This document shows positions 1 to 64,000 of a stretch of DNA of 64,000 bases, piece by piece. A model generated the notes under the pieces. That model worked only from the letters and a program-made list of their open reading frames with translations, was not told the DNA's origin and did not search any database. The translations under genes were made by a program, and so were the position numbers. How positions within the stretch are numbered: position 1 is the stretch's first letter; every line of letters starts with the position of its first letter. Source of the stretch: an uncultured Solirubrobacterales bacterium (GTDB lineage: Bacteria > Actinomycetota > Thermoleophilia > Solirubrobacterales > 70-9); assembly GCA_963837695.1 (NCBI GenBank), contig CAWINZ010000005.1, positions 220,155 to 284,154 on the forward strand, given 5' to 3'.

Positions 1-1439
1 GTGGAGGCGCTGCTGACCCAGACGGCGCCGGCGCCGGCCGCGAGGCGCAGGGGGGCCACATGCGGGGCGATGCCGCGTTTGAAGATCCGCCCCCCGGCGC
101 CGTTGATCGCCGTCACCCCACCGCCCGCGTCGTCGGCGACCCAGACCCGGTTGCCGCCGGCAACGATCGCGCCGGGGCGGCCGCCGACCTTGACCCTGGC
201 GGCCACCCGGCGGGCGTCGGGGTCGACACGGAGCACCTCGCCCGTCCGCGGGCTCGAGACCCAGACCGAGCCGCCGCCGACGGCAACGCCAGAGACCCCC
301 GTGGGCATGCGTATCGACGGCCTCACCAAATCCAGAGTGTCGGGATCGAGCTGCTTGAGGTAACCGTCCCTGGCGCTCGTCACCCAGACTGAGTCCTTGC
401 CGACCGCGAGGCGCAGCGGCGGGTGAGCGACTTCGACCGGCGGCGAGACCGAGAGCGAGCTCCCAAAGAAGAGGAGATAGATGCCCGCGAGGAGCAGGGC
501 GAGCGAGCCGACGATGGCCGGCACGACAAACCAGGCCGCGAAGAGGCCGCCGTACCAGCGCCGACCCCGGCGCCAGCCACCCAGCTCGCCGTCGTCCTCC
601 GCGGCACCGAGTTGCAGCGTTTTCAGGTCGGAGCCTTCTGAGAGCACGGCGGTTGTGGCGGGGGTCGCATCCTGGCACTCTCGGGCGGCGTCGATCAGCT
701 CACCGGCAGTGGCGAAGCGGTCGGACGGGTCGGGCGCGACGGCGCGTTCGATCACCGCGTCGAGGCCGCGCGGCATCCGCGGCTCGGCCTCGCCGTCGCG
801 GCGGGCGAAGGGAGCGATCCCGGTGACGGCCTCGTAGAGCACACAGCCGAGCGAGTAGATGTCGGCGGCTGGCCCGACGCGCTCGGCGCGCCATTGCTCG
901 GGCGACATGTAATGGGCCGTACCGACGACCGAGGCGCTGCTCGCCGCGCCGCTCTCGCCGAGCGCCTTGGCGAGACCGAAGTCGCTCAGGTAAGCATGCT
1001 CGCCTTCGAGCAGGATGTTGTGCGGCTTGACGTCGCGATGGACGATCCCGGCCGCGTGGGCGGCATCGAGCGCGTCGGCGACCTGGCCGAGCAGCTCGAT
1101 CGCCTCGGCGGACGGCAGTGGCCCGTCGCGGTCGATCCGCCGGCGAAGGTCGCCCCCTTTGACGAGCCGCATCGCGACCAGCAGCTCCCCTTCCTCCTCG
1201 CGCGCGTCGTAGACCGGCACGACGTTCGGGTGATCGAGCTGCGCGGCGAGCTGGGACTCGCGGATGAAGCGCCGCCGGAATGCTGCACTGTCCGAGTACT
1301 GCCGCGCGATCACCTTCAGCGCGACCGGGCGGTCCAGTGCCAGGTGGGTCGCCCGGTAGACGACCCCCATCCCGCCCCGAGCGATCAGCGCGTCGAGGCG
1401 GTAACCGGCGAGGGTCGAGCCGAGGACAGGTTCTGCCAC
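1..1439 (-). CDS. Ser/Thr protein kinase, single-pass membrane, with extracellular beta-propeller-type repeats (3' end leaves the window)
   Basis: Own minus-strand translation from GTG at 1439. Kinase motifs HRDVKPHNILL, DFGLAK and YMSPEQ, then a TM helix (WFVVPAIVGSLALLLAGIYLLFF), then repeated G..VWV units. Absent from the ORF track because there is no stop inside the window. Confidence 0.85.
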   Translation of the reverse strand, partial: MAEPVLGSTLAGYRLDALIARGGMGVVYRATHLALDRPVALKVIARQYSDSAAFRRRFIRESQLAAQLDHPNVVPVYDAREEEGELLVAMRLVKGGDLRRRIDRDGPLPSAEAIELLGQVADALDAAHAAGIVHRDVKPHNILLEGEHAYLSDFGLAKALGESGAASSASVVGTAHYMSPEQWRAERVGPAADIYSLGCVLYEAVTGIAPFARRDGEAEPRMPRGLDAVIERAVAPDPSDRFATAGELIDAARECQDATPATTAVLSEGSDLKTLQLGAAEDDGELGGWRRGRRWYGGLFAAWFVVPAIVGSLALLLAGIYLLFFGSSLSVSPPVEVAHPPLRLAVGKDSVWVTSARDGYLKQLDPDTLDLVRPSIRMPTGVSGVAVGGGSVWVSSPRTGEVLRVDPDARRVAARVKVGGRPGAIVAGGNRVWVADDAGGGVTAINGAGGRIFKRGIAPHVAPLRLAAGAGAVWVSSAS

Positions 1440-1484
1440 CCGGCGGTTATACCCCGCCGGGTGGCGTCCCCTATCGGCGCCGTC

Positions 1485-2540
1485 CTAGCGGACCGGCTGC
1501 CATGCGATCACCGGACCGATGACAGTGCCGTCTTTTTCGGAGGCCTCGAAGCCTTCCGCGAGCTGGGTCTGACGGCGGCCGGCGACGTCGACCGCGACCA
1601 GCGACTGCTGGTCTTCGACCCCGACGAAGGCGGCAACCTTGCGCCCGTCGGAGGAGAAGACGCCGTTGGTCTTCGAGCCGTCCGGCAGCTGGGCGAGCTT
1701 GCGGGCCCTGCCCCGGCCGATCCGCTTCGACCAGAGTCCCTGGTCGCGGCGGAAGAGCAGCAGCTTCCCGTTCGGCGTCACATCTTCGACGAAGGCAGAG
1801 CCGGCGCCGCGGATCAGCGGCCGCACCCTGTTGCCGTTGGCGAGCATCGTGTAGACGTCGGCGTATGCGCCAGGCCCGGTGCCACTCAGCCCGCGGCTGA
1901 AGACGATGCCCTCGTCGTCAGCGAAATAGCGCGGCGCGAACTCGTCGATGCCGGGCGTATGAGTGAGGCGCCTCAGCTTGATCCCGGTCGGGCGAACCGA
2001 GAAGAGATCGTCGGCAGCACCTCCGCCCGCGGCGGCGACGCTGCGCACAAAGGCGATCATGCAGCCGTCGGGCGAGAACGTCGCTTCGTGCTCGTCCGCC
2101 CCAGAGGAGACCAGCGCGTGCGCTTCGCCGCCCCCGACGCGGACCGTGTAGAGGTCGCGCGGCGCACCAGCAGTCGCCCGTCGCTCGAAGACGACGTAGC
2201 GCCCGTTGGGCGAGACGCGCGGGCGCCCGTCGATCTCGGGGCCGCTGGTCAGGAGGTGCTGGCCCGAGCCGTCGGCCCGCGTCGCCCAGATGTCACCGCC
2301 ACGGACGAAGGCGATGGTTCGCCCATCCGAGGAGAAGTCTGGTTCGGCGTCGGTGGGACCTTCGGTCAGCTGGTTGAGGTGTCCGTCGCGGACCGCGTAG
2401 AGGCCGCCCTTGGCAACGCCTTCGACGGTCGACGATTTGGAGAAGACGACGGCTCCGGTCCTTGGCGCCGCGCTCGCGCTCGCCGGGATGGCGAGGCTGA
2501 GCAGGGCGAGGGCTGAGATGAGCATTGATCGGTGGCGCAT
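1485..2540 (-). CDS. TolB-like / PD40 (WD40-like) beta-propeller repeat protein, secreted
   Basis: ORF 1485..2663 trimmed to MRHRSMLISALALLSLAIPASASA (signal peptide). Repeated SSDGRTIAFVR / SPNGRYVVFER / SPDGCMIAFVR PD40 units. Confidence 0.7.
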   Translation of the reverse strand: MRHRSMLISALALLSLAIPASASAAPRTGAVVFSKSSTVEGVAKGGLYAVRDGHLNQLTEGPTDAEPDFSSDGRTIAFVRGGDIWATRADGSGQHLLTSGPEIDGRPRVSPNGRYVVFERRATAGAPRDLYTVRVGGGEAHALVSSGADEHEATFSPDGCMIAFVRSVAAAGGGAADDLFSVRPTGIKLRRLTHTPGIDEFAPRYFADDEGIVFSRGLSGTGPGAYADVYTMLANGNRVRPLIRGAGSAFVEDVTPNGKLLLFRRDQGLWSKRIGRGRARKLAQLPDGSKTNGVFSSDGRKVAAFVGVEDQQSLVAVDVAGRRQTQLAEGFEASEKDGTVIGPVIAWQPVR

Positions 2541-2647
2541 GGCAATTCCTTTCGTTGATGGAACCTGCGCCATCGATGCTGGGCGAGCGAAGCGAGCCCG
2601 CCAACGACAACCGCGACGCGCACCGGGCCACGTCTGGCCCGGTGCGG

Positions 2648-2700
2648 GCCATCCGACCTGCATCGAACCCCTATTTGGGGCTCGATGCAGGTCGGATGGC
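2648..2700. terminator. 24-bp-stem palindrome (one mismatch, loop tattt) directly after the FHA gene stop; member of a repeat family with 57135..57183
   Basis: gccatccgacctgcatcgaacccc / tattt / ggggctcgatgcaggtcggatggc read directly. Shares the core cctgcatcgaacccctatttgggg.tcgatgcagg with the second copy. Confidence 0.5.
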
Positions 2701-3297
2701 TCAGCGGGGGCGGTCGAGGCCGAGCTCTATGACGCGCGCCGCTATCAGCCGGGGGCGCTCGCGGCCGGCGTCGCCGGGCACGTCGAGCTTGGCGGCGAGC
2801 GCGTCGAGGCGCCGCTGGGCGGTGCGCTCGCTGACGTGGAGCGCCTCGGCGAGCTCGGCCCGGGTGGCGGGACGGCCGGCGAAGGCCCCCTCGCTGCGGT
2901 AGGGGGCGACGAGCGCCGACGCGGTCGCCCGCTCCTCCTCATTGAGCGCCACCGAGGGCTCACTCGCGGCGACGGTCGCCCCGGCCCTGCCGGGGACCGG
3001 ATCCGAGACCTCCAGTCGGTAATCGCCCACGGTCAGAACGTCGCCGTCGCGCAGGCGACGGGGGCGATCGAGTGGCTGGCCGTTCAGCGCCGTGCCGTTA
3101 CGGCTGTCGATATCGGTGGCCATCAGGACGCCGCCACGGCTCTCGATCTCGAGGTGATGCCAGGAGACGGCCTCGTCGTCGATGCAGACGTCAGCCTCGG
3201 GATCGCGCCCGACCGTCGTCCTCTCCCCCAACGCGACCGAACGTGGCTCCGCGCCCTTTCCCGTCAACCAGATCCGCGCGTCCATGCGCGCGAGCAT
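2701..3297 (-). CDS. FHA domain protein with C-terminal helix-turn-helix
   Basis: ORF 2701..3801 trimmed to MLARMDARIW, because the upstream part is antisense to rpiA. FHA-like TVGRD...NGT.LNG...L.DGDVL.VG; C-terminal ATRAELAEALHVSERTAQRRL. Confidence 0.75.
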   Translation of the reverse strand: MLARMDARIWLTGKGAEPRSVALGERTTVGRDPEADVCIDDEAVSWHHLEIESRGGVLMATDIDSRNGTALNGQPLDRPRRLRDGDVLTVGDYRLEVSDPVPGRAGATVAASEPSVALNEEERATASALVAPYRSEGAFAGRPATRAELAEALHVSERTAQRRLDALAAKLDVPGDAGRERPRLIAARVIELGLDRPR

Positions 3298-3310
3298 AAA
3301 GTCCCGGTCC

Positions 3311-3958
3311 GTGGGAGCTGACGACGAGAAGCGGATCGCCGCCGAGGCCGCGGCTTTGCTGGTCGAGGACGGGATGACGATCGGCCTCGGCACCGGCTCG
3401 ACCGTCGCCCACCTGCTGCCGGCGCTCGCGCGCCGCGGGCTGAGCGGGATCCGCTGCGTCGCCACTTCGGTCGCCACCGAACAGCAGGCACGCTCGCTGG
3501 GCGTCCCGGTCGAGGAGTTCAGCGAGCTGGAGCGGCTCGACATCGCGATCGACGGCACCGACCAGGTCACCCCCGACGGCTGGCTGATCAAGGGCGGCGG
3601 CGCCGCCCACCAGCGCGAGAAGATCGTCGCCGCGGCGGCCGAGCGCTTCGTCGTCATCGCCGACTCGAGCAAGCCGGTCGACTCGCTCAGCGCCCCGGTG
3701 CCGCTCGAGCTGCTGGCTTTCGGCCTGCGCTCGACCCTCGCCCGGCTCGGCCCCGAGGTCGAGCTGCGCGACGTTCCGCGCAGCCCCGATGGCGGCGTCA
3801 TCGCCGACTACCGCGGTGAGATCGGCGACCCGGCGGCCCTCGCCGCCCGCCTCGACGCCGACCCGGGAATCTCCTCGCACGGCCTCTTCCCCCCCGATAT
3901 GGTGAGCGAGGTTCTGGTGGGGGCAGGCGATGCCGTGAACCGCTTGACGTTGAATTGA
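3311..3958 (+). CDS. rpiA: ribose-5-phosphate isomerase A
   Basis: GLGTGSTV, DGTDQV and KGGGAAHQREK motifs. GTG at 3311 chosen; ATG at 3284 is an alternative. Confidence 0.8.
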   Translation: MGADDEKRIAAEAAALLVEDGMTIGLGTGSTVAHLLPALARRGLSGIRCVATSVATEQQARSLGVPVEEFSELERLDIAIDGTDQVTPDGWLIKGGGAAHQREKIVAAAAERFVVIADSSKPVDSLSAPVPLELLAFGLRSTLARLGPEVELRDVPRSPDGGVIADYRGEIGDPAALAARLDADPGISSHGLFPPDMVSEVLVGAGDAVNRLTLN

Positions 3959-3988
3959 TCCTTCGCTGACTTTTCAAGGAGACCCCAC

Positions 3989-5353
3989 ATGACCGACTTC
4001 ACCGGGCTGGCCGTAGCCGGCCGGATCGCCACCCCCGAGGACTCCGACTGGGACCAGGCGCGGCTTGCCTGGAACCTGGTCGCCGACCAACAACCGGCTG
4101 CCGTCGTCTTCGCCGAGAACGCCGACGACGTCGCCGCCACCGTCGGCTTCGCCGCCGCGAACGACCTCAAGGTCGCCGCCCAAGGCACCGGCCACGGCGC
4201 CGCGCCGCTGGCGCCGCTCGACGACACGATCCTGCTCAAGACCGAGCGGATGCGCGGGATCGCGGTCGACCCCGACGCCGGCACGGCGCGGGTCGAAGCG
4301 GGCGTGCTCTCCCTGGAGCTCGCCGAGGCGGCGGGCGAGCACGGGATGTGCTCGCTGCCCGGCTCCTCGCCGGACGTCGGCGTCACCGGCTACACGCTCG
4401 GCGGCGGCCTGAGCTGGCTCGGCCGGCGCTACGGCTTCGCCTGCAATCGCGTCGCCGCGATCGAGCTGGTCACCGTCGAGGGCGAGCCCCGCACCGTCGA
4501 CGCCGACAACGACCCGGACCTCTTCTGGGCGATGCGCGGCGGCGGGGGCGGTTACGCCGTCGTCACCGCCCTGCGCGTCAACCTGCTGCCGATCGACGAG
4601 ATCTACGCGGGCGCGCTGATCTTCCCCGCCGAGGTCGGCGCCGAGGCCGTGCGCGCCTACCGCGACTGGGCGGCCGGCGTTCCCGACGAGGTCACCTCGG
4701 TCATCCGCTTCATAACCCCGCCGCCGATCCCCGACGTGCCGGAGCCGATCCGGGGCAGGCCGCTGTTGACGATCGACGGGGCCTGCATCGGCACCCAGGC
4801 CGAAGGCGAAGCCAGGTTCGCGCCGCTGCGCGAGATCGGCGAGGCGATCATGGACACCTTCGCCTGGATGCCCGCCGCCGGGCTGTGCCGGATCCACATG
4901 GACCCGGAGAACCCGGTGCCGGGGATCGGCGAAGGAGGGACGATTCGCGACCTGCCGGACGAGGCGATCGACGCCTTCGTCTCGGTCGCCGGGCCGGGCT
5001 CGGGCTCGCCGCTGCTACTCACCGAGCTGCGCCACCTCGGCGGCGCGCTGGGCCGCGCGGACGAGAACGGCGGCGCCCTCTCGCACCTCGACGCCGGCTT
5101 TGCCGTGTACAGCGTCGGCATGCCGATGACGCCCGAGCTGGGCGAGGCGATCCCGGCCCACCTGGCCAGAATCGGGGAGACGATGCGCCCCTGGCGGGCC
5201 GACGGTGGCTACTTCAACTTCACCGAAAGCCCCTGCGACGTCGACGCGATCCTGCCCCCCGACGTCTGCACCCGCCTCGGCGAGGTCAAGCGCAAGTGGG
5301 ACCCCGAGGGACGAGTGGTCGCCAACCACGCCGTCTCCCTGGGCGAGGTCTGA
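3989..5353 (+). CDS. FAD-binding (PCMH-type / BBE-like) oxidoreductase
   Basis: 454-aa ORF with VAAQGTGHG, GVTGYTLGGGLSWLGRRYG and LFWAMRGGGGGYAVV, typical of FAD-linked oxidases. Confidence 0.85.
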   Translation: MTDFTGLAVAGRIATPEDSDWDQARLAWNLVADQQPAAVVFAENADDVAATVGFAAANDLKVAAQGTGHGAAPLAPLDDTILLKTERMRGIAVDPDAGTARVEAGVLSLELAEAAGEHGMCSLPGSSPDVGVTGYTLGGGLSWLGRRYGFACNRVAAIELVTVEGEPRTVDADNDPDLFWAMRGGGGGYAVVTALRVNLLPIDEIYAGALIFPAEVGAEAVRAYRDWAAGVPDEVTSVIRFITPPPIPDVPEPIRGRPLLTIDGACIGTQAEGEARFAPLREIGEAIMDTFAWMPAAGLCRIHMDPENPVPGIGEGGTIRDLPDEAIDAFVSVAGPGSGSPLLLTELRHLGGALGRADENGGALSHLDAGFAVYSVGMPMTPELGEAIPAHLARIGETMRPWRADGGYFNFTESPCDVDAILPPDVCTRLGEVKRKWDPEGRVVANHAVSLGEV

Positions 5354-5375
5354 ATCCGGGTCGATCATTCGGCTG

Positions 5376-5399
5376 ATAGTGGTACCATTTACCCACTAT
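5376..5399. promoter_or_regulatory. 7-bp inverted repeat (atagtgg N10 ccactat) overlapping the start codon of the 5398 gene; possible operator
   Basis: Read directly in an AT-richer intergenic patch. No known consensus matched. Confidence 0.25.
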
Positions 5400-5898
5400 G
5401 GCTTTTGTCGTGCCAACCAAGCCGGGTCGTTATGAGATCCGGGAATCGGCGCAAACGCCCAAAGGGCCCCGCAGCCGCACGCTCGCCTCGTTCCGCGAAC
5501 TCGACAGCGGCGTAATCGAGGCGGCGCGGGCGAAGGCCGCCAAGGCGATCGACGCCGCCGAGCTGCGCAAGGCCGCGCGGCGGGCGGGCGCACCGGTGGC
5601 TCGACCGCCGGTCGATCGGGCCGCCCGCGAGTTGATTGCCGAGCTGGGCAAAGGTCGCACTCCGAGCCCGACATTGCGCCGCATGCTGCTCGACCTCCTA
5701 CGGGATGGTGGGCGGGACGACGCCCGGCAATCGCCCACGCAGGAGGCTGAGCATGGGGTCGCCGAATGGGTGGCGGCCTCGCTGGAGGAGCGCGGCAAGG
5801 CGCTTGTGGATCTTCTTCTGCTTGCGGATGCCCTCCCGCATGGCGGGCGCAGAGGCAAACCACTGCACTTTCCCCGGCTGAATTCGAGACGACGATGA
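5398..5898 (+). CDS. hypothetical protein, first gene of a translationally coupled pair
   Basis: 166-aa ORF. Its stop overlaps the next start as ATGA (5895-5898). No recognisable motif. Confidence 0.55.
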   Translation: MAFVVPTKPGRYEIRESAQTPKGPRSRTLASFRELDSGVIEAARAKAAKAIDAAELRKAARRAGAPVARPPVDRAARELIAELGKGRTPSPTLRRMLLDLLRDGGRDDARQSPTQEAEHGVAEWVAASLEERGKALVDLLLLADALPHGGRRGKPLHFPRLNSRRR

Positions 5899-6476
5899 GT
5901 GACTCGAAGCCAAGAACCGCAAACAGCGAAGAGCCGCCGCTGCCCGACAAGGTGATCGCGATCCACGAGGCGCTGCGGGGGTCGAAGGTCCCGCACGCGA
6001 TCGGCGGAGCGCTCGCACTCGCCTACTACGCGACCCCCCGCGCAACGATCGACATCGACGTCAACGTGTTCGTCCCGGCCAAGGTCTGGCGGGATGTCAT
6101 CGACGCCCTCGGCCCGTTGGGCGTAATGACCGAGGATCTCGACTCGGCCGCCTTGGAGCGCGACGGTCAGTGTCGCCTCTGGTGGGGGGACAACCCCATC
6201 GACCTCTTCTTCGCCTATGACCCGATCCACGCAGAGATGCGCAAGGAAGCGCGACGAGTGCCCTTTGGCGGGGTCACGATTCCGATCCTCGCCCCCGAGC
6301 ATCTCGCGGTCTGCAAGGCGATGTTCGACCGTCGCAAGGACTGGCTGGACATCGAGCAGATGCTGATCGCCGATGAGGAACTCGATGTGGATGTCGTGGA
6401 AGGGTGGCTCGAGCGCATGGTGGGCAAGCAGGACCCGCGAATGCAGCCCCTCGCTGAGCTCAAGGCCCGGGCCTGA
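5895..6476 (+). CDS. minimal nucleotidyltransferase-fold protein (AbiEii/MNT-like signature)
   Basis: ORF 5766..6476 trimmed to MSDSKP at 5895. IGGALALAYYATPRATIDIDVNV fits the G[GS]-x(9-13)-DxD NTase motif. Confidence 0.6.
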   Translation: MSDSKPRTANSEEPPLPDKVIAIHEALRGSKVPHAIGGALALAYYATPRATIDIDVNVFVPAKVWRDVIDALGPLGVMTEDLDSAALERDGQCRLWWGDNPIDLFFAYDPIHAEMRKEARRVPFGGVTIPILAPEHLAVCKAMFDRRKDWLDIEQMLIADEELDVDVVEGWLERMVGKQDPRMQPLAELKARA

Positions 6477-6625
6477 CTCAGGGCTCGATCACGTTGTTCG
6501 GGTCGGGCTTGTCCTCCGGGCTGACCTGGCTGTGGTCGCCGAAGTGATCGTGGCGACGCCACCGGCCACGCCGTACAGGAGGGTCTCGAAATCGCCCGGG
6601 CCCGCATCCGCGGCCGGGCCCGCGC

Positions 6626-7306
6626 TCATCCCGCCGGTCTCCCGGCGGCGGCCTCGTCGCAGACGAGCAGCATCTTGTCGTTCTCGACCCGGCCGGCGGG
6701 GATCGAGGTGTCGCCGGCGAGCAGCTTGGCGAGCGGTTCGCGTGCTGCCTCGCCGAGGACGAGCCAGAGGATCCGGCGGGCCGCGGTGAGCGCCGGGTGG
6801 GTCAGCGTCATACGAAGGTGGCCCTGGTAGGGGGCGCCGGTCATCGCGACGCGGCGGTCGTCGACTTCGAGCACCGAATCGCCGGGGACGAGCGAGGCGG
6901 TGTGCCCGTCGGGGCCAAGGCCGAGGTGGACGAGGTCGAGCCGCTCCGGGACATGCACTTCGTACTCGGCGGCCGAGAGTTCGAGGTCGCGGCTGGTCAC
7001 CGGCATCGGCCGCAGCGCCGCCTGGTGGTCGATTGAGAGCATCTGCACCAGGTGGGTGAGGTTGCGCGTATCGTCGCCGGGCGGCGCGACGCGCTCGTCG
7101 ACCTGGAAGATGTGGGTCTCCCCCCAGGGCATCTCCGCCATTTCGCCGAGCAGCCCGATCATCGCCCAGGGCGTCTTGCCGCCGCTCAGAGCCAACTCGA
7201 ACTGGCCGCGCGCCTCAACCGCGTCCTGCCCCGCGGCGGCAACGGCTTCGGCCGCGCAGCGCGAGGCGGCGTCGGCATCCGGAAGGATTTTTATCTCGAT
7301 AGCCAT
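6626..7306 (-). CDS. pgl: 6-phosphogluconolactonase
   Basis: LSGGKTP, FQVDERV and LGLGPDGHTASL motifs. Confidence 0.85.
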   Translation of the reverse strand: MAIEIKILPDADAASRCAAEAVAAAGQDAVEARGQFELALSGGKTPWAMIGLLGEMAEMPWGETHIFQVDERVAPPGDDTRNLTHLVQMLSIDHQAALRPMPVTSRDLELSAAEYEVHVPERLDLVHLGLGPDGHTASLVPGDSVLEVDDRRVAMTGAPYQGHLRMTLTHPALTAARRILWLVLGEAAREPLAKLLAGDTSIPAGRVENDKMLLVCDEAAAGRPAG

Positions 7307-7333
7307 GTCTACCCGATCGAAGGAGCTAGTGCA

Positions 7334-8350
7334 CTAGGAAGCCTTCTCGTCGTGGCCGCCGAACTGTTTGCGCATCGCGGAGAGCACTTTGTCGCCGAAG
7401 TCGTCGAGCCCGCGCGAGAAGAAACGCTCGTAGAGCGCCGCGGTCAGCACCGGTGCCGGCACGCCCTCGTCGATCGCCGCGATCGAGGTCCAGCGGCCCT
7501 CGCCGGAATCGGAGACGCGGCCGGCGAAGTCGGAGAGGTCGGGGGATTCCTGCATCGATGCCGCGGTCAGGTCGAGCAGCCAGGAGCCGATCACGCTGCC
7601 GCGGCGCCAGACCTCGGAGACCTCGGGCAGGTCGAGGTCGTACTGGTAGTACTCGGGCTGCTCCATCGGCGCCGTCTCCGCGTCGGCCTCACGCTGCACC
7701 TTGCCGGCGTTGGCGTTTTTGAGGATGTTGAGCCCCTCGGCGTAGGCGGCCATGATCCCGTACTCGATCCCGTTGTGGACCATCTTCACGAAGTGCCCGG
7801 CGCCGTTCGGGCCGCAGTGCAGGTAACCGTTCTCGGCGGGTGAGACGTCGCCGCTGCGCCCCGGAGTGCGCTCCGCCGACTCCACGCCCGGGGCGAGGCT
7901 GGCGAAGATCGGGTCGAGCCGCTCGACCGCTCCATCGGGCCCGCCGATCATCAGGCAGTAGCCGCGCTCGAGGCCGAAGACGCCGCCGCTGGTGCCGCAA
8001 TCGACGAAGTCGAGCCCTTTTTCGCGCAGCATCTCGGCGCGGCGGATGTCGTCGCGGTAGTAGGAGTTGCCGCCGTCGACGATCGCATCGCCCGGCTCGA
8101 GCACGGCGGCGGCGTCCTCGACCGTCTTCTCGGTGATCTCGCCCGAGGGGACCATCACCCAGACGGCCCGCGGCGCGCTCAGCTTCGCGGCCAGTTCCTG
8201 CAGCGAGGCGGCGCCGTCGGCGCCCTCGCCGGCCAGCGCGGAGACCGCGTCGGCGTTGACGTCGTAGGCGACGATCCGATGACCGTCGCGCATCAGGCGG
8301 CGGGCCATGTTCGCCCCCATCCGGCCGAGTCCGACGATTCCCAACTCCAT
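7334..8350 (-). CDS. gnd: 6-phosphogluconate dehydrogenase (decarboxylating, short form)
   Basis: ORF trimmed to MELGIVGLGRMGANMARRL (Rossmann GxGxxG). Also GNSYY, CGTSGG and GAGHFVKMVHNGIEYG. Confidence 0.85.
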   Translation of the reverse strand: MELGIVGLGRMGANMARRLMRDGHRIVAYDVNADAVSALAGEGADGAASLQELAAKLSAPRAVWVMVPSGEITEKTVEDAAAVLEPGDAIVDGGNSYYRDDIRRAEMLREKGLDFVDCGTSGGVFGLERGYCLMIGGPDGAVERLDPIFASLAPGVESAERTPGRSGDVSPAENGYLHCGPNGAGHFVKMVHNGIEYGIMAAYAEGLNILKNANAGKVQREADAETAPMEQPEYYQYDLDLPEVSEVWRRGSVIGSWLLDLTAASMQESPDLSDFAGRVSDSGEGRWTSIAAIDEGVPAPVLTAALYERFFSRGLDDFGDKVLSAMRKQFGGHDEKAS

Positions 8351-8450
8351 CAGCAGCTCCTCCCATCTTCGCTCAGCGCTTGCTCGTCGGCCTACCCTAT
8401 GCGACTCAAGCGGTGCCCCTCGACTATCGACTTGGATAGCCTGGCGAGCG

Positions 8451-9854
8451 ATGACGAAGCGCAACGACGGCACCGCGGCCGACGTGCTGACGATCTTCGG
8501 GATCAGCGGCGACCTGGCGAAGAAAATGACCTTCCGGGCGCTCTACCGGCTGGAGGCCCGCGGCAAGCTCGACTGCCCGATCGTCGGCGTCGCGATCGAC
8601 GACTGGGACGACGAGAAGCTGCGCCGGCACGCCCACGACGCGATCGGCGCCACGGTCGGCAGCCCCGACGAAGACGTCTTCAAGCGCCTCGCCGACCGCC
8701 TCACCTACATCCAGGGCGACTACGCCGACGCGGCCACCTTCGAGCGGGTCGGCAAGGCGATCGGCAAGGCCAAGCGCCCCGTCTTCTACCTCGAGATCCC
8801 ACCGTCGCTCTTCGCCACGGTCGTTCACGGCCTGGGTGAGGCCGGGCTGACCGAGAACGCGCGGGTCGTGATCGAGAAGCCCTTCGGCCACGACCTCTCC
8901 TCGGCGCGGGCGCTCAACGCCGAACTGGGCGAGGTCCTGGAGGAGGAGCAGATCCTGCGCATCGACCATTACCTCGGCAAGGAGCCGGTGATGGACATCA
9001 CCTACCTGCGCTTCGCCAACTCGGTGCTGGAGCCGGTCTGGAACCGCGAGCACGTCGCGCACGTGCAGATGACGATCGCCGAGAACTTCGGCGTCGACGA
9101 CCGCGGCCGCTTCTATGACGCGGTCGGGGCGATGCGCGACGTGATCCAGAACCACGCCCTGCAGGTCCTGGCGCTGGTCGGGATGGGGCCGCCGACCGGC
9201 AACCACCACGACTCGATCCGCGACAAGAAGCTGGAATTCTTCAAAGCGACGCGGACCGCCGACCCGAAGCGCTACGTGCGCGGCCAGTACGAGGGCTTCC
9301 GCGACGTCAAGGACGTCGCCCCCGACTCGACCACCGAGACCTTCGCCGCGGTCGAGCTGGAGGTCGACAACTGGCGTTGGAGCGGCGTCCCCTTCTTCAT
9401 CCGCGCCGGCAAGTGCATGCCGGCGAAGGCGAGCGAGGTAACGGTCACCTTCAAGCGCCCACCGCCGCTCGGGGTCGGCGGGGGGAAACCCGACCCGAAC
9501 CAGCTGACCGTGCGGATCGAGCCCACCCCCGGCGCGCGCATCCGCCTCTTCGCCAAGCGGGCCGGCGAGGAGGCCTTCGAACCGGCCGACCTCGAGGTGC
9601 TGTTCGAAAAGGTCCCCGGGGAGGAGCCCGAGCCCTACGAGCGTCTGCTCGGTGACGCGCTCGCCGGCCGCCACCAACTCTTCACCCGCCAGGATACGGT
9701 CGAGGAGACCTGGCGGATCGTCGAGCCGCTGCTGGAGGAACCGGGCCCGGTTCACCCTTACGAGCCCGGCACCTGGGGGCCGAAGGAGGCCGACGATCTG
9801 ACCCGCGGCCTTGCCCAGTGGTACGAGCCCTGGCTGCCTGAGAAGGCCGAGTGA
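8451..9854 (+). CDS. zwf: glucose-6-phosphate 1-dehydrogenase
   Basis: ORF trimmed to MTKRND at 8451. FGISGDLAKKMTF, RIDHYLGKE and DVIQNH signature motifs. Confidence 0.9.
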   Translation: MTKRNDGTAADVLTIFGISGDLAKKMTFRALYRLEARGKLDCPIVGVAIDDWDDEKLRRHAHDAIGATVGSPDEDVFKRLADRLTYIQGDYADAATFERVGKAIGKAKRPVFYLEIPPSLFATVVHGLGEAGLTENARVVIEKPFGHDLSSARALNAELGEVLEEEQILRIDHYLGKEPVMDITYLRFANSVLEPVWNREHVAHVQMTIAENFGVDDRGRFYDAVGAMRDVIQNHALQVLALVGMGPPTGNHHDSIRDKKLEFFKATRTADPKRYVRGQYEGFRDVKDVAPDSTTETFAAVELEVDNWRWSGVPFFIRAGKCMPAKASEVTVTFKRPPPLGVGGGKPDPNQLTVRIEPTPGARIRLFAKRAGEEAFEPADLEVLFEKVPGEEPEPYERLLGDALAGRHQLFTRQDTVEETWRIVEPLLEEPGPVHPYEPGTWGPKEADDLTRGLAQWYEPWLPEKAE

Positions 9855-9882
9855 CCTGCGCGGATACGGCCCCTCCCCGACG

Positions 9883-9907
9883 TCCCGCGTAGCGCTGCTA
9901 CGCGGGA
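9883..9907 (+). terminator. 11-bp stem hairpin after zwf
   Basis: tcccgcgtagc / gct / gctacgcggga read directly. No T-tract follows. Confidence 0.35.
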
Positions 9908-9989
9908 GTCGTGTCGTGACCGTCCCGCTTGGTCATCGACCTTCTCAGATCTAAATCCAACTCCTGTGCTAGGTTTTCGGTCGCCCTCA

Positions 9990-10008
9990 TTAGGGCGACC
10001 TAACCGAT
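9990..10008. promoter_or_regulatory. possible DtxR/IdeR-type iron box overlapping the efeU start
   Basis: ttagggcgacctaaccgat matches 13 of 19 positions of the DtxR consensus TTAGGTTAGCCTAACCTAA (hand-aligned). It sits inside a longer hairpin, ggtcgccc..gggcgacc. Confidence 0.3.
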
Positions 10009-10891
10009 GATCCCAACTCTTGTAATAGCACTGCGCGAGGGCGTCGAGGCGGCGCTGATCGTCGGCATCATCGCCGCCTTCCTGGTCAAGGAGGGGCGAC
10101 GGGACGCGATCAGGCAGATGTGGCTCGGCGTCGGCGTCGCGGTCGCCCTCTGCGTCGGCGTCGCGGTGCTGCTCAAGGTCGTCGGCGAACAGCTTCCCCA
10201 GCGCGAGCAGGAGGGCCTGGAGACGGTGATCGGCCTGATCGCGGTCACCGCCGTCACCTACATGATCGTCTGGATGCGGCGCAACGCACGCGGCATCAAA
10301 AAGGCGCTGGAAGGGAGCGCGGCAAGCGCGCTGGCCCAGGGCTCGGCGATGGCACTGGTCGCGATGGCCTTCCTCGCCGTCCTGCGCGAGGGCTTTGAGA
10401 CCTCGGTGTTCCTGCTCGCCGCCTTTCAGGACGCCGGCGACACCACGGCCGCCGGCGCGGGCGCGGTAATCGGGCTGGTCGCGGCGATCGCGATCGGCCT
10501 CGGTATCTACCGCGGCGGCGTGCGGATCAACCTGACCCGCTTCTTCCGCATCACCGGCCTGATCCTCGTCTTCGTCGCCGCCGGCCTGCTCTCGACCTCG
10601 CTGCACACCGCCCACGGGGCGGGCTGGTTCAACGACCTGCAGGGGCAGGCCATAGACCTCACCTGGCTGGTCCAGCCGGGGACGATCTCCGGCTCGCTAC
10701 TGACCGGGATGCTGGGGCTGCAGCCGCAGCCGACCGTCGGCGAGGCGCTCGTCTACCTGCTCTACGCGGTGCCGATGGCGCTGTACGTGCTCTGGCCCGA
10801 CCGGCTGCGCCTGCGCCGTCGCACCGCCCCGGCGAGCAAGCAACGCGCCACCGCCGAGGGTCGCCCGGCGGCGGCGCAGAGCCCGGCCTGA
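10007..10891 (+). CDS. efeU: FTR1/EfeU-family iron permease
   Basis: Polytopic membrane protein with two REG.E motifs (ALREGVEAAL, VLREGFETSV), typical of FTR1/EfeU. Confidence 0.8.
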   Translation: MIPTLVIALREGVEAALIVGIIAAFLVKEGRRDAIRQMWLGVGVAVALCVGVAVLLKVVGEQLPQREQEGLETVIGLIAVTAVTYMIVWMRRNARGIKKALEGSAASALAQGSAMALVAMAFLAVLREGFETSVFLLAAFQDAGDTTAAGAGAVIGLVAAIAIGLGIYRGGVRINLTRFFRITGLILVFVAAGLLSTSLHTAHGAGWFNDLQGQAIDLTWLVQPGTISGSLLTGMLGLQPQPTVGEALVYLLYAVPMALYVLWPDRLRLRRRTAPASKQRATAEGRPAAAQSPA

Positions 10892-10913
10892 GCCCAACGG
10901 CGACCTCGACTCG

Positions 10914-12149
10914 ATGCCCCCGATAACCCGTCGCCGGCTGCTGGCCTCGGCAGGAGCCGGAGGCGCCGGCCTCGCACTCGGTGGCGCGGGTGGCTTCCTG
11001 ATCGGCCAGGAGACCGCGGAGGCGAGCGCCGAGGGGACCGGCTCGGTCGCCTTCTACGGCGAGCACCAGGCCGGGATCGACACCCCGGCGCAAGACCGAC
11101 TCCACTTCGCCGCCTTCGACCTGGTCACCGAAAGCCGCGCCGATTTGCGCGAGCTGCTGCGCGAGTGGTCGCGGGCGGCGGCGGAAATGACCGCGGGGGA
11201 ACCGATCGGCGATGCCGACGACGTTCCGCTCGCGCCTCCCGAAGACACCGGCGAGACGATCGGCCTGCTCCCCTCCCGCCTCACCGTCACCTTCGGCTTC
11301 GGACCGGGCCTGTTCGAGCGGCGCCGCCTTGGTCTGCGCGGCAGGCGACCCGCCGCGCTGCGGACGATCCCAGCCCTGCCGGGTGACGAGTTGAACGCGG
11401 AAGAAAGCGGCGGCGACCTCTGCGTGCAGGCGTGCAGCGACGACCCGCAGGTCGCCTTCCACGCCGTTCGCAATCTGGCCCGGATAGGCCGCGGGACCGT
11501 GGTCATGCGCTGGTCTCAGCTCGGCTTCGGCCGTACCGCGAGCACCAGCCGCGGCCAGAGCACGCCGCGCAACCTGATGGGCTTCAAGGACGGCACCGCG
11601 AACATCCGCGCCGAGGACACCGAGGCGATGCGCCGCTTCGTCTGGGTCGGCGACGAGGGCCCCGCCTGGATGCGCGGCGGCAGTTACCTGGTCAGCCGCC
11701 GCATCCGCATGCTGCTGGAGGTCTGGGACCGCTCGGGGCTGGAAGACCAGGAGCAGACGATCGGCCGCGACAAGTACGAGGGGGCGCCGCTGGGTGAGAG
11801 CAGCGAGTCCGATCCGCTCGACCTCGAGGCGCAGAGCGGCGGCAAGCCGACGATCCCGGTCGACGCCCACGTGCGCCTCGCCTCGGCCTCGATGAACAGC
11901 GGCGAGCGGATCCTGCGCCGCGGCTACTCCTTCACCGACGGCGTCGACGAGAGCCTCGGCGAGCTCGAAGCCGGTCTCTTCTTCATCTGCTTCCAGCGCG
12001 ACCCGCGGCGCCAGTTCGTGCCGATCCAGCGCCGGCTCGGCTCCAACGACGCCCTCAACGAGTACATCAAGCACGTCGGCAGCGCCGTCTTCGCCGTCCC
12101 CCCAGGCGCTCGTCAGGGCGGCTACGTAGGTGAAGCCCTGCTCGGCTGA
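10914..12149 (+). CDS. efeB: Dyp-type peroxidase / deferrochelatase EfeB, Tat-exported
   Basis: Twin-arginine signal TRRRLLASAGAGGAG. Dyp-like GFKDGTANI and RRGYSF motifs. Lies between efeU and efeO. Confidence 0.85.
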   Translation: MPPITRRRLLASAGAGGAGLALGGAGGFLIGQETAEASAEGTGSVAFYGEHQAGIDTPAQDRLHFAAFDLVTESRADLRELLREWSRAAAEMTAGEPIGDADDVPLAPPEDTGETIGLLPSRLTVTFGFGPGLFERRRLGLRGRRPAALRTIPALPGDELNAEESGGDLCVQACSDDPQVAFHAVRNLARIGRGTVVMRWSQLGFGRTASTSRGQSTPRNLMGFKDGTANIRAEDTEAMRRFVWVGDEGPAWMRGGSYLVSRRIRMLLEVWDRSGLEDQEQTIGRDKYEGAPLGESSESDPLDLEAQSGGKPTIPVDAHVRLASASMNSGERILRRGYSFTDGVDESLGELEAGLFFICFQRDPRRQFVPIQRRLGSNDALNEYIKHVGSAVFAVPPGARQGGYVGEALLG

Positions 12150-12234
12150 CCAGCGCATATTCCGACTACATCTGTCGGTATTTGTTAGGGTGCCCTAACT
12201 CTCGTCATTTGACACCCACCAAGGAGCATCCCCG

Positions 12235-13356
12235 ATGAACCGACTTCCCGTCCGCGCAGCGCTGCTCATCGCCGGCGCCGCCCTTCTCGCCCTCTCCGCG
12301 AGCGCCTGCGGGTCCGGCGACGACCCGCCCGCGGGAGCGAAGACGATGGCCTTCCAGCTGACCGACGCCGGTTGCGTGCCGAACTCGGCGAAGGCCCCGG
12401 CCGGGCCGGTCGTCTTCGAGGTGGAAAACGCCGGCGCCGGCAAGGTGAGCGAGTTCGAGGTCCTGGACGGGGAGACGATCCTGGGTGAGAAGGAGAACCT
12501 GGCCGACGGGCTCTCCGGCAGCTTCTCGCTGACCCTCGATCCGGGCGAGTACACCCTCTACTGCCCGGGCGGGGAGGACGAGCGCGGCACCTTGACGGTC
12601 AGCGGCGCGAGGACCGCAAGCGACAGCCCCGGCGAAGCGGCGGCCGTCGCGCGGTACCGCGACTACCTGGAGAAGAACACCGCTGAGCTGGTCGCCGCCA
12701 CGGCGCCGTTCGTCGCCGCGGTCGAAGCGGGCGAAGTCGAGCAGGCAAAAGCGCTCTACCCGGCTGCCCGCATCCCCTACGAGCGGATCGAGCCGGTCGC
12801 CGAGTCCTTCGGCGACCTCGACCCCCGCATCGACGCCCGCGAGAACGACGTGCCCGCGAAGAAATGGAGCGGCTTCCACGTGATCGAGAAGGCGCTCTGG
12901 GAAGAAGGCACGGCGGACGGGACGGGCCCGGTCGCGAAGCAGCTGCTCGCCGACGTCGAAGAGTTGCGGAGCAAGGTGAAGACGGTCGATCTGCAGGCGG
13001 TGCAGATCGCCAACGGCGCCAACGAGCTGCTCGGCGAGGTCTCGGCCTCGAAGATCACCGGCGAGGAGGAGCGCTACGCGCACACCGACCTGGTCGACTT
13101 CGAGGCCAACGTCGAAGGGGCCGAGGCGGCCTTCGAAGCGGTCGAGCCGCTGCTCTCGAACCAGGACCCCAAGCCGGCCAAGGAAATCGAAGCGCAGTTC
13201 GACGCGGTCCACGCGGCGCTCGAGCCCTACCGGCGCGGTGAGGGCTTCGTCCCCTACACCGGGCTGACCCAGGCCGATACCCGCAAGCTGGCGCAGGAAA
13301 TCGACGCACTTGCCGAGCTGCTCTCCCAGGTGCCGGCCCTGATCGTCCAGCAGTAG
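12235..13356 (+). CDS. efeO: EfeO/EfeM-type iron uptake lipoprotein (cupredoxin-like plus imelysin-like domains)
   Basis: Lipobox LSASAC. N-terminal cupredoxin-like region ending YTLYCPGG. C-terminal helical imelysin-like region. efe operon context. Confidence 0.75.
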   Translation: MNRLPVRAALLIAGAALLALSASACGSGDDPPAGAKTMAFQLTDAGCVPNSAKAPAGPVVFEVENAGAGKVSEFEVLDGETILGEKENLADGLSGSFSLTLDPGEYTLYCPGGEDERGTLTVSGARTASDSPGEAAAVARYRDYLEKNTAELVAATAPFVAAVEAGEVEQAKALYPAARIPYERIEPVAESFGDLDPRIDARENDVPAKKWSGFHVIEKALWEEGTADGTGPVAKQLLADVEELRSKVKTVDLQAVQIANGANELLGEVSASKITGEEERYAHTDLVDFEANVEGAEAAFEAVEPLLSNQDPKPAKEIEAQFDAVHAALEPYRRGEGFVPYTGLTQADTRKLAQEIDALAELLSQVPALIVQQ

Positions 13357-13371
13357 CCGTAGGCTGGGCTC

Positions 13372-14946
13372 ATGACGGTCCAGACGGAGCTACAGGTCGA
13401 AAATCGCGCCGATGCGCTGCTCGGGAAGCTGGGCTTCCAGCACTGGCGGCCCGGGCAGAAGGAGGCGGTTGAGGCGGCGCTTGAGGGGCGCGACTCGTTG
13501 ATCGTGATGCCGACCGGCGGTGGCAAGAGCCTCTGCTACCAGCTGCCCGGCCTGGCGACGGAGGATCTGACGATCGTGGTCAGTCCGCTGATCGCGCTGA
13601 TGAACGACCAGTGGAAGCGCCTCACCGCGGCCGGGCACCCGGTGGCGATGATCTCCTCGGGAATGAGCGACGAGCGAGCCCGCGAGGCCCTGGCCCAGGT
13701 GCGCGGGGGCGAGGCGCGGATCGTCTACTGCTCGCCGGAGCGCTTCGGCTCGAACGTCTTCCTGGGCGCGATCGAACAGCGCCGCATCGACCTGCTCGCG
13801 GTCGACGAGGCGCACTGCGTGTCGGAGTGGGGGCACGACTTCCGCCCCGACTACCTGCGGTTGCCAGAGATCGCGCAGCGGCTCGGGCGGCCGACCGTGA
13901 TGGCCTGCACGGCGACGGCGACCGAGGCGGTGGCGCGCGAGATCGCCGCGCGCTTCGAGATGCGCGAGCCGCTCAAGGTCCGCTCGGGCTTCGACCGTCC
14001 CAATCTCTCCTTCGACGTCGTCCGCCTCGAAGGCACCGGCTCCAAGGCACGGCGGATGGCGCTACTCGAAGCCGGTTTGGCCGACCCCGCCAACCGCCCG
14101 GCGATCGTCTACTGCGGCACCCGCCGCGACACCGACGAGGTGGCGGAAGCGCTGCGCGAAGCCGGGCTGCGGGCGCTGCGCTACCACGCCGGCATGGAGG
14201 CCGAGGACCGCAGCGACACCCAGGCCCGCTTCATGAGCGGCGAGGTCGAGGTGATCGTCGCCACCAACGCCTTCGGCATGGGTGTGGATAAGGCCGACGT
14301 GCGCTCGGTCTGGCACATGGCGATCCCGACCAGCCTCGAGGCCTACTACCAGGAGGCCGGGCGCGGCGGGCGCGACGGGCTGCCGGCGAAAGCCGTGCTG
14401 CTGGCGATGAAAGCCGACCTCGGCCGGCTGGTCCGCTTCAACCAGCAGCGCGCCGGCAATCCCGACCTGGCGATCGCCCACGAGCGCGGCTGGCGCGACT
14501 ACCAGACGATCAAATCCTTCATCTACTCCGAGCGCTGCCGGCGGCGCAGCGTCCTCGACCACTTCGGCGACAGCCAGGCCGGCGCGCCACTGGAGCGCTG
14601 CTGTGACGTCTGCGACCCGCACGGCTGGCTGCCCGACCCAGAGACGATCGCGATCCGCCGCAAGCCGAGGGCCAAGAAGGCCGCGGCGCCCCCCGCCGAG
14701 CTGTCGCCGGACGACGCGGCCCTGTTCGAACAACTGAAGGCGTGGCGCCTACGCGCCGCCGACGGCAACCCGGCCTTCACCGTCGCCCACAACTCGACCC
14801 TGGAAGCAATCGCCGCGACCAAGCCGGCTACGGACGACGCCCTGTTGGCAATCAAAGGCATCGGCCCCAGCTTCGTCTCCAAGTACGCGCCAGAGGTGCT
14901 GAGGATCGTCGTGGAGCGCAGCACGACGGTCTGCGACGATTTATAG
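13372..14946 (+). CDS. recQ: ATP-dependent DNA helicase RecQ
   Basis: MPTGGGKSLCYQLP, DEAHCVSEWGHDFRPDY and TNAFGMGVDK motifs, a Zn-binding Cys cluster and a C-terminal HRDC-like region. Confidence 0.9.
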   Translation: MTVQTELQVENRADALLGKLGFQHWRPGQKEAVEAALEGRDSLIVMPTGGGKSLCYQLPGLATEDLTIVVSPLIALMNDQWKRLTAAGHPVAMISSGMSDERAREALAQVRGGEARIVYCSPERFGSNVFLGAIEQRRIDLLAVDEAHCVSEWGHDFRPDYLRLPEIAQRLGRPTVMACTATATEAVAREIAARFEMREPLKVRSGFDRPNLSFDVVRLEGTGSKARRMALLEAGLADPANRPAIVYCGTRRDTDEVAEALREAGLRALRYHAGMEAEDRSDTQARFMSGEVEVIVATNAFGMGVDKADVRSVWHMAIPTSLEAYYQEAGRGGRDGLPAKAVLLAMKADLGRLVRFNQQRAGNPDLAIAHERGWRDYQTIKSFIYSERCRRRSVLDHFGDSQAGAPLERCCDVCDPHGWLPDPETIAIRRKPRAKKAAAPPAELSPDDAALFEQLKAWRLRAADGNPAFTVAHNSTLEAIAATKPATDDALLAIKGIGPSFVSKYAPEVLRIVVERSTTVCDDL

Positions 14947-14959
14947 ACTAAATACCTGA

Positions 14960-15370
14960 ATGATCATCGACGCTATCCCCATTGCAGCGGCAACCTCAAG
15001 CGACGGGGTGTTGGTTTTGGTTGGAGCCGTGGTCGGCGCGGTAGCCACGATCGTGGTGGCCGGGCTGACCCCTGTCGGCGAATGGATCAAGCGCAAAGAC
15101 AGCCTCAAGTCCTATCGGCGCAACGTCTATCGAAACTTTCTCGATCACGCCTACTGGCTTCGAGACAAAAGCCTCAGCAAAGACAAGCGCCAAGAACGAG
15201 CGGAGAAGTACGTCGCCGACTGGCACCGAATTCAACTCATCGGCGGGACCGAGGTCCAAGCCAAGGCCAAGGCGCTTCGCGATCCCGGCAGCCTGAAACC
15301 GAAGATGGAGGACGACCTGATCAAGGCCTTCAAGCGCGAGCTTCGTGTGGGAGGCCTAAACGACAGCTAG
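14960..15370 (+). CDS. hypothetical N-terminally membrane-anchored protein (lower GC)
   Basis: 136-aa ORF with one TM helix (VLVLVGAVVGAVATIVVAGL) followed by a Lys/Arg-rich helical region. Confidence 0.5.
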   Translation: MIIDAIPIAAATSSDGVLVLVGAVVGAVATIVVAGLTPVGEWIKRKDSLKSYRRNVYRNFLDHAYWLRDKSLSKDKRQERAEKYVADWHRIQLIGGTEVQAKAKALRDPGSLKPKMEDDLIKAFKRELRVGGLNDS

Positions 15371-15387
15371 CGGCCCCCTCGGAGGCC

Positions 15388-15642
15388 TCAGACGTCGTCG
15401 CGGCCGAAGTTGGCGAGCGCCACCTGTTCGACGAGCTTTAGCAGGCCGAGGGTCGAGTGCGGCGAGGAGGCGGTGCTGCGCATGCGGACGTGGGAGCCGT
15501 GCGGTCCCCTGATCTCGATGGTGGTGCAGATGACGCCGACTTCGCCCCGTGAAATGCCGAGGCCGCCTCTCGGGCGGCCTCGCGCCCTGTCGACGAAACA
15601 ACAGGGGTTGCGACGCAATATAGAGCCAGGTCCGCGGGCCAT
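15388..15642 (-). CDS. small conserved hypothetical protein, paralogue of 16740..16976 (N-terminus uncertain)
   Basis: The C-terminal ~50 aa (IEIRGPHGSHVRMRSTASSPHSTLGLLKL.EQVALANFGRDDV) are nearly identical to the second copy. Confidence 0.4.
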   Translation of the reverse strand: MARGPGSILRRNPCCFVDRARGRPRGGLGISRGEVGVICTTIEIRGPHGSHVRMRSTASSPHSTLGLLKLVEQVALANFGRDDV

Positions 15643-15718
15643 GCCCTACCTCTGCTGGAGGGTCTGATCGAACCGGCTGGCACCACCGCCCCGCCTGACC
15701 TGATCCAGACTCGTTGGT

Positions 15719-16189
15719 CTACAACCGTCCGGTGCTTTCCTCTTCTGCCACCAAGGCTTCGACGTCGTCAAGCGCCTCCTCGGGGCTGACAAGTCGCCAC
15801 GGCTCGCGACCCTCGCCGTGCGGAGGATGGCGGTGATAGGACATCTCCGGATGGCGCTGAGGATCGAAGCAGTAGCGGAGCGATGCGTTGCCCACCTGGC
15901 CGTGGTAGGCGTAGCCGATCAACCAGTAGCCCTGCTCCCCGTGGGCGTTCTCGACGTGATCGCTTGACCAGAACTCGACGATGTTGAAGGTGACACGAGG
16001 ATCCGGCTCGGCCCTGTCGCCCTCGCCTCGGAGAGCGACGCCCTTCAGCCTCACCAGGCCCAGCGGCGGATCCTCACGCCACTCGTTCGGATCGCGGCCC
16101 CCGGGGTCGATCAAATAGCCACGCACGAAGAGCATCTCCTGGAGGTGCTCGAAGCGCCGGTAGGCGATCAGGATCGCTCGCTCACGCAT
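15719..16189 (-). CDS. hypothetical protein, tentative TumE/DUF6516-like toxin family
   Basis: ORF trimmed to MRERAILIAY. YAYHGQ..LRYCFDPQRHPEMSYHRHPPHG resembles the Y.YH..RYDN.PHH....HHKH pattern of that family, judged by eye only. Confidence 0.4.
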   Translation of the reverse strand: MRERAILIAYRRFEHLQEMLFVRGYLIDPGGRDPNEWREDPPLGLVRLKGVALRGEGDRAEPDPRVTFNIVEFWSSDHVENAHGEQGYWLIGYAYHGQVGNASLRYCFDPQRHPEMSYHRHPPHGEGREPWRLVSPEEALDDVEALVAEEESTGRL

Positions 16190-16332
16190 GCCGAGAGTTT
16201 CTACAGGCGCCCTCGGATATCCCGTGCCTGAGCACGCCTGGGGCCGCGTATGCCGAATTCCTGGATTTAGAGGATTATTTGGAATCTGCCGATACAACTG
16301 CAACAATGTCTGAAAGCCAAAGGGGGTGGCAG

Positions 16333-16701
16333 ATGACCGAACTCTCCGATCACTACATGCGTGTGCGGGACTATGCCCGTAAGTTCTCTCTCGACGAGTC
16401 GACCGTCTACAAGATGATCGACCGGGGAGAGATCAAGGCCATCCGCATCGGCAAGAAGACGCTCCGCATCCCCTCAAGCGAGCTGGAGCGCTACCTCGAG
16501 CGTGAGCCGACGATAGAGCCTGACGCGGCCGCCCTGGGCAAGCGAGTCGAGGCGTTTCGCAAGGAGAACGGGAGAGATCCGGGCTCGTTCGTCGACGCTT
16601 GGCGCAGCGGGGAGATCGAGGACACGCCTGAGAATGCGGAGGTTGCAATCGAGGCCCTCGCTTTGCGCACGGCTCTCGCTCGCCATCGGGTCGCCGCGTA
16701 G
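16333..16701 (+). CDS. excisionase-family (MerR-like) helix-turn-helix DNA-binding protein
   Basis: ORF trimmed to MTELSD. VRDYARKFSLDESTVYKMIDRGEIKAIRIGKKTLRIP is the classic excisionase-family HTH. Confidence 0.6.
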   Translation: MTELSDHYMRVRDYARKFSLDESTVYKMIDRGEIKAIRIGKKTLRIPSSELERYLEREPTIEPDAAALGKRVEAFRKENGRDPGSFVDAWRSGEIEDTPENAEVAIEALALRTALARHRVAA

Positions 16702-16739
16702 CATCCTGATGAACCCCCTGGATTTAAGCCGGGCTCCGG

Positions 16740-16976
16740 CTAAACGTCGTCCCGGCCGAAGTTCGCCAGCGCCACCTGTTCGGCGAGCTTGAGCAGGCCC
16801 AAGGTCGAGTGCGGCGAGGAGGCGGTGCTGCGCATTCGCACGTGGGAGCCGTGCGGACCCCTGATCTCGACGATCGTGCAGATGTCGCCGATCTCGCAGT
16901 CGTCCCCGTAGTCGGCTTCGATCGCTTCCATCTGCGAGGCGATGTGCTGCCCCACTTTGCTCTGGTCAAGCGGCAT
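16740..16976 (-). CDS. small conserved hypothetical protein (full-length paralogue of 15388..15642)
   Basis: 78-aa ORF. ~150 bp of DNA are clearly homologous to 15388..~15545. Confidence 0.5.
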   Translation of the reverse strand: MPLDQSKVGQHIASQMEAIEADYGDDCEIGDICTIVEIRGPHGSHVRMRSTASSPHSTLGLLKLAEQVALANFGRDDV

Positions 16977-17130
16977 CTGGTCTTTCCCTTCCCGTAGTCG
17001 TGTCGGTCCCAGTCTGCCATGCGATGCCGTCTTTCCCGCCTATATGGCGAGAAGGACGGCAGGCGGATTGCAGTGCCCCCTACCGTCACCTGCCCGCGAG
17101 GGCCGCTTGCCACTATGTCCGGTTCGTTCG

Positions 17131-18201
17131 ATGAACCGCTTCGGCAACAAGGCGACGAAGGCAGCTGCGCTCTGCGCCGCCGCGGTGCTCTGCCTGCTCT
17201 GCGCCGCGCCGGCGGGCGCCGGCTCGCTGGTGCCGCGCGGCAAAAACGTCTTCTTCGGGCTCAGCGACACCGGCAACCCCGCCGACTTCGGCCAGTTCTC
17301 CAACGCCCTGCACAAGCACCCGGCGCTGATCGAGTCCTTCCGCACCTGGGGCTCGGACTTCCCCGACTCGATCGAACGCTGGCAGGCGGCACGGGCACGG
17401 CCGGTGCTCCACGTCACCACCACCGATAACGGCGACGGCCACGAGATCATCACCCCCCGCGGAATCGCCACCGGCGCCGGCGACGACTACCTGATCCGCC
17501 TCAACAAGCTCTTCTGGGCGAAGCAGATGCGCGCCTACATCCGGCCGCTGGGCGAGCCCAACCGCTGCCTCAACGCCTACGCCGCCTACGACTGCGCGGG
17601 CAAGCCCCGCGACGCCGCGCACAGCACCCGCTGGTACAGACTCGCCTTCCGCCGCATCTACCTGATCGTCCACGGCGGCGGCAAGCGCGCGAGAATCGAC
17701 GCCCGCCTGCACGAAGCGGGGTTGGCACCGCTGCAGAGCGACGTCCCGGGCCTGCCCAGGGCGCCGGTCGAAGTGATCTGGAGCCCGCTGCCGGCCGGCT
17801 CGCCCACCACGCCGCGAAACCGGCCGCGCAACTTCTACCCCGGCTCAAAATGGGTCGACTGGGCGGGGACCGACTTCTACGCCGATAACCAGGACTGGAA
17901 GGCCCTCTACGGCCTCTACCGACGCTACTCCGACAAGCCCTTCGCGATCACCGAGTGGAGCGTCGACACAGGCGACGACTCCGCCTACGTGCGCAAGCTG
18001 ATGACCTGGGTCGACCACCACCGCCGCACCAAGATGCTCGTCTATTACCAGGACTTCGGCTCGGCCAGCTCCTACCGGCTGCAGAGCTCGCCGGCCAGCC
18101 TCGGCGTCCTGCGCAACCAGATCCACAATGGCCGCTTCCCCTCCTACGCCCCCTTCCCGCCGAAGGCGCCGCCACCGCCACCAGGTGGGGTGAGCCCGTA
18201 G
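17131..18201 (+). CDS. secreted glycoside-hydrolase-like protein (tentatively GH26-like)
   Basis: ORF trimmed to MNRFGNK plus a signal peptide. WVDWAGTDFYADN and KPFAITEWSV resemble GH26 strands by eye. Pro-rich C-terminal tail. Confidence 0.5.
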   Translation: MNRFGNKATKAAALCAAAVLCLLCAAPAGAGSLVPRGKNVFFGLSDTGNPADFGQFSNALHKHPALIESFRTWGSDFPDSIERWQAARARPVLHVTTTDNGDGHEIITPRGIATGAGDDYLIRLNKLFWAKQMRAYIRPLGEPNRCLNAYAAYDCAGKPRDAAHSTRWYRLAFRRIYLIVHGGGKRARIDARLHEAGLAPLQSDVPGLPRAPVEVIWSPLPAGSPTTPRNRPRNFYPGSKWVDWAGTDFYADNQDWKALYGLYRRYSDKPFAITEWSVDTGDDSAYVRKLMTWVDHHRRTKMLVYYQDFGSASSYRLQSSPASLGVLRNQIHNGRFPSYAPFPPKAPPPPPGGVSP

Positions 18202-18209
18202 CCACGCCG

Positions 18210-19712
18210 TTGGAGCGGGCATGGCGGCAAGCGGCGCGCTCGCCGCACCTGATCGCCCTCGCCGCGATCGTCGCCTTCGGTGCCGCGCTGCGCTTCGCCA
18301 CGCTCGACCTGCAGAGCTACCGCTACGACGAGGCGGTCACGGTGGTCCGCATCCTCCACCCGAGCCTCTTCGACACCCTCGGCGCCGTCCCCAGGAGCGA
18401 GTCGACCCCGCCGCTCTACTACCTGGCGGCGTGGCTGTGGTCGCGGCCGTTCGGCACCGGCGAGGTCGGGCTGCGCTCGCTCTCGGCCCTGGCGGGAACC
18501 GCCTCGATCGCCGTCGTCTATCTCGGCGCCGTGGCGCTGCCGCTGCCGCGGCGGGCGGGCCTGATCGCGGCGGCGATCGTCGCCGTCAGCCCGGTGGCGA
18601 TCTGGTTCTCCCAGGACGCCCGCGCCTACGCGCTCGCCTTCCTGCTCACCGGCCTCTCCTTCCTCTTCTTCGCCCGGGCGCGGCGCAGCGGCGCACGGCG
18701 CGACCTCGCCTGGTGGGCGGGCTTCTCGGCGCTGGCGATCGCCACCCACTACTTCGCCGGCTTCGTCGTATTGCCGGAGGCCGCGTTGCTGCTGCTCGCG
18801 GGCGGGGATCGACGCCGGGTCGGCATCGCGATCGCGGCGGTGGTCGCGGTGGCGGCGCTGCTGGCTCCGATCGCGCTGCGCCAGGCCGGCAACGCCCACG
18901 CGTCCTGGATCGCCGAACAGCCGCTCTCCCAGCGCCTGGAGCGGGCCGGCGCGAAGCTGGTCGGCGACGACAACGGCAACGAGCACGGCGCCCGCTCGCC
19001 GGGCCCGATCCCGCTCGGCGTCCCGGCGGCGCTGGCCCTGGCGGCGCTGGCGCTGCTGCTCTGGCGCGGCGCGGGCGAGGAGCGGCGCGGCGCCGGGATC
19101 GCCGCCGCGGTCGGCCTCGCCGGAGTCGGCGTGCCGCTGCTGCTCGGCGCCTTCGGCGCCGACTACCTCGACGGGCGCAACCTGCTGCCGGTCTTCGTGC
19201 CGCTCGTCGTACTGCTCGGCGCCGGTTTCGGCGTGCGCCGCGCCGGCTGGACGGGCCTCGGCCTGGCCGCTGCTTTCTGCCTCTGCTCGCTCGTCTTCGC
19301 GATCGAGATCGACCACCTGCCCCGGCTGCAGCGCGAGGATCTGCGCAACGCAGCCGCACAGGTCGGCCCGCTGCGCCCCGGCAAGGCCGTCGTCACGATC
19401 CGCCACGCGGGCAACCAGCCGCTGCTCTACTACCTCGGCGGCCGCTTCGCGACGGGTTCGCTGCCGCCGCTCAATGAGATCGACCTGGTCGGCTCCGGCA
19501 TCGCCGCGCGCAAGAGCGCCGGTCGCCTGCTCCCCCCCGCCTTCCACCAGGTCGAATCCAAGCCCGTCTCCTACAACTTCACCCTGACCCGCTACACCAG
19601 CTCCCACCCAGTCCACATACAGCTGAAGACCCTTGAAGCCGGCGCATTGGTAGGCGGGGGCGCAAGGGCGTCGGTCCTGATCGCCGGGTTGCGTCAGAGC
19701 CAATCCCAATAG
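18210..19712 (+). CDS. ArnT/PMT-like (GT39/GT83-type) membrane glycosyltransferase; start uncertain
   Basis: Polytopic membrane protein with RYDEAVTV and PPLYYLAAWLW near the N-terminus. The in-frame TTG at 18210 is the first start not overlapping the upstream gene. Confidence 0.6.
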   Translation: MERAWRQAARSPHLIALAAIVAFGAALRFATLDLQSYRYDEAVTVVRILHPSLFDTLGAVPRSESTPPLYYLAAWLWSRPFGTGEVGLRSLSALAGTASIAVVYLGAVALPLPRRAGLIAAAIVAVSPVAIWFSQDARAYALAFLLTGLSFLFFARARRSGARRDLAWWAGFSALAIATHYFAGFVVLPEAALLLLAGGDRRRVGIAIAAVVAVAALLAPIALRQAGNAHASWIAEQPLSQRLERAGAKLVGDDNGNEHGARSPGPIPLGVPAALALAALALLLWRGAGEERRGAGIAAAVGLAGVGVPLLLGAFGADYLDGRNLLPVFVPLVVLLGAGFGVRRAGWTGLGLAAAFCLCSLVFAIEIDHLPRLQREDLRNAAAQVGPLRPGKAVVTIRHAGNQPLLYYLGGRFATGSLPPLNEIDLVGSGIAARKSAGRLLPPAFHQVESKPVSYNFTLTRYTSSHPVHIQLKTLEAGALVGGGARASVLIAGLRQSQSQ

Positions 19713-19728
19713 GACCGGAACGTCTTGT

Positions 19729-19782
19729 ACTTTTTCGGTGTCGGCCTCGGGCGACAGCCCAACCGCAATACACCGAAAAAGT
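19729..19782. terminator. 13-bp stem hairpin between convergent genes
   Basis: actttttcggtgt ... acaccgaaaaagt with a 28-nt loop, read directly. Confidence 0.4.
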
Positions 19783-19817
19783 TAAGTGGAGGCCCTACCG
19801 GGATTGGCTCCGGGCCA

Positions 19818-21173
19818 TTACCGAGCCTTGACGTTCCCCGCCACCGCCGCCTTCCACCTGTACGGCTGCAACGCATTGATACTCGAGTAGCCGACCAGGT
19901 AGATGCGGCGCCCGTCCGATACGACCGGCGTGTAAGTACCGGTCTTGTAATGGAAGACGTGCCGGCCGGTCTTCATCGCGAAGCCCTCGGTCGAGCCGTT
20001 GCTGAACTCGGCGGCGTAGACGATGTTGCCGACCGCCGAGAGCGAGCCGATCACCGAGCCGCCGGCCGAGCGGATCCAGCGCGGCTCACCGCTCTTCGCG
20101 TTGAGCGCGTAGACGTTGCCGTCGAAGGAGCCGATGTAGACGGTCGGGCCGGTGTGGCGGGTGTTGGCGACGACCGGCCCCGAGTAGACGTAGCCGCCAG
20201 TCGAGTAGCTCCAGGCGAGCGCGCCGTCCTTCTGGTCGAAGCTGTAGACGCGATCGTCGTTGTTGCCGGCGTAGACGCGGCCATAGGCGAGCGCGGGCGT
20301 CGAGTAGAACGCACCGGAGGTGCCGAAGCCCTGGCCGAGCGAGCCGCTCTGCCACCTGATCGCGCCGGTCCCGGCGTCGACCGCGTTCATGTAGCCGCCG
20401 TAGTCGCCGACGTAGAGGACTCCGCGGCGATAGGCGGGGGCGGACTTGATCGGGCCACCCAGGGTCGTCGCCCAGCGCACGTGCCCGTTGCGGGTGCTGA
20501 GCGCGAAAAGCTGGTCGTTTTCGCAGCCGAAGTAGACGGTGCCGTCGATGACCAGGGGCGAGGACTCGGCCCGGCCCGGCAGCAGGTGTTTCCACAGCAC
20601 TCTGCCGGTCCTCGCGTCGAGCTTGACGATGTGGCCGGGGACGAGGTTGACGATGTAGAGACGGTGTTTGTAGTAGGCCGGCGAGGAGGCGTTGAGGCGA
20701 CCGATGCGCCGCTCCCACAGCACCTTGCCGGTGTCGGCGTCGAGGGCGAAGGCGTTGCCGTTGTTGTCGACCGCGTAGAGCCTGCCGCCGACGTAGATCG
20801 GCGGGAACTCGAGCAGCGGCCGCCCGGTGTAGTGCCAGATCAGCTTGTACGGCGGCTTCACTCCCTTGGCCGGCAGGTAGCGGGTGCGGGCGGGGTTGAG
20901 GCCGAACATCGGCCAGTTGACGGTTCGCGCCTTCGGCTTTGGGGGCTTCTGCGGCCTGAAGGTCGCGTTCGCGTTGTGGACGTCGGGCGGGCGCTTCAGC
21001 AGCTGGTAAGCGAGGATGCCGCCGCCCACCAGCAGCACCAGTGCGATGCCGCCCGCCGCAAGCACGAGCTGCCGGTGCTCGCGCCAGAACCAGCGCGGGT
21101 GGCGCACCGCCCTTTTCGTCTCGCGCCAGGCGCGCCGCCCTCGCGAACCGTCGCTCAACGGCGCAGCTCCCAC
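19818..21173 (-). CDS. PQQ-like beta-propeller repeat protein, N-terminally membrane-anchored
   Basis: TM helix LVLAAGGIALVLLVGGGILAY followed by repeated ..G.vya.d..G.l.ald..tG...W units. Confidence 0.8.
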   Translation of the reverse strand: MGAAPLSDGSRGRRAWRETKRAVRHPRWFWREHRQLVLAAGGIALVLLVGGGILAYQLLKRPPDVHNANATFRPQKPPKPKARTVNWPMFGLNPARTRYLPAKGVKPPYKLIWHYTGRPLLEFPPIYVGGRLYAVDNNGNAFALDADTGKVLWERRIGRLNASSPAYYKHRLYIVNLVPGHIVKLDARTGRVLWKHLLPGRAESSPLVIDGTVYFGCENDQLFALSTRNGHVRWATTLGGPIKSAPAYRRGVLYVGDYGGYMNAVDAGTGAIRWQSGSLGQGFGTSGAFYSTPALAYGRVYAGNNDDRVYSFDQKDGALAWSYSTGGYVYSGPVVANTRHTGPTVYIGSFDGNVYALNAKSGEPRWIRSAGGSVIGSLSAVGNIVYAAEFSNGSTEGFAMKTGRHVFHYKTGTYTPVVSDGRRIYLVGYSSINALQPYRWKAAVAGNVKAR

Positions 21174-21922
21174 ATCTCGACGTAGCCGAGGTCGGCGAAG
21201 CCGAGCCGTTCGTAGGCCGGCGCCCCGGCCTTGCTCGCCTGCAGCGAGGCGCTCAGCATGCCCTCCTCGCGCGCGTCGGCGAGCGCCCGCCAGAGCAGCC
21301 AGGTCGCGATTCCGCGGCGCTGGAACTCGGGCGGCGTCGCCACGCCGGTGACGCAGCAGTCCTCGCCGACGGCGATCGTGCCGACGCAGCCGACCGGCTC
21401 GCCGTCCGCCAGCGCGCCGTGCCAGCGGATCGCCGTCTCACCCGCCAGGCCGGCACGAAAGCCGTCCGCGCCGTAGCCGTAGGCGCGATCGTTGAGGTCG
21501 GCCGCGGTCGCCGGCTCGCACGGGCCCGGCTCGATCCCGGCGGGAGGGTCGGGTGGCGCCGCCAGCCCACCCAGATCCATCGCCATCGCCCGCGGCGCGG
21601 CATCGAGCCGGTGGCCGCGAGCGGCCAACAGCCGGGCCGTCTCACGGTCCTCATCCGGTACCCAGACCGTCCAGGCGCGCACTCCGTGGGCGTCGTAGGC
21701 CTCCGCCAAGGCATCGAGCTCGCGGACGAGGACCCCACGGTCGGCGTAGACGACGGAGTTGAAGATCGAGCGCTGCGGCGCGGCCGGAACAATCGCGGCG
21801 AGCAGACCCTCGCGCCGGATCGTCTCCGAGTCCACTGCGCCGGCGCCAAATGCCTCGACCTCGGCGCGGAGGCCGGCGATCGCCCGCCGCCGCAACTCGC
21901 TCTCGTCGATTCCCCCGCCCAT
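21155..21922 (-). CDS. GNAT family N-acetyltransferase
   Basis: The C-terminal half has the acetyl-CoA motif PEFQRRGIATWLL and a YERLGF tail. Confidence 0.75.
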   Translation of the reverse strand: MGGGIDESELRRRAIAGLRAEVEAFGAGAVDSETIRREGLLAAIVPAAPQRSIFNSVVYADRGVLVRELDALAEAYDAHGVRAWTVWVPDEDRETARLLAARGHRLDAAPRAMAMDLGGLAAPPDPPAGIEPGPCEPATAADLNDRAYGYGADGFRAGLAGETAIRWHGALADGEPVGCVGTIAVGEDCCVTGVATPPEFQRRGIATWLLWRALADAREEGMLSASLQASKAGAPAYERLGFADLGYVEMWELRR

Positions 21923-21931
21923 CCGGGCCGG

Positions 21932-22375
21932 CTAGGCCTCGGCCACAGCGCGCCGCTCGGACTCGGAGACGACGCCGTTCAGCAGTTCGGTGATCGCGCG
22001 TTTGACCCCGAACATCACCACTCTCCCGGCGAAGGGAACAGTCGGGGTCGCCTTCAGCGCGTAGGTGACCTTGGTGCCCGCGTCGCTCGGTTCCAGCAAG
22101 ACCGTGCCGAGGTGATCGCGAACGGGCAGGCCGGAAAGAACCTTGTAGGAGAAGCGGCTCGGCCGCTCGTAGACGACCACCTCCTCGCGAATCGGCGGCC
22201 CGACGGCGGCAAGCACGCGGATCGCCCCGACCCCGTTAGGGGGGGGATCCCCCTCGCACTCCAGTTCGGACTTGCGCAGCCGCGTGATCTCCGCGTAGCG
22301 CCGATGATCGGTCAGAACGTCGAAGACCACGTCGGGCGGCGCATCTACCTCGCGCACAAGAGTGAAGCTAGCCAC
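21932..22375 (-). CDS. SRPBCC (polyketide cyclase/dehydrase-like) family protein
   Basis: 147-aa ORF (GTG start) with a typical SRPBCC N-terminus, FTLVREVDAPPDVVFDVLTD. Confidence 0.7.
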   Translation of the reverse strand: MASFTLVREVDAPPDVVFDVLTDHRRYAEITRLRKSELECEGDPPPNGVGAIRVLAAVGPPIREEVVVYERPSRFSYKVLSGLPVRDHLGTVLLEPSDAGTKVTYALKATPTVPFAGRVVMFGVKRAITELLNGVVSESERRAVAEA

Positions 22376-22387
22376 GCCAGCAGCCTA

Positions 22388-22513
22388 GCGGGATGAGCGG
22401 GTGTCCCTCTCGCGCAGCGGCGTCCTGTTTCTCGCCCCGACCGCTACCTCGGACGGCCGACAACGCCCCTGGCGAGAAACCCAGCAAGCGAGAGGGACAC
22501 CCGCTCATCCCGC
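22388..22513. repeat. perfect 26-bp inverted repeat with a nested 10-bp stem (126-nt hairpin-forming element)
   Basis: The outer arm gcgggatgagcgggtgtccctctcgc (22388-22413) pairs with its exact reverse complement at 22488-22513. The inner stem is gtttctcgcc (22428-37) with ggcgagaaac (22471-80). Confidence 0.85.
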
Positions 22514-23521
22514 CAACACCCAACGCCGTGGATCGCTTCCCTCGACCGGCGTGGCCTCTCCCAGGACCGCCAGGTGGTCGAGCGAGGAAAGGACGATCTG
22601 CAGGGCCCAGACACTGGCGATGCTCTTGGCGCCCTCCGGCCCGATCAGGTCGCCGACTACCTCGAAGGCAGTCTTCTCCCCTTCGCCGAGCGAGGCGCGC
22701 ACTTTGCCGAGCAGCTCGCCGACCTGGCGACGGGCCTCGGCGATCTTCGCCTCCGGGTCGCGAAAGGTTCGGCCGTGGCCGGGCAGGACGAGATCGACGT
22801 CGAGCGGCTCGACCGCGTCGAGGCTGCGCAGAAATTCGCCGACCGGGTCGGGGCTGTGGCCGTGGTCGAAGAAGAGCACCGTGCGGCCGAGCAGGTGGTC
22901 GCCGGAGATCATCAGCTTGCGCTCCGGCTGGTGCAGGACGACGTGGGACGGCGCGTGGCCCGGCGTCTCGTGGACCTGCCAGTTGCCGAGGTCGGTCTCG
23001 ACCTCCACGCCGGGCAACAGGTCGCGGTCGGGCTCGACGATCGCGTCGATGCCGTTGTCGTCGTCCTCTTCGCGCCGCTCGCGGAAGCGTTCCAGCGCGG
23101 CCATCGGCACGCCGCTCTGCCGCCCGACCTCGATCCGCTGCTCCATCGCCGCCCGCGGGTCGTCGGCCATCAGGCGCACGTGGCCCCAGGCCGGGTGCAT
23201 CCAGAGCTCGCAGCCCGCCCCCGCGACGATCGGCGCGGCGAGGCCGTAGTGGTCGGTGTGGGAGTGGGTGCAGACGAGCAGGCGCACGTCCTCGAGGCCG
23301 AAGCCCGCCTGGGCGAGAGCGACGTCGAAGCGCCGCAAGCCGCCCCTGCCACCGATCCCGGTGTCGAAGAGGACGATGCCGCCGTCGGCGGCGACCGCCC
23401 AGACATTGCCGTGCGGAACGCCCGGCCAGGGCAGCGGCAGTCGCAGCCTCCAGACGCCCGGGATCACCTTCTCCGCGCGGGGCGTCTCGGGCCTCTTGCG
23501 CTCGTCCGCCATCGACGGCAT
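22505..23521 (-). CDS. MBL-fold metallo-hydrolase
   Basis: THSHTDHYG (HxHxDH) motif, plus downstream His/Asp ligands (HETPGHAPSH). Confidence 0.85.
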   Translation of the reverse strand: MPSMADERKRPETPRAEKVIPGVWRLRLPLPWPGVPHGNVWAVAADGGIVLFDTGIGGRGGLRRFDVALAQAGFGLEDVRLLVCTHSHTDHYGLAAPIVAGAGCELWMHPAWGHVRLMADDPRAAMEQRIEVGRQSGVPMAALERFRERREEDDDNGIDAIVEPDRDLLPGVEVETDLGNWQVHETPGHAPSHVVLHQPERKLMISGDHLLGRTVLFFDHGHSPDPVGEFLRSLDAVEPLDVDLVLPGHGRTFRDPEAKIAEARRQVGELLGKVRASLGEGEKTAFEVVGDLIGPEGAKSIASVWALQIVLSSLDHLAVLGEATPVEGSDPRRWVLAG

Positions 23522-23572
23522 CCTCTCAGGCGCCGGACCGCTTCTGCGTGAGCGCCGTCAAGCTGGGATAGG

Positions 23573-25138
23573 TTGGGCGTCCAGATGGTGGAGAGCAGCC
23601 CCAAACGCGCCGGTCTCGTCCTCGCCACGCTGATCCTCGTCGCCGCCGTCGCCAACCTCAACCTGGCGGTCGCCAACGTCGCCCTGCCGGACATCGGCAA
23701 GGCGTTCGGCTCCGGCCAGACGACGCTCAACCTGATCGCCGTCGGCTACTCGCTCGGCCTGGCGACCTCGGTCCTCTACCTCGGCGCGCTCGGCGACCGC
23801 TACGGGCGCAAGATGATGCTGCTGCTCGGTATGGGGCTCTCGGTACCGGCCTCGCTGCTGGCCGGTCTGGCGCCCTCCGACGGCGTCCTGTTTGTCGCCC
23901 GCGTCTTCGGCGGCATCGCCGCCGGGATGGCCTTCCCGACCACGCTGGCGCTGATCACCGCGCTGTGGTCGGGCAACTCGCGGACCCGCTCGATCGCGCT
24001 GTGGTCGGCGATCGGCGGCGCGATCGCGTCGCTCGGGCCGCTGCTCTCCGGCGCCCTACTCGAGCACTTCGACTGGGGCTCGGTCTTCCTCGTCACCCTG
24101 CCGCTCGCCGCCCTCGCCTTCTTCATGGCCTGGCGCTACGTACCCGCCCACGTCAACGAGACGACCGAGCCGGTCGACAATCCCGGCGGCGTCCTCTCGA
24201 TCCTGCTGATCGCGGCGCTTGTGATGGGGATCAACCTCGCCCCGGTCCCCGGCAAGGGGACGCTGGCGATCGGGCTCGGCCTCGTCGCGATCGCGACCGC
24301 GACGGCCTTCGTGATCCGCCAGCGGCGGGCGCGCTCGCCGCTCTATGACCTCCAGGTCGCATCGCGGCGGATCTTCTGGGTCGCCGCCTGCGCCGGCATC
24401 ATCGTCTTCGGCTCGCTGATGGGGGCGATGTTCATCGGCCAGCAGTTCCTCCAGAACGTGCTCGACTACTCGACCGTCGACTCCGGCCTGGCAATCCTGC
24501 CCGCGGCGGCGCTGATGGTCGTCGTCGCGCCGCGCTCGGCCAAGCTGGTCGAGGCGCGCGGCGCCCGCTTCACCCTGCTGGTCGGCTACGTCTTCTGTTT
24601 GCTCGGCTTCCTGACGATGCTGCTGCTCTGGAAGCAGGGGATCCCCTACTGGAAGGTCGGGCTCGGTTACGCGCTGATCGGGATCGGCGTCGGCTTCGCG
24701 GGGACGCCGGCCTCGCACTCGCTGACCGGCTCGGTGCCGGTCAAGCGCGCCGGCATGGCCTCCGGCACGGCGGACCTGCAGCGCGACCTTGGCGGAGCGA
24801 TCATGCAGTCGATCTTCGGCGCCCTGCTGACCGCCGGCTACGCCGCCGCCGCGGGCGCCGCGGTCGCCTCCTCGCCGGAAGCGAGCAAGGTCACCGAGAA
24901 CGTCGAAGGCGAGCTGACCAAGTCGTTCTCAAGCGCCGCGGACCTCGCCGAACAGTACCCGCAGTACTCCAACCAGATCGTCGCCGCCGCCAAGGCTTCC
25001 TTCCTGAAGGGCGACGAGCTGGCCTACGCCGCCGGCATCGTCGCCGTCGTGCTCGGCGCCGCGCTCGTCTTCTTCCTCTTCCCGAAGAAGGGCGAGGAAG
25101 AGGCGCTGCTCGCGCAATACGCTGCCGAGGATGCCTGA
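23573..25138 (+). CDS. MFS transporter, DHA2 (EmrB/QacA-like, 14-TMS) family
   Basis: NLNLAVANVALPDIGKAF and LGDRYGRKMMLL motifs; long polytopic profile. Confidence 0.85.
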   Translation: MGVQMVESSPKRAGLVLATLILVAAVANLNLAVANVALPDIGKAFGSGQTTLNLIAVGYSLGLATSVLYLGALGDRYGRKMMLLLGMGLSVPASLLAGLAPSDGVLFVARVFGGIAAGMAFPTTLALITALWSGNSRTRSIALWSAIGGAIASLGPLLSGALLEHFDWGSVFLVTLPLAALAFFMAWRYVPAHVNETTEPVDNPGGVLSILLIAALVMGINLAPVPGKGTLAIGLGLVAIATATAFVIRQRRARSPLYDLQVASRRIFWVAACAGIIVFGSLMGAMFIGQQFLQNVLDYSTVDSGLAILPAAALMVVVAPRSAKLVEARGARFTLLVGYVFCLLGFLTMLLLWKQGIPYWKVGLGYALIGIGVGFAGTPASHSLTGSVPVKRAGMASGTADLQRDLGGAIMQSIFGALLTAGYAAAAGAAVASSPEASKVTENVEGELTKSFSSAADLAEQYPQYSNQIVAAAKASFLKGDELAYAAGIVAVVLGAALVFFLFPKKGEEEALLAQYAAEDA

Positions 25139-26306
25139 GGAAGGGCAGTCGCGCCTCGGCGCGACGCTGCGCGAAGGCGAGCGGGTGACGCCGCTGGAGC
25201 TCTTCTTCGACCTCGTCTTCGTCCTCGCGATCACCCAGTGCACGGCGCTGATGTCCCACCACCCGACCTGGTCGGGAATCGCCCAGGGGCTGCTCGTGCT
25301 CGGCATCCTCTGGTGGTCGTGGGTCGGCTACGCCTGGCTGACCAGCGTGATCGACCCCGAGGAGGGGGCGGTGCGGCTGGTCATGTTCGGCGCGATGGCG
25401 GCACTGCTGCTCGTCTCGCTCTACGTGCCGGAGGCGTTTGGCAGCCTGGCGCTCGCCTTCGCGCTGATCTACGGCGTCGTGCGCAGCGCCCACATCGCCC
25501 TCTTCATGCTCGCCAGCCCCGACGACGACGGCCTGCGCCACTCGGTGCTCGGCCTCGCCGCCAGTACGGCGGTCGCGGTCTCGCTGTTGGCCCTGGCCTC
25601 GCTCTTCGACGGCCTCGCCCAGGGGGCGCTATGGGCGCTGGCGCTGCTCCTCGACATGGGCGGTCCGTACCTCTTCGGATCCGAGGGCTGGAAACTGATG
25701 CCGACGCACTTCGCCGAGCGCCACGGCTTGATCGTGATCATCGCCCTCGGCGAGTCGATCGTCGCGATCGGCGTCGGCGCCTCCCACACCCTCAGCCTCG
25801 GGATCGGCGCCGCGGCGGTGCTCGGCGTCGCCCTGACCGCGGCGATGTGGTGGACCTACTTCGACATCGTCGCGATCGTCGCCGCCCGCCGCCTGGCCAA
25901 CGCCGAGCCCGGCCGGGTGCAGAACGAGATGGCGCGTGACTCCTACTCCTATGTGCACCTGGCGATGGTCGCCGGGATCGTCCTCGTCGCCCTCGGCCTG
26001 AAGAAGACGATCGGCCATTTCGGCGACCACCTGCACACGGTGCCCGCCTTCGCCCTGCTCGGCGGCCTGGCGATCTATCTGCTCGGCCACGTCGCCTTCC
26101 GCTACCGGCACATCCACACGGTCAGCCGCCGCCGCCTGCTGACGGCGACCGCCCTGCTCATCCTCGTGCCGGTGGCAACCGAGATCCCGGCGCTCGTCGC
26201 GCTCGCCATGGTCAACCTGGTGATCTGGGCGCTGATCGCCTACGAGACGCACAGCTACGGCGAGGGCCGCCAGCGCGTCCGCCGCCCCGAAGCCGCCTCG
26301 CCCTAA
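25131..26306 (+). CDS. low-temperature-requirement A (LtrA) family membrane protein
   Basis: VTPLELFFDLVFVLAITQ N-terminal signature; polytopic. Confidence 0.8.
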   Translation: MPEEGQSRLGATLREGERVTPLELFFDLVFVLAITQCTALMSHHPTWSGIAQGLLVLGILWWSWVGYAWLTSVIDPEEGAVRLVMFGAMAALLLVSLYVPEAFGSLALAFALIYGVVRSAHIALFMLASPDDDGLRHSVLGLAASTAVAVSLLALASLFDGLAQGALWALALLLDMGGPYLFGSEGWKLMPTHFAERHGLIVIIALGESIVAIGVGASHTLSLGIGAAAVLGVALTAAMWWTYFDIVAIVAARRLANAEPGRVQNEMARDSYSYVHLAMVAGIVLVALGLKKTIGHFGDHLHTVPAFALLGGLAIYLLGHVAFRYRHIHTVSRRRLLTATALLILVPVATEIPALVALAMVNLVIWALIAYETHSYGEGRQRVRRPEAASP

Positions 26307-26359
26307 CCGCCGATGGGCCTAAAAGACGCCTATATGGCCGGAATTAGGCCCGTCGGCGG
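26307..26359. terminator. imperfect palindrome between convergent genes; diverged copy of the 27494..27544 element
   Basis: ccgccgatgggcctaaaagacgcc / tatat / ggccggaattaggcccgtcggcgg. Shares gatgggcctaaaa..cc tatat ggccgg.tt.aggccc.tc with the second copy. Confidence 0.5.
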
Positions 26360-26362
26360 CTT

Positions 26363-27202
26363 TTAGGGGGCTACGAAGCTTGCCGGATCGGGGCCGATCC
26401 GCTGACCGACGTCGAGGGCGGCGATCTCGGTCATGTCCTCGTCGGTCAGCTCGAACTCGAAGAGCTCGAAGTTCTCGCGGATCCGATTCGGGGTGACCGA
26501 TTTGGGGATGACGACGTTGCCGAGCTGCAGGTGCCAGCGCAGGATCGCCTGCGCCGGCGTGCGCTCGTGGCGGCTGGCCACGGCGGCGATCGTCTCGTTG
26601 GCGAGCAGCTCCCCCTGGGCGAGCGGGCTCCAGGACTCGGTCGCGATGCCGTGCTCGCCTTGCCAGGCGCGCAGCTCAGCCTGGGGGAAGTGCGGGTGGA
26701 GCTCGATCTGGTTGACGGTCGGCAGAATCTCCGCCTCGCGCTCGAGCATCTCGAGGTCCTCGACGCGGAAGTTGGAGACGCCGATCGTGCGCGCGCCTCC
26801 CTCCTCATGGATCTTTTCGAAGGCGCGCCAGGTATCGAGGGCGCGGCCCTCGGTCGGCACCGGCCAGTGGATCAGGTAGAGGTCGACGTGGTCCGTGTCG
26901 AGCCTTTCGATGCTCTTTTCAAAGGCGCCCAGGGTCGACTCGTAGCCCTGCGCCGAGTTCCACAGCTTGGTGGTGACGAAGATCTCCTCGCGGGGAATGC
27001 CCGAAGCGGCGATCGCCGCTCCCACGCCGCGCTCGTTGCGGTAGGCAGCGGCGGTGTCGATGTGGCGATAGCCGGTCTCGAGCGCCTCCTCGACCGCGTC
27101 CTGGGTCTTCTCCGGCGGCACCTGGAAGACGCCGAAGCCAAGCTGGGGAATCTCGACCCCGTCGTGCAGCGTCACCGCGGGGACCGACGTCGCCTGGGTC
27201 AT
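26363..27202 (-). CDS. aldo/keto reductase (2,5-diketo-D-gluconate reductase-like)
   Basis: GYRHIDTAAAY, LWNS, VDLYLIHWP and IPKSV motifs. Confidence 0.9.
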   Translation of the reverse strand: MTQATSVPAVTLHDGVEIPQLGFGVFQVPPEKTQDAVEEALETGYRHIDTAAAYRNERGVGAAIAASGIPREEIFVTTKLWNSAQGYESTLGAFEKSIERLDTDHVDLYLIHWPVPTEGRALDTWRAFEKIHEEGGARTIGVSNFRVEDLEMLEREAEILPTVNQIELHPHFPQAELRAWQGEHGIATESWSPLAQGELLANETIAAVASRHERTPAQAILRWHLQLGNVVIPKSVTPNRIRENFELFEFELTDEDMTEIAALDVGQRIGPDPASFVAP

Positions 27203-27292
27203 ACGTGCCTCCGTTCCTGTCGCTTGACCGGGAAACCGCAGGGGGCAGCTACCCGACCGGGAGAACGATTACTCCTCGGCGTCGCCACACCG

Positions 27293-27466
27293 CTAGCTGG
27301 TCGCGAGGCCGATCGCCAGTAGCGGGAATCCGGCCATCAGGCCGAGGTAGCCGCCGATCGCGACGCCGGTGAGCGTCCGTGTGGTGCTCGACCTGGCGCC
27401 GGCAATAAAGCCGACCAGCAGGCAGAAGGCCGAGATACCGAGGCCGATCCAGAAGACGTCAGGCAT
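27293..27466 (-). CDS. possible 57-aa two-TM membrane protein (below the ORF-track cutoff)
   Basis: Own translation: MPDVFWIGLGISAFCLLVGFIAGARSSTTRTLTGVAIGGYLGLMAGFPLLAIGLATS. No homology support. Confidence 0.3.
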   Translation of the reverse strand: MPDVFWIGLGISAFCLLVGFIAGARSSTTRTLTGVAIGGYLGLMAGFPLLAIGLATS

Positions 27467-27493
27467 AAGCCGCGGCAGCCTATCGGAACTCGC

Positions 27494-27544
27494 CGTCGAT
27501 GGGCCTAAAACCGGCCTATATGGCCGGTTTTAGGCCCATCGACG
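27494..27544. repeat. perfect 23-bp-stem palindrome (loop tatat) in a divergent promoter region
   Basis: cgtcgatgggcctaaaaccggcc / tatat / ggccggttttaggcccatcgacg read directly. Confidence 0.85.
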
Positions 27545-27579
27545 CAGGAATCTGGGCGACTACAGCAAAACGCAGCCGT

Positions 27580-29148
27580 ATGGAGAAGACCGGCGGGGCC
27601 AACCAGAAGCTGATTCTCGCGGCGATGATCCTGGCGGTCTCGATGACCTTCATCGACCAGACGATCGTCGCGATCGCGATCCCCCAACTGCAGGGCGACC
27701 TCTCGCTCTCCTCGACCGGTGTGCAGTGGATCATCAACGGCTACCTGCTCGCGCTCTCGGCGCTGTTCGCCTTCGGCGGCCGACTCGCCGACATCGCCGG
27801 GCACCGCCACATGGTCGTGATCGGCGTCGTCATCTTTGCCGCTGCCTCGGCGATGTGCGGCGCGACGCCGGAGACCGGCGCGGCGGAGCCGTGGATCATC
27901 GTCTTCCGGATCATCCAGGGAGCCGGCGCGGCGCTGATGTTCCCGGCGGCGCTGGCGATCGTCCTTGCCGCCTTCCCGCTGCGCGAGCGCGGCCGGGCGC
28001 TGGCGATCTTCTTCGGCCTCGCCGGCGCCTTCACCTCGATCGGCCCGATCGCCGGCGGCTACCTGACCGAGTGGACCTGGCGGGCGATCTTCTGGATCAA
28101 CGTGCCGGTCGCGATCGCCTCGTTGGTGCTGATCGCGATCTCCAAGCCCGACAACGAGCGCCACCCGGCGCCGCTCGACTACCGCGGCGCGGTGCTGATC
28201 TCGGCCGGGATGGGGCTTGCCGTGCTCGGCCTGCAGCAGTCGAGCGTCTGGGGCTGGGGCAGCGCCGCCACCTGGCTGTGCATCGCCGCCGGGGCCGCCC
28301 TGCTGGTCGGCTTCGTTCTCTACGAGCTGCGGCAGAAGTTCCCGCTGATGCAGATCCGCATCTTCGCCAACCGCGCCTTCGCCGTGGACAACGCGATCCT
28401 CTTCCTCTTGATGATCCCCTTCGTCCCCTTGTTCTTCTTCGCCAGCATGTACGCGCAGATCTCGCTCGGCGAAAGCGCCTCGGAAACCGGCCTCTACCTG
28501 CTGATCTTCTTCGCCGGCTTCTTCGTCGCCACCCAACGGGGCGGCAAGATCCTCGACGAGCGAGGCGCGCGGGCGACGGTCGTCTCTGGCTGCTTCGTCG
28601 CCGCCGGCGGCTTCGCCCTCTGGGCGCACTCGCTGCCCGACCTCTCGGTCAGCGCGCAATGGCCCTTCATCGTCATCGCCGGCATCGGCGTCGGCCTGGT
28701 CCTCAGCCCGACCAACACCGACGCGCTCAACCGGGTGGCGCGCGACCGCTACGGCGAGGCGACCGGGATCACGCAGACGGTCCGCAACTTCGGTTCCAGC
28801 CTCGGCCTCGCGGTGCTCGGCACGGTGCTGATCCTCGAGAACAAGGCGAACCTGGAGTCGACCCTGAGCTCCCAGGGCATACCCAAGGCGCAGGCGGACC
28901 AGATCGCCGACTCGGTGACCCAGGGCGGTGGCGGCAGCGAAGCCACCCTGGCCGAACACGCCGGCGCACACGCGCAGACGATCCTCGCCGCGGTCCAGCA
29001 CGACTTCGCCCTCGCCTCGCGCACTGTCTTCTACGCGATGGCCGGCGTCATGGCGGTCGCCTTCCTGGTCGCGCTGAAGTGGATGCCGTCGGGCAAGGCG
29101 CCCGATCTGGACGAGGACGGCGCGGGCGAGCTCGGCGACCCGCGCTGA
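27580..29148 (+). CDS. MFS transporter, DHA2 (EmrB/QacA-like) family
   Basis: ORF trimmed to MEKTGGANQ, because the upstream part lies inside the palindrome. MTFIDQTIVAIAIPQLQ and GGRLADIAGHR motifs. Confidence 0.85.
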   Translation: MEKTGGANQKLILAAMILAVSMTFIDQTIVAIAIPQLQGDLSLSSTGVQWIINGYLLALSALFAFGGRLADIAGHRHMVVIGVVIFAAASAMCGATPETGAAEPWIIVFRIIQGAGAALMFPAALAIVLAAFPLRERGRALAIFFGLAGAFTSIGPIAGGYLTEWTWRAIFWINVPVAIASLVLIAISKPDNERHPAPLDYRGAVLISAGMGLAVLGLQQSSVWGWGSAATWLCIAAGAALLVGFVLYELRQKFPLMQIRIFANRAFAVDNAILFLLMIPFVPLFFFASMYAQISLGESASETGLYLLIFFAGFFVATQRGGKILDERGARATVVSGCFVAAGGFALWAHSLPDLSVSAQWPFIVIAGIGVGLVLSPTNTDALNRVARDRYGEATGITQTVRNFGSSLGLAVLGTVLILENKANLESTLSSQGIPKAQADQIADSVTQGGGGSEATLAEHAGAHAQTILAAVQHDFALASRTVFYAMAGVMAVAFLVALKWMPSGKAPDLDEDGAGELGDPR

Positions 29149-29832
29149 TCAGCCGAGCGGCTTGATGCGAAAACCGGGGCCGCTCGCGCTGCGCAGGAAG
29201 CTCGCGGTCTGCGGCTCCAGCAGCCACGGCGGCGGCAGGCGGTCGCCGGGGCTTTCGAGGAAGCGGACGAGCAGGGCCTCAGCCTGGGCGCAGGTGAGCC
29301 CGTTGCGCTGCAGGAGGACGATCCAGTAGTCGCCCTTGGCCACCGGCAGCGGCCCGATGCGGTCGTTGTGCAGGACGCGGAACGGAGCCGGGCAGAAGTT
29401 GCCGCCGAGCGGGTGCCGGCCGCCGCCACCGCTTTCTTCTTCTTCATTGCCGCCTCCCCCGCCGGCACTCACCCGGGCGACGTGGAAGCCGACTCCGGGG
29501 GCACGCAAGAAAGTCGAGTTGGCGGCGCCGACCCGCCAGCCGCCCGGCAGGATCCCGTCGTAGTCCTCGAGGAAGCGCGTGAAGAGGGCCGCGGCCTGTG
29601 CGCAGCCTGGTCGGCCCGAGGCGAGGATCGTCAGCCGGTAGTTGCCGCGCGGCAGCGAGAGGCGGCCGACGTGGTCGTCGTGGAGGACCCGGAAAGTGCC
29701 GGCGCAGCGCATCCGGGCGGCGTCGGCGCGGCCGGGCGAGGCCATCGCGACGAGCAGGGCAGCCGTCGCGCAAATCGAGACGACAGCCGCGAGACGCGGC
29801 CACCGCGGGTGCGGCGGGTTGCGGACGAGCAC
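29149..29832 (-). CDS. secreted protein with two tandem copies of an unknown ~85-aa two-Cys domain
   Basis: Signal peptide. CAGTFRVLHDDHVGRLSLPRGNYRLTIL...C.QA..LF.RFLE is repeated as CPAPFRVLHNDRIGPLPVAKGDYWIVLL...C.QA..LLVRFLE. The copies are joined by a GGGGGNEEEESGGGG linker. Confidence 0.6.
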   Translation of the reverse strand: MLVRNPPHPRWPRLAAVVSICATAALLVAMASPGRADAARMRCAGTFRVLHDDHVGRLSLPRGNYRLTILASGRPGCAQAAALFTRFLEDYDGILPGGWRVGAANSTFLRAPGVGFHVARVSAGGGGGNEEEESGGGGRHPLGGNFCPAPFRVLHNDRIGPLPVAKGDYWIVLLQRNGLTCAQAEALLVRFLESPGDRLPPPWLLEPQTASFLRSASGPGFRIKPLG

Positions 29833-29926
29833 GAGCCCATCCTATCCGGCGGTTCACCGGCGCGGTCGACATTTGGACCGCATAGCGACTCAAACGTCGA
29901 CCGCGCCGGTGGTACTTTGAGCGGCA

Positions 29927-31885
29927 ATGGGTCGCCGGACGGCACTTGCATGCGCGACGATCACGCTGCTTTGCCTGATGCCACCCGGCGTCGCCGTGGC
30001 CGAGGCGAGCGGGGGTCAATCGGCCGCCCAGCGCCTGATCGAGGCCTACGTGCCGCGCCTGATGCTGCGCGACCGCGCCGAAATCTGTGACACCAGCGGC
30101 GAGCAGTACGAGCCGACCACGGTCGACACGGTTCTCGGCAACCCGCGGGTGACGCTGACCGAAGCCGACTCCAGCGGCGCCGAAACGCTGGTCAAGCGCG
30201 CGCCGACGGCCGCCGACATCGCCGGGCTCGGCGAAGGGTTCCACCTCAACCTGCCGGGGGACCCGCTCGGCGACACCTGCGAGTACGCCAGGGACTTCGC
30301 CAAGCTGAAACGGGAAGGCAAGGCCCCCGCGGTCACCTACGCCCACATCGCCCGGCAGAAGGGACGCCCGGGGCTCGCCGTCCAGTACTGGTTCTTCTGG
30401 TACTTCAACCAGTTCAACGACCTGCACGAGGGCGACTGGGAGGGGATGCAGGTCGTCTTCGAAGCGTCCGACCCGGCCCAGGCGCTGCGCGAAGGCCCCA
30501 GCGAAGTCGGCCTCTTCCAACACGGCGGCGGCGAGCGGGCCGACTGGGGCGACGGCAAGGTCGAGAAGGAAGGCACCCACCCGGTCGTCTACCCGGCGGC
30601 GGGCTCGCACGCGACCTTCTACGAACCGGCGGTCTACATCCAGAACGGCCGCAAGGGGTCCGGTGTCGGCTGCGACGACACCAGCGCGCCGCTGCACCGC
30701 CTAGTCGTCCACCCGATCCAGGTGCCGACCCATCCCAGCCGGCATGGCCGCTTCGCCTGGCTTACCTACGGAGGCCGCTGGGGCCAGTGGGAGAAGAGCT
30801 TCAACAACGGGCCGACCGGGGCGCAGACGAAGACGCGCTGGCTGGCCCCGATGACCTGGATGGAAGAAATCCGCTCGACCAGCCCGCACCTACCGGCCGG
30901 CGCCGTGCTCGGTCCGACGGTGACCAAGTCCTTCTGCGGCGCCGTCGCCTCGGTCACCTCCTTCCTCAACCACACCCAGGACTCGCCCTGGGTGCTGGCG
31001 CTCGTGCCGATCGTGGCGCTGCTGCTGATCGGGCTGATCGCCTGGCGCACGCGCTGGTGGCCGCTCCACCTCGGCGAGCTGCGCCGCAGCCGCGCCTTCG
31101 GCCAGCTGCTGCTCGCCTCGGCCGGCCTCTACTGGCGCCACTGGCGCGTCTTCGCGCCGATCGGACTGACCGCGATCCCGATCATCGGCGGCTTCGACCT
31201 CTTGACCAGGCTGCTCACCGGCGACGCCGGCCGGCGGCTCGACGACAAGGTCGGGCACTCCGGTCTGCACAGCGCCCTCGGTGACATCCTCAGTGGGGTC
31301 GGCGGCCCGATCGCCTCGGCGATCATCGCGGCCGTGGTGATCGCCGCCGTGCGACAGATCGCGGAGACGGGCGAGGCCAGCTTCGTCGCCTCCTTCCGCG
31401 GTATGTGGCAGCGCTTCCGGCGCGTCGTCGGCGCCCAACTGCTGGCGACCCTGGGGGTGATCGCGATGGCGATCACGATCGTCGGCCTGCCCTTCGCCGC
31501 CTGGAAGTACGTCGGCTGGCTCTTCCTCCAGCAGCAGATCCTCTTCGAGGACAAGACGGTGCGAGGGGCCTTCCGCGGCAGCTCGGAGCTGGTCCGCGGG
31601 CGCTGGTGGTACACGCTGCGCGTCGCCGCCGTCTTCTGGCTGATCGGCATCGTCACCGGGCCGATGCTCGGCTTCGCGCTGATCTTCGCCGACATCTCGC
31701 TGATCCTGATCAACGCGATCGGCGCCCTCGTCTTCGCCCTGCTCGTCCCCTACATCGCGATCGGCCGCACCCTGCTCTATTTCGACCTCGAGGCCGAGGC
31801 CGAAGAGGCGCCGGCGAAGCGCTGGCGCGAACGGCTGCCGCGCCGCAGGCCGGGAGGCGCGGCGGCGCCAGAGCCCGCGCGGTAG
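29927..31885 (+). CDS. membrane protein with N-terminal Vps62/DUF946-like domain and C-terminal multi-TM region
   Basis: Signal peptide. VQYWFFWYFNQFNDLHEGDWEG matches the YWFFY..N....H.GDWE signature. The C-terminal ~300 aa contain several hydrophobic helices. Confidence 0.6.
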   Translation: MGRRTALACATITLLCLMPPGVAVAEASGGQSAAQRLIEAYVPRLMLRDRAEICDTSGEQYEPTTVDTVLGNPRVTLTEADSSGAETLVKRAPTAADIAGLGEGFHLNLPGDPLGDTCEYARDFAKLKREGKAPAVTYAHIARQKGRPGLAVQYWFFWYFNQFNDLHEGDWEGMQVVFEASDPAQALREGPSEVGLFQHGGGERADWGDGKVEKEGTHPVVYPAAGSHATFYEPAVYIQNGRKGSGVGCDDTSAPLHRLVVHPIQVPTHPSRHGRFAWLTYGGRWGQWEKSFNNGPTGAQTKTRWLAPMTWMEEIRSTSPHLPAGAVLGPTVTKSFCGAVASVTSFLNHTQDSPWVLALVPIVALLLIGLIAWRTRWWPLHLGELRRSRAFGQLLLASAGLYWRHWRVFAPIGLTAIPIIGGFDLLTRLLTGDAGRRLDDKVGHSGLHSALGDILSGVGGPIASAIIAAVVIAAVRQIAETGEASFVASFRGMWQRFRRVVGAQLLATLGVIAMAITIVGLPFAAWKYVGWLFLQQQILFEDKTVRGAFRGSSELVRGRWWYTLRVAAVFWLIGIVTGPMLGFALIFADISLILINAIGALVFALLVPYIAIGRTLLYFDLEAEAEEAPAKRWRERLPRRRPGGAAAPEPAR

Positions 31886-31896
31886 CTTTCGCAAGC

Positions 31897-32493
31897 GTGA
31901 AGCTGCTCGCCTTCAGCGACCTGCACCGCGACCTCGGCCAGGCAGCGACGCTGGTCGAGATGTCGGCCGAGGCCGATGTCGTGATCGGGGCCGGCGACTT
32001 CGCCTCGGTGCACGAGGGTCTGGCCGAGACGATCGACGCCCTGGCGGCGATCGAGACGCCGACCGTGCTCGTCCCCGGTAACAACGAGACCGAGGAGGCG
32101 CTGCGCGAGGCGGCCTCCGGATGGAGCTCCGCGACCGTGCTGCACGGCGGCGCGACGACGATCGACGGGATCGAGTTCTATGGCCTCGGCGCCGGCATCC
32201 CGGTAACGCCCTGGGACTGGAGCTTCGACCTCGACGACGAAGCCGCCGCCGAGATGCTCGCCCCCTGCCCGCAGGGCGCGGTCCTCGTCCTCCACTCCCC
32301 ACCCCAAGGCCACTGCGACGAGGCCGGCGGGGGCAACCACTTCGGCAGCCCCGCCCTGCTCGCGGCAATCGAAGCGAAGCGTCCCCGCCTCGCCGTCTGC
32401 GGCCACATCCACGAGTCCTGGGGCTGCCAGAGCAAGATCGGCGCGACTCCCGTCCGCAACCTGGGCCCGGGCGGCACCTGGCTCGAGGCCTGA
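31897..32493 (+). CDS. metallophosphoesterase
   Basis: GTG start at 31897. LAFSDLH, GAGDF, GNNE and CGHIH metal-ligand motifs. Confidence 0.75.
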   Translation: MKLLAFSDLHRDLGQAATLVEMSAEADVVIGAGDFASVHEGLAETIDALAAIETPTVLVPGNNETEEALREAASGWSSATVLHGGATTIDGIEFYGLGAGIPVTPWDWSFDLDDEAAAEMLAPCPQGAVLVLHSPPQGHCDEAGGGNHFGSPALLAAIEAKRPRLAVCGHIHESWGCQSKIGATPVRNLGPGGTWLEA

Positions 32494-32506
32494 GAGGCGA
32501 GAAGAC

Positions 32507-33199
32507 ATGGATGCAGGGGTGATCGTTGCGCTGATCACGGCTCTGACGAGCCTCGGGCTCGCCGGCGTGAACATCTACTGGTCGTGGAAGCAAAGGAACC
32601 AGGAGCGCCGAATCAAAGCCAAGGGCGAGCTGGCCCGCTACCGGAAGCCGCTGCTCGAGGCGGCCGCCGACCTCGGCGCGCGGATCGACAACATCCAGCA
32701 CAACAACTTCGACTCCTACTTCCAACCAGACGACCGCCGTGAGATAGCCGTCAAAAGCACCCTCTACCGCTTCGCCCGCTACTTCGCGACCCTCGAGATC
32801 CTGCGGTCCCAGCTGACCTTCCTGGAGTTTGAGAGCGCCAGCGAGACCAAGAAGGTGGCAGCCCAGATAGTCAAGATCGAGGGCGCGTTGACGTCCGACA
32901 AACTTGACGGGTTCATGCTCTGGCGGGAGGAGCAGCGAGCAATCGGCGAGGCGACCCTCGATCGAGACAAAGAAGGGCTCGTCCGCTGCATCGGCTTCGC
33001 GACCTTCGTCAACGAATTCGACCGGCGCGAGCGCAAATGGTTCGAGCGCTTCCAGGTCGAATTGGAAAAAGCCGGCGCCGCGGCAGGCAGCAAACGCCTG
33101 AAACGAGTGCAGTCCCACCTCCAAGCCCTGGTCCAGCAGCTGGACGAGGAGGAGCGCTACAAGCATTCCGATCAGCCACCCATCTGGCTGAGTCGTTAG
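32507..33199 (+). CDS. hypothetical N-terminally membrane-anchored helical protein (lower GC), last gene before the att array
   Basis: 230-aa ORF with TM helix VIVALITALTSLGLAGVNIYW followed by a charged helical region. Confidence 0.55.
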   Translation: MDAGVIVALITALTSLGLAGVNIYWSWKQRNQERRIKAKGELARYRKPLLEAAADLGARIDNIQHNNFDSYFQPDDRREIAVKSTLYRFARYFATLEILRSQLTFLEFESASETKKVAAQIVKIEGALTSDKLDGFMLWREEQRAIGEATLDRDKEGLVRCIGFATFVNEFDRRERKWFERFQVELEKAGAAAGSKRLKRVQSHLQALVQQLDEEERYKHSDQPPIWLSR

Positions 33200-33218
33200 G
33201 CACTTCTCAAAGACCCAA

Positions 33219-33259
33219 CGCGCCCGACAGGATTCGAACCTGTGACCTTCGGTTTCGTA
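33219..33259 (-). repeat. att repeat R1: copy of the tRNA-Arg 3' half (outermost junction)
   Basis: cgcgcccgacaggattcgaacctgtgaccttcggtttcgta is identical to 51382..51422 of the intact tRNA. Confidence 0.85.
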
Positions 33260-33389
33260 ACCCGAGACGGTGGATCGGCTGGGCTACGTGGAGCCCGGTT
33301 TCAAGCGGTTTCCGGCGAATCGAGTCCCGCTGGGATCGGCTGGAATCTGTGGGGCATGTTGCCCCATTTGTTGCCCCAGGGATGGAGAC

Positions 33390-34067
33390 TCAAGCAACGA
33401 GGGCAATCACTATGCCGGCGATTCCGACGAGGCCACCAATTGCTCCGATGATGATGCCCAGGCGGTTGCGTCGGTAGTCCTCGGCGGCGCCAACTGCCTC
33501 GCGAAGCTTGCGACTCAGCTCGTCGGCTTTGTCAGAGGCGGTTCGCAGACATTCGGCGCCATAGATCCAATCGCTCCACTTATGAGCCGTCTTTCGCGTC
33601 CGACCTTCCTCCATCCAGAAGCGCACCTCACGCTCAAGTTCCTGGATCTCCTCGGCGCTGGCAACGGAGGGCAACTTGCCGTGGTCAACGAGGCGGGCGG
33701 CGTTTGCGTAGTAGCGATCCCAGATGCCGTCCTTCTTCAGCTTGCCGAGGCGTGCCTTGGCAACGACCTCGAAGGACTCCATCATCGTTCGACGCAGATG
33801 ATCCTCGAAATTGGTGAGCTGGTCGCGCTGCTCCTCGTTAGAGAGATCCGGAGCGCTCTCGGCAAGGCGCGCGAGATGCGAGAGAGCCTCGGTGAGGTTG
33901 TTGCGGCCGATCCGGTTGTAGATGCGGGCATGCTCCTCGGCATAGCGATGTGCCTCCATCACCGTGAGGATGCGCGTGGAGAGAACCTCGAACATGCGCT
34001 CGACCTGCTCGCGGTAGACACCGGCGATCCGCTCGTCGGCGCTCGTCGGGGTAGAGGGGTTCTGCAC
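33390..34067 (-). CDS. hypothetical protein with C-terminal TM anchor
   Basis: 225-aa ORF, helical and charged, ending RLGIIIGAIGGLVGIAGIVIALVA. Confidence 0.55.
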   Translation of the reverse strand: MQNPSTPTSADERIAGVYREQVERMFEVLSTRILTVMEAHRYAEEHARIYNRIGRNNLTEALSHLARLAESAPDLSNEEQRDQLTNFEDHLRRTMMESFEVVAKARLGKLKKDGIWDRYYANAARLVDHGKLPSVASAEEIQELEREVRFWMEEGRTRKTAHKWSDWIYGAECLRTASDKADELSRKLREAVGAAEDYRRNRLGIIIGAIGGLVGIAGIVIALVA

Positions 34068-34097
34068 CGCTAACCGCCTAAGCCTGCCGAGAACTGG

Positions 34098-34388
34098 CTA
34101 GCAGCGAGTTGGGATCGGCGGTTTGGCGGGCGGACGGTAGCCCTCGGGTAGAGGCGGCAGCTCCTTGAGCAGTTCGTCCCCAAGTGCCGCGAGCTCAAGC
34201 AGCTCGCTCTCCGTGTAGGAGTCGAGCACCGAACCCACCTCGCCGCCCATCTCAGAGCCGGGACCCTCGGGCAGATCGATCAACTCCGGAAGATCCTCCA
34301 GTGCAGTAAGCGAGACTTCCTCAGCCGAGATCCCCAGGCGAGTCGATGCCCAGGAATGAAAGAACGTGTCGTCGCGCGAAGAAGTCAT
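34098..34388 (-). CDS. hypothetical acidic protein
   Basis: ORF 34098..34517 trimmed to MTSSRDD, which is preceded by a GGGAGGG Shine-Dalgarno-like sequence. Confidence 0.4.
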   Translation of the reverse strand: MTSSRDDTFFHSWASTRLGISAEEVSLTALEDLPELIDLPEGPGSEMGGEVGSVLDSYTESELLELAALGDELLKELPPLPEGYRPPAKPPIPTRC

Positions 34389-34679
34389 CGAAGGAGAGCC
34401 CTCCCGCTCCTCATGGGAAGAAGCGAAGCTCGGCCTGGTAGCGAGGAAGCGACAGGGGACGAACAAGGACGGCGTCCGTAGGTCCCATAGCGGAAGCGTA
34501 CCCACTTCGCATCGCATTCATGCTCTTCAACCCATCGGACGGAAATCCTTCGGCACGCATGGTCTCACCCCCCAAGCCTTCGATTGCTCGGCAGACTTAT
34601 ATCGCCTGGCGGCGAAGGGAGTCGCCTCCCACACCGGGGAACGTCGCTGCCGCCGTTACGACCCCTGGCTGGAGTGCGC

Positions 34680-35204
34680 TCACGCATCGCCCACGGTTAG
34701 CTCGGGAAGCATCTTTGAGAGAAAGTCCTCAGCGGACTTGCGAATGCGTAGATCTCCAGCTCTGAGGCAGTCGAGGACTGCCAGGATTTCACCGAGTTGG
34801 GGCCATCCCTCGACCGCCTCCGGCGCCGCAGTATGCAACGGCTCGATTGCCTGCCCCCGGACCTCCCCATGGGCGTAGGGCCAGACCGGAGGCGGCTCGT
34901 CGCCTGAGGAGCGGATCGCGCCCGCCATCGGCTCCGCCGCCCATGCCGCAGGCACGCCCGGCGTCAGTGCACCGAGCCGAGCAGGAGCAGCAAAGCGAAG
35001 TGCATGAAGCGCGAACTCCTCGAAGTGAGGGAGATGGACTTCGCGACCGTCTACTGAATACAGATCCACGCCCTTCGCTCGCTCCAGCGCACGCTGTACG
35101 ACCGGGTGCGGAACACGGAGACGCTCCGCAAGCGACCTGTAGCTCCAAGCCTCATCGTGGGCGAGCAATCCGCCGAGGACATAGATGTCGGAATTCTTGA
35201 TCAC
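34680..35204 (-). CDS. hypothetical protein with N-terminal winged-helix-like segment
   Basis: 174-aa ORF. SYRSLAERLRVPHPVVQRALERA looks like a wHTH recognition region. Confidence 0.45.
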   Translation of the reverse strand: MIKNSDIYVLGGLLAHDEAWSYRSLAERLRVPHPVVQRALERAKGVDLYSVDGREVHLPHFEEFALHALRFAAPARLGALTPGVPAAWAAEPMAGAIRSSGDEPPPVWPYAHGEVRGQAIEPLHTAAPEAVEGWPQLGEILAVLDCLRAGDLRIRKSAEDFLSKMLPELTVGDA

Positions 35205-35445
35205 GATGGCGAAGGGTATCGAGTATCAATACACGATACAATCGAATGCGGAGCGGATGGCTATTCGAACCCCTGATCGTCCGCCACGTGGCGGGGCGCA
35301 CACTCGGTGCCCGGCCCGTTTAGCTGCCCGATCTGGATCGACTCGTCGTCCCAACCCCAAACCGAGAAACCAGCCGCCGCGAGTTCGTCAAGGACCGCAT
35401 CGAGCCTTGCCTTCGCCTCTGCGATGTCCATCGGTCCAGCCCCCG

Positions 35446-35869
35446 TCAGAGCTCGACCGCCTCATCGAGAACGCGGTCGCGCATGTAGGGCGACAGGCTG
35501 GCCTCGGTGACGACATCCACCTGGACCCCAAGGCGTTCCTCCAGGTCGTTAGACAGTGCGATCAGGTCAAACAAGGTCCGGCCCTCCGCCATGTCAACGA
35601 GAAGATCGAGATCGCTGGAGGCACCATGTTCCCCACGTCCGGTCGAACCGAACAAAGCGAACGTTGCCCGCCCCGTGGGCGGTAGCAATGCGGCGCACAT
35701 CCTTCCGAATCTCCGTCAGCTCCTCGATGCGCTCGAGCTCGTCGCGGTCGAGCCCGCCGGCGCGGCGCAAGCGCTTGGCCAACTGGCGTAGTCGCTCCGC
35801 GCGGTCGTTCGTCTCCTCGATCTCGTATCCCGCCTCCGCTTTCCTGGCAAGGACATCCGACCAGGGCAT
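35446..35869 (-). pseudogene. MNT-type nucleotidyltransferase (HEPN/MNT antitoxin-like), +1 frameshifted
   Basis: The N-terminal part (..IRKDVRRIATAHGAGNVR) is in frame 35594..35869. The catalytic part (LFGSTGRGEHGASSDLDLLV) is in frame 35446..35700. The frames join if one T of the run at 35654-35656 (minus-strand TTT) is removed. Confidence 0.6.
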
Positions 35870-36142
35870 CGGTTATTTGCTTGCCGCTGGCCGTCCTGCC
35901 GTAGGTTTTCCTCGTCGTCGGTCGCACAGACAACATGTATCCTAGAAGCTGTGGGCTACAAGCGGGTCAAGACCGAGCACGCTGGGGCTAAGAACGGGCT
36001 ACAACCCGCTGACCGGACCCCGTTCAGCGGTCCGATTTCAAGGGGTCGGGCCAGCCCCAGGCGTTGCCCCAGCGGCAATCTCGCACTGTTCGAGTGACCC
36101 TCGAAAGGCCGGAATTCCGCTCCACAAGCGGGATTCCGCCAA

Positions 36143-36184
36143 CGCGCCCGACAGGATTCGAACCTGTGACCTTCGGTTTCGTAG
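36143..36184 (-). repeat. att repeat R2: tRNA-Arg 3'-half copy flanked by both conserved arms (attP-like junction)
   Basis: 42 nt identical to 51382..51423. The conserved arm ~36054-36142 lies on one side and 36185-36304 on the other. Confidence 0.85.
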
Positions 36185-36317
36185 CCCGAGCCCGTGGATC
36201 GGCTGGGCTACGTGGAGCCCAGTTTCAAGCGGTTTCCGGCGAATCGAGTCCCGCTGGGATCGGCTGGAATCTGTGGGGCATGTTGCCCCAATTGTTGCCC
36301 CAGGAGGCTGATTCGGG

Positions 36318-36758
36318 TCACGATCCGGGGAGTTGGACGCACTCGAAGGCGAGGACCTCTGCGAGCTTGTCGAAGTGCGTGTCGCGGTGCAGAACCGCCA
36401 CCCCGCCGTGCTCGGCCGCCGCGGCGGCAACGAGTGCATCCGTGATGGGCACCCGGTGGTATCCGTCGCCGCGCTCGGCCAACTCGCCGACAGCGGCCAT
36501 CGCCGCGTCGGTCACGGCGCGATCGTTGCGAAGGATTCGCAGCGAATCGAGCTCGCTCTCGAGTTCGAGATACTCGGAGCTACTGCGGGCCGAGTAAAGA
36601 ATCTCCATCCGCACAATTGGTGTGATCCAGAGGCGATCGGCAAGGATTGCGTCGTCCACGAGCGAGCGAAGTTCATCGGGAAGCGAGGCGATACGCCACC
36701 ACGCCGAGGTGTCGGCGACGAAGGGCGCATCGCTGCGCAACAACTCCAAGGCGTTCAC
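36318..36758 (-). CDS. vapC: PIN-domain toxin VapC
   Basis: FVADTSAWW (first Asp), EILYSA, and ITDALVAAAAAEHGGVAVLHRDTHFD (last Asp), a typical PIN pattern. Confidence 0.8.
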   Translation of the reverse strand: MNALELLRSDAPFVADTSAWWRIASLPDELRSLVDDAILADRLWITPIVRMEILYSARSSSEYLELESELDSLRILRNDRAVTDAAMAAVGELAERGDGYHRVPITDALVAAAAAEHGGVAVLHRDTHFDKLAEVLAFECVQLPGS

Positions 36759-36765
36759 CGCGCCG

Positions 36766-36933
36766 CTACTGCTCGTGGTCGGTCAGCTGCTCAATCCGCT
36801 TGAGCACGCCGCGGTCCAACCCGTCCGGGCTTTGCAAACGCTTGGCCAGCATGCGCAGCCGCTCGGCGCGCTTCTCCTCGCTCAGCGCCGGCTTCTCCGC
36901 AGTGGGAGTCGTGCTCGGGATCGGATGGCTCAC
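36766..36933 (-). CDS. possible 55-aa antitoxin upstream of vapC
   Basis: Own codon-by-codon translation: VSHPIPSTTPTAEKPALSEEKRAERLRMLAKRLQSPDGLDRGVLKRIEQLTDHEQ. It ends 7 nt before the vapC GTG. Below the ORF-track cutoff. Confidence 0.4.
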   Translation of the reverse strand: MSHPIPSTTPTAEKPALSEEKRAERLRMLAKRLQSPDGLDRGVLKRIEQLTDHEQ

Positions 36934-37001
36934 AGAGCCAGAATAGCGCGCGAGTCCGCTACTTCAGCGCTCCCAGCAAGACTGGCCGATACCTTCTCAG
37001 C

Positions 37002-37226
37002 ATGACCACTCGCGAGAAGCTGGAAAAGCTGCTCGACCGGTTCTCCGAGGACGAGCTGTCGGCGGAGTACGCGCGACTGCGGGAAGTCGTCGCAGGAAAA
37101 CGCCCTGCCGATAACCGGGCCAATCTTGAACAGTTCAGCGCCCGCGCCTCACGCGGCGTTCTCCGCCACATGGCCGAAGACGAAGAAGCGGCGGGACTCT
37201 CCTGGGAGGAGTTCCAGCCGCGGTGA
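37002..37226 (+). CDS. possible antitoxin (74 aa) coupled to a MazF-like fragment
   Basis: Its stop overlaps the next start as GTGA (37223-37226). Acidic and helical. Confidence 0.4.
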   Translation: MTTREKLEKLLDRFSEDELSAEYARLREVVAGKRPADNRANLEQFSARASRGVLRHMAEDEEAAGLSWEEFQPR

Positions 37227-37340
37227 CACGCGGCTGGGTCTGGTGTCACGAGCCGCCAGACAAAAAGCTACGCCCAGCTCTCGTCCTCACGAGCGACGAA
37301 GCCATCAGCGTCGCCAAAAACACCCTTAATCCGACTGCGC
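37223..37340 (+). pseudogene. N-terminal fragment of a PemK/MazF-family toxin
   Basis: TRGWVWCHEPPDKKLRPALVLTSDEAI resembles the RG.iw.v......K.RPalVl MazF N-terminus. The rest of the listed ORF is antisense to the 323-aa gene. Confidence 0.4.
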
Positions 37341-37345
37341 CAGCC

Positions 37346-38317
37346 CTACTCGACCAGTCGCCGCAACTCGTCGGTAAGCCGCTGCTCAAGGTGCCTGATA
37401 GTGGAGTAACTGATGCATCTCTCACTTTGGACATCGAACTTCAGATCGGAACCGTCATGACGCAGCAGCACGGTGGGAACCTCGGCTCCCCAGGCGAATC
37501 CAACCTCCAAGTAGACATTGGGGTTGGCGTCCGTGAGATCCGCGACAACCAGCGTCGCCGAGCGGATTCTCTCCTTGATGCGTTCTGGAATGCTGCCGGT
37601 GAACGCCTGCTCGTCAATCCGCTCGCAGAGCAAGCCGCTCTTGTGCACCGCAGGTTCGATGGCATAGTGGAAGATGTCTTCGAATTCTTGTGAGAAGGGC
37701 ATCGCCACGAACGCATGGTCCCGAGTGGCGGCGGTCGCTTCCGTTGACCGGCGTAGCCCCTTTGAAATCTCGCCCGTGGAAGTGGAAGTCAGTGACCCCG
37801 TCAGGCGCGACGTGGGAATCGCTTCCTCAAGGCGGATGCGAAGCCGCTCGGCGCGCTGCTCGTCCAACTCAACGATAGAAACTCGTTTGAGACTGCCCGC
37901 GGTCCGCCCCTCAATCCCTTCGACAATCCCCGCAAGCTCCGCTTCAAAACAAGCGGCCTCATCCAATCCATAGCCGACTCCGTGCAGGGTCAGGGCCAGG
38001 TCTTGACAGTCTGGAAACTCTGCCACCGCAAGGGATACCGCCCGGCGCCCGAACAGGCGAATCTCCGTGTAGCCGAAATCCGAAAGGGGCGGCACACCCA
38101 AGAAAACCACATTAGATGGCCCTACCTTTTCGGGACTGCGCACCACTAGCTGACCTCCAGGCCGAAGGTCCATCTCTAAATCCAGTCCAAGCCGTTCCTT
38201 TGCCGCCGCATCCACGCCAAGTGAAACCTGGGCGTGCTTGAGTACGAGCACATCGGAGGTGATAGCCAAAACATCGGCCGGGTCGACGTCGATAGCCACT
38301 CCCTGCAACTCCACCAT
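37346..38317 (-). CDS. two-domain cargo protein: unknown N-domain plus nucleoside 2-deoxyribosyltransferase/TIR-like C-domain (defence-effector candidate)
   Basis: 323-aa ORF. The C-terminal HAFVAMPFSQEFEDIF...ATLVVADLTDANPNVYLEVGFAWGAEVPTVLL matches the Rossmannoid pattern F.aMPF ... aDlt..NpNV.yE.GyA.g...p. Confidence 0.7.
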   Translation of the reverse strand: MVELQGVAIDVDPADVLAITSDVLVLKHAQVSLGVDAAAKERLGLDLEMDLRPGGQLVVRSPEKVGPSNVVFLGVPPLSDFGYTEIRLFGRRAVSLAVAEFPDCQDLALTLHGVGYGLDEAACFEAELAGIVEGIEGRTAGSLKRVSIVELDEQRAERLRIRLEEAIPTSRLTGSLTSTSTGEISKGLRRSTEATAATRDHAFVAMPFSQEFEDIFHYAIEPAVHKSGLLCERIDEQAFTGSIPERIKERIRSATLVVADLTDANPNVYLEVGFAWGAEVPTVLLRHDGSDLKFDVQSERCISYSTIRHLEQRLTDELRRLVE

Positions 38318-38402
38318 AGACGGCAGCTTAATCGGTTCTGGATACCCCTGGACCTTTCACTGGATTGTTCCCGGTCGCACACCACAGCTTTACCGCGAGC
38401 GT

Positions 38403-39629
38403 TCAAGACCAAAACGAACCTCTCGCAATGGCGCATTGCGAGACCATTTCCAACGGCGGCGCCTCGTCGCCCGGCAGCAGATGCGTGTAGCGGGTCAGCG
38501 TGAAGGCGGGCGAGTGGTGGCCGAGGGCTCGGCTCAGTTGGAGGAGGTTGGTGCCTTGGCTGAGGTGGAGCGAGGCGAAGGTGTGGCGGAACGTGTGGAA
38601 GCCCGCCCAGGGGGTGCCTGCCTCCTCTGCGAGGGGCTTCAGGACGCGGCGACGGAGGTTGCCCGGGTCGAGCGGGCCTCCGGCTTCGTTGGGGAAGGCG
38701 AGGGCGGTCGAGTCCCGGTCGGGCTGGGCGGCGAGATGGTCGCGCAGGCTCGCCGCCACTGATGCCGGTAGGCGGACCTCGCGTCGGCCGTGCCTGCTCT
38801 TGGGCGGCTCGATCCGCTCGCGGACGATCGCTCGGCGGATGCAGACCTCGGGCTCTGGGCCGTCAAGTTGAAGGTGCAGGCGTTGGAGGGCGATCGCCTC
38901 GCTGATCCGCAGGCCGCAGCTCGCCAGGAGCTCGAAGAGCGGGCGGTGGCGCTCGGGGGCTGTCGCCAGGAGCGCTGAGAGCTGCTCGCGGCTGAAGACC
39001 TTGATCTCCTCGCCCTCGTCCTCGAGCCGCTCGCGCTGGGGCAGCGCGAGGCCCTGAGCGGGGTTGTGGCGGATCAGGCCCTCGCGCTTGGCGGTCGCCA
39101 GGGCGGCGCGGATCGGTATCGCGACGTTGGCGATCGTGCGGTCGCTGAGGCGCTTGCCCTGCTCCTGCTCGTCGGCGAGCCAGTCGAGGAAGCGGGCGAG
39201 CTGGTAGGCGCTCAGCTCGGTGAGCTTCAGCCTGCCGGAGAAATAGCGGCGGGCGTAGATGCGGATCAGGCGCCGGTATTCGTCGCGGGTGTTCTCGCGG
39301 AAGCCCCGGCGGCCCTGGCCCCGATAGCGCTCGACCCACTCCTCCAGGTAGCGCAGGAAGGAGATCGTCGTGCGCTCCTGCAGCTCGCCGCGGTCGCGGT
39401 CGGTCTCGCTCTCGCGCTTGATCCGCTTTGCCTCCTCGTAGGTGCGGGCGCTGCGCTTGCGCTGCCTGCCGGCGCTGCGGAAGACGCAGACGTAGCCGAT
39501 CACGTCGCCGCCGGCGCCGAGCCGCTTGAAGACGCCTGGCGTCTTGGTCTTCTGGAGCCGCCGCTTGTCACCGCAGCCTGGACCGGCCGCAAGGGCCGAC
39601 GTATCCTGGGAAACGCTCATGAGCATCAC
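38403..39629 (-). CDS. int: tyrosine recombinase / phage-type integrase (element E2)
   Basis: The C-terminal catalytic region has GLRISEA, HTFRHTFAS and GHHSPAFTLTRYTHL (R..HxxR..Y). Confidence 0.9.
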   Translation of the reverse strand: MMLMSVSQDTSALAAGPGCGDKRRLQKTKTPGVFKRLGAGGDVIGYVCVFRSAGRQRKRSARTYEEAKRIKRESETDRDRGELQERTTISFLRYLEEWVERYRGQGRRGFRENTRDEYRRLIRIYARRYFSGRLKLTELSAYQLARFLDWLADEQEQGKRLSDRTIANVAIPIRAALATAKREGLIRHNPAQGLALPQRERLEDEGEEIKVFSREQLSALLATAPERHRPLFELLASCGLRISEAIALQRLHLQLDGPEPEVCIRRAIVRERIEPPKSRHGRREVRLPASVAASLRDHLAAQPDRDSTALAFPNEAGGPLDPGNLRRRVLKPLAEEAGTPWAGFHTFRHTFASLHLSQGTNLLQLSRALGHHSPAFTLTRYTHLLPGDEAPPLEMVSQCAIARGSFWS

Positions 39630-39740
39630 CTCGTGAGCCGGGGGCGGGCCGTTAGCGCGGCGCCGCCCCGTTTTGCGTTGTCGGACAAGACGTTAACAGG
39701 AAGATGCGGCCTGTCAGCCTGCTCCAACGATGGAGAGATG

Positions 39741-39812
39741 GGTTCGCTATGGGGTTCGCACTGCGGTTCGCACTGTAGTTCGCACTGCGGTTCGCACTGC
39801 ACTTCGCATGAG
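39741..39812. repeat. six tandem 12-bp repeats (consensus gGTTCGCACTGc) upstream of int
   Basis: Units read directly: ggttcgctatgg, ggttcgcactgc, ggttcgcactgt, agttcgcactgc, ggttcgcactgc, acttcgcatgag. Confidence 0.85.
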
Positions 39813-40008
39813 CCGATGCCGAAACCGAGGCAAAGCCGCATTGGAAGAGGCTTTGCGGCGACCACGCTTTGCTGACTTCTATATGTCGAACTAGCTTCTT
39901 TCCAGATTCGCTGTCGGTTGCCCTCGGGCTCGCGGTCCGTCCGCGTCCGTCAGCCTCGCCGTGGCTCTGCTGATCTTCGCCTGCCGGTCCCCCCGGCGCG
40001 GCTCGTTG

Positions 40009-40305
40009 TCACTCGCCGCGGGTCTGTGCGTCGCTCGACGGCGGGCTGTCGATCTCGTAGCGCCCGTCCCCCGTTCCGACGAAGCTCGGCCTGTAGGAGA
40101 TGCCGTCGAGCAGCTCGGCGGGCGAGACCGAGAGCGCGCCTGCGAGTCTGACGACGACATCCAGGGTGGGGACGTTGATCTGCCGCTCGTATTTCCGGAC
40201 GGCGTCGCGGCTGAGCGAGGCGCGGAGCGCCAGCCCTTCCTGGGTGAGACCCGCACGCTTGCGGAGGCCGATCAGGTTCTCGGCGAAACGGGCCTGGAAG
40301 CTCAC
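40009..40305 (-). CDS. XRE-family helix-turn-helix regulator (second of two)
   Basis: ORF 40009..40371 trimmed to the GTG at 40305, which overlaps the upstream stop as GTGA. FAENLIGLRKRAGLTQEGLALRASLSRDAVRKYERQ is an HTH_3 pattern. Confidence 0.7.
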   Translation of the reverse strand: MSFQARFAENLIGLRKRAGLTQEGLALRASLSRDAVRKYERQINVPTLDVVVRLAGALSVSPAELLDGISYRPSFVGTGDGRYEIDSPPSSDAQTRGE

Positions 40306-40591
40306 GGCGCCTGCTGCGGATCGTCCACCTCGAAGCGGCCCTCCACGACCTCGACGTGTCCGGGCGTCCACTTGAAGCCGGCGAGGAGGTCGCCCACGGG
40401 GACCGAGACAGCGCCCGCGAGCCTGACGATCGTGTCGATCCTCGGCGTCCGCGCTCCCCGCTCCAGCAGCCCGATCGCCGTGCGATGGAGCCCGGCCCGG
40501 TAGCCGAGCTCTTCCTGAGAAGCCCAGCCTGCTCGCGGCAGCGGGCGAGGTTGCGGCCGAACTGGGCGGCGACCTCGGCTGAACGCTTCAA
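40302..40591 (-). pseudogene. XRE-family HTH gene with a -1 frameshift (identical lesion in the sister copy)
   Basis: FGRNLARCREQAGL is in one frame and SQEELGYRAGLHRTAIGLLERGARTPRIDTIVRLAGAVSV is in the next. The junction is at ~40514-40525 and the length is 290 nt. The TTG start overlaps the upstream stop as TTGA. Confidence 0.55.
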
Positions 40592-40977
40592 AGGAGAAGG
40601 CCCTCGGGCACTTCGGCTGGCCCGCCCTTGACCAGCGTGGCGACGATCACGCCGCTGCGGCTCGTGTGCCCGCCCTCGACCGTCCAGCGGTCGCTGATCT
40701 GGCCCGCCGTGAGGACCGGCATGCCGCCGCGCAGCTCCTCGACGTCCCGCCCAGAGCGACCCGCGGGCACTTCGATGAGGCAGGTGGCGCATCTCCAAAG
40801 CGACTGCGGCCGGTCGGGGTCGACCACCGGGAACTCGACCCGCAGGAGGGTCGTGCGCTCCCCGGCCGGATTGCGGCCCTCCTGGGGGTCGGCGCTCAGC
40901 CTGCCGGTGAGGACGGCGTGGTTGATCGCCGGAGGGGTCGATGCGGGCCCCGGCGCCCGGTGCTCTGCGGGACTCAT
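40588..40977 (-). CDS. SSB-like OB-fold protein
   Basis: INHAVLTGRLSADPQ..R.....ER..LLRVEF resembles the N-terminus of single-stranded DNA-binding proteins. Confidence 0.55.
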   Translation of the reverse strand: MSPAEHRAPGPASTPPAINHAVLTGRLSADPQEGRNPAGERTTLLRVEFPVVDPDRPQSLWRCATCLIEVPAGRSGRDVEELRGGMPVLTAGQISDRWTVEGGHTSRSGVIVATLVKGGPAEVPEGLLL

Positions 40978-41378
40978 GCCGAGCCCTGGCGGGTGCGGAG
41001 CTCGAGCAGCAGCTCCGTGCCCGTGTCGAGAGTGAGGTGATAGCGACGGCGGCTAACTTCCTCGTCTTCGCGGGATTCGCGCTCGTCCGGTCGCTCGGTC
41101 AGCGCGCCCCTGGCGTCGGCTCGCAAGCGCTCGAAGATCGCGGCCAGCTCCCCGGACGGGATCGTCAGCGGGATCTCGGAGCGGTCATCGGGACCCCAGC
41201 CGAGGTCGTTGAGCAGACGGAAGTCCTCGGCGAACTCCCTGGCGAGCCGCCCGGCGGTGTCGAAATCCCCGCGGTCGATCGCTATCCGGACGTCTCCGAG
41301 GGCGCCCAGGTGTTCAACAAGGAACCCGTAGACGGCGTCTCGCTTCTCGCCCGTGAGAGTGGCGGTCGGGTGGTGCAT
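40974..41378 (-). CDS. hypothetical 134-aa backbone protein, first gene next to att
   Basis: Good RBS (GGAAGGAGA). Clearly diverged paralogue of 50665..51069. Confidence 0.6.
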   Translation of the reverse strand: MHHPTATLTGEKRDAVYGFLVEHLGALGDVRIAIDRGDFDTAGRLAREFAEDFRLLNDLGWGPDDRSEIPLTIPSGELAAIFERLRADARGALTERPDERESREDEEVSRRRYHLTLDTGTELLLELRTRQGSA

Positions 41379-41690
41379 GGCGTCTCCTTCCGGTCGGGCA
41401 CCGAAAGAGCCGCCAGGGATGCCGCCGTCAGAACGCCACGGCGGTACCGTCTCTCTCGCATCGAAGGCTCGTACTTCGGTGCCGGCCCCGGGGCGTTAGC
41501 GCGCTGCCGGGGCGCTTCTTATTCGCGTTTGCGCGGCGAACGTAGGTGGACCGGGAACCCAGCGCAAGGCCTGGGATCGAACCTCACTCCGACCTCATGT
41601 TGCCCCAGGCGTTGCCCCAGCGGCAATCTCGCACTGTTCGAGTGACCCTCGAAAAGCCGCAATCCCGCTTCACAAGCGGGATTGCCGGAG

Positions 41691-41732
41691 CGCGCCCGAC
41701 AGGATTCGAACCTGTGACCTTCGGTTTCGTAG
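41691..41732 (-). repeat. att repeat R3: tRNA-Arg 3'-half copy flanked by both conserved arms
   Basis: 42 nt identical to 51382..51423. The arm 41596-41690 is identical in layout to 51287-51381. Confidence 0.85.
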
Positions 41733-41896
41733 CCTGACCCCGCAGACCCGCTGGGCTACGTGGAGCCCGGATTCAAGCGGTTTCCGGCGAATCGAGCTAC
41801 GTGGAGATCGGCTGGAATCCGTGGGGCTGCTTGCCCCATTTCTTGCCCCAGGGACCGAACGGAGTTAGCTTCGTCCCTGGCCGATACCATGAGGAC

Positions 41897-42085
41897 ATGG
41901 CTCATGCCACCAAGGCAGATGAATCCGTCGCCAAGCGCCGCCGCGCGGCGGCTGAGGAGATGCGCGGCATGTTTGCCCATGTCGCTCCCGGGGTGAGCTT
42001 GGCAGACGAGCTAATCGCCGACCGTCGAGCCGAGGTCCGCTCAGAAGAGCGGGCAGAGGCCGAGCGGCGACGTGCCAACGGCTGA
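41897..42085 (+). CDS. possible VapB-type antitoxin (62 aa)
   Basis: ORF 41801..42085 trimmed to MAHATKAD, because the upstream part lies in the att arm. Overlaps the vapC start. Confidence 0.45.
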   Translation: MAHATKADESVAKRRRAAAEEMRGMFAHVAPGVSLADELIADRRAEVRSEERAEAERRRANG

Positions 42086-42494
42086 GACCCCGGCGTCGAT
42101 TCTCGACGCCTCAGCACTGCTCGCCCTGCTCCAAGATGAGCCAGGAGCCGCCGCGGTGGTCGAGGCAATCGAAGCTGGCGCCGCCATCAGCACCGTCAAC
42201 CTCTCTGAGGTGCTGGCCAAGCTGGCCGAGCGAGGAGAGCATGTGCGGTCGACTATGGCCACGATCGGGCAAGCCGTCGACCAGGCCGACGGCGGGCTTC
42301 GGATCGAGCCCTTCACGGAAGAGGACGGCATCGAGGCCGCAGACCTCCGACCACGCTCAAAGAGCCAAGGCCTGTCCTTCGGCGACCGGGCGTGCCTCGC
42401 CCTGGCCGCCCGCTTCGAGGTGCCGGCGGTCACAGCGGATGGAGACTGGGCCGACCTGCCGAAAGTCGGAGTCGCCGTCAAGCTGATCCGGTGA
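42072..42494 (+). CDS. vapC: PIN-domain toxin VapC
   Basis: ILDASALLALLQDEPG (first Asp), NLSEV, and SFGDRACLALAARFEVPAVTADGDW, a typical PIN pattern. Confidence 0.8.
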   Translation: MPTAETPASILDASALLALLQDEPGAAAVVEAIEAGAAISTVNLSEVLAKLAERGEHVRSTMATIGQAVDQADGGLRIEPFTEEDGIEAADLRPRSKSQGLSFGDRACLALAARFEVPAVTADGDWADLPKVGVAVKLIR

Positions 42495-42751
42495 CCGACA
42501 CCCGCTCGCGAAAATCGGCTAACCGGGAAAAGACCCTTGGACCGACCCACGATCCCCAGCCTGGTGACTTCGACGCCGAACTTGACCACCCCCGCCCCGA
42601 TCAGATTGAGATCCACAAGGGCAACCCCGACGCAAAGCTCTCGATCCTCGTCAGCGTCGAGGGCGACGACGCCAAGCGCCTAGAGCGAATCGCCACCGAG
42701 CGCGGCCAGCAACCCGGCGAGGTCGTCTCCCGGCTCCTACGCAGCGCCTGA
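42491..42751 (+). CDS. small protein with ribbon-helix-helix-like C-terminus
   Basis: GTG at 42491 overlaps the vapC stop as GTGA. The C-terminal DDAKRLERIATERGQQPGEVVSRLLRSA is CopG/RHH-like. Confidence 0.4.
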   Translation: MTDTRSRKSANREKTLGPTHDPQPGDFDAELDHPRPDQIEIHKGNPDAKLSILVSVEGDDAKRLERIATERGQQPGEVVSRLLRSA

Positions 42752-42787
42752 GCCTTCCAAAGAGCTTCGGATGCGACCGGCAGCAGT

Positions 42788-42940
42788 CCCGACCTGTGAC
42801 CTTCGGTTTCGCACTTGGACGGTCCGATTCGTAGCCCGAGCCGGGGGATCGGTTGGGCTACGTGGGGCGCGACTTCAATCGGTTTTCGGTCGATCGAGTC
42901 CCGCTGGGATCGGTTGGGCTACGTGGGGCATGTTGCCCAG
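42788..42940 (-). repeat. degenerate att plus arm (R4)
   Basis: cccgac[deletion]ctgtgaccttcggtttcg, then an 18-nt insertion, then cgtagcccgagcc..ggttgggctacgtgggg..catgttgccc. Recognisably related to R1-R3 plus the arm. Confidence 0.55.
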
Positions 42941-43099
42941 TGCGTGCTCGGCCGAGCTTTGGCTCTGCTGCCCTTCGAGCCACACGGATAGGTCCGCCCC
43001 AGTCAGGAAATCAGCGTGTGAGGTCAAGACAGGGCTCGGATGCAAGGCACGAGATCAATGTAGTGGCGGCCGGCGCCGGCAAGCGCGTCGACTGGCCAG

Positions 43100-45247
43100 C
43101 TAAGCCGCCAGGGACCAGAGATTCCAATCTCCGGCCCCCTTCAACTCTAGCTTGCCCATTTTGGCCCAGTCGAAATCGTGGGCGTTGATCCTGACCCGAT
43201 CATCCGTTACCACCAGGTTCGGCCGCGCCTGATCGCAAATGCGAGCCGCGACGTCCACATCGCGGCCGCGGAGATTTCCGAATTGATCCTTTCTCGCCAC
43301 ACCTTTGGTGAGGCCGGCCCGCGCCACGAGCTTGTCGCTGCCCGGATCAATGACCAAGTCCCTAAGGCACTTGATCGCAGCCATCGGCTCCTCAAATGCA
43401 AGAAGAAAGCCGTCTCCCGTGTCGTTGATGCGCATGCCCTTGTATTTCTTGAGGAGGCTGCGCATGCGCTTCTCGTGTGCGTTCCACTCCAGGGCATAGG
43501 CTTTCTCACCAAGCCGTCCCTTCGCATCCGTTGCACCGGTGAGATCGGTGAACGCGATCACCGTCTCCACCTCTTCAGTGGATGCAAGATCTGAAGCGTC
43601 GTAGGACCGCGAGGCTACATAGGTGATGAACTGCGATTTGTCCGCCCTTCCTTTCGCCGACAGGTTGTGGAAGGACTTCACACTGCGAAACCCCGACTCT
43701 TCAAGCAAGCCGACAAGCTGTTTGCGTTTGAACGGCAGCACGTCGAACGTCCCGACTGGCTTTCCGCTGCTTGAGCGGATGTACTCAAGCGTTAGGACGT
43801 CGTTGTCGATACCGGGCAACTCTGGCATGCTCTTCGGTCGCGCCCGAATCGTGTTGCTGCAGTAGACCACGCGTCCCGGAAAGCGAAAGTCCGGCTTCGC
43901 CATCTGCCGACGCTCGTCGAACATCGTCGGGTAATTGCGCTCATCGACGATCAACAACCCTTCCGGTCGCAGTAGGTAGGCAAAGCGCGTCAGAACCGCT
44001 CGCACGTCGCTGACCGTGCGCAGGCAGCTCAACGAGTTGCCCAAGGCTAAAAGTATGTCGAAAGTCTCTGGCTCGGCCAGATGCTCAAAGTGGCGCCAAT
44101 CAAAGCGGGTCAGGCTGAGGGGCGACCCGCCTTCCCGCTCCGAAAGCTCGGTCGCATGTGCGATCAGCCTCGCATCGATCTCGTTCGAGACAACCCGGTG
44201 CCCTTTGGAAAGCAGGTACGCCGAATCGCAGCCGACCCCGGTGGCGGCGTCGAGGACTGTCGCCTGAGCGAGGCCAATTTCCTCGATCCTGGCCTCCACG
44301 AACGGGCCCAGTTTGGTTACCCTTCTTTCAGGCGCAACAAACTCGTCCCAGACGTCTGCGAGTAGCGGCTCGAACATGCTGTCGAGGCTCCAGAGGATGT
44401 GCTCCTGCAGATCCGTTGGCACGTCGTCGGTAACAATCGTGTCATTGTTGAGGCTGACCAGTTCCGCTTGTTCGACGAGGCGGGCCACGTATCGCAGATA
44501 TGCCCGGAACCTGTCATCGAAGGGGTAGACAAGCTCCAAACGCAATCTGTTGTTGTTCGGCTTGACGTTTTCCTCAAAAAGCAGTGCGCAGGTGTTCACC
44601 CACAGGCCGAGATCACCGGTCCACTCTTCGTTCAGGACAGCATCGTGAATCAGCGCGTGCTTCTGGGGCTCGATGCACAGAGGGGTGATGTGGTGCCGTT
44701 TGTGCTCTTGAAAATATCGCCTGGCAAGGTCCGGATTACTGTCGAAATCCGCCTGCAGCGCCTTTACGGATTGGGGGATGATTCTCACGGACCTGGGAGC
44801 GTGGCACTCATGATGCGCAACAGTTGAAGAGAGATCGTCGTGGTCCTCGGGATCGCCCTCTGCGAGGTTGCCAAGCAGAAAGGGGTGGACCTGGAGAAAG
44901 CGACTCGGTGGGTGCGAGTCCACCCCGATGTAGATGTCTTGGATGGTGCTGTAGAACAGCGAGACGACGGCCTCCATCTGGTGGAGCGGAATCCGGATCT
45001 CCTGCTGTGCAGGGATGGCGTCGCCTTTCCCTCTGAGCAGGTCGACGAGCTGCTGCCCTGAGTTATCGAGGAACGCCTCCATGATCTCCTCTGCGACTCG
45101 CTGGTCATGGGCGATGGGACGCCGTCGCCCATTGGGAATCTCGATGCCGAGCTTCGACAACAGTTCAATGAACCGGAGCTCCAGTTTGGAGGAAGATTCT
45201 TTGTCTCGTCGAGAGTCAGACATAAAACACAGAAGTTCGTTTACCAA
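43100..45247 (-). CDS. three-module fusion protein: unknown N-domain, GNMT-like class I SAM methyltransferase, class III nucleotide cyclase
   Basis: MTase motifs: VLDAATGVGCDS, VVSNEID, FDILLALGNSLSCL, RPEGLLIVDERNY. Cyclase motifs: VIAFTDLTGAT, INDTGDGFLLAF, ARAGLTKG, GRDVDVAARI, ELKGAG. The listed start is TTG; the ATG at 45223 (MSDSRRDK) is the likelier start. Confidence 0.85.
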   Translation of the reverse strand: MVNELLCFMSDSRRDKESSSKLELRFIELLSKLGIEIPNGRRRPIAHDQRVAEEIMEAFLDNSGQQLVDLLRGKGDAIPAQQEIRIPLHQMEAVVSLFYSTIQDIYIGVDSHPPSRFLQVHPFLLGNLAEGDPEDHDDLSSTVAHHECHAPRSVRIIPQSVKALQADFDSNPDLARRYFQEHKRHHITPLCIEPQKHALIHDAVLNEEWTGDLGLWVNTCALLFEENVKPNNNRLRLELVYPFDDRFRAYLRYVARLVEQAELVSLNNDTIVTDDVPTDLQEHILWSLDSMFEPLLADVWDEFVAPERRVTKLGPFVEARIEEIGLAQATVLDAATGVGCDSAYLLSKGHRVVSNEIDARLIAHATELSEREGGSPLSLTRFDWRHFEHLAEPETFDILLALGNSLSCLRTVSDVRAVLTRFAYLLRPEGLLIVDERNYPTMFDERRQMAKPDFRFPGRVVYCSNTIRARPKSMPELPGIDNDVLTLEYIRSSSGKPVGTFDVLPFKRKQLVGLLEESGFRSVKSFHNLSAKGRADKSQFITYVASRSYDASDLASTEEVETVIAFTDLTGATDAKGRLGEKAYALEWNAHEKRMRSLLKKYKGMRINDTGDGFLLAFEEPMAAIKCLRDLVIDPGSDKLVARAGLTKGVARKDQFGNLRGRDVDVAARICDQARPNLVVTDDRVRINAHDFDWAKMGKLELKGAGDWNLWSLAA

Positions 45248-45414
45248 ACTGGCGGAGTTGCGGCAATCTAACGCATGAAGCCGACGACCACACGTCTGCG
45301 AATGGCCTCAGGCCTATCTAAGCCAGCGCATCACTCAGCTTGGCGCGGCAAGGATGGACGCGGTCTGCTTAACACTTAGCCAAGGCCACAAGTTGCGGCT
45401 GATCCCTCGGAAGA

Positions 45415-47415
45415 TCAATTTTTATCCTCGCTGGTTGCCGGGGCAAACCAGTGCCGCAGGGTCCGCCTCACACGCGGGGTTAGATTGGCGGCAAGCCAGG
45501 CGCGAGCAACCAAGAAATTCCAACCGGTCACAAGGCTGACGACGCCGCTGAGGGTAAGGAGGAACACAAGTCCCGAGCCGAGGGGAACTAGCTTTGACCA
45601 CGATGAGGGAAAGAGGCCCTGGGCGGCTGCGGCACAGGCGGCGATAAGCAGCAAGAGGGCGAATCCAAAGGCCGTCCACGAGATCGCGGAAGCCAACTGG
45701 TCGGCACGAGCGTCGAGACGGTCGGCGTGGCGGGTGGCGACGCGCTCGGCCCGCGCAGCCTCGGCGCTCGCGCGATCCTTTTCGGCCGCTACGGCGGCGT
45801 CGGAACGCTTGCGAAGCGCTCGCTCCCGCTTAAGCTCGTCCTCCACCTCCGCCCGCGCTGCCTGCTCGGCACGACGAAGAACCTCAGTGATGGTGCCAGC
45901 AGCGACAGCCTCAACGTCGCCGTCGGTGGCATTCATCAACTCGAGGCGGGCATCAGGCGAGAACAGCAGGAGACCGACCTGCTCCTCGCTAAGCTCGCCG
46001 CGCTCTTGTAGACGGCGGATCTCGGTCAGGTATTTGCGCCAGACATCCTCAGGCGGATTCAGGGCCGCATAGCTGATTGCGATGATCTGCCGACGAGGAA
46101 GATCAGAGGCTTGCGATGGGTTCATCAGCCAGACGATTGCGGCAAGGCTGTAGTCAGACATGCAGACCGGCACTGAACGGTGCCCGAAAATCTCGGCGAA
46201 GAAGGCGCGAGAGACGTGAGCTAGCGTGGTGTTGGTCGTAACAAGCAGCGCGTCGGCGCTCTCGATGTGGCGGCGAACCTCACCGCTGCGAAGCCGATAG
46301 ATCGCAGCCAGGGAGTCGAGATCCTTGACCATGGTGCCGTGAAGACGGTAGTGGACGCCATCTTTCAACGCCCTTCCCAACTCCTTCTCCGAAAGTTCAA
46401 TCTCTTCCGTGCGCTCGGGCGTGCCGACAACTTCGATCGCACGAGCGTCGAGCCGTTCGCTGAGCGCCGCGATGTCCATCTCGACATCGCTGCGGCTTAG
46501 GCTCTTCGACGCGAAGTAGTCGACCACATCGCCAGGGACATGGTCCTTCTTTCGTCCGGTGCGGTAGGTAGCAGCCGCGCCATCGAGGACTCCCTCGACC
46601 TCATGCAGGGTGTGCTCGAAGATGCGCAGCTTGGCGTCCTCTCCCGCCAGCAAGTCAACCAGTTCTTCGACCGGCTCCCTGTACTGCTCCTCGGCGTATC
46701 CCAGTGCGCGCAGAACGACTGGCGTATCGAGGTAGACCTCAACATCGGACAAGCGAGCACGGCCACCCGAGAACGTCTCCGGCAGAAAAAGAACGTTGGC
46801 CAACATGGATCCCTTGACAATCGTCGCCAAGTACTCGAAGGCCTGCGGCTCCTTGTGACAAAGATCGAGGACGAACCGACTGGTGACAACCGCGCCCTCG
46901 GACTCGATCTTAGGCAGCTCGACGACCGGTTCGCCGTCCACCACCGCGCCAAGTACCGGCTCAGCGAGAACCTCGACGTAGCCGAGTAGGGCCCGCTCAG
47001 CCTGCTCCTCGCTCCACTCGCGCCCCACGCCAGCAGCGAAATCGACCAGGAGGCCAACCAGATGGTTGTGCTGGCGGACAACATCTTCCCGCTCGGAGCC
47101 GAGGTCGAACTCGCGCAAAGCCTCCGGAATGCGTTCATAGGCACCGTGGCGACGACGAAGCAACCCATCGCGGGACATGCGGCCAAGGATCGTCTGCAGG
47201 GCACCCTGCGGGATGTGAAGGCCGAAGTCGCTGGCAACCAAAGCCTTGGTGTCGGGCAACGAAATCTTCTCGTGCTCCCCGCGGCGAATGCAGTCAGCGA
47301 CAATCGGGACGAAGTTGGCTATGTAGTCCTTGTCCTCATCCCAGTTGACCTTGATCACGGCCAAGGCCGAAATCGCCTTGAGAAGATCCACTGGAAGCAC
47401 GGCGGGCGCACTCAT
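45415..47415 (-). CDS. 666-aa protein of unknown function with Ala/Arg/Glu-rich coiled coil and two C-terminal TM helices (effector candidate)
   Basis: Long clean ORF in lower-GC DNA. The C-terminus has AISWTAFGFALLLLIAACAAAAQGLF and LVPLGSGLVFLLTLSGVVSLVTGW. Confidence 0.8.
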   Translation of the reverse strand: MSAPAVLPVDLLKAISALAVIKVNWDEDKDYIANFVPIVADCIRRGEHEKISLPDTKALVASDFGLHIPQGALQTILGRMSRDGLLRRRHGAYERIPEALREFDLGSEREDVVRQHNHLVGLLVDFAAGVGREWSEEQAERALLGYVEVLAEPVLGAVVDGEPVVELPKIESEGAVVTSRFVLDLCHKEPQAFEYLATIVKGSMLANVLFLPETFSGGRARLSDVEVYLDTPVVLRALGYAEEQYREPVEELVDLLAGEDAKLRIFEHTLHEVEGVLDGAAATYRTGRKKDHVPGDVVDYFASKSLSRSDVEMDIAALSERLDARAIEVVGTPERTEEIELSEKELGRALKDGVHYRLHGTMVKDLDSLAAIYRLRSGEVRRHIESADALLVTTNTTLAHVSRAFFAEIFGHRSVPVCMSDYSLAAIVWLMNPSQASDLPRRQIIAISYAALNPPEDVWRKYLTEIRRLQERGELSEEQVGLLLFSPDARLELMNATDGDVEAVAAGTITEVLRRAEQAARAEVEDELKRERALRKRSDAAVAAEKDRASAEAARAERVATRHADRLDARADQLASAISWTAFGFALLLLIAACAAAAQGLFPSSWSKLVPLGSGLVFLLTLSGVVSLVTGWNFLVARAWLAANLTPRVRRTLRHWFAPATSEDKN

Positions 47416-47614
47416 AACGCGCGCCCTCTTGCCGCGACGATGCGCTCGCTAAAGCTCACACGACCCCTTCCCGCCTTCAAGGCACAGACCCTCCCCGAAT
47501 GTCATTTTTCCCAGGCAGCCAGGCTACGCGGCATCAGGACTTCGAGCGTTCTCGTACCTGCAATTTCCGGTACTTAATTGATCCGGTCCCGACGCTCTGC
47601 GACGCCAAACGCAG

Positions 47615-48829
47615 TCAAGGCTCTTCGCCACGGCGTCGGTGCGACAGATCGAGCGCCGGCGCCTCGTCGCCGGGCAGCAGATGCGTGTAGCGGGTCAGCG
47701 TGAAGGCGGGCGAGTGGTGGCCGAGGGCTCGGCTCAGTTGGAGGAGGTTGGTGCCCTGGGCCAGATGGAGCGAGGCGAAGGTGTGGCGGAACGTGTGGAA
47801 GCCCGCCCATGGGGCGCCTGCCTCCTCTGCGAGGGGCTTGAGGACGCGGCGACGGAGGTTGCCCGGGTGGAGCGGGCCTCCGGCCTCATTGGGGAAGGCG
47901 AGGGCGGTCGAGTCCTGATCGGGCTGGGCGGCGAGATGGTCGCGCAAGCTCGCCGCCACCGATGCCGGTAGGCGGACCTCGCGTCGGCCGTGCCTGCTCT
48001 TGGGCGGCTCGATCCGATCGCGGACGATGGCGCGGCGGATGCAGACCTCGGGCTCGGGGCCGTCAAGCTGAAGGTGCAGGCGCTGGAGGGCGAGCGCCTC
48101 GCTGATCCGCAGGCCGCAGCTCGCCAGGAGCTCGAAGAGCGGGCGGTGGCGCTCGGGGGCTGTCGCCAGGAGCGCTGAGAGCTGCTCGCGGCTGAAGACC
48201 TTGATCTCCTCGCCCTCGTCCTCGAGCCGCTCGCGCTGGGGCAGCGCGAGGCCCTGAGCGGGGTTGTGGCGGATCAGGCCCTCGCGCTTGGCGGTCGCCA
48301 GGGCGGCGCGGATCGGTATCGCGACGTTGGCGATCGTGCGGTCGCTGAGGCGCTTGCCCTGCTCCTGCTCGTCGGCGAGCCAGTCGAGGAAGCGGGCGAG
48401 CTGGTAGGCGCTCAGCTCGGTGAGCTTCAGCCTGCCGGAGAAATAGCGGCGGGCGTAGATGCGGATCAGGCGCCGGTATTCGTCGCGGGTGTTCTCGCGG
48501 AAGCCCCGGCGGCCCTGGCCCCGATAGCGCTCGACCCACTCCTCCAGGTAGCGCAGGAAGGAGATCGTCGTGCGCTCCTGCAGCTCGCCGCGGTCGCGGT
48601 CGGTCTCGCTCTCGCGCTTGATCCGCTTTGCCTCCTCGTAGGTGCGGGCGCTGCGCTTGCGCTGCCTGCCGGCGCTGCGGAAGACGCAGACGTAGCCGAT
48701 CACGTCGCCGCCGGCGCCGAGCCGCTTGAAGACGCCTGGCGTCTTGGTCTTCTGGAGCCGCCGCTTGTCACCGCAGCCTGGACCGGCCGCAAGGGCCGAC
48801 GTATCCTGGGAAACGCTCATGAGCATCAC
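47615..48829 (-). CDS. int: tyrosine recombinase / phage-type integrase (element E3b)
   Basis: Differs from the E2 integrase by six substitutions plus a different C-terminal tail. Confidence 0.9.
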   Translation of the reverse strand: MMLMSVSQDTSALAAGPGCGDKRRLQKTKTPGVFKRLGAGGDVIGYVCVFRSAGRQRKRSARTYEEAKRIKRESETDRDRGELQERTTISFLRYLEEWVERYRGQGRRGFRENTRDEYRRLIRIYARRYFSGRLKLTELSAYQLARFLDWLADEQEQGKRLSDRTIANVAIPIRAALATAKREGLIRHNPAQGLALPQRERLEDEGEEIKVFSREQLSALLATAPERHRPLFELLASCGLRISEALALQRLHLQLDGPEPEVCIRRAIVRDRIEPPKSRHGRREVRLPASVAASLRDHLAAQPDQDSTALAFPNEAGGPLHPGNLRRRVLKPLAEEAGAPWAGFHTFRHTFASLHLAQGTNLLQLSRALGHHSPAFTLTRYTHLLPGDEAPALDLSHRRRGEEP

Positions 48830-48940
48830 CTCGTGAGCCGGGGGCGGGCCGTTAGCGCGGCGCCGCCCCGTTTTGCGTTGTCGGACAAGACGTTAACAGG
48901 AAGATGCGGCCTGTCAGCCTGCTCCAACGATGGAGAGATG

Positions 48941-49012
48941 GGTTCGCTATGGGGTTCGCACTGCGGTTCGCACTGTAGTTCGCACTGCGGTTCGCACTGC
49001 ACTTCGCATGAG
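48941..49012. repeat. six tandem 12-bp repeats (same array as 39741..39812)
   Basis: Identical sequence at an offset of 9200 nt. Confidence 0.85.
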
Positions 49013-49070
49013 CCGATGCCGAAACCGAGGCAAAGCCGCATTGGAAGAGGCTTTGCGGCGACCACGCTTT

Positions 49071-49723
49071 GCTGACTTCTATATGTCGAACTAGCTTCTT
49101 TCCAGATTCGCTGTCGGTTGCCCTCGGGCTCGCGGTCCGTCCGCATCCGTCAGCCTCGCCGTGGCTCTGCTGATCTTCGCCTGCCGGTCCCCCCCGGCGC
49201 GGCTCGTCGTCACTCGCCGCGCGTCGCCCCCATCCGGCTCCGACGCGGTTTCCGCTGGGGTTTACCCAGACGTTGACACCGGGGTTGCCCGTGCGGTTGA
49301 CACAGCCGATCGACCGGGGACGTGCGAAGCCGCCTGTGGCGCGGCGTTGCGACGACTCCCGTTCGCTGACATCTATTTGTCGAACCGATCAAGCGGGAGG
49401 CCTGCCAGCGGCAGTCAGAGCGCTTCGTTGCATGCTCGTCTTGCGGCTCGTTTCGTGGCTCGTTTCGTAGCTCGTTTCGTAGCTCGTTTCGTAGCTCGTT
49501 TCGTGGCTCGCACGAACCGGAGTCGGTGGCGGCGCAAAGTCGCTTGCCATCTGGCATTGCGGCCGTGCCGCTTCGCTGACATCTATCTGTGGAACTAGCT
49601 TCTTTCCAGATTCGCTGTCGGTTGCCTCAGGCTCGCGGACCGTCCGCGTCCGTCAGCCTCGCCGTGGCTCTGCTGATCTTCGCCTGCCGGTCCCCCCGGC
49701 GCGGCTCGTTGTCACTCGCCGCG
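49071..49723. repeat. ~150-bp direct repeats (49071-49221 and 49575-49723) bracketing a ~350-bp insert absent from E2
   Basis: Both copies align to the single E2 segment at ~39871-40021 (gctgac.tctat.tgt.gaactagcttctttccagattcgctgtcggttgcc...). Confidence 0.8.
49445..49516. repeat. second, different 12-bp tandem array ((g/a)GCTCGTTTCGT x5 plus one degenerate unit)
   Basis: Units read directly: ggctcgtttcgt x2, agctcgtttcgt x3, ggctcgcacgaa. Confidence 0.85.
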
Positions 49724-50008
49724 GGTCTGTGCGTCGCTCGACGGCGGGCTGTCGATCTCGTAGCGCCCGTCCCCCGTTCCGACGAAGCTCGGCCTGTAGG
49801 AGATGCCGTCGAGCAGCTCGGCGGGCGAGACCGAGAGCGCGCCTGCGAGTCTGACGACGACATCCAGGGTGGGGACGTTGATCTGCCGCTCGTATTTCCG
49901 GACGGCGTCGCGGCTGAGCGAGGCGCGGAGCGCCAGCCCTTCCTGGGTGAGACCCGCACGCTTGCGGAGGCCGATCAGGTTCTCGGCGAAACGGGCCTGG
50001 AAGCTCAC
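49712..50008 (-). CDS. XRE-family HTH regulator (identical to 40009..40305)
   Basis: The listed ORF 49712..50074 is identical in protein sequence to the E2 copy. Trimmed in the same way. Confidence 0.7.
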   Translation of the reverse strand: MSFQARFAENLIGLRKRAGLTQEGLALRASLSRDAVRKYERQINVPTLDVVVRLAGALSVSPAELLDGISYRPSFVGTGDGRYEIDSPPSSDAQTRGE

Positions 50009-50294
50009 GGCGCCTGCTGCGGATCGTCCACCTCGAAGCGGCCCTCCACGACCTCGACGTGTCCGGGCGTCCACTTGAAGCCGGCGAGGAGGTCGCCCAC
50101 GGGGACCGAGACAGCGCCCGCGAGCCTGACGATCGTGTCGATCCTCGGCGTCCGCGCTCCCCGCTCCAGCAGCCCGATCGCCGTGCGATGGAGCCCGGCC
50201 CGGTAGCCGAGCTCTTCCTGAGAAGCCCAGCCTGCTCGCGGCAGCGGGCGAGGTTGCGGCCGAACTGGGCGGCGACCTCGGCTGAACGCTTCAA
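50005..50294 (-). pseudogene. XRE-family HTH gene with the same -1 frameshift as 40302..40591
   Basis: Same DNA at an offset of 9703 (cttcctgagaagcccagcct at 50211-50230). Confidence 0.55.
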
Positions 50295-50668
50295 AGGAGA
50301 AGGCCCTCGGGCACTTCGGCTGGCCCGCCCTTGACCAGCGTGGCGACGATCACGCCGCTGCGGCTCGTGTGCCCGCCCTCGACCGTCCAGCGGTCGCTGA
50401 TCTGGCCCGCCGTGAGGACCGGCATGCCGCCGCGCAGCTTCTCGACCTCCCGCCGACCCGCCGGGACTTCGACCAGGCAGCTCGCGCAGCGCCACAGCGA
50501 GCGCGGGCAGTCGGGGTCGGTCACTGGGAACTCGATCCGCAGAAGCGTCACGCGCTCGCCCACGGGGCTGCGGCCCTCCTGAGGGTCGGCGCTCAGCCTG
50601 CCGGTGAGGACGGCGTGGTTGATCTCGGGCGGCCCTCCCGTGGGGAGCGGAGCGCTGCCCGCGATCAC
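50291..50668 (-). CDS. SSB-like OB-fold protein (mosaic paralogue of 40588..40977)
   Basis: The C-terminal half is identical to the E2 copy. The N-terminal half is diverged and 4 aa shorter. Confidence 0.55.
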   Translation of the reverse strand: MIAGSAPLPTGGPPEINHAVLTGRLSADPQEGRSPVGERVTLLRIEFPVTDPDCPRSLWRCASCLVEVPAGRREVEKLRGGMPVLTAGQISDRWTVEGGHTSRSGVIVATLVKGGPAEVPEGLLL

Positions 50669-51069
50669 TCCGCTTCCTCGCGCCTGCGGATCTCGAGCAG
50701 CACTTCGGCGCCCGCGTCGAGGACCAACTCGTAGCGCTGACGATTGGCCTCGTCGACCTCGCGGGCCTCATGCTCGTCCGCCGACTCGCCCAGGGCGCCC
50801 TGGGCGTCGCCGCGCAGCCGGTTCATGATCGCCGTCAACTCGCCGGGCGGAATCGTCAGCGGGACCGCTATGCGCTCGTCCGGTCCCCAGCCGATGTCAT
50901 CGAGCAGGCGGAAGTCCTCGGCGAACTCCCTGGCAAGCCGCCTGGCGGTTTCGACGTCCCCGCGGTCGATTGCTATCCGCACGTCTCCGAGGCCGCCCAA
51001 ATGCTCAATCAGGAGCTCGTGGACGGCATCTCGTTTCTTGCCGGTGATCACTGCGACCACCTCGGTCAT
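50665..51069 (-). CDS. hypothetical 134-aa backbone protein (diverged paralogue of 40974..41378)
   Basis: ORF trimmed to MTEVVAVITGKKRD, which follows the RBS GGAAGGAGA. Confidence 0.6.
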   Translation of the reverse strand: MTEVVAVITGKKRDAVHELLIEHLGGLGDVRIAIDRGDVETARRLAREFAEDFRLLDDIGWGPDERIAVPLTIPPGELTAIMNRLRGDAQGALGESADEHEAREVDEANRQRYELVLDAGAEVLLEIRRREEAE

Positions 51070-51349
51070 GGCGTTCTCCTTCCGGTCGGGCACCGAAAGA
51101 GCCGCCGCGGATGCCGCCCCCATAGGGCTACGGCGGTACCGTCTCTCCCGCATCGAAGGTGATCCCTTCGGTGCCGGCCCCGGGGCGTTTGCGCGCTGCC
51201 GGGGCGCTTTTCTTCAGTTGTCGCGGCCGAACGTAGGTGGACGGGAGCGCCGTCTCAAGGCCCGCCGCCGACCCTCGCTCGCTTCTCATGTTGCCCCAGG
51301 CGTTGCCCCAGCGGCAATCTCGCACTGTTCGAGTGACCCTCGAAAAGCC

Positions 51350-51376
51350 GCAATCCCGCTTCACAAGCGGGATTGC
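51350..51376 (-). terminator. 10-bp stem hairpin just downstream of tRNA-Arg (element-borne; also present at R2 and R3)
   Basis: gcaatcccgc / ttcacaa / gcgggattgc read directly. Confidence 0.5.
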
Positions 51377-51381
51377 CGGAG

Positions 51382-51455
51382 CGCGCCCGACAGGATTCGA
51401 ACCTGTGACCTTCGGTTTCGTAGACCGACGCTCTATCCAACTGAGCTACGGGCGC
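51382..51455 (-). tRNA. tRNA-Arg (anticodon ACG), integration target
   Basis: Hand-folded 74-nt cloverleaf: acceptor GCGCCCG/CGGGCGC, anticodon arm TCGGT-CTACGAA-ACCGA, T arm ACAGG-TTCGAAT-CCTGT. CCA is not encoded. Confidence 0.9.
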
Positions 51456-51495
51456 GGGTTGAGGCCTTGGCCTCTATTGCGGAGATTCTATGGGG

Positions 51496-52272
51496 TTAGC
51501 GGCCTTGGAACTTCGCGTGGCCGGGGCCCTGCTCCAGGAAGGTCTTGACGGCGTTCTGAAGATCCTCGGTGGCGAAGAGGTCGGCGGCTTCGTCGCGGAC
51601 GGCCTGGTCGGCAGCGGGGATGCCGCCTTCGCGGAAGCGGCGGAGGATGTGCTTGGTCATCGCGTGCGCCTTGGTCGGGCCGGCGGCGAGCTCGGCGGCG
51701 TAGGCGCGGGCGCGCTGGTCGAAGCCCTCGTCGTCCCAGAGCAGATTGACGACGCCCCAGCGCTCCATCTCCTCGGCGCCGAAGAGTTCGCCGCTCATTA
51801 CGAAGTGGCGGGCTCGACCGCTGCCGGCGCGCTCGGCGAGGCGCTGGGTGCCGCCCATCGACGGGGTCAGGCCGACGACCTTCTCGACCAGGCCGAACTG
51901 GGCCGAGCGGGCCGCGACGATCAGGTCGCAGCCGAGCGCCAGCTCGAAGGCGGCGGTCAGGGTCAGCGCGTGGGCGGCGAAGACGACGGGCAGCGGCAGC
52001 GCTTCGACCCGCTCGACCGTCCCGATCAGCTCGTCCCACAGGGCGCTCCCCTGCTCCGGCGTCAGCCCGTCGAACTCATGCACGTCGACGCCGCCCGAGA
52101 CCGCGCGTCCCTCGGCGCGGAAGAGCAGCGCCCGCGGCGGGTCGGCCTCGACCTGCCCGATCGCTGCCCGCAGGTCTTCCATCAGCTGCCGGTTGAAGAG
52201 GTTGAGCGGCGGGCTGTCGAAGCTGGCAACCGCGAGGCCCGCCTCGTCGCGGTCGAGCCGGACGAGGCTCAT
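51496..52272 (-). CDS. enoyl-CoA hydratase/isomerase (crotonase) family protein
   Basis: 258-aa ORF with a crotonase-type layout (..[14 protein letters not shown].. oxyanion region). Confidence 0.8.
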
Positions 52273-52736
52273 GTCTCGGCAGCGGCCGGCTTGTTCAGCC
52301 GCACGTGCCAGTGCACCGTCGCCGTAGCGACCTGGGTGCCGGAGCCGTCCGCAAGCCCGACCTCGCAGGGAAACTCGACCTTGCCCTCGGCATCGAGGGT
52401 GGCAAGCGCGTCGGCGGCCGGCACTCCCAGCTTCGCGGTTGCCTCGATCGGCCCCTTGGCGATCTTCTTGTAGGAGACCTCGGCGCTGCGGGCGAGCGGC
52501 GTGATCTCGCCCAGGCGCTCGGCGAAGGCGCCGACGAAGGCCGCCCCGGACGCCGCCTCGGCGACGGTGAAGAGCGCACCGGCATGCTGGGAGCCGACGT
52601 GGTTGGTCAACTCGGGACGCTCGGGCAGCACCACAACCGCCTCGCCCTCGGCGACGTTGGTTATCTCCAGCCCGAGGAACGCGGCGAAGGGCACCGCCTG
52701 CGTCATCCCCTGCGCGATCGCGTCGAAGTCGGTCAT
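52269..52736 (-). CDS. PaaI/DUF4442-like hotdog-fold thioesterase
   Basis: 155 aa. NHVGSQHAGALFTVAEAASG is typical of PaaI-type hotdog proteins. Overlaps the next gene by 4 nt. Confidence 0.65.
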   Translation of the reverse strand: MTDFDAIAQGMTQAVPFAAFLGLEITNVAEGEAVVVLPERPELTNHVGSQHAGALFTVAEAASGAAFVGAFAERLGEITPLARSAEVSYKKIAKGPIEATAKLGVPAADALATLDAEGKVEFPCEVGLADGSGTQVATATVHWHVRLNKPAAAET

Positions 52737-52861
52737 CGATCGAAGACCCTACCGCGTGTCGTGAGACGTTCCGGGACCAAGCGATACAAGGAAGAGGGAG
52801 CCGGAAGGCAATCGCCTTTCGGCGACCGATGACGCCGTAGCGCGCCGGTATCCGGGGCGTC

Positions 52862-54274
52862 TCACGGCACGCGGTGGACCTCGAACAGATTCGTTCCCAA
52901 CTCCTGATCCGGCATGCCGGCGACGATCGCGATCAGGTCTCCCGACCGTGCGATGCCATGCCGCACCGCCAGCGAAGCGCAGTCGTCGAGCAGGCCGCGG
53001 ACCTCGGTCTCGTGCTCGCTGTGGATCGCGGTGACGCCGAAGAGCAGGTTGAGCCGCCGCACGGTCTCGGCCCGCGGCGAGATCGCCAGGACCGGCACGT
53101 TCGGGCGGTGGGCGGAGACGAGCCGGGCGCTGCGGCCGCTCGTCGTCGGCACCACCATCGCCGCCAGGCCGAGCCGGTAGACCGCGCCGACGGCGCTCTG
53201 CGCGACCGAGTCGGCGACGTCCTGGGTCGCTTGGTCGGTGCGGGCGAACAGCCACTCCCCATAAGGAAGGTCGGGCTCGGTCGCGCGCGCGATCCGGTCC
53301 ATGGTCCGCACCGCCTCGACCGGGTGGCGGCCGACCGCCGTCTCCTCGGAGAGCATCACGGCGTCGGTGCCGTCGAAGATCGCGTTGGCGACATCGGTCA
53401 CCTCGGCCCGGGTTGGGCGGCGCGCCGTCACCATCGAGGCGAGCATCTGCGTCGCGGTTATCGCCGGCTTGGAACGCCGACCGGCCTCGCGGATCAGCCG
53501 CTTTTGCACGACCGGCAGCTGCTCGAGCGGCAACTCGATGCCGAGGTCGCCGCGCGCGACCATGATCCCGCCGCTCGCCGCCTCGATGATCTCCTCGGCG
53601 TTCTCGGCCGCCTGCTGCTTCTCGATCTTGGCGATCAGCGGAATGTCCGAGCCGAGCGAGTGCAGCTTCTCCACGATCGGCTCGAGGTCGGCGGCGAAGG
53701 AGACGAAGGACATCGCCAGCAGGTCGATCCCGTGCTCGACGGCAAACTCGACCCAGCCGAGGTCGCCGTCGGTGGCGGCGCGGGCGGTGACTCCGGGGAT
53801 GTTCATCCCCTTATGAGAGGAGAGCGTGCCGCCCACCTCGACCTCGGCGTCGACCCCGCCGTCTTCGGGTTCGCGCACACGCAGGCGGATCGACCCATCC
53901 GCCAGGTAGACGAGTTCGTCCTCACGCAACGAGCCCACGCCCGGCCAGTCGACCGGGATCGTCTCCGCATCCCCCTTGACCTCCTGCGGCGTCAGCTTCA
54001 CGTGCATCCCCGTCTCCAACTCTGCGACGTCGTCGCGCATCTCGCCGATCCGCAGCTTCGGCCCGGGTAGGTCACCGAGCACGGCGACCTCGCGCCCGGC
54101 TCGCTCCGCCGCGGCCCGGATCGCCTCGATCGTGTGGGCGTGCCGCTCGCGATCGGCGTGGGAGAAGTTGAGGCGGAAGACGTCCGCGCCGGCCTCGACC
54201 AGACCCACCAGGGTGTCGCCGTCCCAGCTGGCCGGACCGACGGTGGCGATGATCTTCGTGCGCCTGCCGTACAT
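52862..54274 (-). CDS. pyk: pyruvate kinase
   Basis: RRTKIIATVGPAS, FRLNFSH, IIAKIE, MVARGDLGIE and MLSEETA motifs. Confidence 0.9.
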   Translation of the reverse strand: MYGRRTKIIATVGPASWDGDTLVGLVEAGADVFRLNFSHADRERHAHTIEAIRAAAERAGREVAVLGDLPGPKLRIGEMRDDVAELETGMHVKLTPQEVKGDAETIPVDWPGVGSLREDELVYLADGSIRLRVREPEDGGVDAEVEVGGTLSSHKGMNIPGVTARAATDGDLGWVEFAVEHGIDLLAMSFVSFAADLEPIVEKLHSLGSDIPLIAKIEKQQAAENAEEIIEAASGGIMVARGDLGIELPLEQLPVVQKRLIREAGRRSKPAITATQMLASMVTARRPTRAEVTDVANAIFDGTDAVMLSEETAVGRHPVEAVRTMDRIARATEPDLPYGEWLFARTDQATQDVADSVAQSAVGAVYRLGLAAMVVPTTSGRSARLVSAHRPNVPVLAISPRAETVRRLNLLFGVTAIHSEHETEVRGLLDDCASLAVRHGIARSGDLIAIVAGMPDQELGTNLFEVHRVP

Positions 54275-54333
54275 ACGTCACATGACTGTAGAGATTGGTT
54301 AATACGACATCGATTTATGTAACACTGATCGCG

Positions 54334-55764
54334 ATGACCCAGCTGGCCGATCCGGTGGCGCCCGAGGCCCCAGCCGCGAACGAACTCGTCGGCGAGGCGG
54401 CGCCCTCCCCCGCCGGCCCACTCGATGGCGGCGAGGCTGCCGGCCTGCCGGAGCCGCCCGCGGTTATGCAGCCGCGGCTGCTCCAGACCCTCCGCTTCAA
54501 CCAGCGCCAGATCGAGTTCGTCTTCCGCGCCCGGCGCGAGCTGGGTGAGGTCTTCCGCATGCGAGGCACGATCCCCGGCCCCGGCCCGGTGATAACCAGC
54601 CACCCCGACCATGTGCGCTCGCTCTTCACCGCCAAGCCAGAGCAGGCCCCGTCGCTCACCGGCGAATCGCCGCTGCGGCCGATCGTCGGGCCCAACTCGG
54701 TGCTCACCGCGGTCGGCCCCCGTCACCTCCGCCAGCGCAAACTGCTGCTGCCGCCCTTCCACGGCGAGGCGATCGAGCAGTACACGCAGATGATTGCCGA
54801 CGCCGCCGAACGCGAGATCGACCGCTGGCCGCTCGGCAAGCCGTTTGCCCTGGCGCCGAGCATGCAGGCGATCACGCTCGACGTGATCATGGCGGGGATT
54901 TTCGGCATCGAAGGCAGGCCCGAACGCGGCACGCCCGAGCACTGGCTGCGCTACGCCACCAAGCGCCTCGTCGCCGCCTCGACCTGGCCGCTGGCCCAAG
55001 TCGGGGAGCTGATGAACCTGAACCGCGACGAGCCCGTCGGCCTGACCAGGATCGGCCTCGAGCTGCTCGACCGCCCCACCTACGCGGTGATCGAGAAGCG
55101 CCGCGGCGCCGACGACCTGGACGAGCGGCGCGACATCCTCTCGCTGCTGCTGCAGGCTCGCACTGAGGACGGCGAGGCGCTGAGCGACAAAGAACTACGC
55201 GACGAGCTGCTGACCCTGGTCCTCGCCGGGCACGAGACGACCGCCAATCAGCTGGCTTGGACGTGGGAGCGGCTGGTCCGTAACCCGCCCGCGCACAACG
55301 CCCTGCTCGACGCCGTCCGCAGTGAGGACGATGCAGCCGAGCAGGTCGAGGCGACGATCGTCGAGGCGATGCGCTCGCGGCCGGTGATCCCGATTATCGG
55401 CCGCCGGGTGAAGGTTCCCTGGCGCCTCGGGCCCTACGCGGTCTCCGCCGATACCCCGGTGACGATGAGCATCCTGCTCGTCCACCACCGCGAGGATCTC
55501 TATCCCGAGCCGTTCGAGTTCCGCCCCGAGCGTTGGCTCGGCCGCAAACCCGGTACCTACGAGTGGATCCCCTTCGGCGGCGGTATCCGCCGCTGCCTCG
55601 GCGCCGCGCTGGCAATGGCCGAGCAGCGCGTCGTCCTGACGACGATGGCCCGCCGCCTCGACCTCGAGGCCGACGATCCCGCTCCCGAGCGGGCCGTGCA
55701 CCGCAACGTGACGATGATCCCCTCGGGCGGCGCCCGCGTCGTCATCCGCTCACGGCATTCCTGA
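54334..55764 (+). CDS. cytochrome P450
   Basis: LVLAGHETT (I-helix), EAMR (ExxR) and FGGGIRRCLGAALA (heme Cys loop). Trimmed to MTQLAD. Confidence 0.85.
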   Translation: MTQLADPVAPEAPAANELVGEAAPSPAGPLDGGEAAGLPEPPAVMQPRLLQTLRFNQRQIEFVFRARRELGEVFRMRGTIPGPGPVITSHPDHVRSLFTAKPEQAPSLTGESPLRPIVGPNSVLTAVGPRHLRQRKLLLPPFHGEAIEQYTQMIADAAEREIDRWPLGKPFALAPSMQAITLDVIMAGIFGIEGRPERGTPEHWLRYATKRLVAASTWPLAQVGELMNLNRDEPVGLTRIGLELLDRPTYAVIEKRRGADDLDERRDILSLLLQARTEDGEALSDKELRDELLTLVLAGHETTANQLAWTWERLVRNPPAHNALLDAVRSEDDAAEQVEATIVEAMRSRPVIPIIGRRVKVPWRLGPYAVSADTPVTMSILLVHHREDLYPEPFEFRPERWLGRKPGTYEWIPFGGGIRRCLGAALAMAEQRVVLTTMARRLDLEADDPAPERAVHRNVTMIPSGGARVVIRSRHS

Positions 55765-55809
55765 GCGACGGAGCCACACCCCCAGGGCGGCGCTATGGTT
55801 TTCGGGCCC

Positions 55810-55898
55810 GGAGAGGTGGCCGAGTGGCTGAAGGCACTCGCCTGCTAAGCGAGTAGGGGGCGCAAGCTCTCTCGAGGGTTCGAATCCCTCCCTCTCCG
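55810..55898 (+). tRNA. tRNA-Ser (anticodon GCT)
   Basis: Hand-folded: acceptor GGAGAGG/CCTCTCC, anticodon arm CTCGC-CTGCTAA-GCGAG, long variable arm, T loop TTCGAAT. Confidence 0.85.
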
Positions 55899-55923
55899 CT
55901 TTCAGCGCGGTTAGTCTCGACGG

Positions 55924-57135
55924 GTGTCTTCCCGTCCCAGCCGCGCTTACGAGGACTACGAGCAGATCTTCGCCGAGGTCGAGGCGCCGTTTGCCTTCGT
56001 CGACCTCGACGCGATGGCGGCCAACGCGGCGGAGATGCTCGGTCGGGCGGGGGGCAAGCCGATCCGGGTGGCGAGCAAGTCGCTGCGCTGCCGGGCGCTG
56101 ACCGAGCGCGTCCTGCGCAGCGACCCCGGCTTTGCGGGACTGATGACCTTCACCCTGCCGGAGACGCTCTGGCTGGCCGAGCAGGGGTTCGAGGACCTGC
56201 TGCTGGCCTACCCGACCACCGACACCGGGGCGCTCGGCGAACTGGCGCTGCGCTCGGTCGCCAACCCGGCGGGGGCGCCGATCGTGATGGTCGACTGCAG
56301 CGAGCACCTCGACGCGATCGAGTCGGTGCTCGGGGCCGGCGCCGCCCCGGTCCGGGTCTGCATCGACGTCGACGCGAGCTGGTGGGCGCTGGGCGGCAGG
56401 ATCAAGGTCGGCCCCAAGCGCTCGCCCGTACACACGGTCGAGCAGGCGGTCGCCCTGGCCCAGGAGATCGACAGCCGCGCGCAGATCGAGCTTGCAGCGC
56501 TGATGTCCTACGAGGGTCAGATCGCCGGCGTCGGCGACCAGCCCCCCGGGCGGCGCCTGCGCGGCCGTGCGATCGGCTTCATGCAGCGTCGCTCCGCCGC
56601 CGAGCTGGCCGAGCGACGCGGCGCAATCGTCGCCGCGATCCGCGAGTTCGCCGCCCTGCCGATCGTCAACGGCGGCGGCACCGGCAGCCTTGAGCTGACC
56701 GCCGCCGAGGAGCCCGTCACCGAGGTAACCGCCGGCTCGGGCTTCTACGCCCCCGCCCTCTTCGATCACTACAGCCGCTTCTCGCTTACCCCCGCGGCCG
56801 GCTTCGCGCTGCCGATCGTCCGCAAGCCGGCGCCAGACGTGGCGACGGCGCTCGGCGGCGGCTACCTCGCCTCCGGCAGCGGCGATCCGGCCCGGCTGCC
56901 CGCGCCCTGGTTGCCGGCCGGCCTGCGCCTCGATCCCGAGGAGGGCGCCGGCGAGGTCCAGACCCCGCTGCTCGGCACCCCGGCGACGCAGCTCTCGATC
57001 GGCGACCGCGCCTACCTGCGCCACGCCAAGGCCGGCGAGCTGTGCGAGCGCTTCGACGTCCTCCACCTCGTCGAGGGCGACGAGATCGTCGACGTAGTCC
57101 CCACCTATAGAGGCGAGGGCAAAGCATTCCTCTGA
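55924..57135 (+). CDS. alanine-racemase-N-domain (fold-type III PLP) amino-acid deaminase/aldolase-like enzyme
   Basis: FVDLDAMAANAAEM...PIRVASKSLRC (PLP Lys) plus a C-terminal beta-barrel-like part. Confidence 0.65.
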   Translation: MSSRPSRAYEDYEQIFAEVEAPFAFVDLDAMAANAAEMLGRAGGKPIRVASKSLRCRALTERVLRSDPGFAGLMTFTLPETLWLAEQGFEDLLLAYPTTDTGALGELALRSVANPAGAPIVMVDCSEHLDAIESVLGAGAAPVRVCIDVDASWWALGGRIKVGPKRSPVHTVEQAVALAQEIDSRAQIELAALMSYEGQIAGVGDQPPGRRLRGRAIGFMQRRSAAELAERRGAIVAAIREFAALPIVNGGGTGSLELTAAEEPVTEVTAGSGFYAPALFDHYSRFSLTPAAGFALPIVRKPAPDVATALGGGYLASGSGDPARLPAPWLPAGLRLDPEEGAGEVQTPLLGTPATQLSIGDRAYLRHAKAGELCERFDVLHLVEGDEIVDVVPTYRGEGKAFL

Positions 57136-57183
57136 ACCCGTCCTGCATCGAACCCCTATTTGGGGTTCGATGCAGGACGGGTT
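57135..57183. terminator. perfect 22-bp-stem palindrome (loop tattt) overlapping both stop codons of convergent genes; same family as 2648..2700
   Basis: aacccgtcctgcatcgaacccc / tattt / ggggttcgatgcaggacgggtt read directly. Confidence 0.6.
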
Positions 57184-58477
57184 AGCTGCCGAGCACGCGC
57201 GCGGCGTACTCGTTGGTGAAGACCCGCTCCGGATCGAGCTCGTCGCGCGCGGACTGGAACTTCCCCCACTGCGGATAGAGAGGCGCCAGGGTCTCGGCCG
57301 TCTGGAAGTGGCGCTTGCCCCAGTGGGGACGGCCACCGTAGTCGCGCATGATCTCCTCGACCGCCTCGAAGTAGGGGCGCCACTCCATGCCGCGGTACTG
57401 GTGCACCGCGATGTAGGCGGTGTCGCGCTCGTGCGAGGGACTGAGCAGGGCATCGTCCCCGGCCGCGACGCGCATCTCAATCGGGAAGAAGACCGGGTAG
57501 CGGTTGACGCGAACCCACTCGACCACCCGCCGCGCCGCCTCCGGCCCGTGCTCGCGCGGCACGCCGTACTCCATCTCGGTGAAACGGACGCGGCGCTCGC
57601 TGGCAAAGACGCGGTCGCTGCGGTCGGTCGTCTTGCCGCCCGAGGCGAGGGCCGCGGCGAGGCGGGAGAGAGCGGGAATCGCCCTGGGCAGCACCCGGCC
57701 GGCCGCCGACAGCGCCTCCAGCGCCCAGTTCTCGAGCACGATGTCGTTGAGGTAGGAGGCGGCGCGCCCGCGCGGTCGTGGCCCGCCGTCGACCCGATTG
57801 CGCTCCAGCACCAGCGCCGAGTCGGCGTAGGGGAAGGTGAAGAGCTCGAAGTGGTCGTTCGCCTCGGCGCGTCGGTCGAAGTCGTCGAGCACCTGCTCGC
57901 GCGGTTGCGGCGAGTCGACCCGCTCGAGCACGAAGGCCGGCACGCAGCGCAACGTCACCGCCGAGATCGCCCCGAGGGCGCCGACGCCGACGCGAGCGGC
58001 GCGGAGGAGATCGGGCTCAGAGCCGTCCAACTCGCGCACGCCGCCATCGGCGCCGACCAGCTCCACCGCCTCGACCTGAGCGGAAATGTTGCGCAGCTTC
58101 GCGCCGGTGCCATGGGTGCCGGTGGAGATCGCCCCGGCGATCGTCTGGCGGTCGATGTCGCCGAGGTTCTCCATCGCCAGGCCGAGCCCGTGCAGTTCCT
58201 CGTTGAGGTCGGCAAGCACGGTGCCCGCCCGGACCTTGACCAGGCCCGTTGCGGGGTCGGCGTCGATCGTGCCGCTGAGCGCGGCGATGTCGACCATCGT
58301 GCCCTCGGTCAACGCTGCCCCGGTGAAGGAATGGCCCGCGCCGGCCACGCTGACCTTTCGCCCGGCGCCGGCGGCGGCCACGACGGCAGCCGCCAACTCG
58401 TCGCGGCTACGCGGCCGGACGGCCTCCGCCGGGCTGCACTGCTGATCCCCCGTCCAGTTGCGCCAGGTCGCGGCCAC
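57182..58477 (-). CDS. FAD-dependent L-gulono-/D-arabinono-1,4-lactone oxidase family protein
   Basis: WRNWTG..Q, VAGAGHSFT and GAISTGTHGTG motifs, plus a C-terminal ALO-type region ending GRPHWGK. Confidence 0.8.
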   Translation of the reverse strand: MAATWRNWTGDQQCSPAEAVRPRSRDELAAAVVAAAGAGRKVSVAGAGHSFTGAALTEGTMVDIAALSGTIDADPATGLVKVRAGTVLADLNEELHGLGLAMENLGDIDRQTIAGAISTGTHGTGAKLRNISAQVEAVELVGADGGVRELDGSEPDLLRAARVGVGALGAISAVTLRCVPAFVLERVDSPQPREQVLDDFDRRAEANDHFELFTFPYADSALVLERNRVDGGPRPRGRAASYLNDIVLENWALEALSAAGRVLPRAIPALSRLAAALASGGKTTDRSDRVFASERRVRFTEMEYGVPREHGPEAARRVVEWVRVNRYPVFFPIEMRVAAGDDALLSPSHERDTAYIAVHQYRGMEWRPYFEAVEEIMRDYGGRPHWGKRHFQTAETLAPLYPQWGKFQSARDELDPERVFTNEYAARVLGS

Positions 58478-58502
58478 CGCTTAAAGCTAGCCCGTCCGGG
58501 GC

Positions 58503-59669
58503 CTAACTCGCCGCCGGCTGGACCATCGGCGGCGCCAGGGAGCGGTAGGCATAGGCGGAGGTGACGAGCAATAGCGCGGCGATCGCCAGGCTCGGCACGG
58601 CGTACCCGGCCGCGCTTGCCACTGCCCCTCCCGCCAGCGCCCCCGTCATCTGACCCGCGGCCCAGGCCATGTTGGAGAGGCCCGCCGCGAAGCCCTGATG
58701 GAGACCGCTCAGGTCGGCGGTCTCCGAGAGTGTCGTCAGCGCCGGGGCGAAGCAGATGCCGGCGCCGAGCGAGCCGAGGATCAGCGCGCCGAGCACCGGA
58801 CCGAGCGCCTGGGCCGCCGCTATGCCCACCATTGCGCAAGCGCAGACGCCGATCCCGATCACGTACGGGATGCGGCGACCGACCCGATCCGAGTAGCGGC
58901 CGACGAGCGGGGCCAGCCCGGCCTCGAGCGCGGCGCCGACGATGAAGCCGCCGGCGATCGCCACGTGCCCGCCGCCGAGTTCGTCGATCCGCAGCGGCAC
59001 CAATACCTCCGCCGCGCCGAACATCATTGAGGGGACCGCGACGAACGCCGTCGCCGTGAGAATCGGGCGGGTGAGGATCGTCGCCCCCACCTCGCGCAGC
59101 GGTTGGCGCGCGGGCGGGCCGGCTTCCGGCAGTCGCGCGGCGAAAGCAGCGAGCACCACGGCGATGACGAGCACCGCGCCGAAGACGGCGGCGGTCCCGA
59201 TTTCAGCCGCGACCGCGCCGAGGACCGGCCCGACCAGCGCACCTGCCACCGCCGTGCCCAGAGCCGTTCCGATGACCGAGCCACGCCGCTCGGGGGGAGC
59301 AGTCGTGATCAGCCAGGTCAGCGCCCCGGACCAGATCAATGCCCCGGATATCCCCTGGGCGAAGCGCGCCGAGTCGAGCAGGACGATCTCGTGCGCAAGG
59401 CCGAAGACGAGACTGGAACAGCCGAGCAACAGCAGCCCGCCGATCACCGTGCGGCGCGGCCCCGCCCAGGTCGCCACCAGCCCCGCGGGCAGCGATGCGA
59501 GCAGCGTTCCGGCGGCATAGGAGGCGGCGAGGATCCCGGCTTCCGCCTTGTTCAGGTCGAACTCCTTGGCGTAGTCCGGGAGCAGCGGAGCGATCGCCGC
59601 GTAGAAGGCGACGTCGAAGAAGACCATCGTCGAGGCGAGGATGAGCAGCCGGCGCATACCTGTATCCAA
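58503..59669 (-). CDS. MFS transporter (12-TMS type)
   Basis: 388-aa polytopic ORF with GRYSDRVGRR (MFS motif A-like). Confidence 0.85.
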   Translation of the reverse strand: MDTGMRRLLILASTMVFFDVAFYAAIAPLLPDYAKEFDLNKAEAGILAASYAAGTLLASLPAGLVATWAGPRRTVIGGLLLLGCSSLVFGLAHEIVLLDSARFAQGISGALIWSGALTWLITTAPPERRGSVIGTALGTAVAGALVGPVLGAVAAEIGTAAVFGAVLVIAVVLAAFAARLPEAGPPARQPLREVGATILTRPILTATAFVAVPSMMFGAAEVLVPLRIDELGGGHVAIAGGFIVGAALEAGLAPLVGRYSDRVGRRIPYVIGIGVCACAMVGIAAAQALGPVLGALILGSLGAGICFAPALTTLSETADLSGLHQGFAAGLSNMAWAAGQMTGALAGGAVASAAGYAVPSLAIAALLLVTSAYAYRSLAPPMVQPAAS

Positions 59670-59746
59670 TCACCGCAAGGCCCTTTTACTCCATGCCTTT
59701 ATGTCCATACATTTGCAGCTAGCATCGACACATCGTCTGAGCACCC

Positions 59747-59835
59747 GGAGGGGTGGCAGAGCGGTTGAATGCGGCGGCCTTGAAAGCCGTTAGGCGTCGC
59801 AAGGCGTCTCGTGGGTTCGAATCCCACCCCCTCCG
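59747..59835 (+). tRNA. tRNA-Ser (anticodon TGA), second integration target
   Basis: Hand-folded: acceptor GGAGGGG/CCCCTCC, anticodon arm GCGGC-CTTGAAA-GCCGT, long variable arm, T loop TTCGAAT. Followed by a T7 run. Confidence 0.85.
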
Positions 59836-59931
59836 TTTTTTTGAGCCGGATTCGGCTTGTTAGAGCCAGTTACGGAGCCTCCATAAGGCACCGCGTGAAT
59901 CCGACGGTCTCCGGCTGATTCCGGTTGTTGG

Positions 59932-60201
59932 GTGACACGAGGGTGGCACAGCGGCCCACCTCGACCAGTCTCGCCAGCCTTTTCCGAGCGGGCCTATAGC
60001 TTCATGATCGCGGCGGGCGTCAACCCCAAGGCCCTGTCGTCCTTCAAGGGCCATTCCTCGATCACGGTGACGTTCGACCTCTACGGGCATCTGATGCCCG
60101 GCAGCGAGGCAGAGGGAGGAGCGCAACTCGACGCCTACCTCGCGAAGAGAAAACCGAGTATTCTCATCGCCGACACGGGCAAAACTCGTAGCCTTAAATA
60201 A
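59932..60201 (+). pseudogene. C-terminal fragment of a tyrosine recombinase
   Basis: FMIAAGVNPKALSSFKGHSSITVTFDLYGHLMPG matches the integrase box II (GH...T...Y.H). The N-terminal two thirds are missing. Confidence 0.65.
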
Positions 60202-60329
60202 CCAGCGCGTACCGGGCCATCCAAAATGGCCAAACTGAATCAGACTGGTAGCTGAGGCTCTGGTTGCTCTGGAGTTGGGAACGGAGCCATAAGTTTCATA
60301 ACGATACATCTAACGCTACCCGAACTCAA

Positions 60330-60863
60330 ATGGACATCCCAGTCTTATTCATCCATCTAGATGATCTCGGCAACATAGCGACCGCAGTAGCCGCAAGCGC
60401 CACTGTCTTGCTGCTATTCGCGGCCATCTGGGCCGGATTTATTGCCCAAGCCCAGATCGCCGAGCAACGCAGAATCGAAATGCGCCGCCGGGCGTACGAC
60501 CACCTAGCCGTCTTTAACAGCCGTGACTTTACTGAAACGAGTTCAGCAGCGGCGCAGGTTCTTCGGCTGTTCAAAGAAGAAAAGACCGCCCACAAGGCAA
60601 TCTGGGCAAGGCTGTCTGAGTCAGAAAGAATTTCAGTCCAGACCTTTCTCAATTTCTATGAGGAGATAGCCACCGAGTACAACGCGGGATTCCTGGATCG
60701 CACAGCAGCCGAACCCCTGGTCTTCGTGGCAGTCATCATGTGGCAGCGGTCTAAGGAGTTGGCTGAATGGATGCGTCGGGGCGAACGTCGCTACCTTGAG
60801 CAATGGGAGAAGCTGTACCGCGAGCAAGCACCAGCAGTCATCGCAGCGGCAGACCTTGGGTAG
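60330..60863 (+). CDS. hypothetical N-terminally membrane-anchored protein, tentatively DUF4760-like (low GC)
   Basis: ORF trimmed to MDIPVLF. TM helix AVAASATVLLLFAAIWAGFIA. FLNFYEEIATEYNAGFLD resembles the DUF4760 core, judged by eye. Confidence 0.5.
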   Translation: MDIPVLFIHLDDLGNIATAVAASATVLLLFAAIWAGFIAQAQIAEQRRIEMRRRAYDHLAVFNSRDFTETSSAAAQVLRLFKEEKTAHKAIWARLSESERISVQTFLNFYEEIATEYNAGFLDRTAAEPLVFVAVIMWQRSKELAEWMRRGERRYLEQWEKLYREQAPAVIAAADLG

Positions 60864-60940
60864 GTCGGCGACGGTGGCACAGTGGGTGGCACGAATGCTG
60901 GAAACCGCTTCCGCAAGCCGTTTGCGCCCGTTCCGCCTGC

Positions 60941-60999
60941 GCCTTGAAAGCCGTTAGGCGTCGCAAGGCGTCTCGTGGGTTCGGGTCCCACCCCCTCCG
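60941..60999 (+). repeat. direct repeat of the tRNA-Ser(TGA) 3' part (distal att)
   Basis: gccttgaaagccgttaggcgtcgcaaggcgtctcgtgggttcgGGtcccaccccctccg, against ..ttcgAAtccc.. in the tRNA. Confidence 0.85.
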
Positions 61000-61240
61000 C
61001 TCATAGAGCGAATCTGGATCTACAGAGGGGTGCGGGGCGTCCGTGAGGCCGCATCTGAATCCGGTTGTCTCCGGCAAGCCGCTCGGCCACCGGGTCGCGC
61101 CCCAATCCGGGTCGCATCGGCGCATGGAGACGCTCGGGCGTCCGCCGTTGCCCCGAGGGAGAGCCCGCGCCGGGGGCTCTCGTCAAAACGAGAGCCGGCC
61201 CGAACGCAGGAATGGCGCCGGCACGGCCGAACCTGCTGAG

Positions 61241-61954
61241 ATGAACCGTGAGCGGTGGCGCCGGCGTGCACAGCGGGCCAGGGACGCCTTCGGGCTGGTG
61301 CTCCTGCTGGTCCTGACGACCTACGTGCTCGCCTCGGTGCTCTCCAACCGCGGCTGGTCGGCTGTGCTGCTGACGATCGTCACCGGCGCCACCTCGGTGG
61401 TCGCCCTGACCAGCTCCCACGCCCGCCCGGTCTTCGTCCGCCGGGCGCTGATCCTGACCGCAGTCGCGACCCTGCTGGCCTTCGTCTCGGCGGCATTCGG
61501 AGGCCGGCTCGGCCTCAACGCCGCCAACTTCATCTCGATCGGCCTGCTGGCGGTGGCGATGGCGGCCGTCCTGCAGCGTGTGATCACCGCCGACAACGTC
61601 TCCTCCCGCACGATCCTCGGCGCGATCAGCGTCTACACCTCGCTCGGCATCCTCTTCACCTGGGCCTATGGCCTGATCGACCGGATCGAAGGCGGCGGCT
61701 TCTTCGGCGCCGACGTCACCACCAAGGGCAGCGACTTCCTCTTCTTCAGCTACACCACCCTGACCACCACCGGCTACGGGGACCTGGTCCCCGTCGGGCA
61801 GGTGGGCCGCATGGTCTCCGGGCTGGAGATGATGCTCGGCCAGATCTTCCTCGTCACCCTCGTCGCCGGCCTGGTCAGCCTCTGGAAGCCGGGCGAAGGG
61901 CTGCTGCACCGGCGGGCCAAGCGGACCGGCGAAGAGCCGGAAGTCAGCCGCTGA
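61241..61954 (+). CDS. potassium-channel family protein
   Basis: ORF trimmed to MNRERW. Selectivity filter TTLTTTGYGD between TM helices. Confidence 0.75.
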   Translation: MNRERWRRRAQRARDAFGLVLLLVLTTYVLASVLSNRGWSAVLLTIVTGATSVVALTSSHARPVFVRRALILTAVATLLAFVSAAFGGRLGLNAANFISIGLLAVAMAAVLQRVITADNVSSRTILGAISVYTSLGILFTWAYGLIDRIEGGGFFGADVTTKGSDFLFFSYTTLTTTGYGDLVPVGQVGRMVSGLEMMLGQIFLVTLVAGLVSLWKPGEGLLHRRAKRTGEEPEVSR

Positions 61955-62279
61955 GCACCGATCCGAGCTCGGCGAGCTGCTCTTCCATCGCCGCGCAGAG
62001 TCGGTCGCAGAGCTCCAGCACAGCCGGGTCGGCGATCCGGTAGAGCGAGCTGGTCCCCTGCTTGCGGCGGCTGAGGAATCCCTCCGCCTGCAGGGCCGAG
62101 AGATGCTTGGAGACGTTCTGCTGCGAGGTGCCAAGCACCTCGGTGAGCTCGCCCACGGAGGCCTCGTCGCGGTGGCGCAGGATGTCGAGGATGCGCAGGC
62201 GCGTCGGGTCAGAGAGGGCGTGGAAGCGGCGCGCGATCAGCTCGGCAGCGTCGACGTCGAGTGGGCTTTTCATCGTCAT
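61944..62279 (-). CDS. ArsR/SmtB-family transcriptional regulator
   Basis: FHALSDPTRLRILDIL and VGELTEVLGTSQQNVSKHLSAL motifs. The listed start is TTG; the ATG at 62279 is preferred. Confidence 0.8.
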   Translation of the reverse strand: MTMKSPLDVDAAELIARRFHALSDPTRLRILDILRHRDEASVGELTEVLGTSQQNVSKHLSALQAEGFLSRRKQGTSSLYRIADPAVLELCDRLCAAMEEQLAELGSVLSG

Positions 62280-62297
62280 TGTGTTATGGTCCAATCC

Positions 62298-62313
62298 ACA
62301 ACTGTAAAGTTGT
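62298..62313. promoter_or_regulatory. AT-rich inverted repeat ACAACT-gtaa-AGTTGT in the ArsR/MMPL divergent promoter; possible operator
   Basis: Read directly. A third ACAAC half-site follows at 62322-62326. Confidence 0.3.
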
Positions 62314-62343
62314 TAACGTGTACAACGTAAGAAAAGGATAGCG

Positions 62344-64000
62344 ATGCCCACGGTTGCCCCGGCCCGCCCCGCCCAGCGCAAGGCCCCAGATGGGCGAGCC
62401 CCGATGAAGCTCGGCCCGATCGGCCGCCTCGGCCGCTTCGCCGCTTCCCAGCCCCGCTGGGTCTTCGTCGCCTGGGTGGCGATAGCGGTCGGGCTGGGTG
62501 CGCTTGCGCCCCGGGTCGAGACGGCCCTCTCGGGCGCCGGTTGGCAGGCAAACGGCTCGCAGTCCGTCGCCGCGCGCGAAGCGGTCGACCGCGCCTTCGC
62601 CGGCGGCGGCGCCTACGCACTTCAGGTAGCCGTCCACTCCGAGGACCTGACCGTCGCCGACCCGGCCTTCCGCCGCAGCCTGCGGCGCGCGGAGCGCCTG
62701 CTCGCCGCCGACCCGGCGGTGAGCCGGGTGATCCCGCCGCGCCCCGGGCTCTCGATCTCGGCCGGCGGACACACCGCGGTGATCCGCGCGGGCGCCGCCA
62801 AGGATCCCAATGAAATGGTCGCCGCCGCCACCGGCCTCAAGGGCCCGCTCGGCGGGAGCGCCGCGGCCGGCGTCGAGACCAACTTGACCGGCGCCGCCGG
62901 CATGTGGTCGGACTTCAACGAAGCGAACAAAAACGCGATGCTGAAATCGGAGGTCATCTCCTGGCCCGTCACCCTGGCGATCCTCCTCCTCGCCTTCGGC
63001 TCGCTGGTCGCCGCCGGCCTGCCGCTGATGCTGACGATCACCGGGCTGGTCGCCTCGGCCGGCGTCCTCTTCCTGGCGACCCTGATCGCCCCGGTCTCGA
63101 TCTGGGCGATGAACTTCGCGCTGATGTTCGCCCTGGCGCTGGGCATCGACTACGCCCTCTTCATCGTCATGCGCTTTCGCAACGCGCACTTCGGTCAGCG
63201 CCTCGACCCGGTCGAGGCGGTCGCGGCGACGATGGACACGGCCGGGAAGGCGGTCGTCTTCTCGGCGCTGACCGTGCTGATCTCACTCTCGGCGGTGATG
63301 CTCGTGCCGAGTCCCGCCTTCCGCTCGGTCTCGCTGGGAATCATGATCGCCGTCCTCTTCGTGCTGGCGGCGACGCTGACCCTGCTGCCCGCGGTGCTGG
63401 CAAAGCTCGGCCCGCGCGTCGACAAGCTCAGCCTGCCGTGGGCGCACGGCGGCGACCACCGCTCGGCCCGCTTTGCCGGCTGGGGCGAGCGGCTCTGGCG
63501 TCGTCCCTACCTCTACGGCGGCGGCGCGGCGCTGGCCCTCGTCCTGCTGGCGCTGCCGGTGCTGGGCCTGAAGACCGGCATGCCGTCGATCAAGGTCGTC
63601 CCCAAGGGGGATCACTCACGACTCGGCTACGAAGAGGTGGTGAACGGGTTCGGGCCGGGTGCGCCCGGCGGGCTCCAGGTCGTCTCGCCGGCGGGCGAGT
63701 CGCGCCGGGTGGCCGCGGTGCTGAGATCCGACCCGGGCATCGCCGCCACGCTGCCGGCGCAGGCGAACCGGCGGCAAGACGTCGCCCTGATCGAGGCGAT
63801 TCCGGCCAGCGACCCGTCGGCGCCCGGACTGGGCGCCACCGTCGACCGCCTGCGCACGACGCTGCCGGCGGGCGCCCTCGTCGGCGGAGGGGCGGCCGAA
63901 AACCACGACCTCGAAGCGGCGCTGAGCGCGAAGACGCCGCTGGCGATCGGCGTCGTCCTCGCCCTCGGCTTCCTGCTGCTGCTGGTCGCCTTCCAGGCGC
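62344..64000 (+). CDS. MMPL-family (RND-type) membrane transporter (3' end leaves the window)
   Basis: Own translation: ..GRLGRFAASQPRWVFVAWVAIAV.., ..AMLKSEVISWPVTLAILLLAFGSLVAAGLPL.., ..FALALGIDYALFIV.RFR... Absent from the ORF track because there is no stop in the window. Confidence 0.8.
   Translation, partial: MPTVAPARPAQRKAPDGRAPMKLGPIGRLGRFAASQPRWVFVAWVAIAVGLGALAPRVETALSGAGWQANGSQSVAAREAVDRAFAGGGAYALQVAVHSEDLTVADPAFRRSLRRAERLLAADPAVSRVIPPRPGLSISAGGHTAVIRAGAAKDPNEMVAAATGLKGPLGGSAAAGVETNLTGAAGMWSDFNEANKNAMLKSEVISWPVTLAILLLAFGSLVAAGLPLMLTITGLVASAGVLFLATLIAPVSIWAMNFALMFALALGIDYALFIVMRFRNAHFGQRLDPVEAVAATMDTAGKAVVFSALTVLISLSAVMLVPSPAFRSVSLGIMIAVLFVLAATLTLLPAVLAKLGPRVDKLSLPWAHGGDHRSARFAGWGERLWRRPYLYGGGAALALVLLALPVLGLKTGMPSIKVVPKGDHSRLGYEEVVNGFGPGAPGGLQVVSPAGESRRVAAVLRSDPGIAATLPAQANRRQDVALIEAIPASDPSAPGLGATVDRLRTTLPAGALVGGGAAENHDLEAALSAKTPLAIGVVLALGFLLLLVAFQA

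Follow-up and report, generated by a model that had tools for sequence, protein, structure and literature searches.

Pycsar is the defence system closest to the locus described here, and neither the descriptions of Pycsar clades A-E (PMC11224242) nor the subclades of a 2026 survey (bioRxiv 10.64898/2026.08.12.744502) include a cyclase fused to a methyltransferase. Such a fusion is encoded by gene A, which lies next to gene B in a 64,000-nucleotide stretch of DNA from an uncultured Solirubrobacterales bacterium (the window). Gene A shares with Pycsar a class III-fold cNMP cyclase, a PycTM gene (PF18967) directly beside two of its homologs, and an occurrence in mobile elements and defence islands. 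It differs from Pycsar in that its cyclase sequence is not PycC-like (the family profile matches 8jsz with E 0.43, compared to 9e-27 for Rv1900c, 1ybt, and 1.5e-23 for Ma1120), in an N-terminal extension of roughly 550 aa comprising a new domain and a GSMT-like methyltransferase, and in the lack of an effector gene beside the window copy. PADLOC matched A to none of its Pycsar cyclase models. The first-pass annotation did not know this architecture from described systems, and against PADLOC and both publications it indeed falls outside the described Pycsar, Pucsar, CBASS, and Thoeris cyclases.

The cyclase domains closest to that of A are those of Rv1900c (LipJ, an alpha/beta-hydrolase joined to a cyclase) and the minimal cyclase Ma1120, at 30% identity and TM 0.87-0.92. 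Rv1900c likewise has Asn at the substrate-Lys position and a large N-terminal non-cyclase module preceding a C-terminal cyclase. However, this module is a lipase-like hydrolase in Rv1900c, but a methyltransferase plus an N-domain of no known family in A, and the transition-state Asn is replaced by His in Rv1900c and by Asp in A. Unlike the mycobacterial multi-domain cyclases, gene A is rare, of foreign composition, and borne by mobile elements.

Aa 296-549 of A are homologous over their full length to GSMT of Methanohalophilus portucalensis and to mammalian GNMT (phmmer against GSMT 5gwx, E 9e-20 along the entire domain; Foldseek against 5him, E 5e-16, TM 0.82). SAM motif I, the ribose-binding acid, DWR, LGNS, and (D/H)RNY are retained, as is the Arg whose GNMT counterpart binds the carboxylate of glycine. 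In contrast to these enzymes, the A methyltransferase is flanked by two other domains, is only 26-27% identical, scores far under the NCBIfam equivalog cut-off (98 versus 350 bits), and carries Cys408 in place of GNMT His142.

Both modules of the first 550 aa also occur, in the same order, in an uncharacterised six-gene operon with a PotABCD-like importer, found at six metagenome loci (L018-L020, L022-L024) that all keep the order ATPase, SBP, permease, permease, N-domain, methyltransferase. The methyltransferases are 31-34% identical to that of A, and the A N-domain is homologous to the stand-alone TM-anchored N-domain proteins encoded beside these GSMT-like methyltransferases behind the ABC importer (hhalign, probability 99.8%, E 7e-29). 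In contrast to A, the operon has separate genes, N-terminal TM helices on the N-domain protein, a link to a transporter, and no cyclase, and its contigs are lower in GC and apparently non-actinobacterial.

A further match, of the PADLOC model mad2 of mads_2 to the Rossmann methyltransferase core of A (aa 329-440, E 7e-13), concerns MADS, an 8-gene operon in which mad2 is a predicted N6-adenine DNA methyltransferase (bioRxiv 10.1101/2023.03.30.534895). A stands apart from MADS, with none of the other mad genes present and a small-molecule methyltransferase of GNMT type.

The integrative element and its cargo

Genes A and B are carried by a small integrative element of ~8.6 kb at tRNA-Arg (42792-51433), with the following features:

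42792..42938, no strand: decayed distal att copy, repeating the 3' part of tRNA-Arg with its flank and bounding the element on the A side
43100..45247, minus strand: gene A, 715-aa ORF with N-domain, GSMT/GNMT-family methyltransferase, and class III cyclase
43103..43585, minus strand: class III nucleotidyl cyclase domain of A, Rv1900c/Ma1120 type, aa 555-715
43601..44362, minus strand: class I SAM methyltransferase of A, glycine/sarcosine N-methyltransferase family, aa 296-549
44363..45010, minus strand: N-domain of A, aa ~80-295, well folded (pLDDT 85-95)
45248..45414, no strand: spacer between B and A, within which homology to element L007 (see below) stops at 45310
45415..47415, minus strand: gene B, encoding a 666-aa protein, cargo independent of A
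45445..45606, minus strand: two C-terminal TM helices of B, aa 604-657 (AlphaFold model)
46126..46740, minus strand: tentative PIN-like domain of B, aa 226-430, with invariant D230, E272, D365, and N395
47615..48829, minus strand: tyrosine integrase of the element (Phage_integrase, E 3.5e-16)
51381..51455, minus strand: tRNA-Arg (ACG), integration target, with the proximal att copy at 51401-51433

Copies of the tRNA-Arg 3' part at the distal end span 42792-42824 and 42818-42938 (repeat families D3 and D12), and further copies lie at 33238, 36162, 41710, and, inside the tRNA gene itself, 51401. The first-pass annotation had placed two ORFs of the same strand between the integrase and the decayed att, which is what we found. 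Its remark that they are more AT-rich than the rest of the window is confirmed by GC/GC3 values of 0.583/0.73 for A and 0.623/0.73 for B, compared to 0.71/0.90 for the integrase and a GC of 0.683 for the whole window. Also as it described, the cargo slot of sister element E2 holds another gene (37346-38317, minus strand, 323 aa). A TTG start gives A its 715 aa; judged in part from the starts of homologs, the ATG at 45223 (MSDSRRDK), which gives 707 aa, is more likely the start.

The three modules of gene A

The first-pass annotation divided A correctly into three modules, of which Pfam, NCBIfam, phmmer, and Foldseek independently bear out the methyltransferase and the cyclase, and all motifs that it quoted are present in the translation. 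It had recognised nothing in aa 1-320, and rightly so: the N-domain matches no Pfam family and no PDB sequence, and it has 21 clusters among 1.84 billion representatives.

The methyltransferase is detected by Pfam Methyltransf_25 at aa 331-430 and by the NCBIfam glycine/sarcosine N-methyltransferase model over aa 296-549 (E 6e-28). Its motifs are LDAATGVG (motif I), E356, DWRH, LGNS (N404), and DERNY (R437, Y439), and the substrate and SAM residues of GSMT/GNMT that it retains are motif I, E356, D383, N404, R437, and Y439. The first-pass annotation had speculated on a sensor of, for example, SAM depletion. The retained substrate residues, together with the polyamine-type ABC importer beside which the stand-alone cousins lie, speak for a small amine as ligand no less than for the SAM level.

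The C-terminal part of A is a nucleotide-cyclase fold, as previously proposed: aa 555-713 match the cyclase part of NCBIfam LipJ (E 7.5e-17), and Foldseek superimposes the domain on that of Rv1900c (1ybu) with TM 0.92 and an rmsd of 1.4 A. The Pfam Guanylate_cyc score is under the gathering cut-off (17 versus 21.9 bits). D568 and D612, the metal-binding Asp pair, R643, and R669 are invariant in all 26 full-length family members (45-84% identity), and the transition-state Arg is among the invariant residues. N608, N658, and D665 stand where Lys, Asp, and Asn are canonical, so that three of the six canonical residues are replaced and, these being specificity and transition-state positions, the base specificity is not readable from the window protein. 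Two homologs, P0026 and P0027, keep every canonical residue for adenine specificity, including Lys where A has N608 and Asn where it has D665. Rv1900c, which bears similar substitutions, is an active cyclase (structures 1ybt and 1ybu). The activity of A may, like that of Rv1900c, be low.

Relatives of gene A and their genomic contexts

A is a very rare, undescribed protein of an actinobacterial family, for which 185,579 species genomes yielded two matches and 5.8 billion proteins about 35 clusters. Its N-domain and methyltransferase form a conserved two-part module, which occurs split into separate genes, fused in single cyclase-less proteins (P0032, P0034-36), or, in this family, additionally fused to a cyclase. 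At least seven of the 13 distinct loci with A homologs are set in mobile elements or defence islands, where the neighbors include integrases, TrwC, HicAB, DarT, AbiE, a KwaB-like gene, and Vsr/HATPase_c_3; plain chromosomal neighbors were found at three loci (L030, L003, and L009).

A gene for PycTM, the 3TM (pJV1-SpdB3-type) membrane protein that serves as the Pycsar effector, directly adjoins the A homolog in two of the 13 loci. At L031, a gene for a 174-aa PycTM overlaps the stop of P0009 (PF18967, E 6e-18), and at L010, a gene for a 191-aa PycTM lies 35 nt past P0018 in convergent orientation (E 1e-18). These two PycTM proteins are 55% identical, and P0009 and P0018 belong to separate deep clades of the family tree. 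The adjacency in two deep branches leads us to regard A as most likely a sensor-fused, Pycsar-like cNMP cyclase, an orphan here in that the window holds no linked PycTM or other recognisable effector or cNMP receptor. With moderate confidence we favour the broader reading that A and B are unrelated cargo and that the A family most likely provides a sensor-fused cyclase for abortive infection along a Pycsar-like pathway. Counted in its favour were the domain identities, the invariant cyclase residues and retained GSMT/GNMT residues, the lack of A-B synteny, the split and fused forms of the module, the PycTM adjacency, the mobile-element or defence-island settings, and the foreign composition of both genes. 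Counted against it were the restriction of PycTM to two loci and its absence from the window, a cyclase far nearer the physiological actinobacterial adenylate cyclases than the Pycsar cyclase, the linkage of the split module to an ABC importer, which indicates metabolism rather than immunity, the replaced cyclase residues, and the three chromosomal loci. The PycTM family also includes SpdB3 of the Streptomyces plasmid pJV1, and in Actinomycetota a PycTM-type gene could be a plasmid-spread gene instead of an immune effector.

Several of these points would fit an adenylate cyclase under ligand control, similar to the multi-domain enzymes of actinobacteria (Rv1900c, Rv1264, Rv0386), in physiological or accessory cAMP signaling, a reading that we consider rather unlikely. 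Here, the module would sense or process an imported amine or SAM/SAH status, host CRP-type proteins would read the cAMP, and A, as an accessory gene that mobile elements disseminate, would have no role in phage defence. The top cyclase matches (Rv1900c, Ma1120, and Rv1264), the adenine-specific residues of P0026 and P0027, the six split loci behind the PotABCD-like importer, the missing effector gene at 11 of 13 loci, and the chromosomal neighbors are in line with it, whereas PycTM beside homologs of two deep clades, with a stop/start overlap in one, the patchy and rare family, and the foreign GC in mostly mobile or defence contexts argue against it.

It appears improbable that A is mainly a small-molecule N-methyltransferase whose cyclase-like domain is dead or nearly so and serves dimerisation or nucleotide-binding regulation. 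Although the cyclase-less core of the wider family, the three replaced residues, and the subthreshold Pfam score would agree with this, a dead domain would not be expected to keep its metal Asp pair, transition-state Arg, and R643 in 26 of 26 members over such divergence. The activity of Rv1900c despite similar substitutions also speaks against it, as does the PycTM adjacency, which implies a diffusible signal.

Gene B and the proposed two-gene system

B stands alone as a protein found in mobile elements and defence islands, with a tentative PIN-like nuclease domain. It comprises a winged helix (aa 53-95), a helical region, the tentative PIN-like alpha/beta domain (aa 226-430), and the coiled coil and TM helix pair that the first-pass annotation had read, the former long (aa 506-597) in the AlphaFold model. 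The four invariant residues of the PIN-like domain occupy the positions of the PIN acidic tetrad; VapC (7vwo_A) was matched with E 0.089 and probability 1.0, HARP was also matched, and PIN_3 was hit by one of 55 family members, while further tests of this reading came out negative. For the TM helices, nine of the 55 gave weak Bestrophin-like/DUF4239 matches.

Synteny speaks against B as the partner or effector of A: gene tables and tblastn revealed no B at any of the 13 distinct A-homolog loci and no A at any of the three B-homolog loci. Element L007, a sister of the window element at 92% nucleotide identity, carries the integrase and a B 98% identical to that of the window, followed by a PemK toxin-antitoxin pair replacing A. 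DNA homology to L007 breaks at window position 45310, between the genes, so that A must have brought along ~90 bp of upstream sequence. On these grounds the two-gene system is not supported, and we read A and B as unrelated cargo genes that came to be neighbors in the element's variable slot. The original proposal, in which A makes a messenger that membrane-bound B receives to kill the cell, is very improbable: the genes share a strand and a foreign composition, are 167 nt apart with no predicted terminator in the gap, and B combines a 2-TM anchor with a possible nuclease domain, and Pycsar TM effectors likewise lack a recognisable cNMP-binding domain, but B is dissimilar to PycTM, has no cNMP-binding fold (its model is all-helical with one alpha/beta domain) and no PADLOC match, and its homologs stand without A beside other toxin-antitoxin and defence genes. 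Of the cyclic-nucleotide defence once proposed for the pair, the part concerning the A family is thus supported by the two PycTM-linked homologs, while B as its effector is not.

For A as a sensor-fused cyclase, we envisage the N-domain/methyltransferase module as the input. It would bind SAM together with a small ligand of carboxylate or amine type, which it might methylate, and would control the cyclase domain by way of its dimerisation or its activity. The product would be a 3',5'-cNMP, the closest relatives being adenylate cyclases. In the window, A would act through an unlinked receptor, or through none; for the family as a whole, we infer a role in defence.

Two cargo genes in a tandem array at tRNA-Arg

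Gene A encodes a fusion of an N-terminal domain (N-domain), a methyltransferase related to the glycine/sarcosine N-methyltransferases (GSMT/GNMT) and a class III cyclase; its neighbor, gene B, encodes a 666-aa protein. The tRNA-Arg 3' part recurs several times in the window, indicating that small integrative elements are arranged here in a tandem array at tRNA-Arg (window 33238-51455). The element bounded by 42792 and 51433 carries A and B as its cargo.

33238, 36162, 41710, 42792 and 51401: copies of the tRNA-Arg 3' part
37346-38317, minus strand: cargo gene of the sister element (the second tRNA-Arg element in the window), different from A and B, 323-aa product
38403-39629: integrase gene of the sister element, about 94% identical to the integrase of 47615-48829
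43100-45247, minus strand: gene A, 715 aa from a TTG start
45415-47415, minus strand: gene B, 666 aa
47615-48829: tyrosine integrase gene, directly upstream of the A/B pair
51381-51455: tRNA-Arg gene

The first-pass annotation had described two lower-GC cargo genes beside an integrase and a different gene in the corresponding slot of the sister element, and our analysis confirmed this observation in every respect. A (GC 0.583, GC3 0.73) and B (GC 0.623, GC3 0.73) are clearly below their surroundings (integrase GC 0.71, GC3 0.90; window GC 0.683). Judging by the starts of its homologs, the true start of A is probably the ATG at 45223 (MSDSRRDK). Neither a terminator nor a promoter was predicted in the B-A spacer, a result that is uninformative for a high-GC actinobacterium. 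A viral origin of A and B was considered and rejected, as IMG/VR contigs contained no relatives of either gene.

The low-GC sister cargo gene (GC 0.594) is a further candidate conflict gene in the equivalent slot; its product has a weak C-terminal Nucleoside 2-deoxyribosyltransferase-like match (E 0.0012). The array also contains duplicated regulatory regions (39922-41273 and 49625-50964) and, just upstream of each integrase gene, 12-nt tandem repeats of about 7 GGTTCGCACTGC-like units (39729-39820 and 48929-49020). A second 12-nt repeat of about 6 GCTCGTTTCGTA-like units (49434-49510) is present only in the A/B element. Both kinds of repeat may be iterons or serve the integrase as arm-type sites. 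VapC-type PIN toxin genes adjoin att remnants at 41801-42494 (plus strand; Pfam PIN E 4e-15), with a likely antitoxin gene upstream at 41801-42085, and at 36318-36758 (minus strand; E 5e-13). Outside the array, GC dips at 15000-17000 (0.63) and at 60000-61000 (0.574), the latter just after tRNA-Ser (59746-59836), may mark additional islands.

Domain structure of gene A

The C-terminal part of A (aa 555-715) adopts, in an AlphaFold2 model built from 28 family sequences (mean pLDDT 79.8, pTM 0.66), the fold of the Rv1900c cyclase domain (Foldseek TM 0.87-0.92, rmsd 1.4-2.0 A). The Pfam PF00211 score (17.0) does not reach the 21.9 cut-off, but the fold match is clear and NCBIfam LipJ was matched at E 7.5e-17. 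When the family cyclase profile was compared with the PDB, Rv1900c (1ybt, 9e-27) and Ma1120 (1.5e-23) were far stronger matches than the Pycsar uridylate cyclase 8jsz (0.43). The nearest relatives of the domain are small stand-alone PF00211 proteins with about 30% identity, which do not separate an immune from a physiological origin. Of the six canonical catalytic residues, alignment to Ma1120 and Rv1900c showed that A keeps three, namely the metal-binding Asp residues (D568, D612) and the transition-state Arg (R669), and all three are invariant across the full-length family members. The other three are replaced: N608 stands for the substrate Lys, as in Rv1900c, N658 for the substrate Asp, and D665 for the transition-state Asn. 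The residues at the base-specifying positions (N608 and N658) point to no particular base. A few family members (P0026, P0027) have the canonical Lys and Asn at the positions of N608 and D665. The cyclase domain looks catalytically competent.

A aa 296-549 correspond to a full-length GSMT/GNMT relative (NCBIfam GlySarMtaseBact, E 6e-28), matching GSMT 5gwx in phmmer (E 9e-20) and 5him in Foldseek on the model (E 5e-16, TM 0.82). The domain scored 98.1 bits, far short of the 350 required by the NCBIfam NF051855 equivalog model, and is a family relative, not an equivalog. The SAM loop LDAATGVG, the ribose-binding acid E356, DWRH, LGNS (N404) and DERNY (R437, Y439) are family-invariant. Alignment to 5gwx and mouse GNMT (1r8x) placed SAM motifs and GNMT-type substrate residues (Asn of LGNS, Arg/Tyr of xRNY) in A; the aligned motifs include the Arg that in GNMT binds the glycine carboxylate.

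A PADLOC match of A to mad2 was rejected as generic Rossmann methyltransferase similarity. MADS is a multi-gene mad operon in which mad6-8 are mandatory and mad2 is an N6-adenine DNA methyltransferase (bioRxiv 10.1101/2023.03.30.534895), whereas only the methyltransferase core of A fits the mad2 model and its neighbors are B and an att remnant, with no mad operon.

The N-domain (aa ~80-295) was modeled with confidence as an alpha/beta domain (pLDDT 85-95) and represents a new domain family. Against PDB sequences its profile returned nothing at E<=10, Pfam on 16 members gave nothing meaningful, and Foldseek on the whole model of A was dominated by methyltransferase and cyclase matches. Searched by itself, the N-domain was found in 21 clusters of a set of 1.84 billion representative proteins, and its partner is in every case a GSMT-like methyltransferase. 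This constant partnership points to an uncharacterized amine-methylation pathway behind a polyamine-type importer. On six metagenome contigs (L018, L019, L020, L022, L023, and L024) of lower GC (0.35-0.57), N-domain and methyltransferase are two adjacent genes, encoding a ~300-aa protein with N-terminal TM helices and a ~265-aa GSMT-like methyltransferase (NCBIfam E 5e-40). Profile-profile comparison related the N-domain of A to these stand-alone proteins with 99.8% probability (E 7e-29). In all six loci the split pair closes a conserved cluster of six genes, of which genes 1-4 encode a PotABCD-like ABC importer (ATPase, SBP_bac_8, two permeases). This cluster, apparently undescribed, suggests uptake and N-methylation of some amine.

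Cyclase-less fusions of 540-570 aa exist as well (P0032, P0034-36) and are the intermediate in an evolutionary series leading from two genes beside an amine-type importer to a fusion and finally to a fusion with a cyclase. This series leads us to infer that the N-terminal 550 aa of A bind SAM together with a small ligand of the amine type, which they may also methylate. Rather than an arbitrary fusion, the N-terminal two-thirds of the protein is a pre-existing amine/SAM module, and it may serve as the input module of the cyclase.

The gene for one cyclase-less fusion, P0035, is located between genes for a 530-aa protein matching PADLOC Mem_01 (6TM, E 4e-30) and an 833-aa patatin-like protein (L026/L027/L028, 6373-12649), with a DUF4011/AAA_11/AAA_12 helicase gene upstream. 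This locus may be another kind of conflict system that uses the N-domain-methyltransferase module. Being limited to one lineage and absent from every other locus, the neighborhood was set aside as evidence.

Genomic neighborhoods of A and B

The A family is rare: a set of 5.8 billion proteins contains about 35 clusters of it, and 185,579 species-representative genomes yielded two matches, both in Actinomycetota MAGs. The sole source name found for it is 'methyltransferase domain-containing protein'. We compared 13 distinct full-length A loci with flanks of up to 10 kb (window, L001/8, L002, L003/4/11, L009, L010, L012, L013, L014/15, L016/30, L017, L031, and L032) with three loci carrying B homologs (L005, L006, and L007). 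tblastn detected neither B in the A loci nor A in the B loci, in agreement with the called-gene tables. L007, a locus from a close relative, shares 92% nucleotide identity with window 45310-49254 and has a 98% identical B in the same integrase-B arrangement, but there B is followed not by A but by a PemK-type toxin-antitoxin pair and then the att remnant. Homology to the window ends at 45310, within the B-A spacer. This break and the absent co-occurrence indicate that A was acquired separately, in the variable end of the element. The proposal that A and B form a two-gene system therefore fails the synteny test that the first-pass annotation itself had set for it, and where A homologs do have a partner, it is not B, the effector originally proposed, but PycTM, the membrane effector of Pycsar (PF18967).

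The B family comprises about 60 clusters, all of ~665 aa. The structure model of B (pLDDT 75.5) and family searches delineate the following regions.

aa 53-95: winged helix, with weak MarR_2 matches in 7 of 55 members
between winged helix and alpha/beta domain: helical region (model)
aa 226-430: alpha/beta domain (model)
single helix of ~90 residues (model)
two TM helices, with weak Bestrophin-like matches in 9 of 55 members

Invariant D230, E272, D365, and N395 occupy PIN acidic-residue positions. The best Foldseek match was VapC 7vwo_A (E 0.089, probability 1.0), followed by PIN-like HARP RNase P, and one of the 55 members matched PIN_3 (E 0.0012). A PDB profile search, hhalign against three VapC PINs and a BFVD fold search were all negative for a PIN identity, so that the modeled alpha/beta domain can only tentatively be termed PIN-like. 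B shows no similarity to PycTM. Its homologs adjoin integrase, MNT/HEPN, PemK, AbiE, SNIPE, and SIR2 genes; most simply, B is a conflict or addiction gene that mobile elements carry and that acts on its own.

All-against-all clustering of the ORFs flanking A yielded only generic XRE helix-turn-helix genes as conserved neighbors. A PycTM gene is the immediate neighbor of the A homolog in two of the 13 loci. In L031, a 174-aa gene (PF18967 E 6e-18) whose start overlaps the stop of the gene for P0009 also adjoins Vsr and an HATPase_c_3/AAA pair; in L010, a convergent 191-aa gene (PF18967 E 1e-18) lies 35 nt past that for P0018. The two PycTM proteins are 55% identical, each with three predicted TM helices, as described for the pJV1-SpdB3 3TM family (PycTM). 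P0009 and P0018 belong to different deep clades of a neighbor-joining tree of the A family, implying that the association with PycTM is old or recurrent.

The remaining A loci are mostly mobile elements or defense islands with integrases, TrwC, a serine recombinase, HicAB, DarT, AbiE, and a KwaB-like gene; three appear chromosomal. About 500 bp downstream of P0026, a member of the clade with the canonical Lys and Asn, L014/L015 encode a 260-aa protein (10250-11032, plus strand) that has two TM helices at its N-terminus and matches nothing in Pfam; it could be an alternative effector. In L009, a gene for a LigT-like 2H phosphoesterase (9220-9822, minus strand) lies directly upstream of the A homolog. 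Enzymes of the 2H phosphoesterase superfamily can hydrolyze cyclic nucleotides, and this adjacency may be a coincidence.

A proposed sensor-fused cyclase family

A shares with Pycsar a class III-fold cyclase with an intact two-metal site (TM 0.92; D568, D612, R669). In contrast to Pycsar, no PycTM 3TM or CNBD-TIR effector adjoins the cyclase in the window: searched by tblastn, the L031 PycTM had no match better than E 8.7, a TIR or CNBD effector was not found, and a low-sensitivity tblastn with E. coli CRP detected no linked cNMP receptor. PADLOC, Pfam, and NCBIfam gave no match of A or B to CD-NTase/SMODS, TIR, or Cas10, the markers of CBASS, Thoeris, and type III CRISPR signaling. Most described PycC and PucC enzymes consist of a catalytic domain alone, and no input is obvious for them (PMC11224242; bioRxiv 10.64898/2026.08.12.744502). 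A methyltransferase-fused cyclase is mentioned neither in the Pycsar clade descriptions (PMC11224242) nor in a broad 2026 survey of immune cNMP cyclases (bioRxiv 10.64898/2026.08.12.744502). The domain architecture of A is new.

With the PycTM genes of two deep clades at hand, we lean slightly toward placing A in a sensor-fused, Pycsar-like cNMP signaling family that is present in the window as an orphan. A could instead be a physiological or accessory cAMP signaling protein, which we regard as possible but rather doubtful. Its cyclase domain lies much nearer to the physiological adenylate cyclases of actinobacteria than to a solved Pycsar cyclase, it is matched by no PADLOC Pycsar model (no PADLOC cyclase match of any kind at E<=1 to place it in the PycC lineage), and an SpdB3-like gene in Actinomycetota might be plasmid-spread and not an immune effector; the mobile-element and defense-island setting of most A loci speaks against the cAMP reading. 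A merely regulatory cyclase domain is improbable, given the family-wide D568, D612, and R669, with the substitutions at N608, N658, and D665 on the other side. The original model of A and B acting together is very improbable after the locus comparison, and the two genes are not worth pursuing as a pair.

It is tempting to speculate, although we consider this unlikely, that the A family represents a new type of Pycsar-like immune cyclase with a built-in infection sensor. The GSMT-type SAM/amine-binding methyltransferase and the N-domain would then read a phage-induced change in a small metabolite and switch on cNMP synthesis; the metabolite could be SAM, SAH, a polyamine, or an amine resembling glycine. 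More radically, both catalytic domains might cooperate to produce a methylated or SAM-derived nucleotide signal, in analogy to SAM-AMP, which the Cas10 palm domain of certain type III CRISPR systems synthesizes. If true, either version would provide a Pycsar-type cyclase with a defined input for the first time.

The A family bears on the question of how cyclases of the Pycsar type perceive infection: it joins a Pycsar-like cyclase fold, linked to PycTM in two lineages, to a 550-aa module that resembles a pair of small-molecule-binding enzymes. The family gives a testable handle on signal input, namely, which ligand is recognized and whether recognition depends on SAM, and could thus make the input of Pycsar-type cyclases experimentally approachable.

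Follow-up and report, generated by a model that had tools for sequence, protein, structure and literature searches.

A rare three-domain protein of a Solirubrobacterales bacterium with a class III nucleotidyl cyclase domain and an unusual set of active-site residues

The window analysed here is a stretch of 64,000 nucleotides from an uncultured Solirubrobacterales bacterium (contig CAWINZ010000005.1). It encodes a three-domain protein that is rare, bacterial and carried on a mobile island. Judged by sequence and by the predicted model, its C-terminal domain is a class III nucleotidyl cyclase homology domain (CHD) of the Rv1900c/Ma1120 subclass, and the match is not due to chance. The alignments indicate that the combination of active-site residues (Asn/Asn/Asp/Arg, N/N/D/R) is specific to the family, whereas the deviations themselves are common in the subclass, since Rv1900c and Ma1120 deviate as well and the transition-state Asn is kept in only 47/162 neighbouring domains. 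On the sequence evidence we give about an even chance to the reading that the protein is an active, sensor-gated class III cyclase travelling as mobile-island cargo, with cAMP or a relaxed purine choice as the favoured product.

The cyclase domain and its active site

The region 43100-43630, singled out in a preliminary description as a cyclase module, is the C-terminal end of an intact 715-aa open reading frame on the minus strand (43100..45247; 715 codons and a stop, counted from a TTG at 45245-45247). Codon 9 (45221-45223) is an ATG. In the database the protein has 660 aa (P0002) and starts at M56; as the extension before M56 is kept in the homologues (alignment A1), this version is probably too short. 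The parts follow each other in the order of a PLD-superfamily fold domain without the HKD motif (residues 56-295, 44363..45082), a glycine/sarcosine N-methyltransferase-like SAM-binding domain (residues 296-549, 43601..44362) and a class III CHD of the Rv1900c/Ma1120 type (residues 555-713, 43109..43585), all on the minus strand. Over 20 full-length members the mean pairwise identity was highest in the methyltransferase domain (0.64), followed by the PLD-like domain (0.55) and the CHD (0.53); the conservation of the CHD is close to that of the other two domains. The median dN/dS values per domain (0.14-0.29) are indicative only, with dS saturated and defined in 7-9 of 36 pairs. A promoter and terminator scan of 42700-47700 gave no promoter-like and three terminator-like sites, which is not above the level of shuffled sequences.

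The CHD matched that of Rv1900c (PDB 1ybt) with an E value of 6.1e-14 as a single sequence and of 6.6e-28 as a nine-sequence profile; the profile also matched Ma1120 with 1.7e-22. In the predicted model of the full-length protein the CHD superimposes on 1ybu_B with a TM score of 0.92 and an rmsd of 1.4 over 161 columns, and the Ma1120 structure 4wpa likewise gave a TM score of 0.92. The Pfam family PF00211 remained below its cut-off on the 715-aa protein (17.0 vs 21.9 bits) and was absent from the precomputed Pfam domains of all 27 listed proteins with the same architecture. The domain nevertheless belongs to the class III cyclases by its match to solved members. The prediction of a CHD homodimer (two copies, alignment A2, residues 15-175), run without controls, scored 0.11 against a mark of 0.42 and counts neither for nor against dimerisation.

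The positions of the active-site residues were set by HMMER alignments to Rv1900c and Ma1120, which made up the best five alignments. All codons given below lie on the minus strand. The preliminary description had placed the two catalytic Asp residues in the motifs AFTDLTG (residues 565-571, 43535-43555) and TGDGF (residues 610-614, 43406-43420), and both are indeed present: Asp568 of AFTD (43544..43546) and Asp612 of GDG (43412..43414) align to the first and second metal-binding Asp, respectively, of Rv1900c and Ma1120 and are Asp in 23/23 family rows. It had also noted an Asn in place of the purine-specifying Lys three residues before the GDG and an Asp in place of the transition-state Asn, and the alignments agree on both counts, with no canonical Lys or Asn at the flagged sites and neither metal Asp lost. 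The former is Asn608 (43424..43426) in RINDTGDG (residues 606-613, 43409-43432), which aligns to Lys in Ma1120 (VVKSQGDG) and to Asn in Rv1900c (EVNTAGDG); in the family (n=23) this position is Asn in 21, Thr in 1 and Gln in 1. The latter is Asp665 (43253..43255) in GRDVDVAARI (residues 661-670, 43238-43267), aligned to His in Rv1900c (VAVHIGAR) and to Ala in Ma1120, with Asp in 20, His in 1 and Ser in 1 of 22 family rows. The canonical Asn donates a hydrogen bond to the ribose, which Asp665 cannot do.

A further deviating site, absent from the preliminary description, is Asn658 (43274..43276) at the second specificity position, which is Asp in adenylyl cyclases, including Rv1900c (GTDVAG) and Ma1120 (GDDLFG). 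Here the family (n=22) has Asn in 17, Lys in 4 and Ser in 1. The domain thus carries Asn608/Asn658 instead of a Lys/Asp (ATP) or Glu/Cys-type (GTP) specificity pair. The transition-state pair is incomplete: its Asn site is Asp665, while its Arg is present as Arg669 (43241..43243), conserved in 22/22 family rows and in 157/162 neighbouring CHDs. We take Lys703 of the ELKGAG motif (43139..43141; Lys 10, Arg 10, Pro 1 and Glu 1 in the family, n=22) as the counterpart of the C-terminal Lys/Arg that binds phosphate in class III cyclases. The residues of Rv1900c at the compared sites are presumably Asn342, Asp395 and His402.

The frequency of these changes was assessed in 162 fully aligned CHDs from the 148 nearest representatives outside the family. 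Their Asn site is His in 59, Asn in 47, Gln in 15, Val in 10, Ala in 7, Ile in 7 and Asp in 5, i.e. the transition-state Asn is missing in 115 of the 162. Asn at both specificity sites was seen once, and the N/N/D/R combination never. A full-length homologue with 46% identity (L008/L009) has the canonical K/D/N/R set, with Lys, Asp and Asn at the three deviating sites, and another homologue (L006) has Asp at the second specificity position. The canonical set in L008/L009 suggests that the family descends from, or still includes, ordinary adenylyl-cyclase-type pockets. In the tree drawn for the change between K/D/N and N/N/D, four basal lineages are unresolved and the sole outgroup (P0025) sits on a very long branch.

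The best match of the CHD in both sequence and structure is Rv1900c (LipJ) of Mycobacterium tuberculosis (PDB 1YBT/1YBU). The two share the Asn at the Lys site, a residue other than Asn at the transition-state site, the metal Asp pair and the Arg. They differ in the second specificity site (Asp in Rv1900c, Asn658 here), in the residue that replaces the transition-state Asn (His and Asp, respectively) and in the N-terminus, which is an alpha/beta-hydrolase domain in Rv1900c and a PLD-fold plus methyltransferase module here. A match to the LipJ family model for bifunctional lipase/adenylate cyclases (NF058673) was rejected, as it reached 61.2 bits against a cut-off of 800 and was limited to residues 555-713. 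Ma1120 of Mycobacterium avium (PDB 4WP3/4WP8/4WP9) falls into the same CHD subclass and likewise lacks the transition-state Asn, but it carries the canonical Lys and Asp at the specificity sites and is an enzyme of the single-domain type, neither of which is true of the window protein.

Activity as an adenylyl and as a guanylyl cyclase is reported for Rv1900c, with its His in place of Asn, in the available part of PMC4886424, and the corresponding part of PMC4215837 describes Ma1120 as an adenylyl cyclase that is active and carries Ala at the Asn site; the A164N substitution destroys this activity. The available text of PMC2447327 mentions neither 'Rv1900c' nor 'methyltransferase'. Given such changes in proven adenylyl cyclases, the odd residues alone do not point to an exotic product. 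The proposal of an active enzyme with a non-standard product therefore fares differently in its two halves: activity is plausible in view of the conserved D568/D612, R669 and residue 703, and the step to a non-standard product is weak.

The two N-terminal domains

Residues 56-295 matched no Pfam, NCBIfam or PADLOC family, and a search of the ESM Atlas with the N-terminal domain gave no usable match. Its fold could nevertheless be assigned from the predicted model (pLDDT 77), which aligned in VIA-align with Z 10.9 both to the DUF1669 domain of FAM83B and to NucT, at an rmsd of 3.0-3.3 for 145-147 aligned residues. The chains that reached a Z of at least 5, 28 in number, were without exception PLD-fold proteins; after them Z falls to about 4, and Foldseek concurs. 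The catalytic HxK(x)4D motif was not found on inspection of alignments A1 and A3 by eye; conservation is limited to His182 and does not extend to a following Lys. In this respect the domain resembles FAM83 DUF1669 and the sugar-binding domain of TrmB, which have a PLD fold without the catalytic HKD and match with Z values of 10.9 to 9.6. There is however no detectable sequence similarity to these proteins (4-12% identity), and the domain has a conserved motif of its own, Y-x-G-x-D-S. We regard it as a candidate ligand- or nucleic-acid-binding sensor.

The second domain is related to the glycine/sarcosine N-methyltransferases. Residues 296-547 matched GSMT (PDB 5gwx) with an E value of 2.5e-19, Foldseek found 5him (E 1.1e-16, TM 0.82), and Pfam Methyltransf_25 scored 31.7 bits. 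The whole GSMT fold is aligned and the GxGxG, LGNS and D-x-R-N-Y motifs are common to GSMT/GNMT and the present domain, which differs in that the His of GNS-x-x-H is replaced by an invariant Cys408 and in that it is fused on both sides. The invariant motifs of the family alignment are DAAxGxG, NEI, DWRH, LGNS and DER. Assignment to the glycine/sarcosine N-methyltransferase equivalog (NF051855) was rejected at 98.1 bits against a cut-off of 350. A PLD-like plus methyltransferase module also occurs without a CHD (P0025, L013/L015/L016), which suggests that the module has a function of its own; CHD-less relatives stand beside ABC importers in L011/L015/L017.

Distribution and genomic setting

The family is very rare and patchy. 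Only 23 close protein clusters were found in 5.8 billion, three representatives above 200 bits in 1.84 billion, and two family loci in the contigs of species genomes; identity within the family goes down to 46%. Viral contigs were scanned with the family alignment and also with the 666-aa protein encoded upstream of the window gene, and no relatives were found.

The window gene has an att-like tRNA-Arg repeat (42792) on one side and an integrase (47615-48829) on the other. Genes for mobility or defence recur near several homologues, i.e. an integrase, a TrwC relaxase and a serine recombinase flank the L001 member, Vsr, a restriction enzyme and a C5 methylase are near that of L009, and AbiEi is near that of L010. 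Moreover, in most loci the GC3 of the family gene is below that of the flanking genes. Two members have no adjoining mobile or defence genes, one between recA and cinA (L002) and one between a thioredoxin-reductase-like gene and greA (L007). Apart from the near-identical pair L008/L009, the 10 homologue loci have no conserved neighbour in common, and a receptor is therefore not defined. The host genome has three further CHD genes and three proteins with a cNMP-binding domain (CNBD).

Membrane proteins are encoded beside several family members. The 666-aa neighbour of the window gene has two C-terminal TM segments; a co-directional 260-aa two-TM protein lies downstream in L008/L009; and in L003 the family member is followed downstream, at a distance of 26 bp, by a convergent 191-aa gene. 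The latter matches Pfam PycTM (E 1.2e-18, 67.9 bits, cut-off 27.2) and PADLOC PycTM (2.1e-26), and no other cyclase was seen on its 9-kb contig. A PycTM effector thus adjoins the cyclase gene in 1 of 10 homologue loci. BLAST at 1e-5 showed no homology among the three membrane neighbours. The idea that the fusion and the 666-aa protein form a conserved two-gene pair was rejected, as this neighbour is not shared by the homologue loci: tblastn found nothing in L001/L002, and none of the neighbours in the 10 loci is a homologue. The 666-aa protein is a member of a separate and larger family of 62 clusters, which has Atlas clusters in Bacteroidota and Pseudomonadota; the protein was not found in 400 other genomes sampled from the phylum. 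The two genes may be functionally paired in this one island.

Possible functions

In the reading that we favour, the CHD would dimerise head to tail, like its solved relatives, and is predicted to convert an NTP to a 3',5'-cyclic NMP and pyrophosphate. The product would most likely be cAMP, perhaps with a relaxed purine selectivity, as the side chain of Asn can act as a donor as well as an acceptor of hydrogen bonds. We note that N608/N658 drop both adenine-reading residues and that this pair is rare among the neighbours, which makes purine specificity a guess. The two N-terminal domains may gate the cyclase through a small ligand, i.e. SAM and/or a carboxylate-bearing amine, or through a phage cue. 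The gene would have been acquired horizontally and would travel on its own, as cargo of integrative or defence islands, and the signal could be read by variable neighbouring membrane effectors or by the cNMP receptors of the host.

The preliminary description had mentioned a pyrimidine cNMP, as in Pycsar. In its broader form this reading says that the Asn/Asn/Asp pocket picks a pyrimidine or another unusual NTP and that the product triggers a membrane effector and abortive infection. We consider it unlikely. The Pycsar PycC and Pucsar PucC enzymes share with the family the class III fold, the metal Asp pair, non-canonical base-reading residues and a common location in defence islands; EaPycC (R142/Q144 before D146) and BcPycC (D94/R97) also have residues other than Lys near the second metal Asp, according to the available part of PMC11224242. 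The PycTM gene of L003, the TM proteins beside the L008/L009 members and the window gene, and the rarity of the N/N pair (1/162) are in line with such a function. However, PADLOC PycC did not match the window protein at E<=0.1, and the uridylate cyclase 8jsz, the only PycC found in the PDB, gave an E value of 1.4 as compared to 6.6e-28 for Rv1900c. Among the members scanned with PADLOC PycC only L007/P0011 reached 27 bits, and P0052, a generic LipJ-like CHD, scored 29 bits. The family residues fit neither PycC pattern, no effector is conserved across the family, and the large N-terminal module is not described in the available texts on those systems. The TM neighbours are mutually unrelated, the PycTM match is limited to that of L003, PycTM was not found in the genome of the window (94.6% complete), and the 666-aa neighbour matched neither PycTM nor a cNMP-binding family. 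Furthermore, the pocket diverges most in the L003 member (Gln/Ser/Ser, with DDG instead of GDG), which may therefore not represent the window protein. In other words, the sequence comparisons speak against the Pycsar idea, and some encouragement for it comes from one locus and from the rare residue pair.

That the CHD is a pseudo-cyclase, i.e. a dimerisation or nucleotide-sensing module in a protein whose real catalytic part is the methyltransferase-like enzyme, appears rather improbable to us. Deviations occur at three of the six canonical positions for catalysis or specificity, conservation is highest in the methyltransferase domain, and the N-terminal module exists without a CHD; yet the family retains the two metal Asp, the GDG turn, R669 and a Lys/Arg at 703 down to 46% identity, which would be unexpected if catalysis were lost, and, as far as the available texts go, the active relatives Rv1900c and Ma1120 bear comparable substitutions. 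An ordinary physiological cAMP enzyme with a metabolite-sensing N-terminus, without a link to phage defence and with an incidental island location, is a minor alternative in our estimate. Many actinobacterial CHDs are fused to enzyme-like domains (e.g. the alpha/beta-hydrolase of Rv1900c, from PDB titles), the host has CHD genes and CNBD proteins of its own, and the family gene stands among housekeeping genes in L002 and L007 and its CHD-less relatives beside ABC importers. This is at odds with the rarity and patchiness of the family, with a GC3 that is atypical relative to the flanks, and with the integrases, relaxase, recombinases, R-M genes, AbiEi and PycTM that recur nearby. A still bolder idea, which we hold to be very doubtful, is an undescribed antiphage enzyme in which the PLD-fold and GNMT-like domains sense infection (e.g. 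as a change in SAM or a methyl acceptor), the Asn/Asn/Asp cyclase makes a signal other than plain cAMP/cGMP, and interchangeable membrane effectors respond (PycTM in L003, unrelated two-TM proteins elsewhere). The signal could be a pyrimidine cNMP, a nucleotide that is methylated or positively charged, or a conjugate of SAM with a nucleotide.

Should the product be plain cAMP, the protein would be a mobile cyclase that is rare but otherwise ordinary. Provided that the domain is active, the combination of a PLD fold with a small-molecule methyltransferase-like domain would be a new input architecture of class III cyclases, and if the PycTM link of L003 is functional, immunity of the Pycsar/Pucsar type would extend to sensor-fused cyclases in Actinomycetota. 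With its K/D/N/R (L008) and N/N/D/R members together, the family offers a natural set of proteins in which to test how the choice of substrate is set by the Lys, Asp and Asn positions.

Domain architecture and active-site residues

The segment 43100-43630, flagged in the preliminary description as a cyclase module, lies in the last quarter of a single intact ORF (43100-45247, minus strand). Counting from its TTG, the ORF has 715 codons; codon 9 is an ATG, and the database version begins at M56. The stored protein P0002 (660 aa) lacks the 55 residues before M56 (45083-45247, minus strand). These are conserved in most homologues, e.g. in an L-E-x-R-F-x-x-L-L motif, and translation probably begins at either the TTG (45247) or the ATG (45223).

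Three domains were distinguished, all encoded on the minus strand. Residues 56-295 have no match in the Pfam, NCBIfam or PADLOC family libraries. Their structural model (pLDDT 77) has a predicted PLD-superfamily fold: the VIA-align comparison gave Z 10.9 against both FAM83B DUF1669 and NucT, all 28 chains at Z of at least 5 were PLD-fold proteins, the next being at Z of about 4, and Foldseek returned the same families. No conserved HxK motif was seen in this domain when the family alignments were inspected by eye. The match of residues 296-549 to glycine/sarcosine N-methyltransferase (PDB 5gwx, E 2.5e-19; Foldseek TM 0.82) extends over the entire fold; on the corresponding NCBIfam equivalog they score 98 bits, far under its cut-off of 350. 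Residues 555-713 form the cyclase homology domain (CHD). Although Pfam PF00211 gives this domain only 17.0 bits (cut-off 21.9), its assignment from solved class III cyclases is unambiguous: it matches the Rv1900c CHD at E 6.1e-14 as a single sequence and at 6.6e-28 as a 9-sequence profile, the same profile matches Ma1120 (E 1.7e-22) and Rv1264 (E 2.3e-8), and superposition of the CHD of the full-length model (pLDDT 80) on 1ybu_B gives TM 0.92 and rmsd 1.4 (161 columns).

Active-site residues were assigned from HMMER alignments to Rv1900c and Ma1120, which are gap-free around the motifs. The four motifs quoted in the preliminary description are present in the translation (residues 565-571, 610-614, 606-613 and 661-670), and its reading of the individual sites was borne out: the metal Asp pair corresponds to D568 and D612, N608 takes the place of the canonical Lys (Lys in Ma1120, Asn in Rv1900c), and D665 sits at the transition-state Asn site, which is His in Rv1900c and Ala in Ma1120. 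These alignments neither restore the canonical Lys and Asn nor remove a metal Asp. R669 aligns with the transition-state Arg. To these we add that the second specificity site is non-canonical too, i.e. N658 aligns with the second specificity Asp of both reference enzymes. The metal- and phosphate-handling core is complete and conserved, in a fold of the Rv1900c/Ma1120 type.

A rare family and the variability of its pocket

Among 5.8 billion proteins, a word-indexed search matched 27: the window's own protein, 22 others of the same architecture (46-84% identity), P0025 (569 aa), which has the PLD-like and methyltransferase parts only, and three large STAND-type cyclases alignable over the CHD only. 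Just 3 representatives in the 1.84-billion library exceed 200 bits, the next being at 150 bits. Two loci were found in the genome collection (185,579 species), while the metagenome collection held 8 full-architecture loci and 9 further loci with the methyltransferase alone or with PLD-like and methyltransferase parts; a search of IMG/VR gave no family member. The family is rare. Among 20 full-length members the mean pairwise identity was 0.55 for the PLD-like domain, 0.64 for the methyltransferase and 0.53 for the CHD; dS is saturated, therefore dN/dS is uninformative.

The family alignment A1, which leaves out the metagenomic members L006 and L008, retains D568 and D612 in 23/23 rows and R669 in 22/22. 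Position 608 is Asn in 21 of 23 rows (Thr 1, Gln 1), position 658 is Asn in 17 of 22 (Lys 4, Ser 1), position 665 is Asp in 20 of 22 (His 1, Ser 1), and position 703 is divided between Lys (10) and Arg (10), with 2 others (n=22). Read at the Lys, Asp, Asn and Arg sites (608/658/665/669), the window protein is N/N/D/R and L006 is N/D/D/R; L008 and its near-identical copy L009 have the K/D/N/R of textbook adenylyl cyclases. In a tree with an unresolved base, L006 groups with L008 in a supported clade. K and D predominate in the outgroup CHDs, which makes K/D/N the likely ancestral state in the family.

Profile search of the 1.84 billion representatives gave 41,364 matches at E<=0.001, of which the 150 listed were aligned to the profile; 162 fully aligned CHD rows from 148 non-family proteins resulted. 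Among these listed matches the Lys site is Lys in 116 rows, Asp in 18 and Asn in 11, i.e. Asn is a known minority state there. The Asp site is Asp in 118, Glu in 13, Lys in 11 and Asn in 10, and the Arg site is Arg in 157/162. The Asn site is His in 59, Asn in 47, Gln in 15, Val in 10, Ala in 7, Ile in 7 and Asp in 5, therefore a missing "transition-state Asn" is the rule in this neighbourhood. Ma1120, an active adenylyl cyclase, has Ala at this site, and the A164N mutation is described as abolishing its activity (PMC4215837). Asn at both specificity sites occurs in one of the 162 listed non-family rows (P0089) and N/N/D/R in none. The peculiarity of the window CHD is the combination of residues, not the single changes.

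The nearest non-family CHDs listed from the representative library (P0030-P0047) occur as tandem pairs in proteins of about 350 aa, which score 30-66 bits on the PADLOC PycC models. They may be related to the tandem-domain (clade A) PycC cyclases.

Integrative islands and neighbouring genes

The GC content of the window, about 70%, drops to 0.60-0.63 across 42-48 kb. A tRNA-Arg(ACG) gene lies at 51381-51455, and copies of its 3' part are found at 33238, 36162, 41710, 42792 and 51401. Together with two near-identical integrase/HTH backbones (38403-40371 and 47615-50074), 12-bp repeat arrays (39729-39820 and 48929-49020) and a repeat array of a different kind (49434-49510), these copies point to integrative islands arranged in tandem at a single tRNA gene (33238-51455). 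The cyclase gene and the gene of a 666-aa protein occupy the cargo position, from the att-like copy at 42792 to the integrase at 47615-48829. The cargo ORF of the neighbouring island (37346-38317, minus strand) is matched over residues 211-313 by a PADLOC model of TIR effectors (E 5.1e-13). The ORFs 36318-36758 and 42072-42494 encode PIN domains; a small ORF at 41801-42085 comes before the second and makes a VapBC-like pair with it.

The 666-aa protein, encoded upstream of the cyclase gene (45415-47415, minus strand), carries a pair of TM segments at its C-terminus; it matches no family in Pfam, NCBIfam or PADLOC. It belongs to a wider, separate family of hypothetical proteins of about 650-690 aa (62 clusters), one homologue carries PF27949, and its look-alike clusters in the Atlas are from Bacteroidota and Pseudomonadota. 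There was no tblastn match at the two genome loci (L001, L002) and no homologue in the neighbour sets of any homologue locus; this absence and its own larger family rule it out as a conserved partner of the cyclase.

Apart from the near-identical pair L008/L009, full-architecture loci have no neighbour in common, and the GC3 of the family gene is below that of its flanks at most loci (0.54 vs about 0.84 at L001; 0.57 vs about 0.90 at L007). The family gene seems to travel alone. Its neighbours include an integrase, HTH, TrwC relaxase and serine recombinase (L001), Vsr, a type II restriction enzyme and a C5 methylase (L009), AbiEi (L010) and a weak, under-cut-off KwaB-like protein (L005), as well as the housekeeping genes recA and cinA (L002) or a thioredoxin-reductase-like gene and greA (L007). 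Distant relatives with only PLD-like and/or methyltransferase parts occur at L011, L013, L015, L016 and L017; at L011 and L016 the two parts are separate adjacent ORFs, and L015 also carries McrBC. The CHD-less relatives at L011, L015 and L017 adjoin ABC-importer genes (SBP_bac_8, permeases, ATPase), which shows that the module of PLD-like and methyltransferase parts can exist independently.

Proposed product and signalling role

The CHD would dimerise head-to-tail and cyclise an NTP, and the N-terminal domains may control this activity. We favour cAMP or a relaxed purine specificity, as a preference rather than a result, because adenylyl cyclases are the nearest enzymes in which comparable deviations occur, because the sister member L008 is canonical and because an Asn side chain both donates and accepts hydrogen bonds. 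The pyrimidine cNMP raised as one possibility in the preliminary description, as in Pycsar, fails the sequence tests: the PADLOC PycC models do not match the window protein at E<=0.1 and give the family members scanned 27 bits at most, i.e. the level of generic CHDs, the PDB uridylate cyclase (8jsz) scores E 1.4, and the PycC specificity residues described in PMC11224242 differ from those of the window CHD.

At least some family members may nevertheless have a Pycsar-like signalling role. At L003 a PycTM-type effector gene (5364-5939 on that contig, minus strand; Pfam 67.9 bits, PADLOC E 2.1e-26) lies convergent to a family member, 26 bp downstream of it, and is followed by a gene (6094-7563, minus strand) whose product combines two TM segments with a BTAD domain; the ORFs of this 9-kb contig showed no separate PycC-type or other cyclase. 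The pocket diverges most in the L003 member, which has Gln/Ser/Ser, with DDG replacing GDG. The gene downstream at L008/L009 encodes an unrelated 260-aa two-TM protein. The host genome (2.79 Mb, 94.6% complete) holds no PycTM; it carries three further CHD genes and three cNMP-binding-domain proteins, none of the latter inside the window. A 2026 preprint (10.64898/2026.08.12.744502) shows that the diversification of Pycsar-related cyclases has led to cGMP, as in Pucsar, with TM effectors; the word "methyltransferase" does not occur in its text, and it mentions no methyltransferase fusions.

No methyltransferase-cyclase fusion of this kind was found in the literature searched, including the text of PMC13069673 and of the Pucsar preprint, whose Table S1 (cyclase accessions) could list members. 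Within this literature the three-domain architecture (PLD-fold, methyltransferase-like and CHD) is previously undescribed. The finding is an Rv1900c-type CHD with an N/N/D/R pocket that is specific to the family, on mobile or defence islands.

Follow-up and report, generated by a model that had tools for sequence, protein, structure and literature searches.

A widespread, horizontally mobile single-gene family with a PIN-like core and a predicted membrane hairpin in a bacterial tRNA-Arg island

In a 64,000-nucleotide stretch of contig CAWINZ010000005.1 from an uncultured Solirubrobacterales bacterium (hereafter the window), a gene for a 666-aa protein lies between a tyrosine integrase gene and a gene for a methyltransferase-cyclase fusion. 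What might this protein do, and does it act with the cyclase beside it or by itself? The open reading frame is a genuine gene: its GC content by codon position (0.70/0.44/0.73) is coding-like, and there are 62 clusters of close homologues. The family as a whole has at least 5,540 clusters at 50% identity (representative clusters, E<=1e-3) in many bacterial phyla, the candidate phyla radiation (CPR) and Actinomycetota among them, and all of its members are annotated as "hypothetical protein".

Scans of the query and diverse homologues with Pfam, NCBIfam, PADLOC and PHROGs assigned no family. The defence and candidate (PDC) HMMs of PADLOC v2.0 gave only noise against the 666-aa protein and seven diverse homologues, which came from E. 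coli (two), Klebsiella, Enterococcus, Hymenobacter, Arthrobacter and Paenibacillus, and sequence-profile searches of the PDB likewise gave nothing beyond noise, whether the query was the entire protein or any one of three regions. Foldseek found no match in BFVD (viral structures), no family member was found in 50,697 sequenced phage genomes, and a keyword search of the literature found no described wHTH-PIN-TM family. A NOV_C/DUF3883 match at residues 309-358 was dismissed because it was below the cut-off. One homologue (P0059) was apparently fused to a response regulator, but the homology stops abruptly within a truncated receiver domain on a contig of 4.7 kb, and we judged it to be a rearrangement or an assembly chimera.

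The AF2 model of the full-length protein had a pLDDT of 77.7; it was made without Met1, and model residue numbers equal the true numbers minus 1. The conserved architecture consists of a winged helix, a helical region, a PIN-like alpha/beta domain, an Ala/Glu/Arg helix and a C-terminal hairpin (Table 1). The first-pass annotation had read a winged helix, PIN-like strands, a long helix and a terminal TM hairpin by eye, and this reading was borne out.

Table 1. Features of the 666-aa gene and its surroundings, in window coordinates
Feature	Coordinates	Strand	Basis or remarks
Whole gene, 666 aa + stop codon	45415..47415	-	ATG-started ORF
N-terminal domain with winged helix-turn-helix, residues 1-100	47116..47415	-	AF2 secondary structure, weak Foldseek matches
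Helical region, residues 101-217	46765..47115	-	AF2 model, 194-member conservation
Alpha/beta domain of PIN-like topology with two helical inserts, residues 218-431	46123..46764	-	AF2, Foldseek, conservation
Candidate active site			D230/T231 follow strand 1, E272 follows strand 2, T393-x-N395 follow strand 4 and D421 follows strand 5; D365 starts the helix that precedes strand 4
Conserved helical sub-domain, residues 432-505	45901..46122	-	AF2 (partly low confidence), conservation
Long Ala/Glu/Arg-rich helix (stalk), residues 506-577	45685..45900	-	AF2 model
Predicted membrane hairpin, two hydrophobic helices, residues 578-637	45505..45684	-	Kyte-Doolittle, 194-member survey
Basic amphipathic tail (5 Arg/Lys), residues 638-666 + stop	45415..45504	-	Sequence
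715-aa protein (707 aa from first ATG)	43100..45247	-	Unknown N-domain, SAM methyltransferase, class III cyclase-like domain
Tyrosine integrase, immediately upstream of the 666-aa gene	47615..48829	-	Pfam Phage_integrase, E 3.5e-16
tRNA-Arg(ACG), island integration site	51381..51455	-	

The alpha/beta domain (residues ~218-431) was modelled with a pLDDT of 83.7 as five strands alternating with helices. Two segments that had been compared with PIN strands by eye found their places here: DVEVYLDTPVV, likened to PIN strand 1, is strand 1 of the five-stranded domain, and ALLVTTN, likened to a later PIN strand, is strand 4. The best PDB matches of the core in Foldseek, in both searches, were PIN nucleases: the VapC-type protein 2fe1 (PAE0151; prob 1.00, TMt 0.56-0.60), Mycobacterium tuberculosis VapC (7vwo_A, TMt 0.59) and HARP RNase P (7og5_A, TMt 0.56), with Exo1 also among the matches. 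With the predicted structure as query, no PDB match reached E<1e-3, and the best, to 2fe1, had an E of 9e-3.

In PIN domains, the active-site residues follow S1, S2 and S4 or stand at the N-terminal end of H4 (Matelska et al. 2017, PMC5499597), and D230, E272, D365 and T393/N395 of the 666-aa protein coincide with these positions. Conservation was counted in 194 members from clusters at <=50% identity. D230, the acidic E272 and D365 were present in 194/194, T231 was 95% conserved, and T393/N395, which stand in a V-T-T-N context, were 96% conserved. D365 belongs to a D-x-x-S-L-A-A-I motif that resembles the D..A.A motif of VapC. The position after strand 4 is thus Asn (N395) in 96% of members, and nearly all PIN-like nucleases have Asp/Glu there, so the domain could be catalytically altered or inactive. 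D421, which was 88% conserved, might compensate for this Asn.

At the level of sequence, the query had no Pfam PIN match, and PIN_3 matched 1 of 40 family members (E 1.2e-3). Searches with jackhmmer/hmmsearch for PIN sequences across ~1 Mb of fetched loci recovered only the seeds. The hhalign probability was 0.1 against a 37-sequence VapC alignment, as it was against the 3-sequence VapC alignment tried first, so PIN membership is not established at the sequence level. The case for PIN membership of the core is only partly made. The helical sub-domain that follows the core has its own conserved residues: P433, L439-P440, A446, A450-A451, P454 and W459.

In the N-terminal domain, the AF2 model places a recognition helix and wing at about residues 70-96. 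The segment LQTILGRMSRDGLLRRRHGAYERI (residues 73-96) forms a helix and a beta-hairpin in this model, in agreement with the earlier impression of a winged-helix-like N-terminus. The Foldseek matches to winged-helix proteins were weak (2co5, TMt 0.57; IclR and MarR; also 2g7u and 7kk0), and HTH_24 and MarR_2 were each matched in 1 of 40 family members. The helical region ends with the motif T198-x-V-K-G202-x-M-L205-A-N-x-L-x-L-P212, which is highly conserved (G202 100%, L205 98% in the family alignment) but modelled with low confidence. This motif served as a search pattern.

The stalk contains 46% charged residues with a modest enrichment of i to i+3/4 salt bridges, and it continues directly into the first TM helix, with a single helix at model residues 505-596. 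No hydrophobic periodicity of 3.5 residues was found in it (query z -0.95; family median -0.42), so a coiled coil is not supported. Its character is rather that of a lone charged helix, for which the single-alpha-helix test was only suggestive. Of the coiled coil of Ala, Arg and Glu that had been proposed at aa 545-600, the long charged helix stood, at ~506-577, and the coiling found no support.

The two hydrophobic helices of the hairpin (~578-602 and 612-637, Kyte-Doolittle windows 2.1 and 2.0) are separated by a loop of ~9 residues. Two C-terminal hydrophobic segments were present in 168 of the 194 members and one in 22. The position of the hairpin is conserved but its sequence is not: with a mean column identity of 24%, it is the least conserved part of the protein, and G631 is its only conserved residue. 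The two helices had been noticed in the first pass and were confirmed, while their assignment to the last ~60 aa was too short, as hairpin and basic tail make up the last ~90 residues. By the positive-inside rule, the tail is predicted to be cytoplasmic, so the hairpin would be N-in/C-in.

From the predicted fold and by analogy with SNIPE and Shield ShdA, we tentatively propose, at a little below even weight, that the 666-aa protein is a standalone, mobile, membrane-tethered protein with a PIN-like metal-dependent nuclease effector for phage or plasmid exclusion. The protein would be anchored in the cytoplasmic membrane by its C-terminal hairpin, so that its N- and C-termini both face the cytoplasm, and the rigid charged helix of ~70 residues (~10 nm if fully helical) would hold the soluble body under the membrane. 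The N-terminal winged helix and helical module might bind nucleic acid or restrain the nuclease. The PIN-like domain would cleave invading nucleic acid, either phage or plasmid DNA or transcripts, near its point of entry, and confinement at the membrane would spare the chromosome. The carrier islands, plasmids and P2-like prophages would gain by excluding competitors. The analysis itself shows the architecture with its conservation and invariant acidic residues, the lack of a conserved partner and the locations on mobile elements and at hotspots; we infer the nuclease activity, substrate, membrane topology and defence role alike.

The same parts could be read in another way. The protein might be an abortive-infection effector, in which the triggered TM hairpin oligomerises to a pore or channel and the wHTH/PIN-like body is a sensor or regulator and not a nuclease. 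Studies have shown that TM effectors are frequent among known defence systems (PMC9122126), and the Asn at the strand-4 position could signal an inactive PIN domain. The C-terminal helix and hairpin also gave weak matches to generic two-TM or channel families of Pfam, namely DUF2207_C in 13 of 46 sequences, MCU in 5 of 46 and Bestrophin-like in 3 of 46 (best E 3.7e-4). However, all these matches were below the curated cut-offs, and channel homology of the C-terminus was rejected. The hairpin, where a pore would form, is the least conserved region with G631 alone conserved, and it is difficult to account for the invariant acidic triad of the alpha/beta core unless the triad serves catalysis or binds metal. 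We consider the pore reading unlikely.

The genomic settings of the homologues also bear on the proposed exclusion nuclease. When ORFs within 6 kb were clustered all-vs-all, no type of neighbouring gene proved to be conserved over the 54 loci; only ribonucleotide reductase genes recurred, in Arthrobacter, because of Arthrobacter synteny. The 150 nearest neighbours fell into 115 Pfam families, with only 4 integrases and ~4 restriction-modification methyltransferases. The association of the family with defence genes is moderate, and this counts against the proposed nuclease, as do the Arthrobacter setting and the absence of members from the sequenced phage genomes. Family members were found on 12 plasmids, one of them beside a type III restriction-modification system and CHAT proteins, and copies occur on clinical Enterococcus faecium and Klebsiella plasmids. 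In E. coli, where the homologues include WP_204691543.1 (from FDAARGOS_1337), WP_052904798.1 and WP_096936374.1, the gene lies inside P2-like prophages, in some with the tail sheath gene on one side and the tail-fibre assembly genes on the other, and in others between ogr and gpD. [quoted passage not shown] The carriers comprise tyrosine-integrase islands, P2-like prophages, plasmid segments flanked by IS and, near ribonucleotide reductase genes, plain sites on the chromosome. These results indicate that the family is a standalone, horizontally mobile single-gene cargo, and the gene locations make a role in conflict or defence plausible.

Such locations might instead point to housekeeping of the mobile element, with the protein as a membrane-anchored DNA-binding regulator or processing factor that serves the element's own maintenance, transfer or immunity. 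The 666-aa gene directly adjoins the integrase gene here and in a second locus (L053), the Klebsiella plasmid homologue lies near rep and resolvase genes, another homologue (L003) lies near an FtsK/SpoIIIE transfer gene, and the N-terminal winged helix would suit such a factor. However, the carrier elements are of unrelated types with no common element function evident, and in P2-like prophages the gene occupies variable accessory loci outside the core genes. We regard this explanation as more improbable than the pore.

The island and related loci bear on the question about the cyclase. Within a tRNA-Arg island that also bears VapC, MNT and other toxin-antitoxin genes, the 666-aa gene comes next to the integrase as the first of the cargo genes. 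Copies of the 3' half of the tRNA-Arg occur at ~41.7 kb and ~36.1 kb, and a related repeat of ~160 nt occurs at 42805-42938 and 33217-33379. In the second locus, L053, which belongs to a related genome, an orthologue with 98% identity to the 666-aa protein lies in the same chromosomal tRNA-Arg island. The DNA homology between the two loci (92%) spans the integrase and the 666-aa gene and ends ~105 bp past its stop codon, and a PemK toxin-antitoxin pair follows in place of the cyclase. The locus is a tRNA-Arg island that stacks independent cargo genes.

A cyclase-like domain within 10 kb was found at 1 of 49 homologue loci (L030), 4.6 kb away on the opposite strand. Conversely, homologues of the 715-aa protein stand alone in mobile-element settings, without a 666-like neighbour, in three contexts. 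In Pfam, the 666-aa protein had no cNMP_binding or other ligand-domain match at E<=1, and the 715-aa cyclase had no match to the PADLOC PycC or CD-NTase models. The 715-aa methyltransferase-cyclase is an independent cargo gene and no conserved partner of the 666-aa protein. The first-pass annotation had taken the latter for the partner or effector of the cyclase fusion; comparative context contradicts this and largely refutes it, as 48 of the 49 loci and L053 have no such adjacency. A Pycsar-like two-gene system, in which the methyltransferase-cyclase makes a nucleotide signal that activates the 666-aa protein, is therefore highly improbable, even though the two genes share a strand, a gap of 167-191 bp with no predicted terminator and an island module bounded by the tRNA and the 42.8-kb repeat, and L030 offers a distant parallel. 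For the window, a false two-gene "cyclase + effector" system is thereby removed.

If the exclusion-nuclease reading is extended to the whole family, it would be a widespread and previously unrecognised single-protein immune or exclusion system, whose PIN-like nuclease, held below the inner membrane by a rigid stalk, destroys phage or plasmid nucleic acid on entry. We consider this possible but doubtful. If it is true, thousands of "hypothetical proteins" across many phyla would gain a function, and membrane-localised nucleases would be a general, repeatedly invented means of separating incoming DNA from self. The "spatial self/non-self" strategy that was recently discovered with SNIPE would also reach a different nuclease fold and most of the bacterial phyla. 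Native versions exist in E. coli, in the accessory loci of P2-like prophages, which makes the family directly testable.

Compared with PIN nucleases (VapC 2fe1/7vwo, HARP RNase P and FEN/Exo1), the 666-aa protein has a predicted core that would share the five-stranded alpha/beta/alpha fold, and it has invariant Asp and Glu behind strands 1 and 2, respectively, an invariant Asp where the helix ahead of strand 4 begins, and T-x-(D/N) behind strand 4. In contrast to them, it lacks a profile match, has Asn for Asp/Glu after strand 4, carries ~70 extra residues as helical inserts in its core, and combines this core with a winged-helix domain, a stalk and a predicted membrane hairpin. Unlike type II VapBC, it has no small adjacent antitoxin gene and no conserved neighbour in the 54 loci. 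The only membrane-linked group noted in the catalogue of the PIN superfamily is the YacL-type PIN.COG4956, with four N-terminal TM helices, PIN and TRAM (Matelska et al. 2017, PMC5499597). No similarity of the 666-aa protein to this group was detected, and the group differs in its N-terminal TMs, its canonical Pfam PIN and TRAM domains and its housekeeping-like distribution.

Pycsar PycTM and the CBASS two-TM/SLATT effectors also have TM helices, as the two C-terminal hydrophobic helices would be here. However, each of those effectors is a small protein that bears a nucleotide-binding or SLATT domain and always lies beside a cyclase, and none of the three holds for the 666-aa protein. The remark in the first pass that it is unlike PycTM effectors was correct: it is large, with no nucleotide-binding domain and no conserved cyclase adjacency. 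Shield ShdA is a membrane-bound RmuC nuclease that defends alone and lowers transformation (PMC10270631). It shares with the 666-aa protein the general concept of a membrane-bound nuclease, which is predicted here, whereas topology and nuclease fold are different and Pfam and PADLOC found no RmuC domain. SNIPE, a GIY-YIG nuclease bound to the membrane, cleaves phage DNA in the course of injection and becomes toxic when its TM is removed (bioRxiv 10.1101/2025.11.03.685801). The two proteins are not homologous, as the 666-aa protein has no DUF4041 or T5orf172/GIY-YIG match in Pfam, and SNIPE has a single TM helix at its N-terminus, whereas the hairpin of the 666-aa protein is C-terminal and follows a long stalk. 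The likeness to SNIPE is a functional analogy only, and it would lie in a single gene that joins a TM anchor, DNA-binding and nuclease modules, as predicted here, and that resides in mobile or defence loci.

The gene of the 666-aa protein stands alone on mobile elements; it is uncharacterised and very widespread, and a defence mechanism for its family is plausible and testable. The G+C content of the window is approximately 70%, falling to 60-63% across 42-48 kb, and the G+C content of the ORF at the three codon positions (0.70/0.44/0.73) is coding-like. A word-indexed search recovered 62 homologue clusters, most of them full length at 640-690 aa; therefore, the ORF is a real gene. At E ≤ 1e-3 the family spans 5,540 representative clusters, of which 2,728 pass E ≤ 1e-30, and each of its best 150 matches has about 640-700 aa. 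Members occur in Actinomycetota (Thermoleophilia, Acidimicrobiia, and Arthrobacter), Chloroflexota, Nitrospirota, Acidobacteriota, Planctomycetota, Elusimicrobia, Spirochaetota, CPR bacteria, Desulfobacterota, Beta- and Gammaproteobacteria, Bacteroidota, and Bacillota. Every member is labelled "hypothetical protein" in the database, except for one spurious DUF1761. No PADLOC or PHROG model matched any member tested, and a search of 50,697 sequenced phage genomes yielded no member.

Features of the island (window positions) and regions of the 666-aa protein (residues)
Feature	Position	Strand	Description
666-aa gene	45415-47415	-	ATG-started ORF, 666 codons
715-aa protein	43100-45247	-	~290-aa N-domain without known family, SAM methyltransferase (glycine/sarcosine-N-methyltransferase-like), class III cyclase-like domain
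Tyrosine integrase	47615-48829		adjoins 666-aa gene, its first cargo
tRNA-Arg(ACG)	51381-51455		integration site of island
tRNA-Arg 3' half copies	about 41.7 kb and 36.1 kb
Related ~160-nt repeat	33217-33379, 36141-36303, 41691-41851, 42805-42938
Two integrase modules	38403-41850 and 47615-51430		94-99% identical to each other
VapC PIN toxin, likely upstream VapB	41801-42494	+	toxin-antitoxin-type cargo
Second VapC	36318-36758	-	toxin-antitoxin-type cargo
MNT-type nucleotidyltransferase	35446-35700	-	toxin-antitoxin-type cargo
12-nt unit arrays	39729-39820 and 48929-49020		GGTTCGCACTGC-like, at least 5 units head-to-tail
323-aa gene	37346-38317	-	first cargo after integrase in second module
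N-terminal region	residues ~9-100		helices and beta-hairpin (AlphaFold2)
Second region	residues ~106-210		helical (AlphaFold2)
Core domain	residues ~226-431		alpha/beta, five strands (AlphaFold2)
Sub-region after core	residues ~448-497		helical (AlphaFold2)
Stalk helix	from residue ~506		unbroken, runs into first hydrophobic segment (AlphaFold2)
C-terminus			second hydrophobic helix, then basic tail (AlphaFold2)
Hydrophobic segments	residues about 578-602 and 612-637		hydropathy
Motif TxVKGxMLANxLxLP	residues 198-212; 46780-46824
Motif PxxAxDLPRxQIIAxSYAALNP	residues 433-454; 46054-46119

The first-pass annotation, which had presented the protein as the "partner" of the neighbouring cyclase, was largely right about its anatomy but wrong about the partnership. 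An AlphaFold2 model of the full-length protein was built from 40 homologues (mean pLDDT 77.7); residue numbers follow the true protein, whereas alignment A1 and this first model lack Met1 and count one lower. The winged-helix-like N-terminus proposed by eye agrees with the model, in which LQTILGRMSRDGLLRRRHGAYERI forms the third helix and wing. The terminal TM hairpin was also recovered: among 194 aligned sequences (the query and 193 homologues of 600-720 aa from the clusters of both homologue searches), two hydrophobic segments lie in the last 130 residues of 168, and one in 22. Because the 168 members keep the hairpin despite a column identity of only 24%, it is a conserved family feature and no chance hydrophobic stretch. 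The Ala/Arg/Glu coiled coil read earlier around residues 545-600 is a long charged helix at residues 506-577 (46% charged, with abundant Ala, Glu, and Arg), but the 3.5-residue hydrophobic periodicity of a canonical coiled coil was absent from both query (z -0.95) and family (median -0.42; z > 2 in only 5% of members). Because periodicity is absent and acid-to-base pairs at i to i+3/4 are only modestly enriched, we named this segment a long charged stalk.

The two motifs in the table, among the most conserved of the family, fall where both models are least confident and may make up an interface, lid, or regulatory element beyond what a monomer model can place. In P0059, a homologue on a 4.7-kb metagenome contig, residues 1-468 belong to the family and are followed by a truncated receiver and a LuxR HTH; this join probably reflects a rearrangement or chimeric assembly, not a true domain variant.

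The likeness of the core to PIN strands, noticed earlier by eye, was borne out in part. When the full model was compared with the PDB by Foldseek, PIN-family nucleases ranked first, with PAE0151 (2fe1; prob 1.00, TMt 0.60), M. tuberculosis VapC (7vwo_A; TMt 0.58), HARP protein-only RNase P, and Exo1 among the top matches, but none reached E < 1e-3. A second model, restricted to residues 218-505 (pLDDT 83.7, pTM 0.73), gave the same ranking (2fe1, E 9e-3; 7vwo_A, TMt 0.59; 7og5_A, TMt 0.56), again with none at E < 1e-3. In the 194-member alignment, G202, D230, E272, D365, R376, and W429 are fully invariant, and T231, T393, N395, E343, P333, E251, and E385 are conserved in at least 95%. In the description by Matelska et al. 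2017 (PMC5499597), the fourth acidic residue of PIN-like active sites usually lies after S2, and Ser, Thr, or Asn assist. The family agrees with three of the four acidic positions: D230-T231 follows strand 1, E272 follows strand 2, and D365 is the first residue of the helix preceding strand 4, within the motif D-x-x-S-L-A-A, which recalls D..A.A of VapC. After strand 4, V-T-T-N has Asn in place of Asp; D421 after strand 5, which is 88% conserved, might substitute for the missing acid. PIN was not matched in a Pfam scan of the query, PIN_3 matched one of 40 members (1.2e-3), PDB sequence-profile searches were empty, and hhalign against a 37-sequence VapC alignment gave a probability of 0.1. Because the profile tests failed and the strand-4 acidic position is unfilled, we did not file the protein as a confirmed PIN member. 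On the predicted structure, we consider a PIN-like fold likely and nuclease activity somewhat less likely.

We speculated that the most economical explanation, though a tentative one, is a membrane-anchored single-gene protein that joins a head for binding nucleic acid to a PIN-like nuclease. This product, mobile across elements, would use the hairpin as its membrane anchor (N-in/C-in according to the positive-inside rule), a stalk about 10 nm long would separate membrane and body, and the head and nuclease would be shown to the inner membrane face. A pore-forming abortive-infection effector with the body as a non-catalytic sensor is unlikely; its support consists of matches to two-TM and channel families, all sub-threshold, and of the Asn after strand 4, which counts toward a non-catalytic body. 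An element-maintenance or regulatory role appears slightly less probable still, and the remaining probability belongs to functions outside the readings named in this study.

Because of the tRNA and repeat copies and the second integrase module, the region 32.5-51.4 kb (32500-51455) at tRNA-Arg(ACG) is a tandem stack of island modules. Both 12-nt unit arrays precede an integrase start by 100-190 nt, and binding sites of the arm or regulatory type are a possible role for them. The 323-aa gene, placed in its module like the 666-aa gene, has a weak sole match (nucleoside 2-deoxyribosyltransferase-like, E 1.2e-3) and is another candidate conflict gene. A related genome has another cargo set between the same flanks (L053). 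At the same chromosomal site it carries a 98%-identical orthologue of the 666-aa protein, which is preceded by pyruvate kinase, DUF4442, enoyl-CoA hydratase, small genes, two HTH genes, and the integrase, in that order.

The 715-aa gene sits downstream of the 666-aa gene, and the gap of 167-191 bp, with no predicted terminator, allows co-transcription. However, tblastn of the 715-aa protein against 49 distinct loci with 666-aa homologues gave one match (L030 4890-5402 (-), cyclase domain only, 29% identity to the 715-aa C-terminus), 4.6 kb from the homologue and on the opposite strand. Clustering of all neighbour ORFs at the homologue loci revealed no conserved neighbour, and the 150 nearest neighbours fell into 115 Pfam families. 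The window and L053 share 92% DNA identity over the integrase and 666-aa gene until about 105 bp past the stop codon, and L053 then carries a PemK toxin-antitoxin pair where the window has the cyclase gene. The methyltransferase-cyclase family (about 30 clusters) stands alone in three contexts amid relaxase, integrase, HicAB, and VapC genes, where a 666-like neighbour was absent. No cyclic-nucleotide-binding domain was found in the 666-aa protein, and no PycC model matched the 715-aa cyclase. The two genes are very unlikely to form an obligate system, and the proposed pair of a cyclase with the 666-aa protein as its effector is highly improbable.

The family was found on 12 plasmids; for example, the homologue is flanked by IS elements in E. 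faecium, lies between rep and resolvase genes in Klebsiella, and adjoins a type III restriction-modification system and CHAT proteins in Hymenobacter. Other loci contain HEPN/MNT toxin-antitoxin genes with a SNIPE-family gene and an integrase, FtsK/SpoIIIE, or Schlafen-AlbA with RNase H. The E. coli homologues, located within P2-like prophages, are full-length members (hhalign probability 100, E 1.5e-51, 626 columns). One lies between the tail sheath and tail-fibre assembly genes, where P2 itself has its exclusion gene fun(Z), and the commoner one is always between ogr and gpD. A position among the P2 tail genes is a known hotspot for defence genes (PMC13586616). At the ogr-gpD loci (L061-L068), an ORF of ~109 aa with no Pfam match usually follows on the same strand (L064 8187-8516), and a small ORF is also downstream of the Hymenobacter copy (L057 8123-8536). 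Family breadth, the E. coli prophage-hotspot location, and direct testability give the protein weight, which is limited by a function that we infer and by partial agreement with the PIN family.

In the 2017 catalogue, the YacL type (N-terminal TM helices, PIN, and TRAM) is the sole membrane-linked PIN group (PMC5499597), and it differs from the 666-aa protein. The likeness of the 666-aa protein to PIN-like nucleases extends to the predicted fold and to three catalytic positions out of four, but the protein failed the profile tests and lacks a strand-4 acid. A literature keyword search found no description of a family with a wHTH, PIN-like core, stalk, and C-terminal hairpin. SNIPE, a membrane-bound GIY-YIG nuclease, cuts phage DNA during injection and becomes toxic and nucleoid-binding without its TM region (bioRxiv 10.1101/2025.11.03.685801). 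Similarly, the membrane-bound RmuC nuclease ShdA of Shield suffices for defence by itself and reduces transformation as well (PMC10270631). We rated the 666-aa protein as a putative single-gene, membrane-anchored, nuclease-type conflict protein; it belongs to neither family and its domains are unrelated, but its proposed working would follow the same logic as these two experimentally studied systems.
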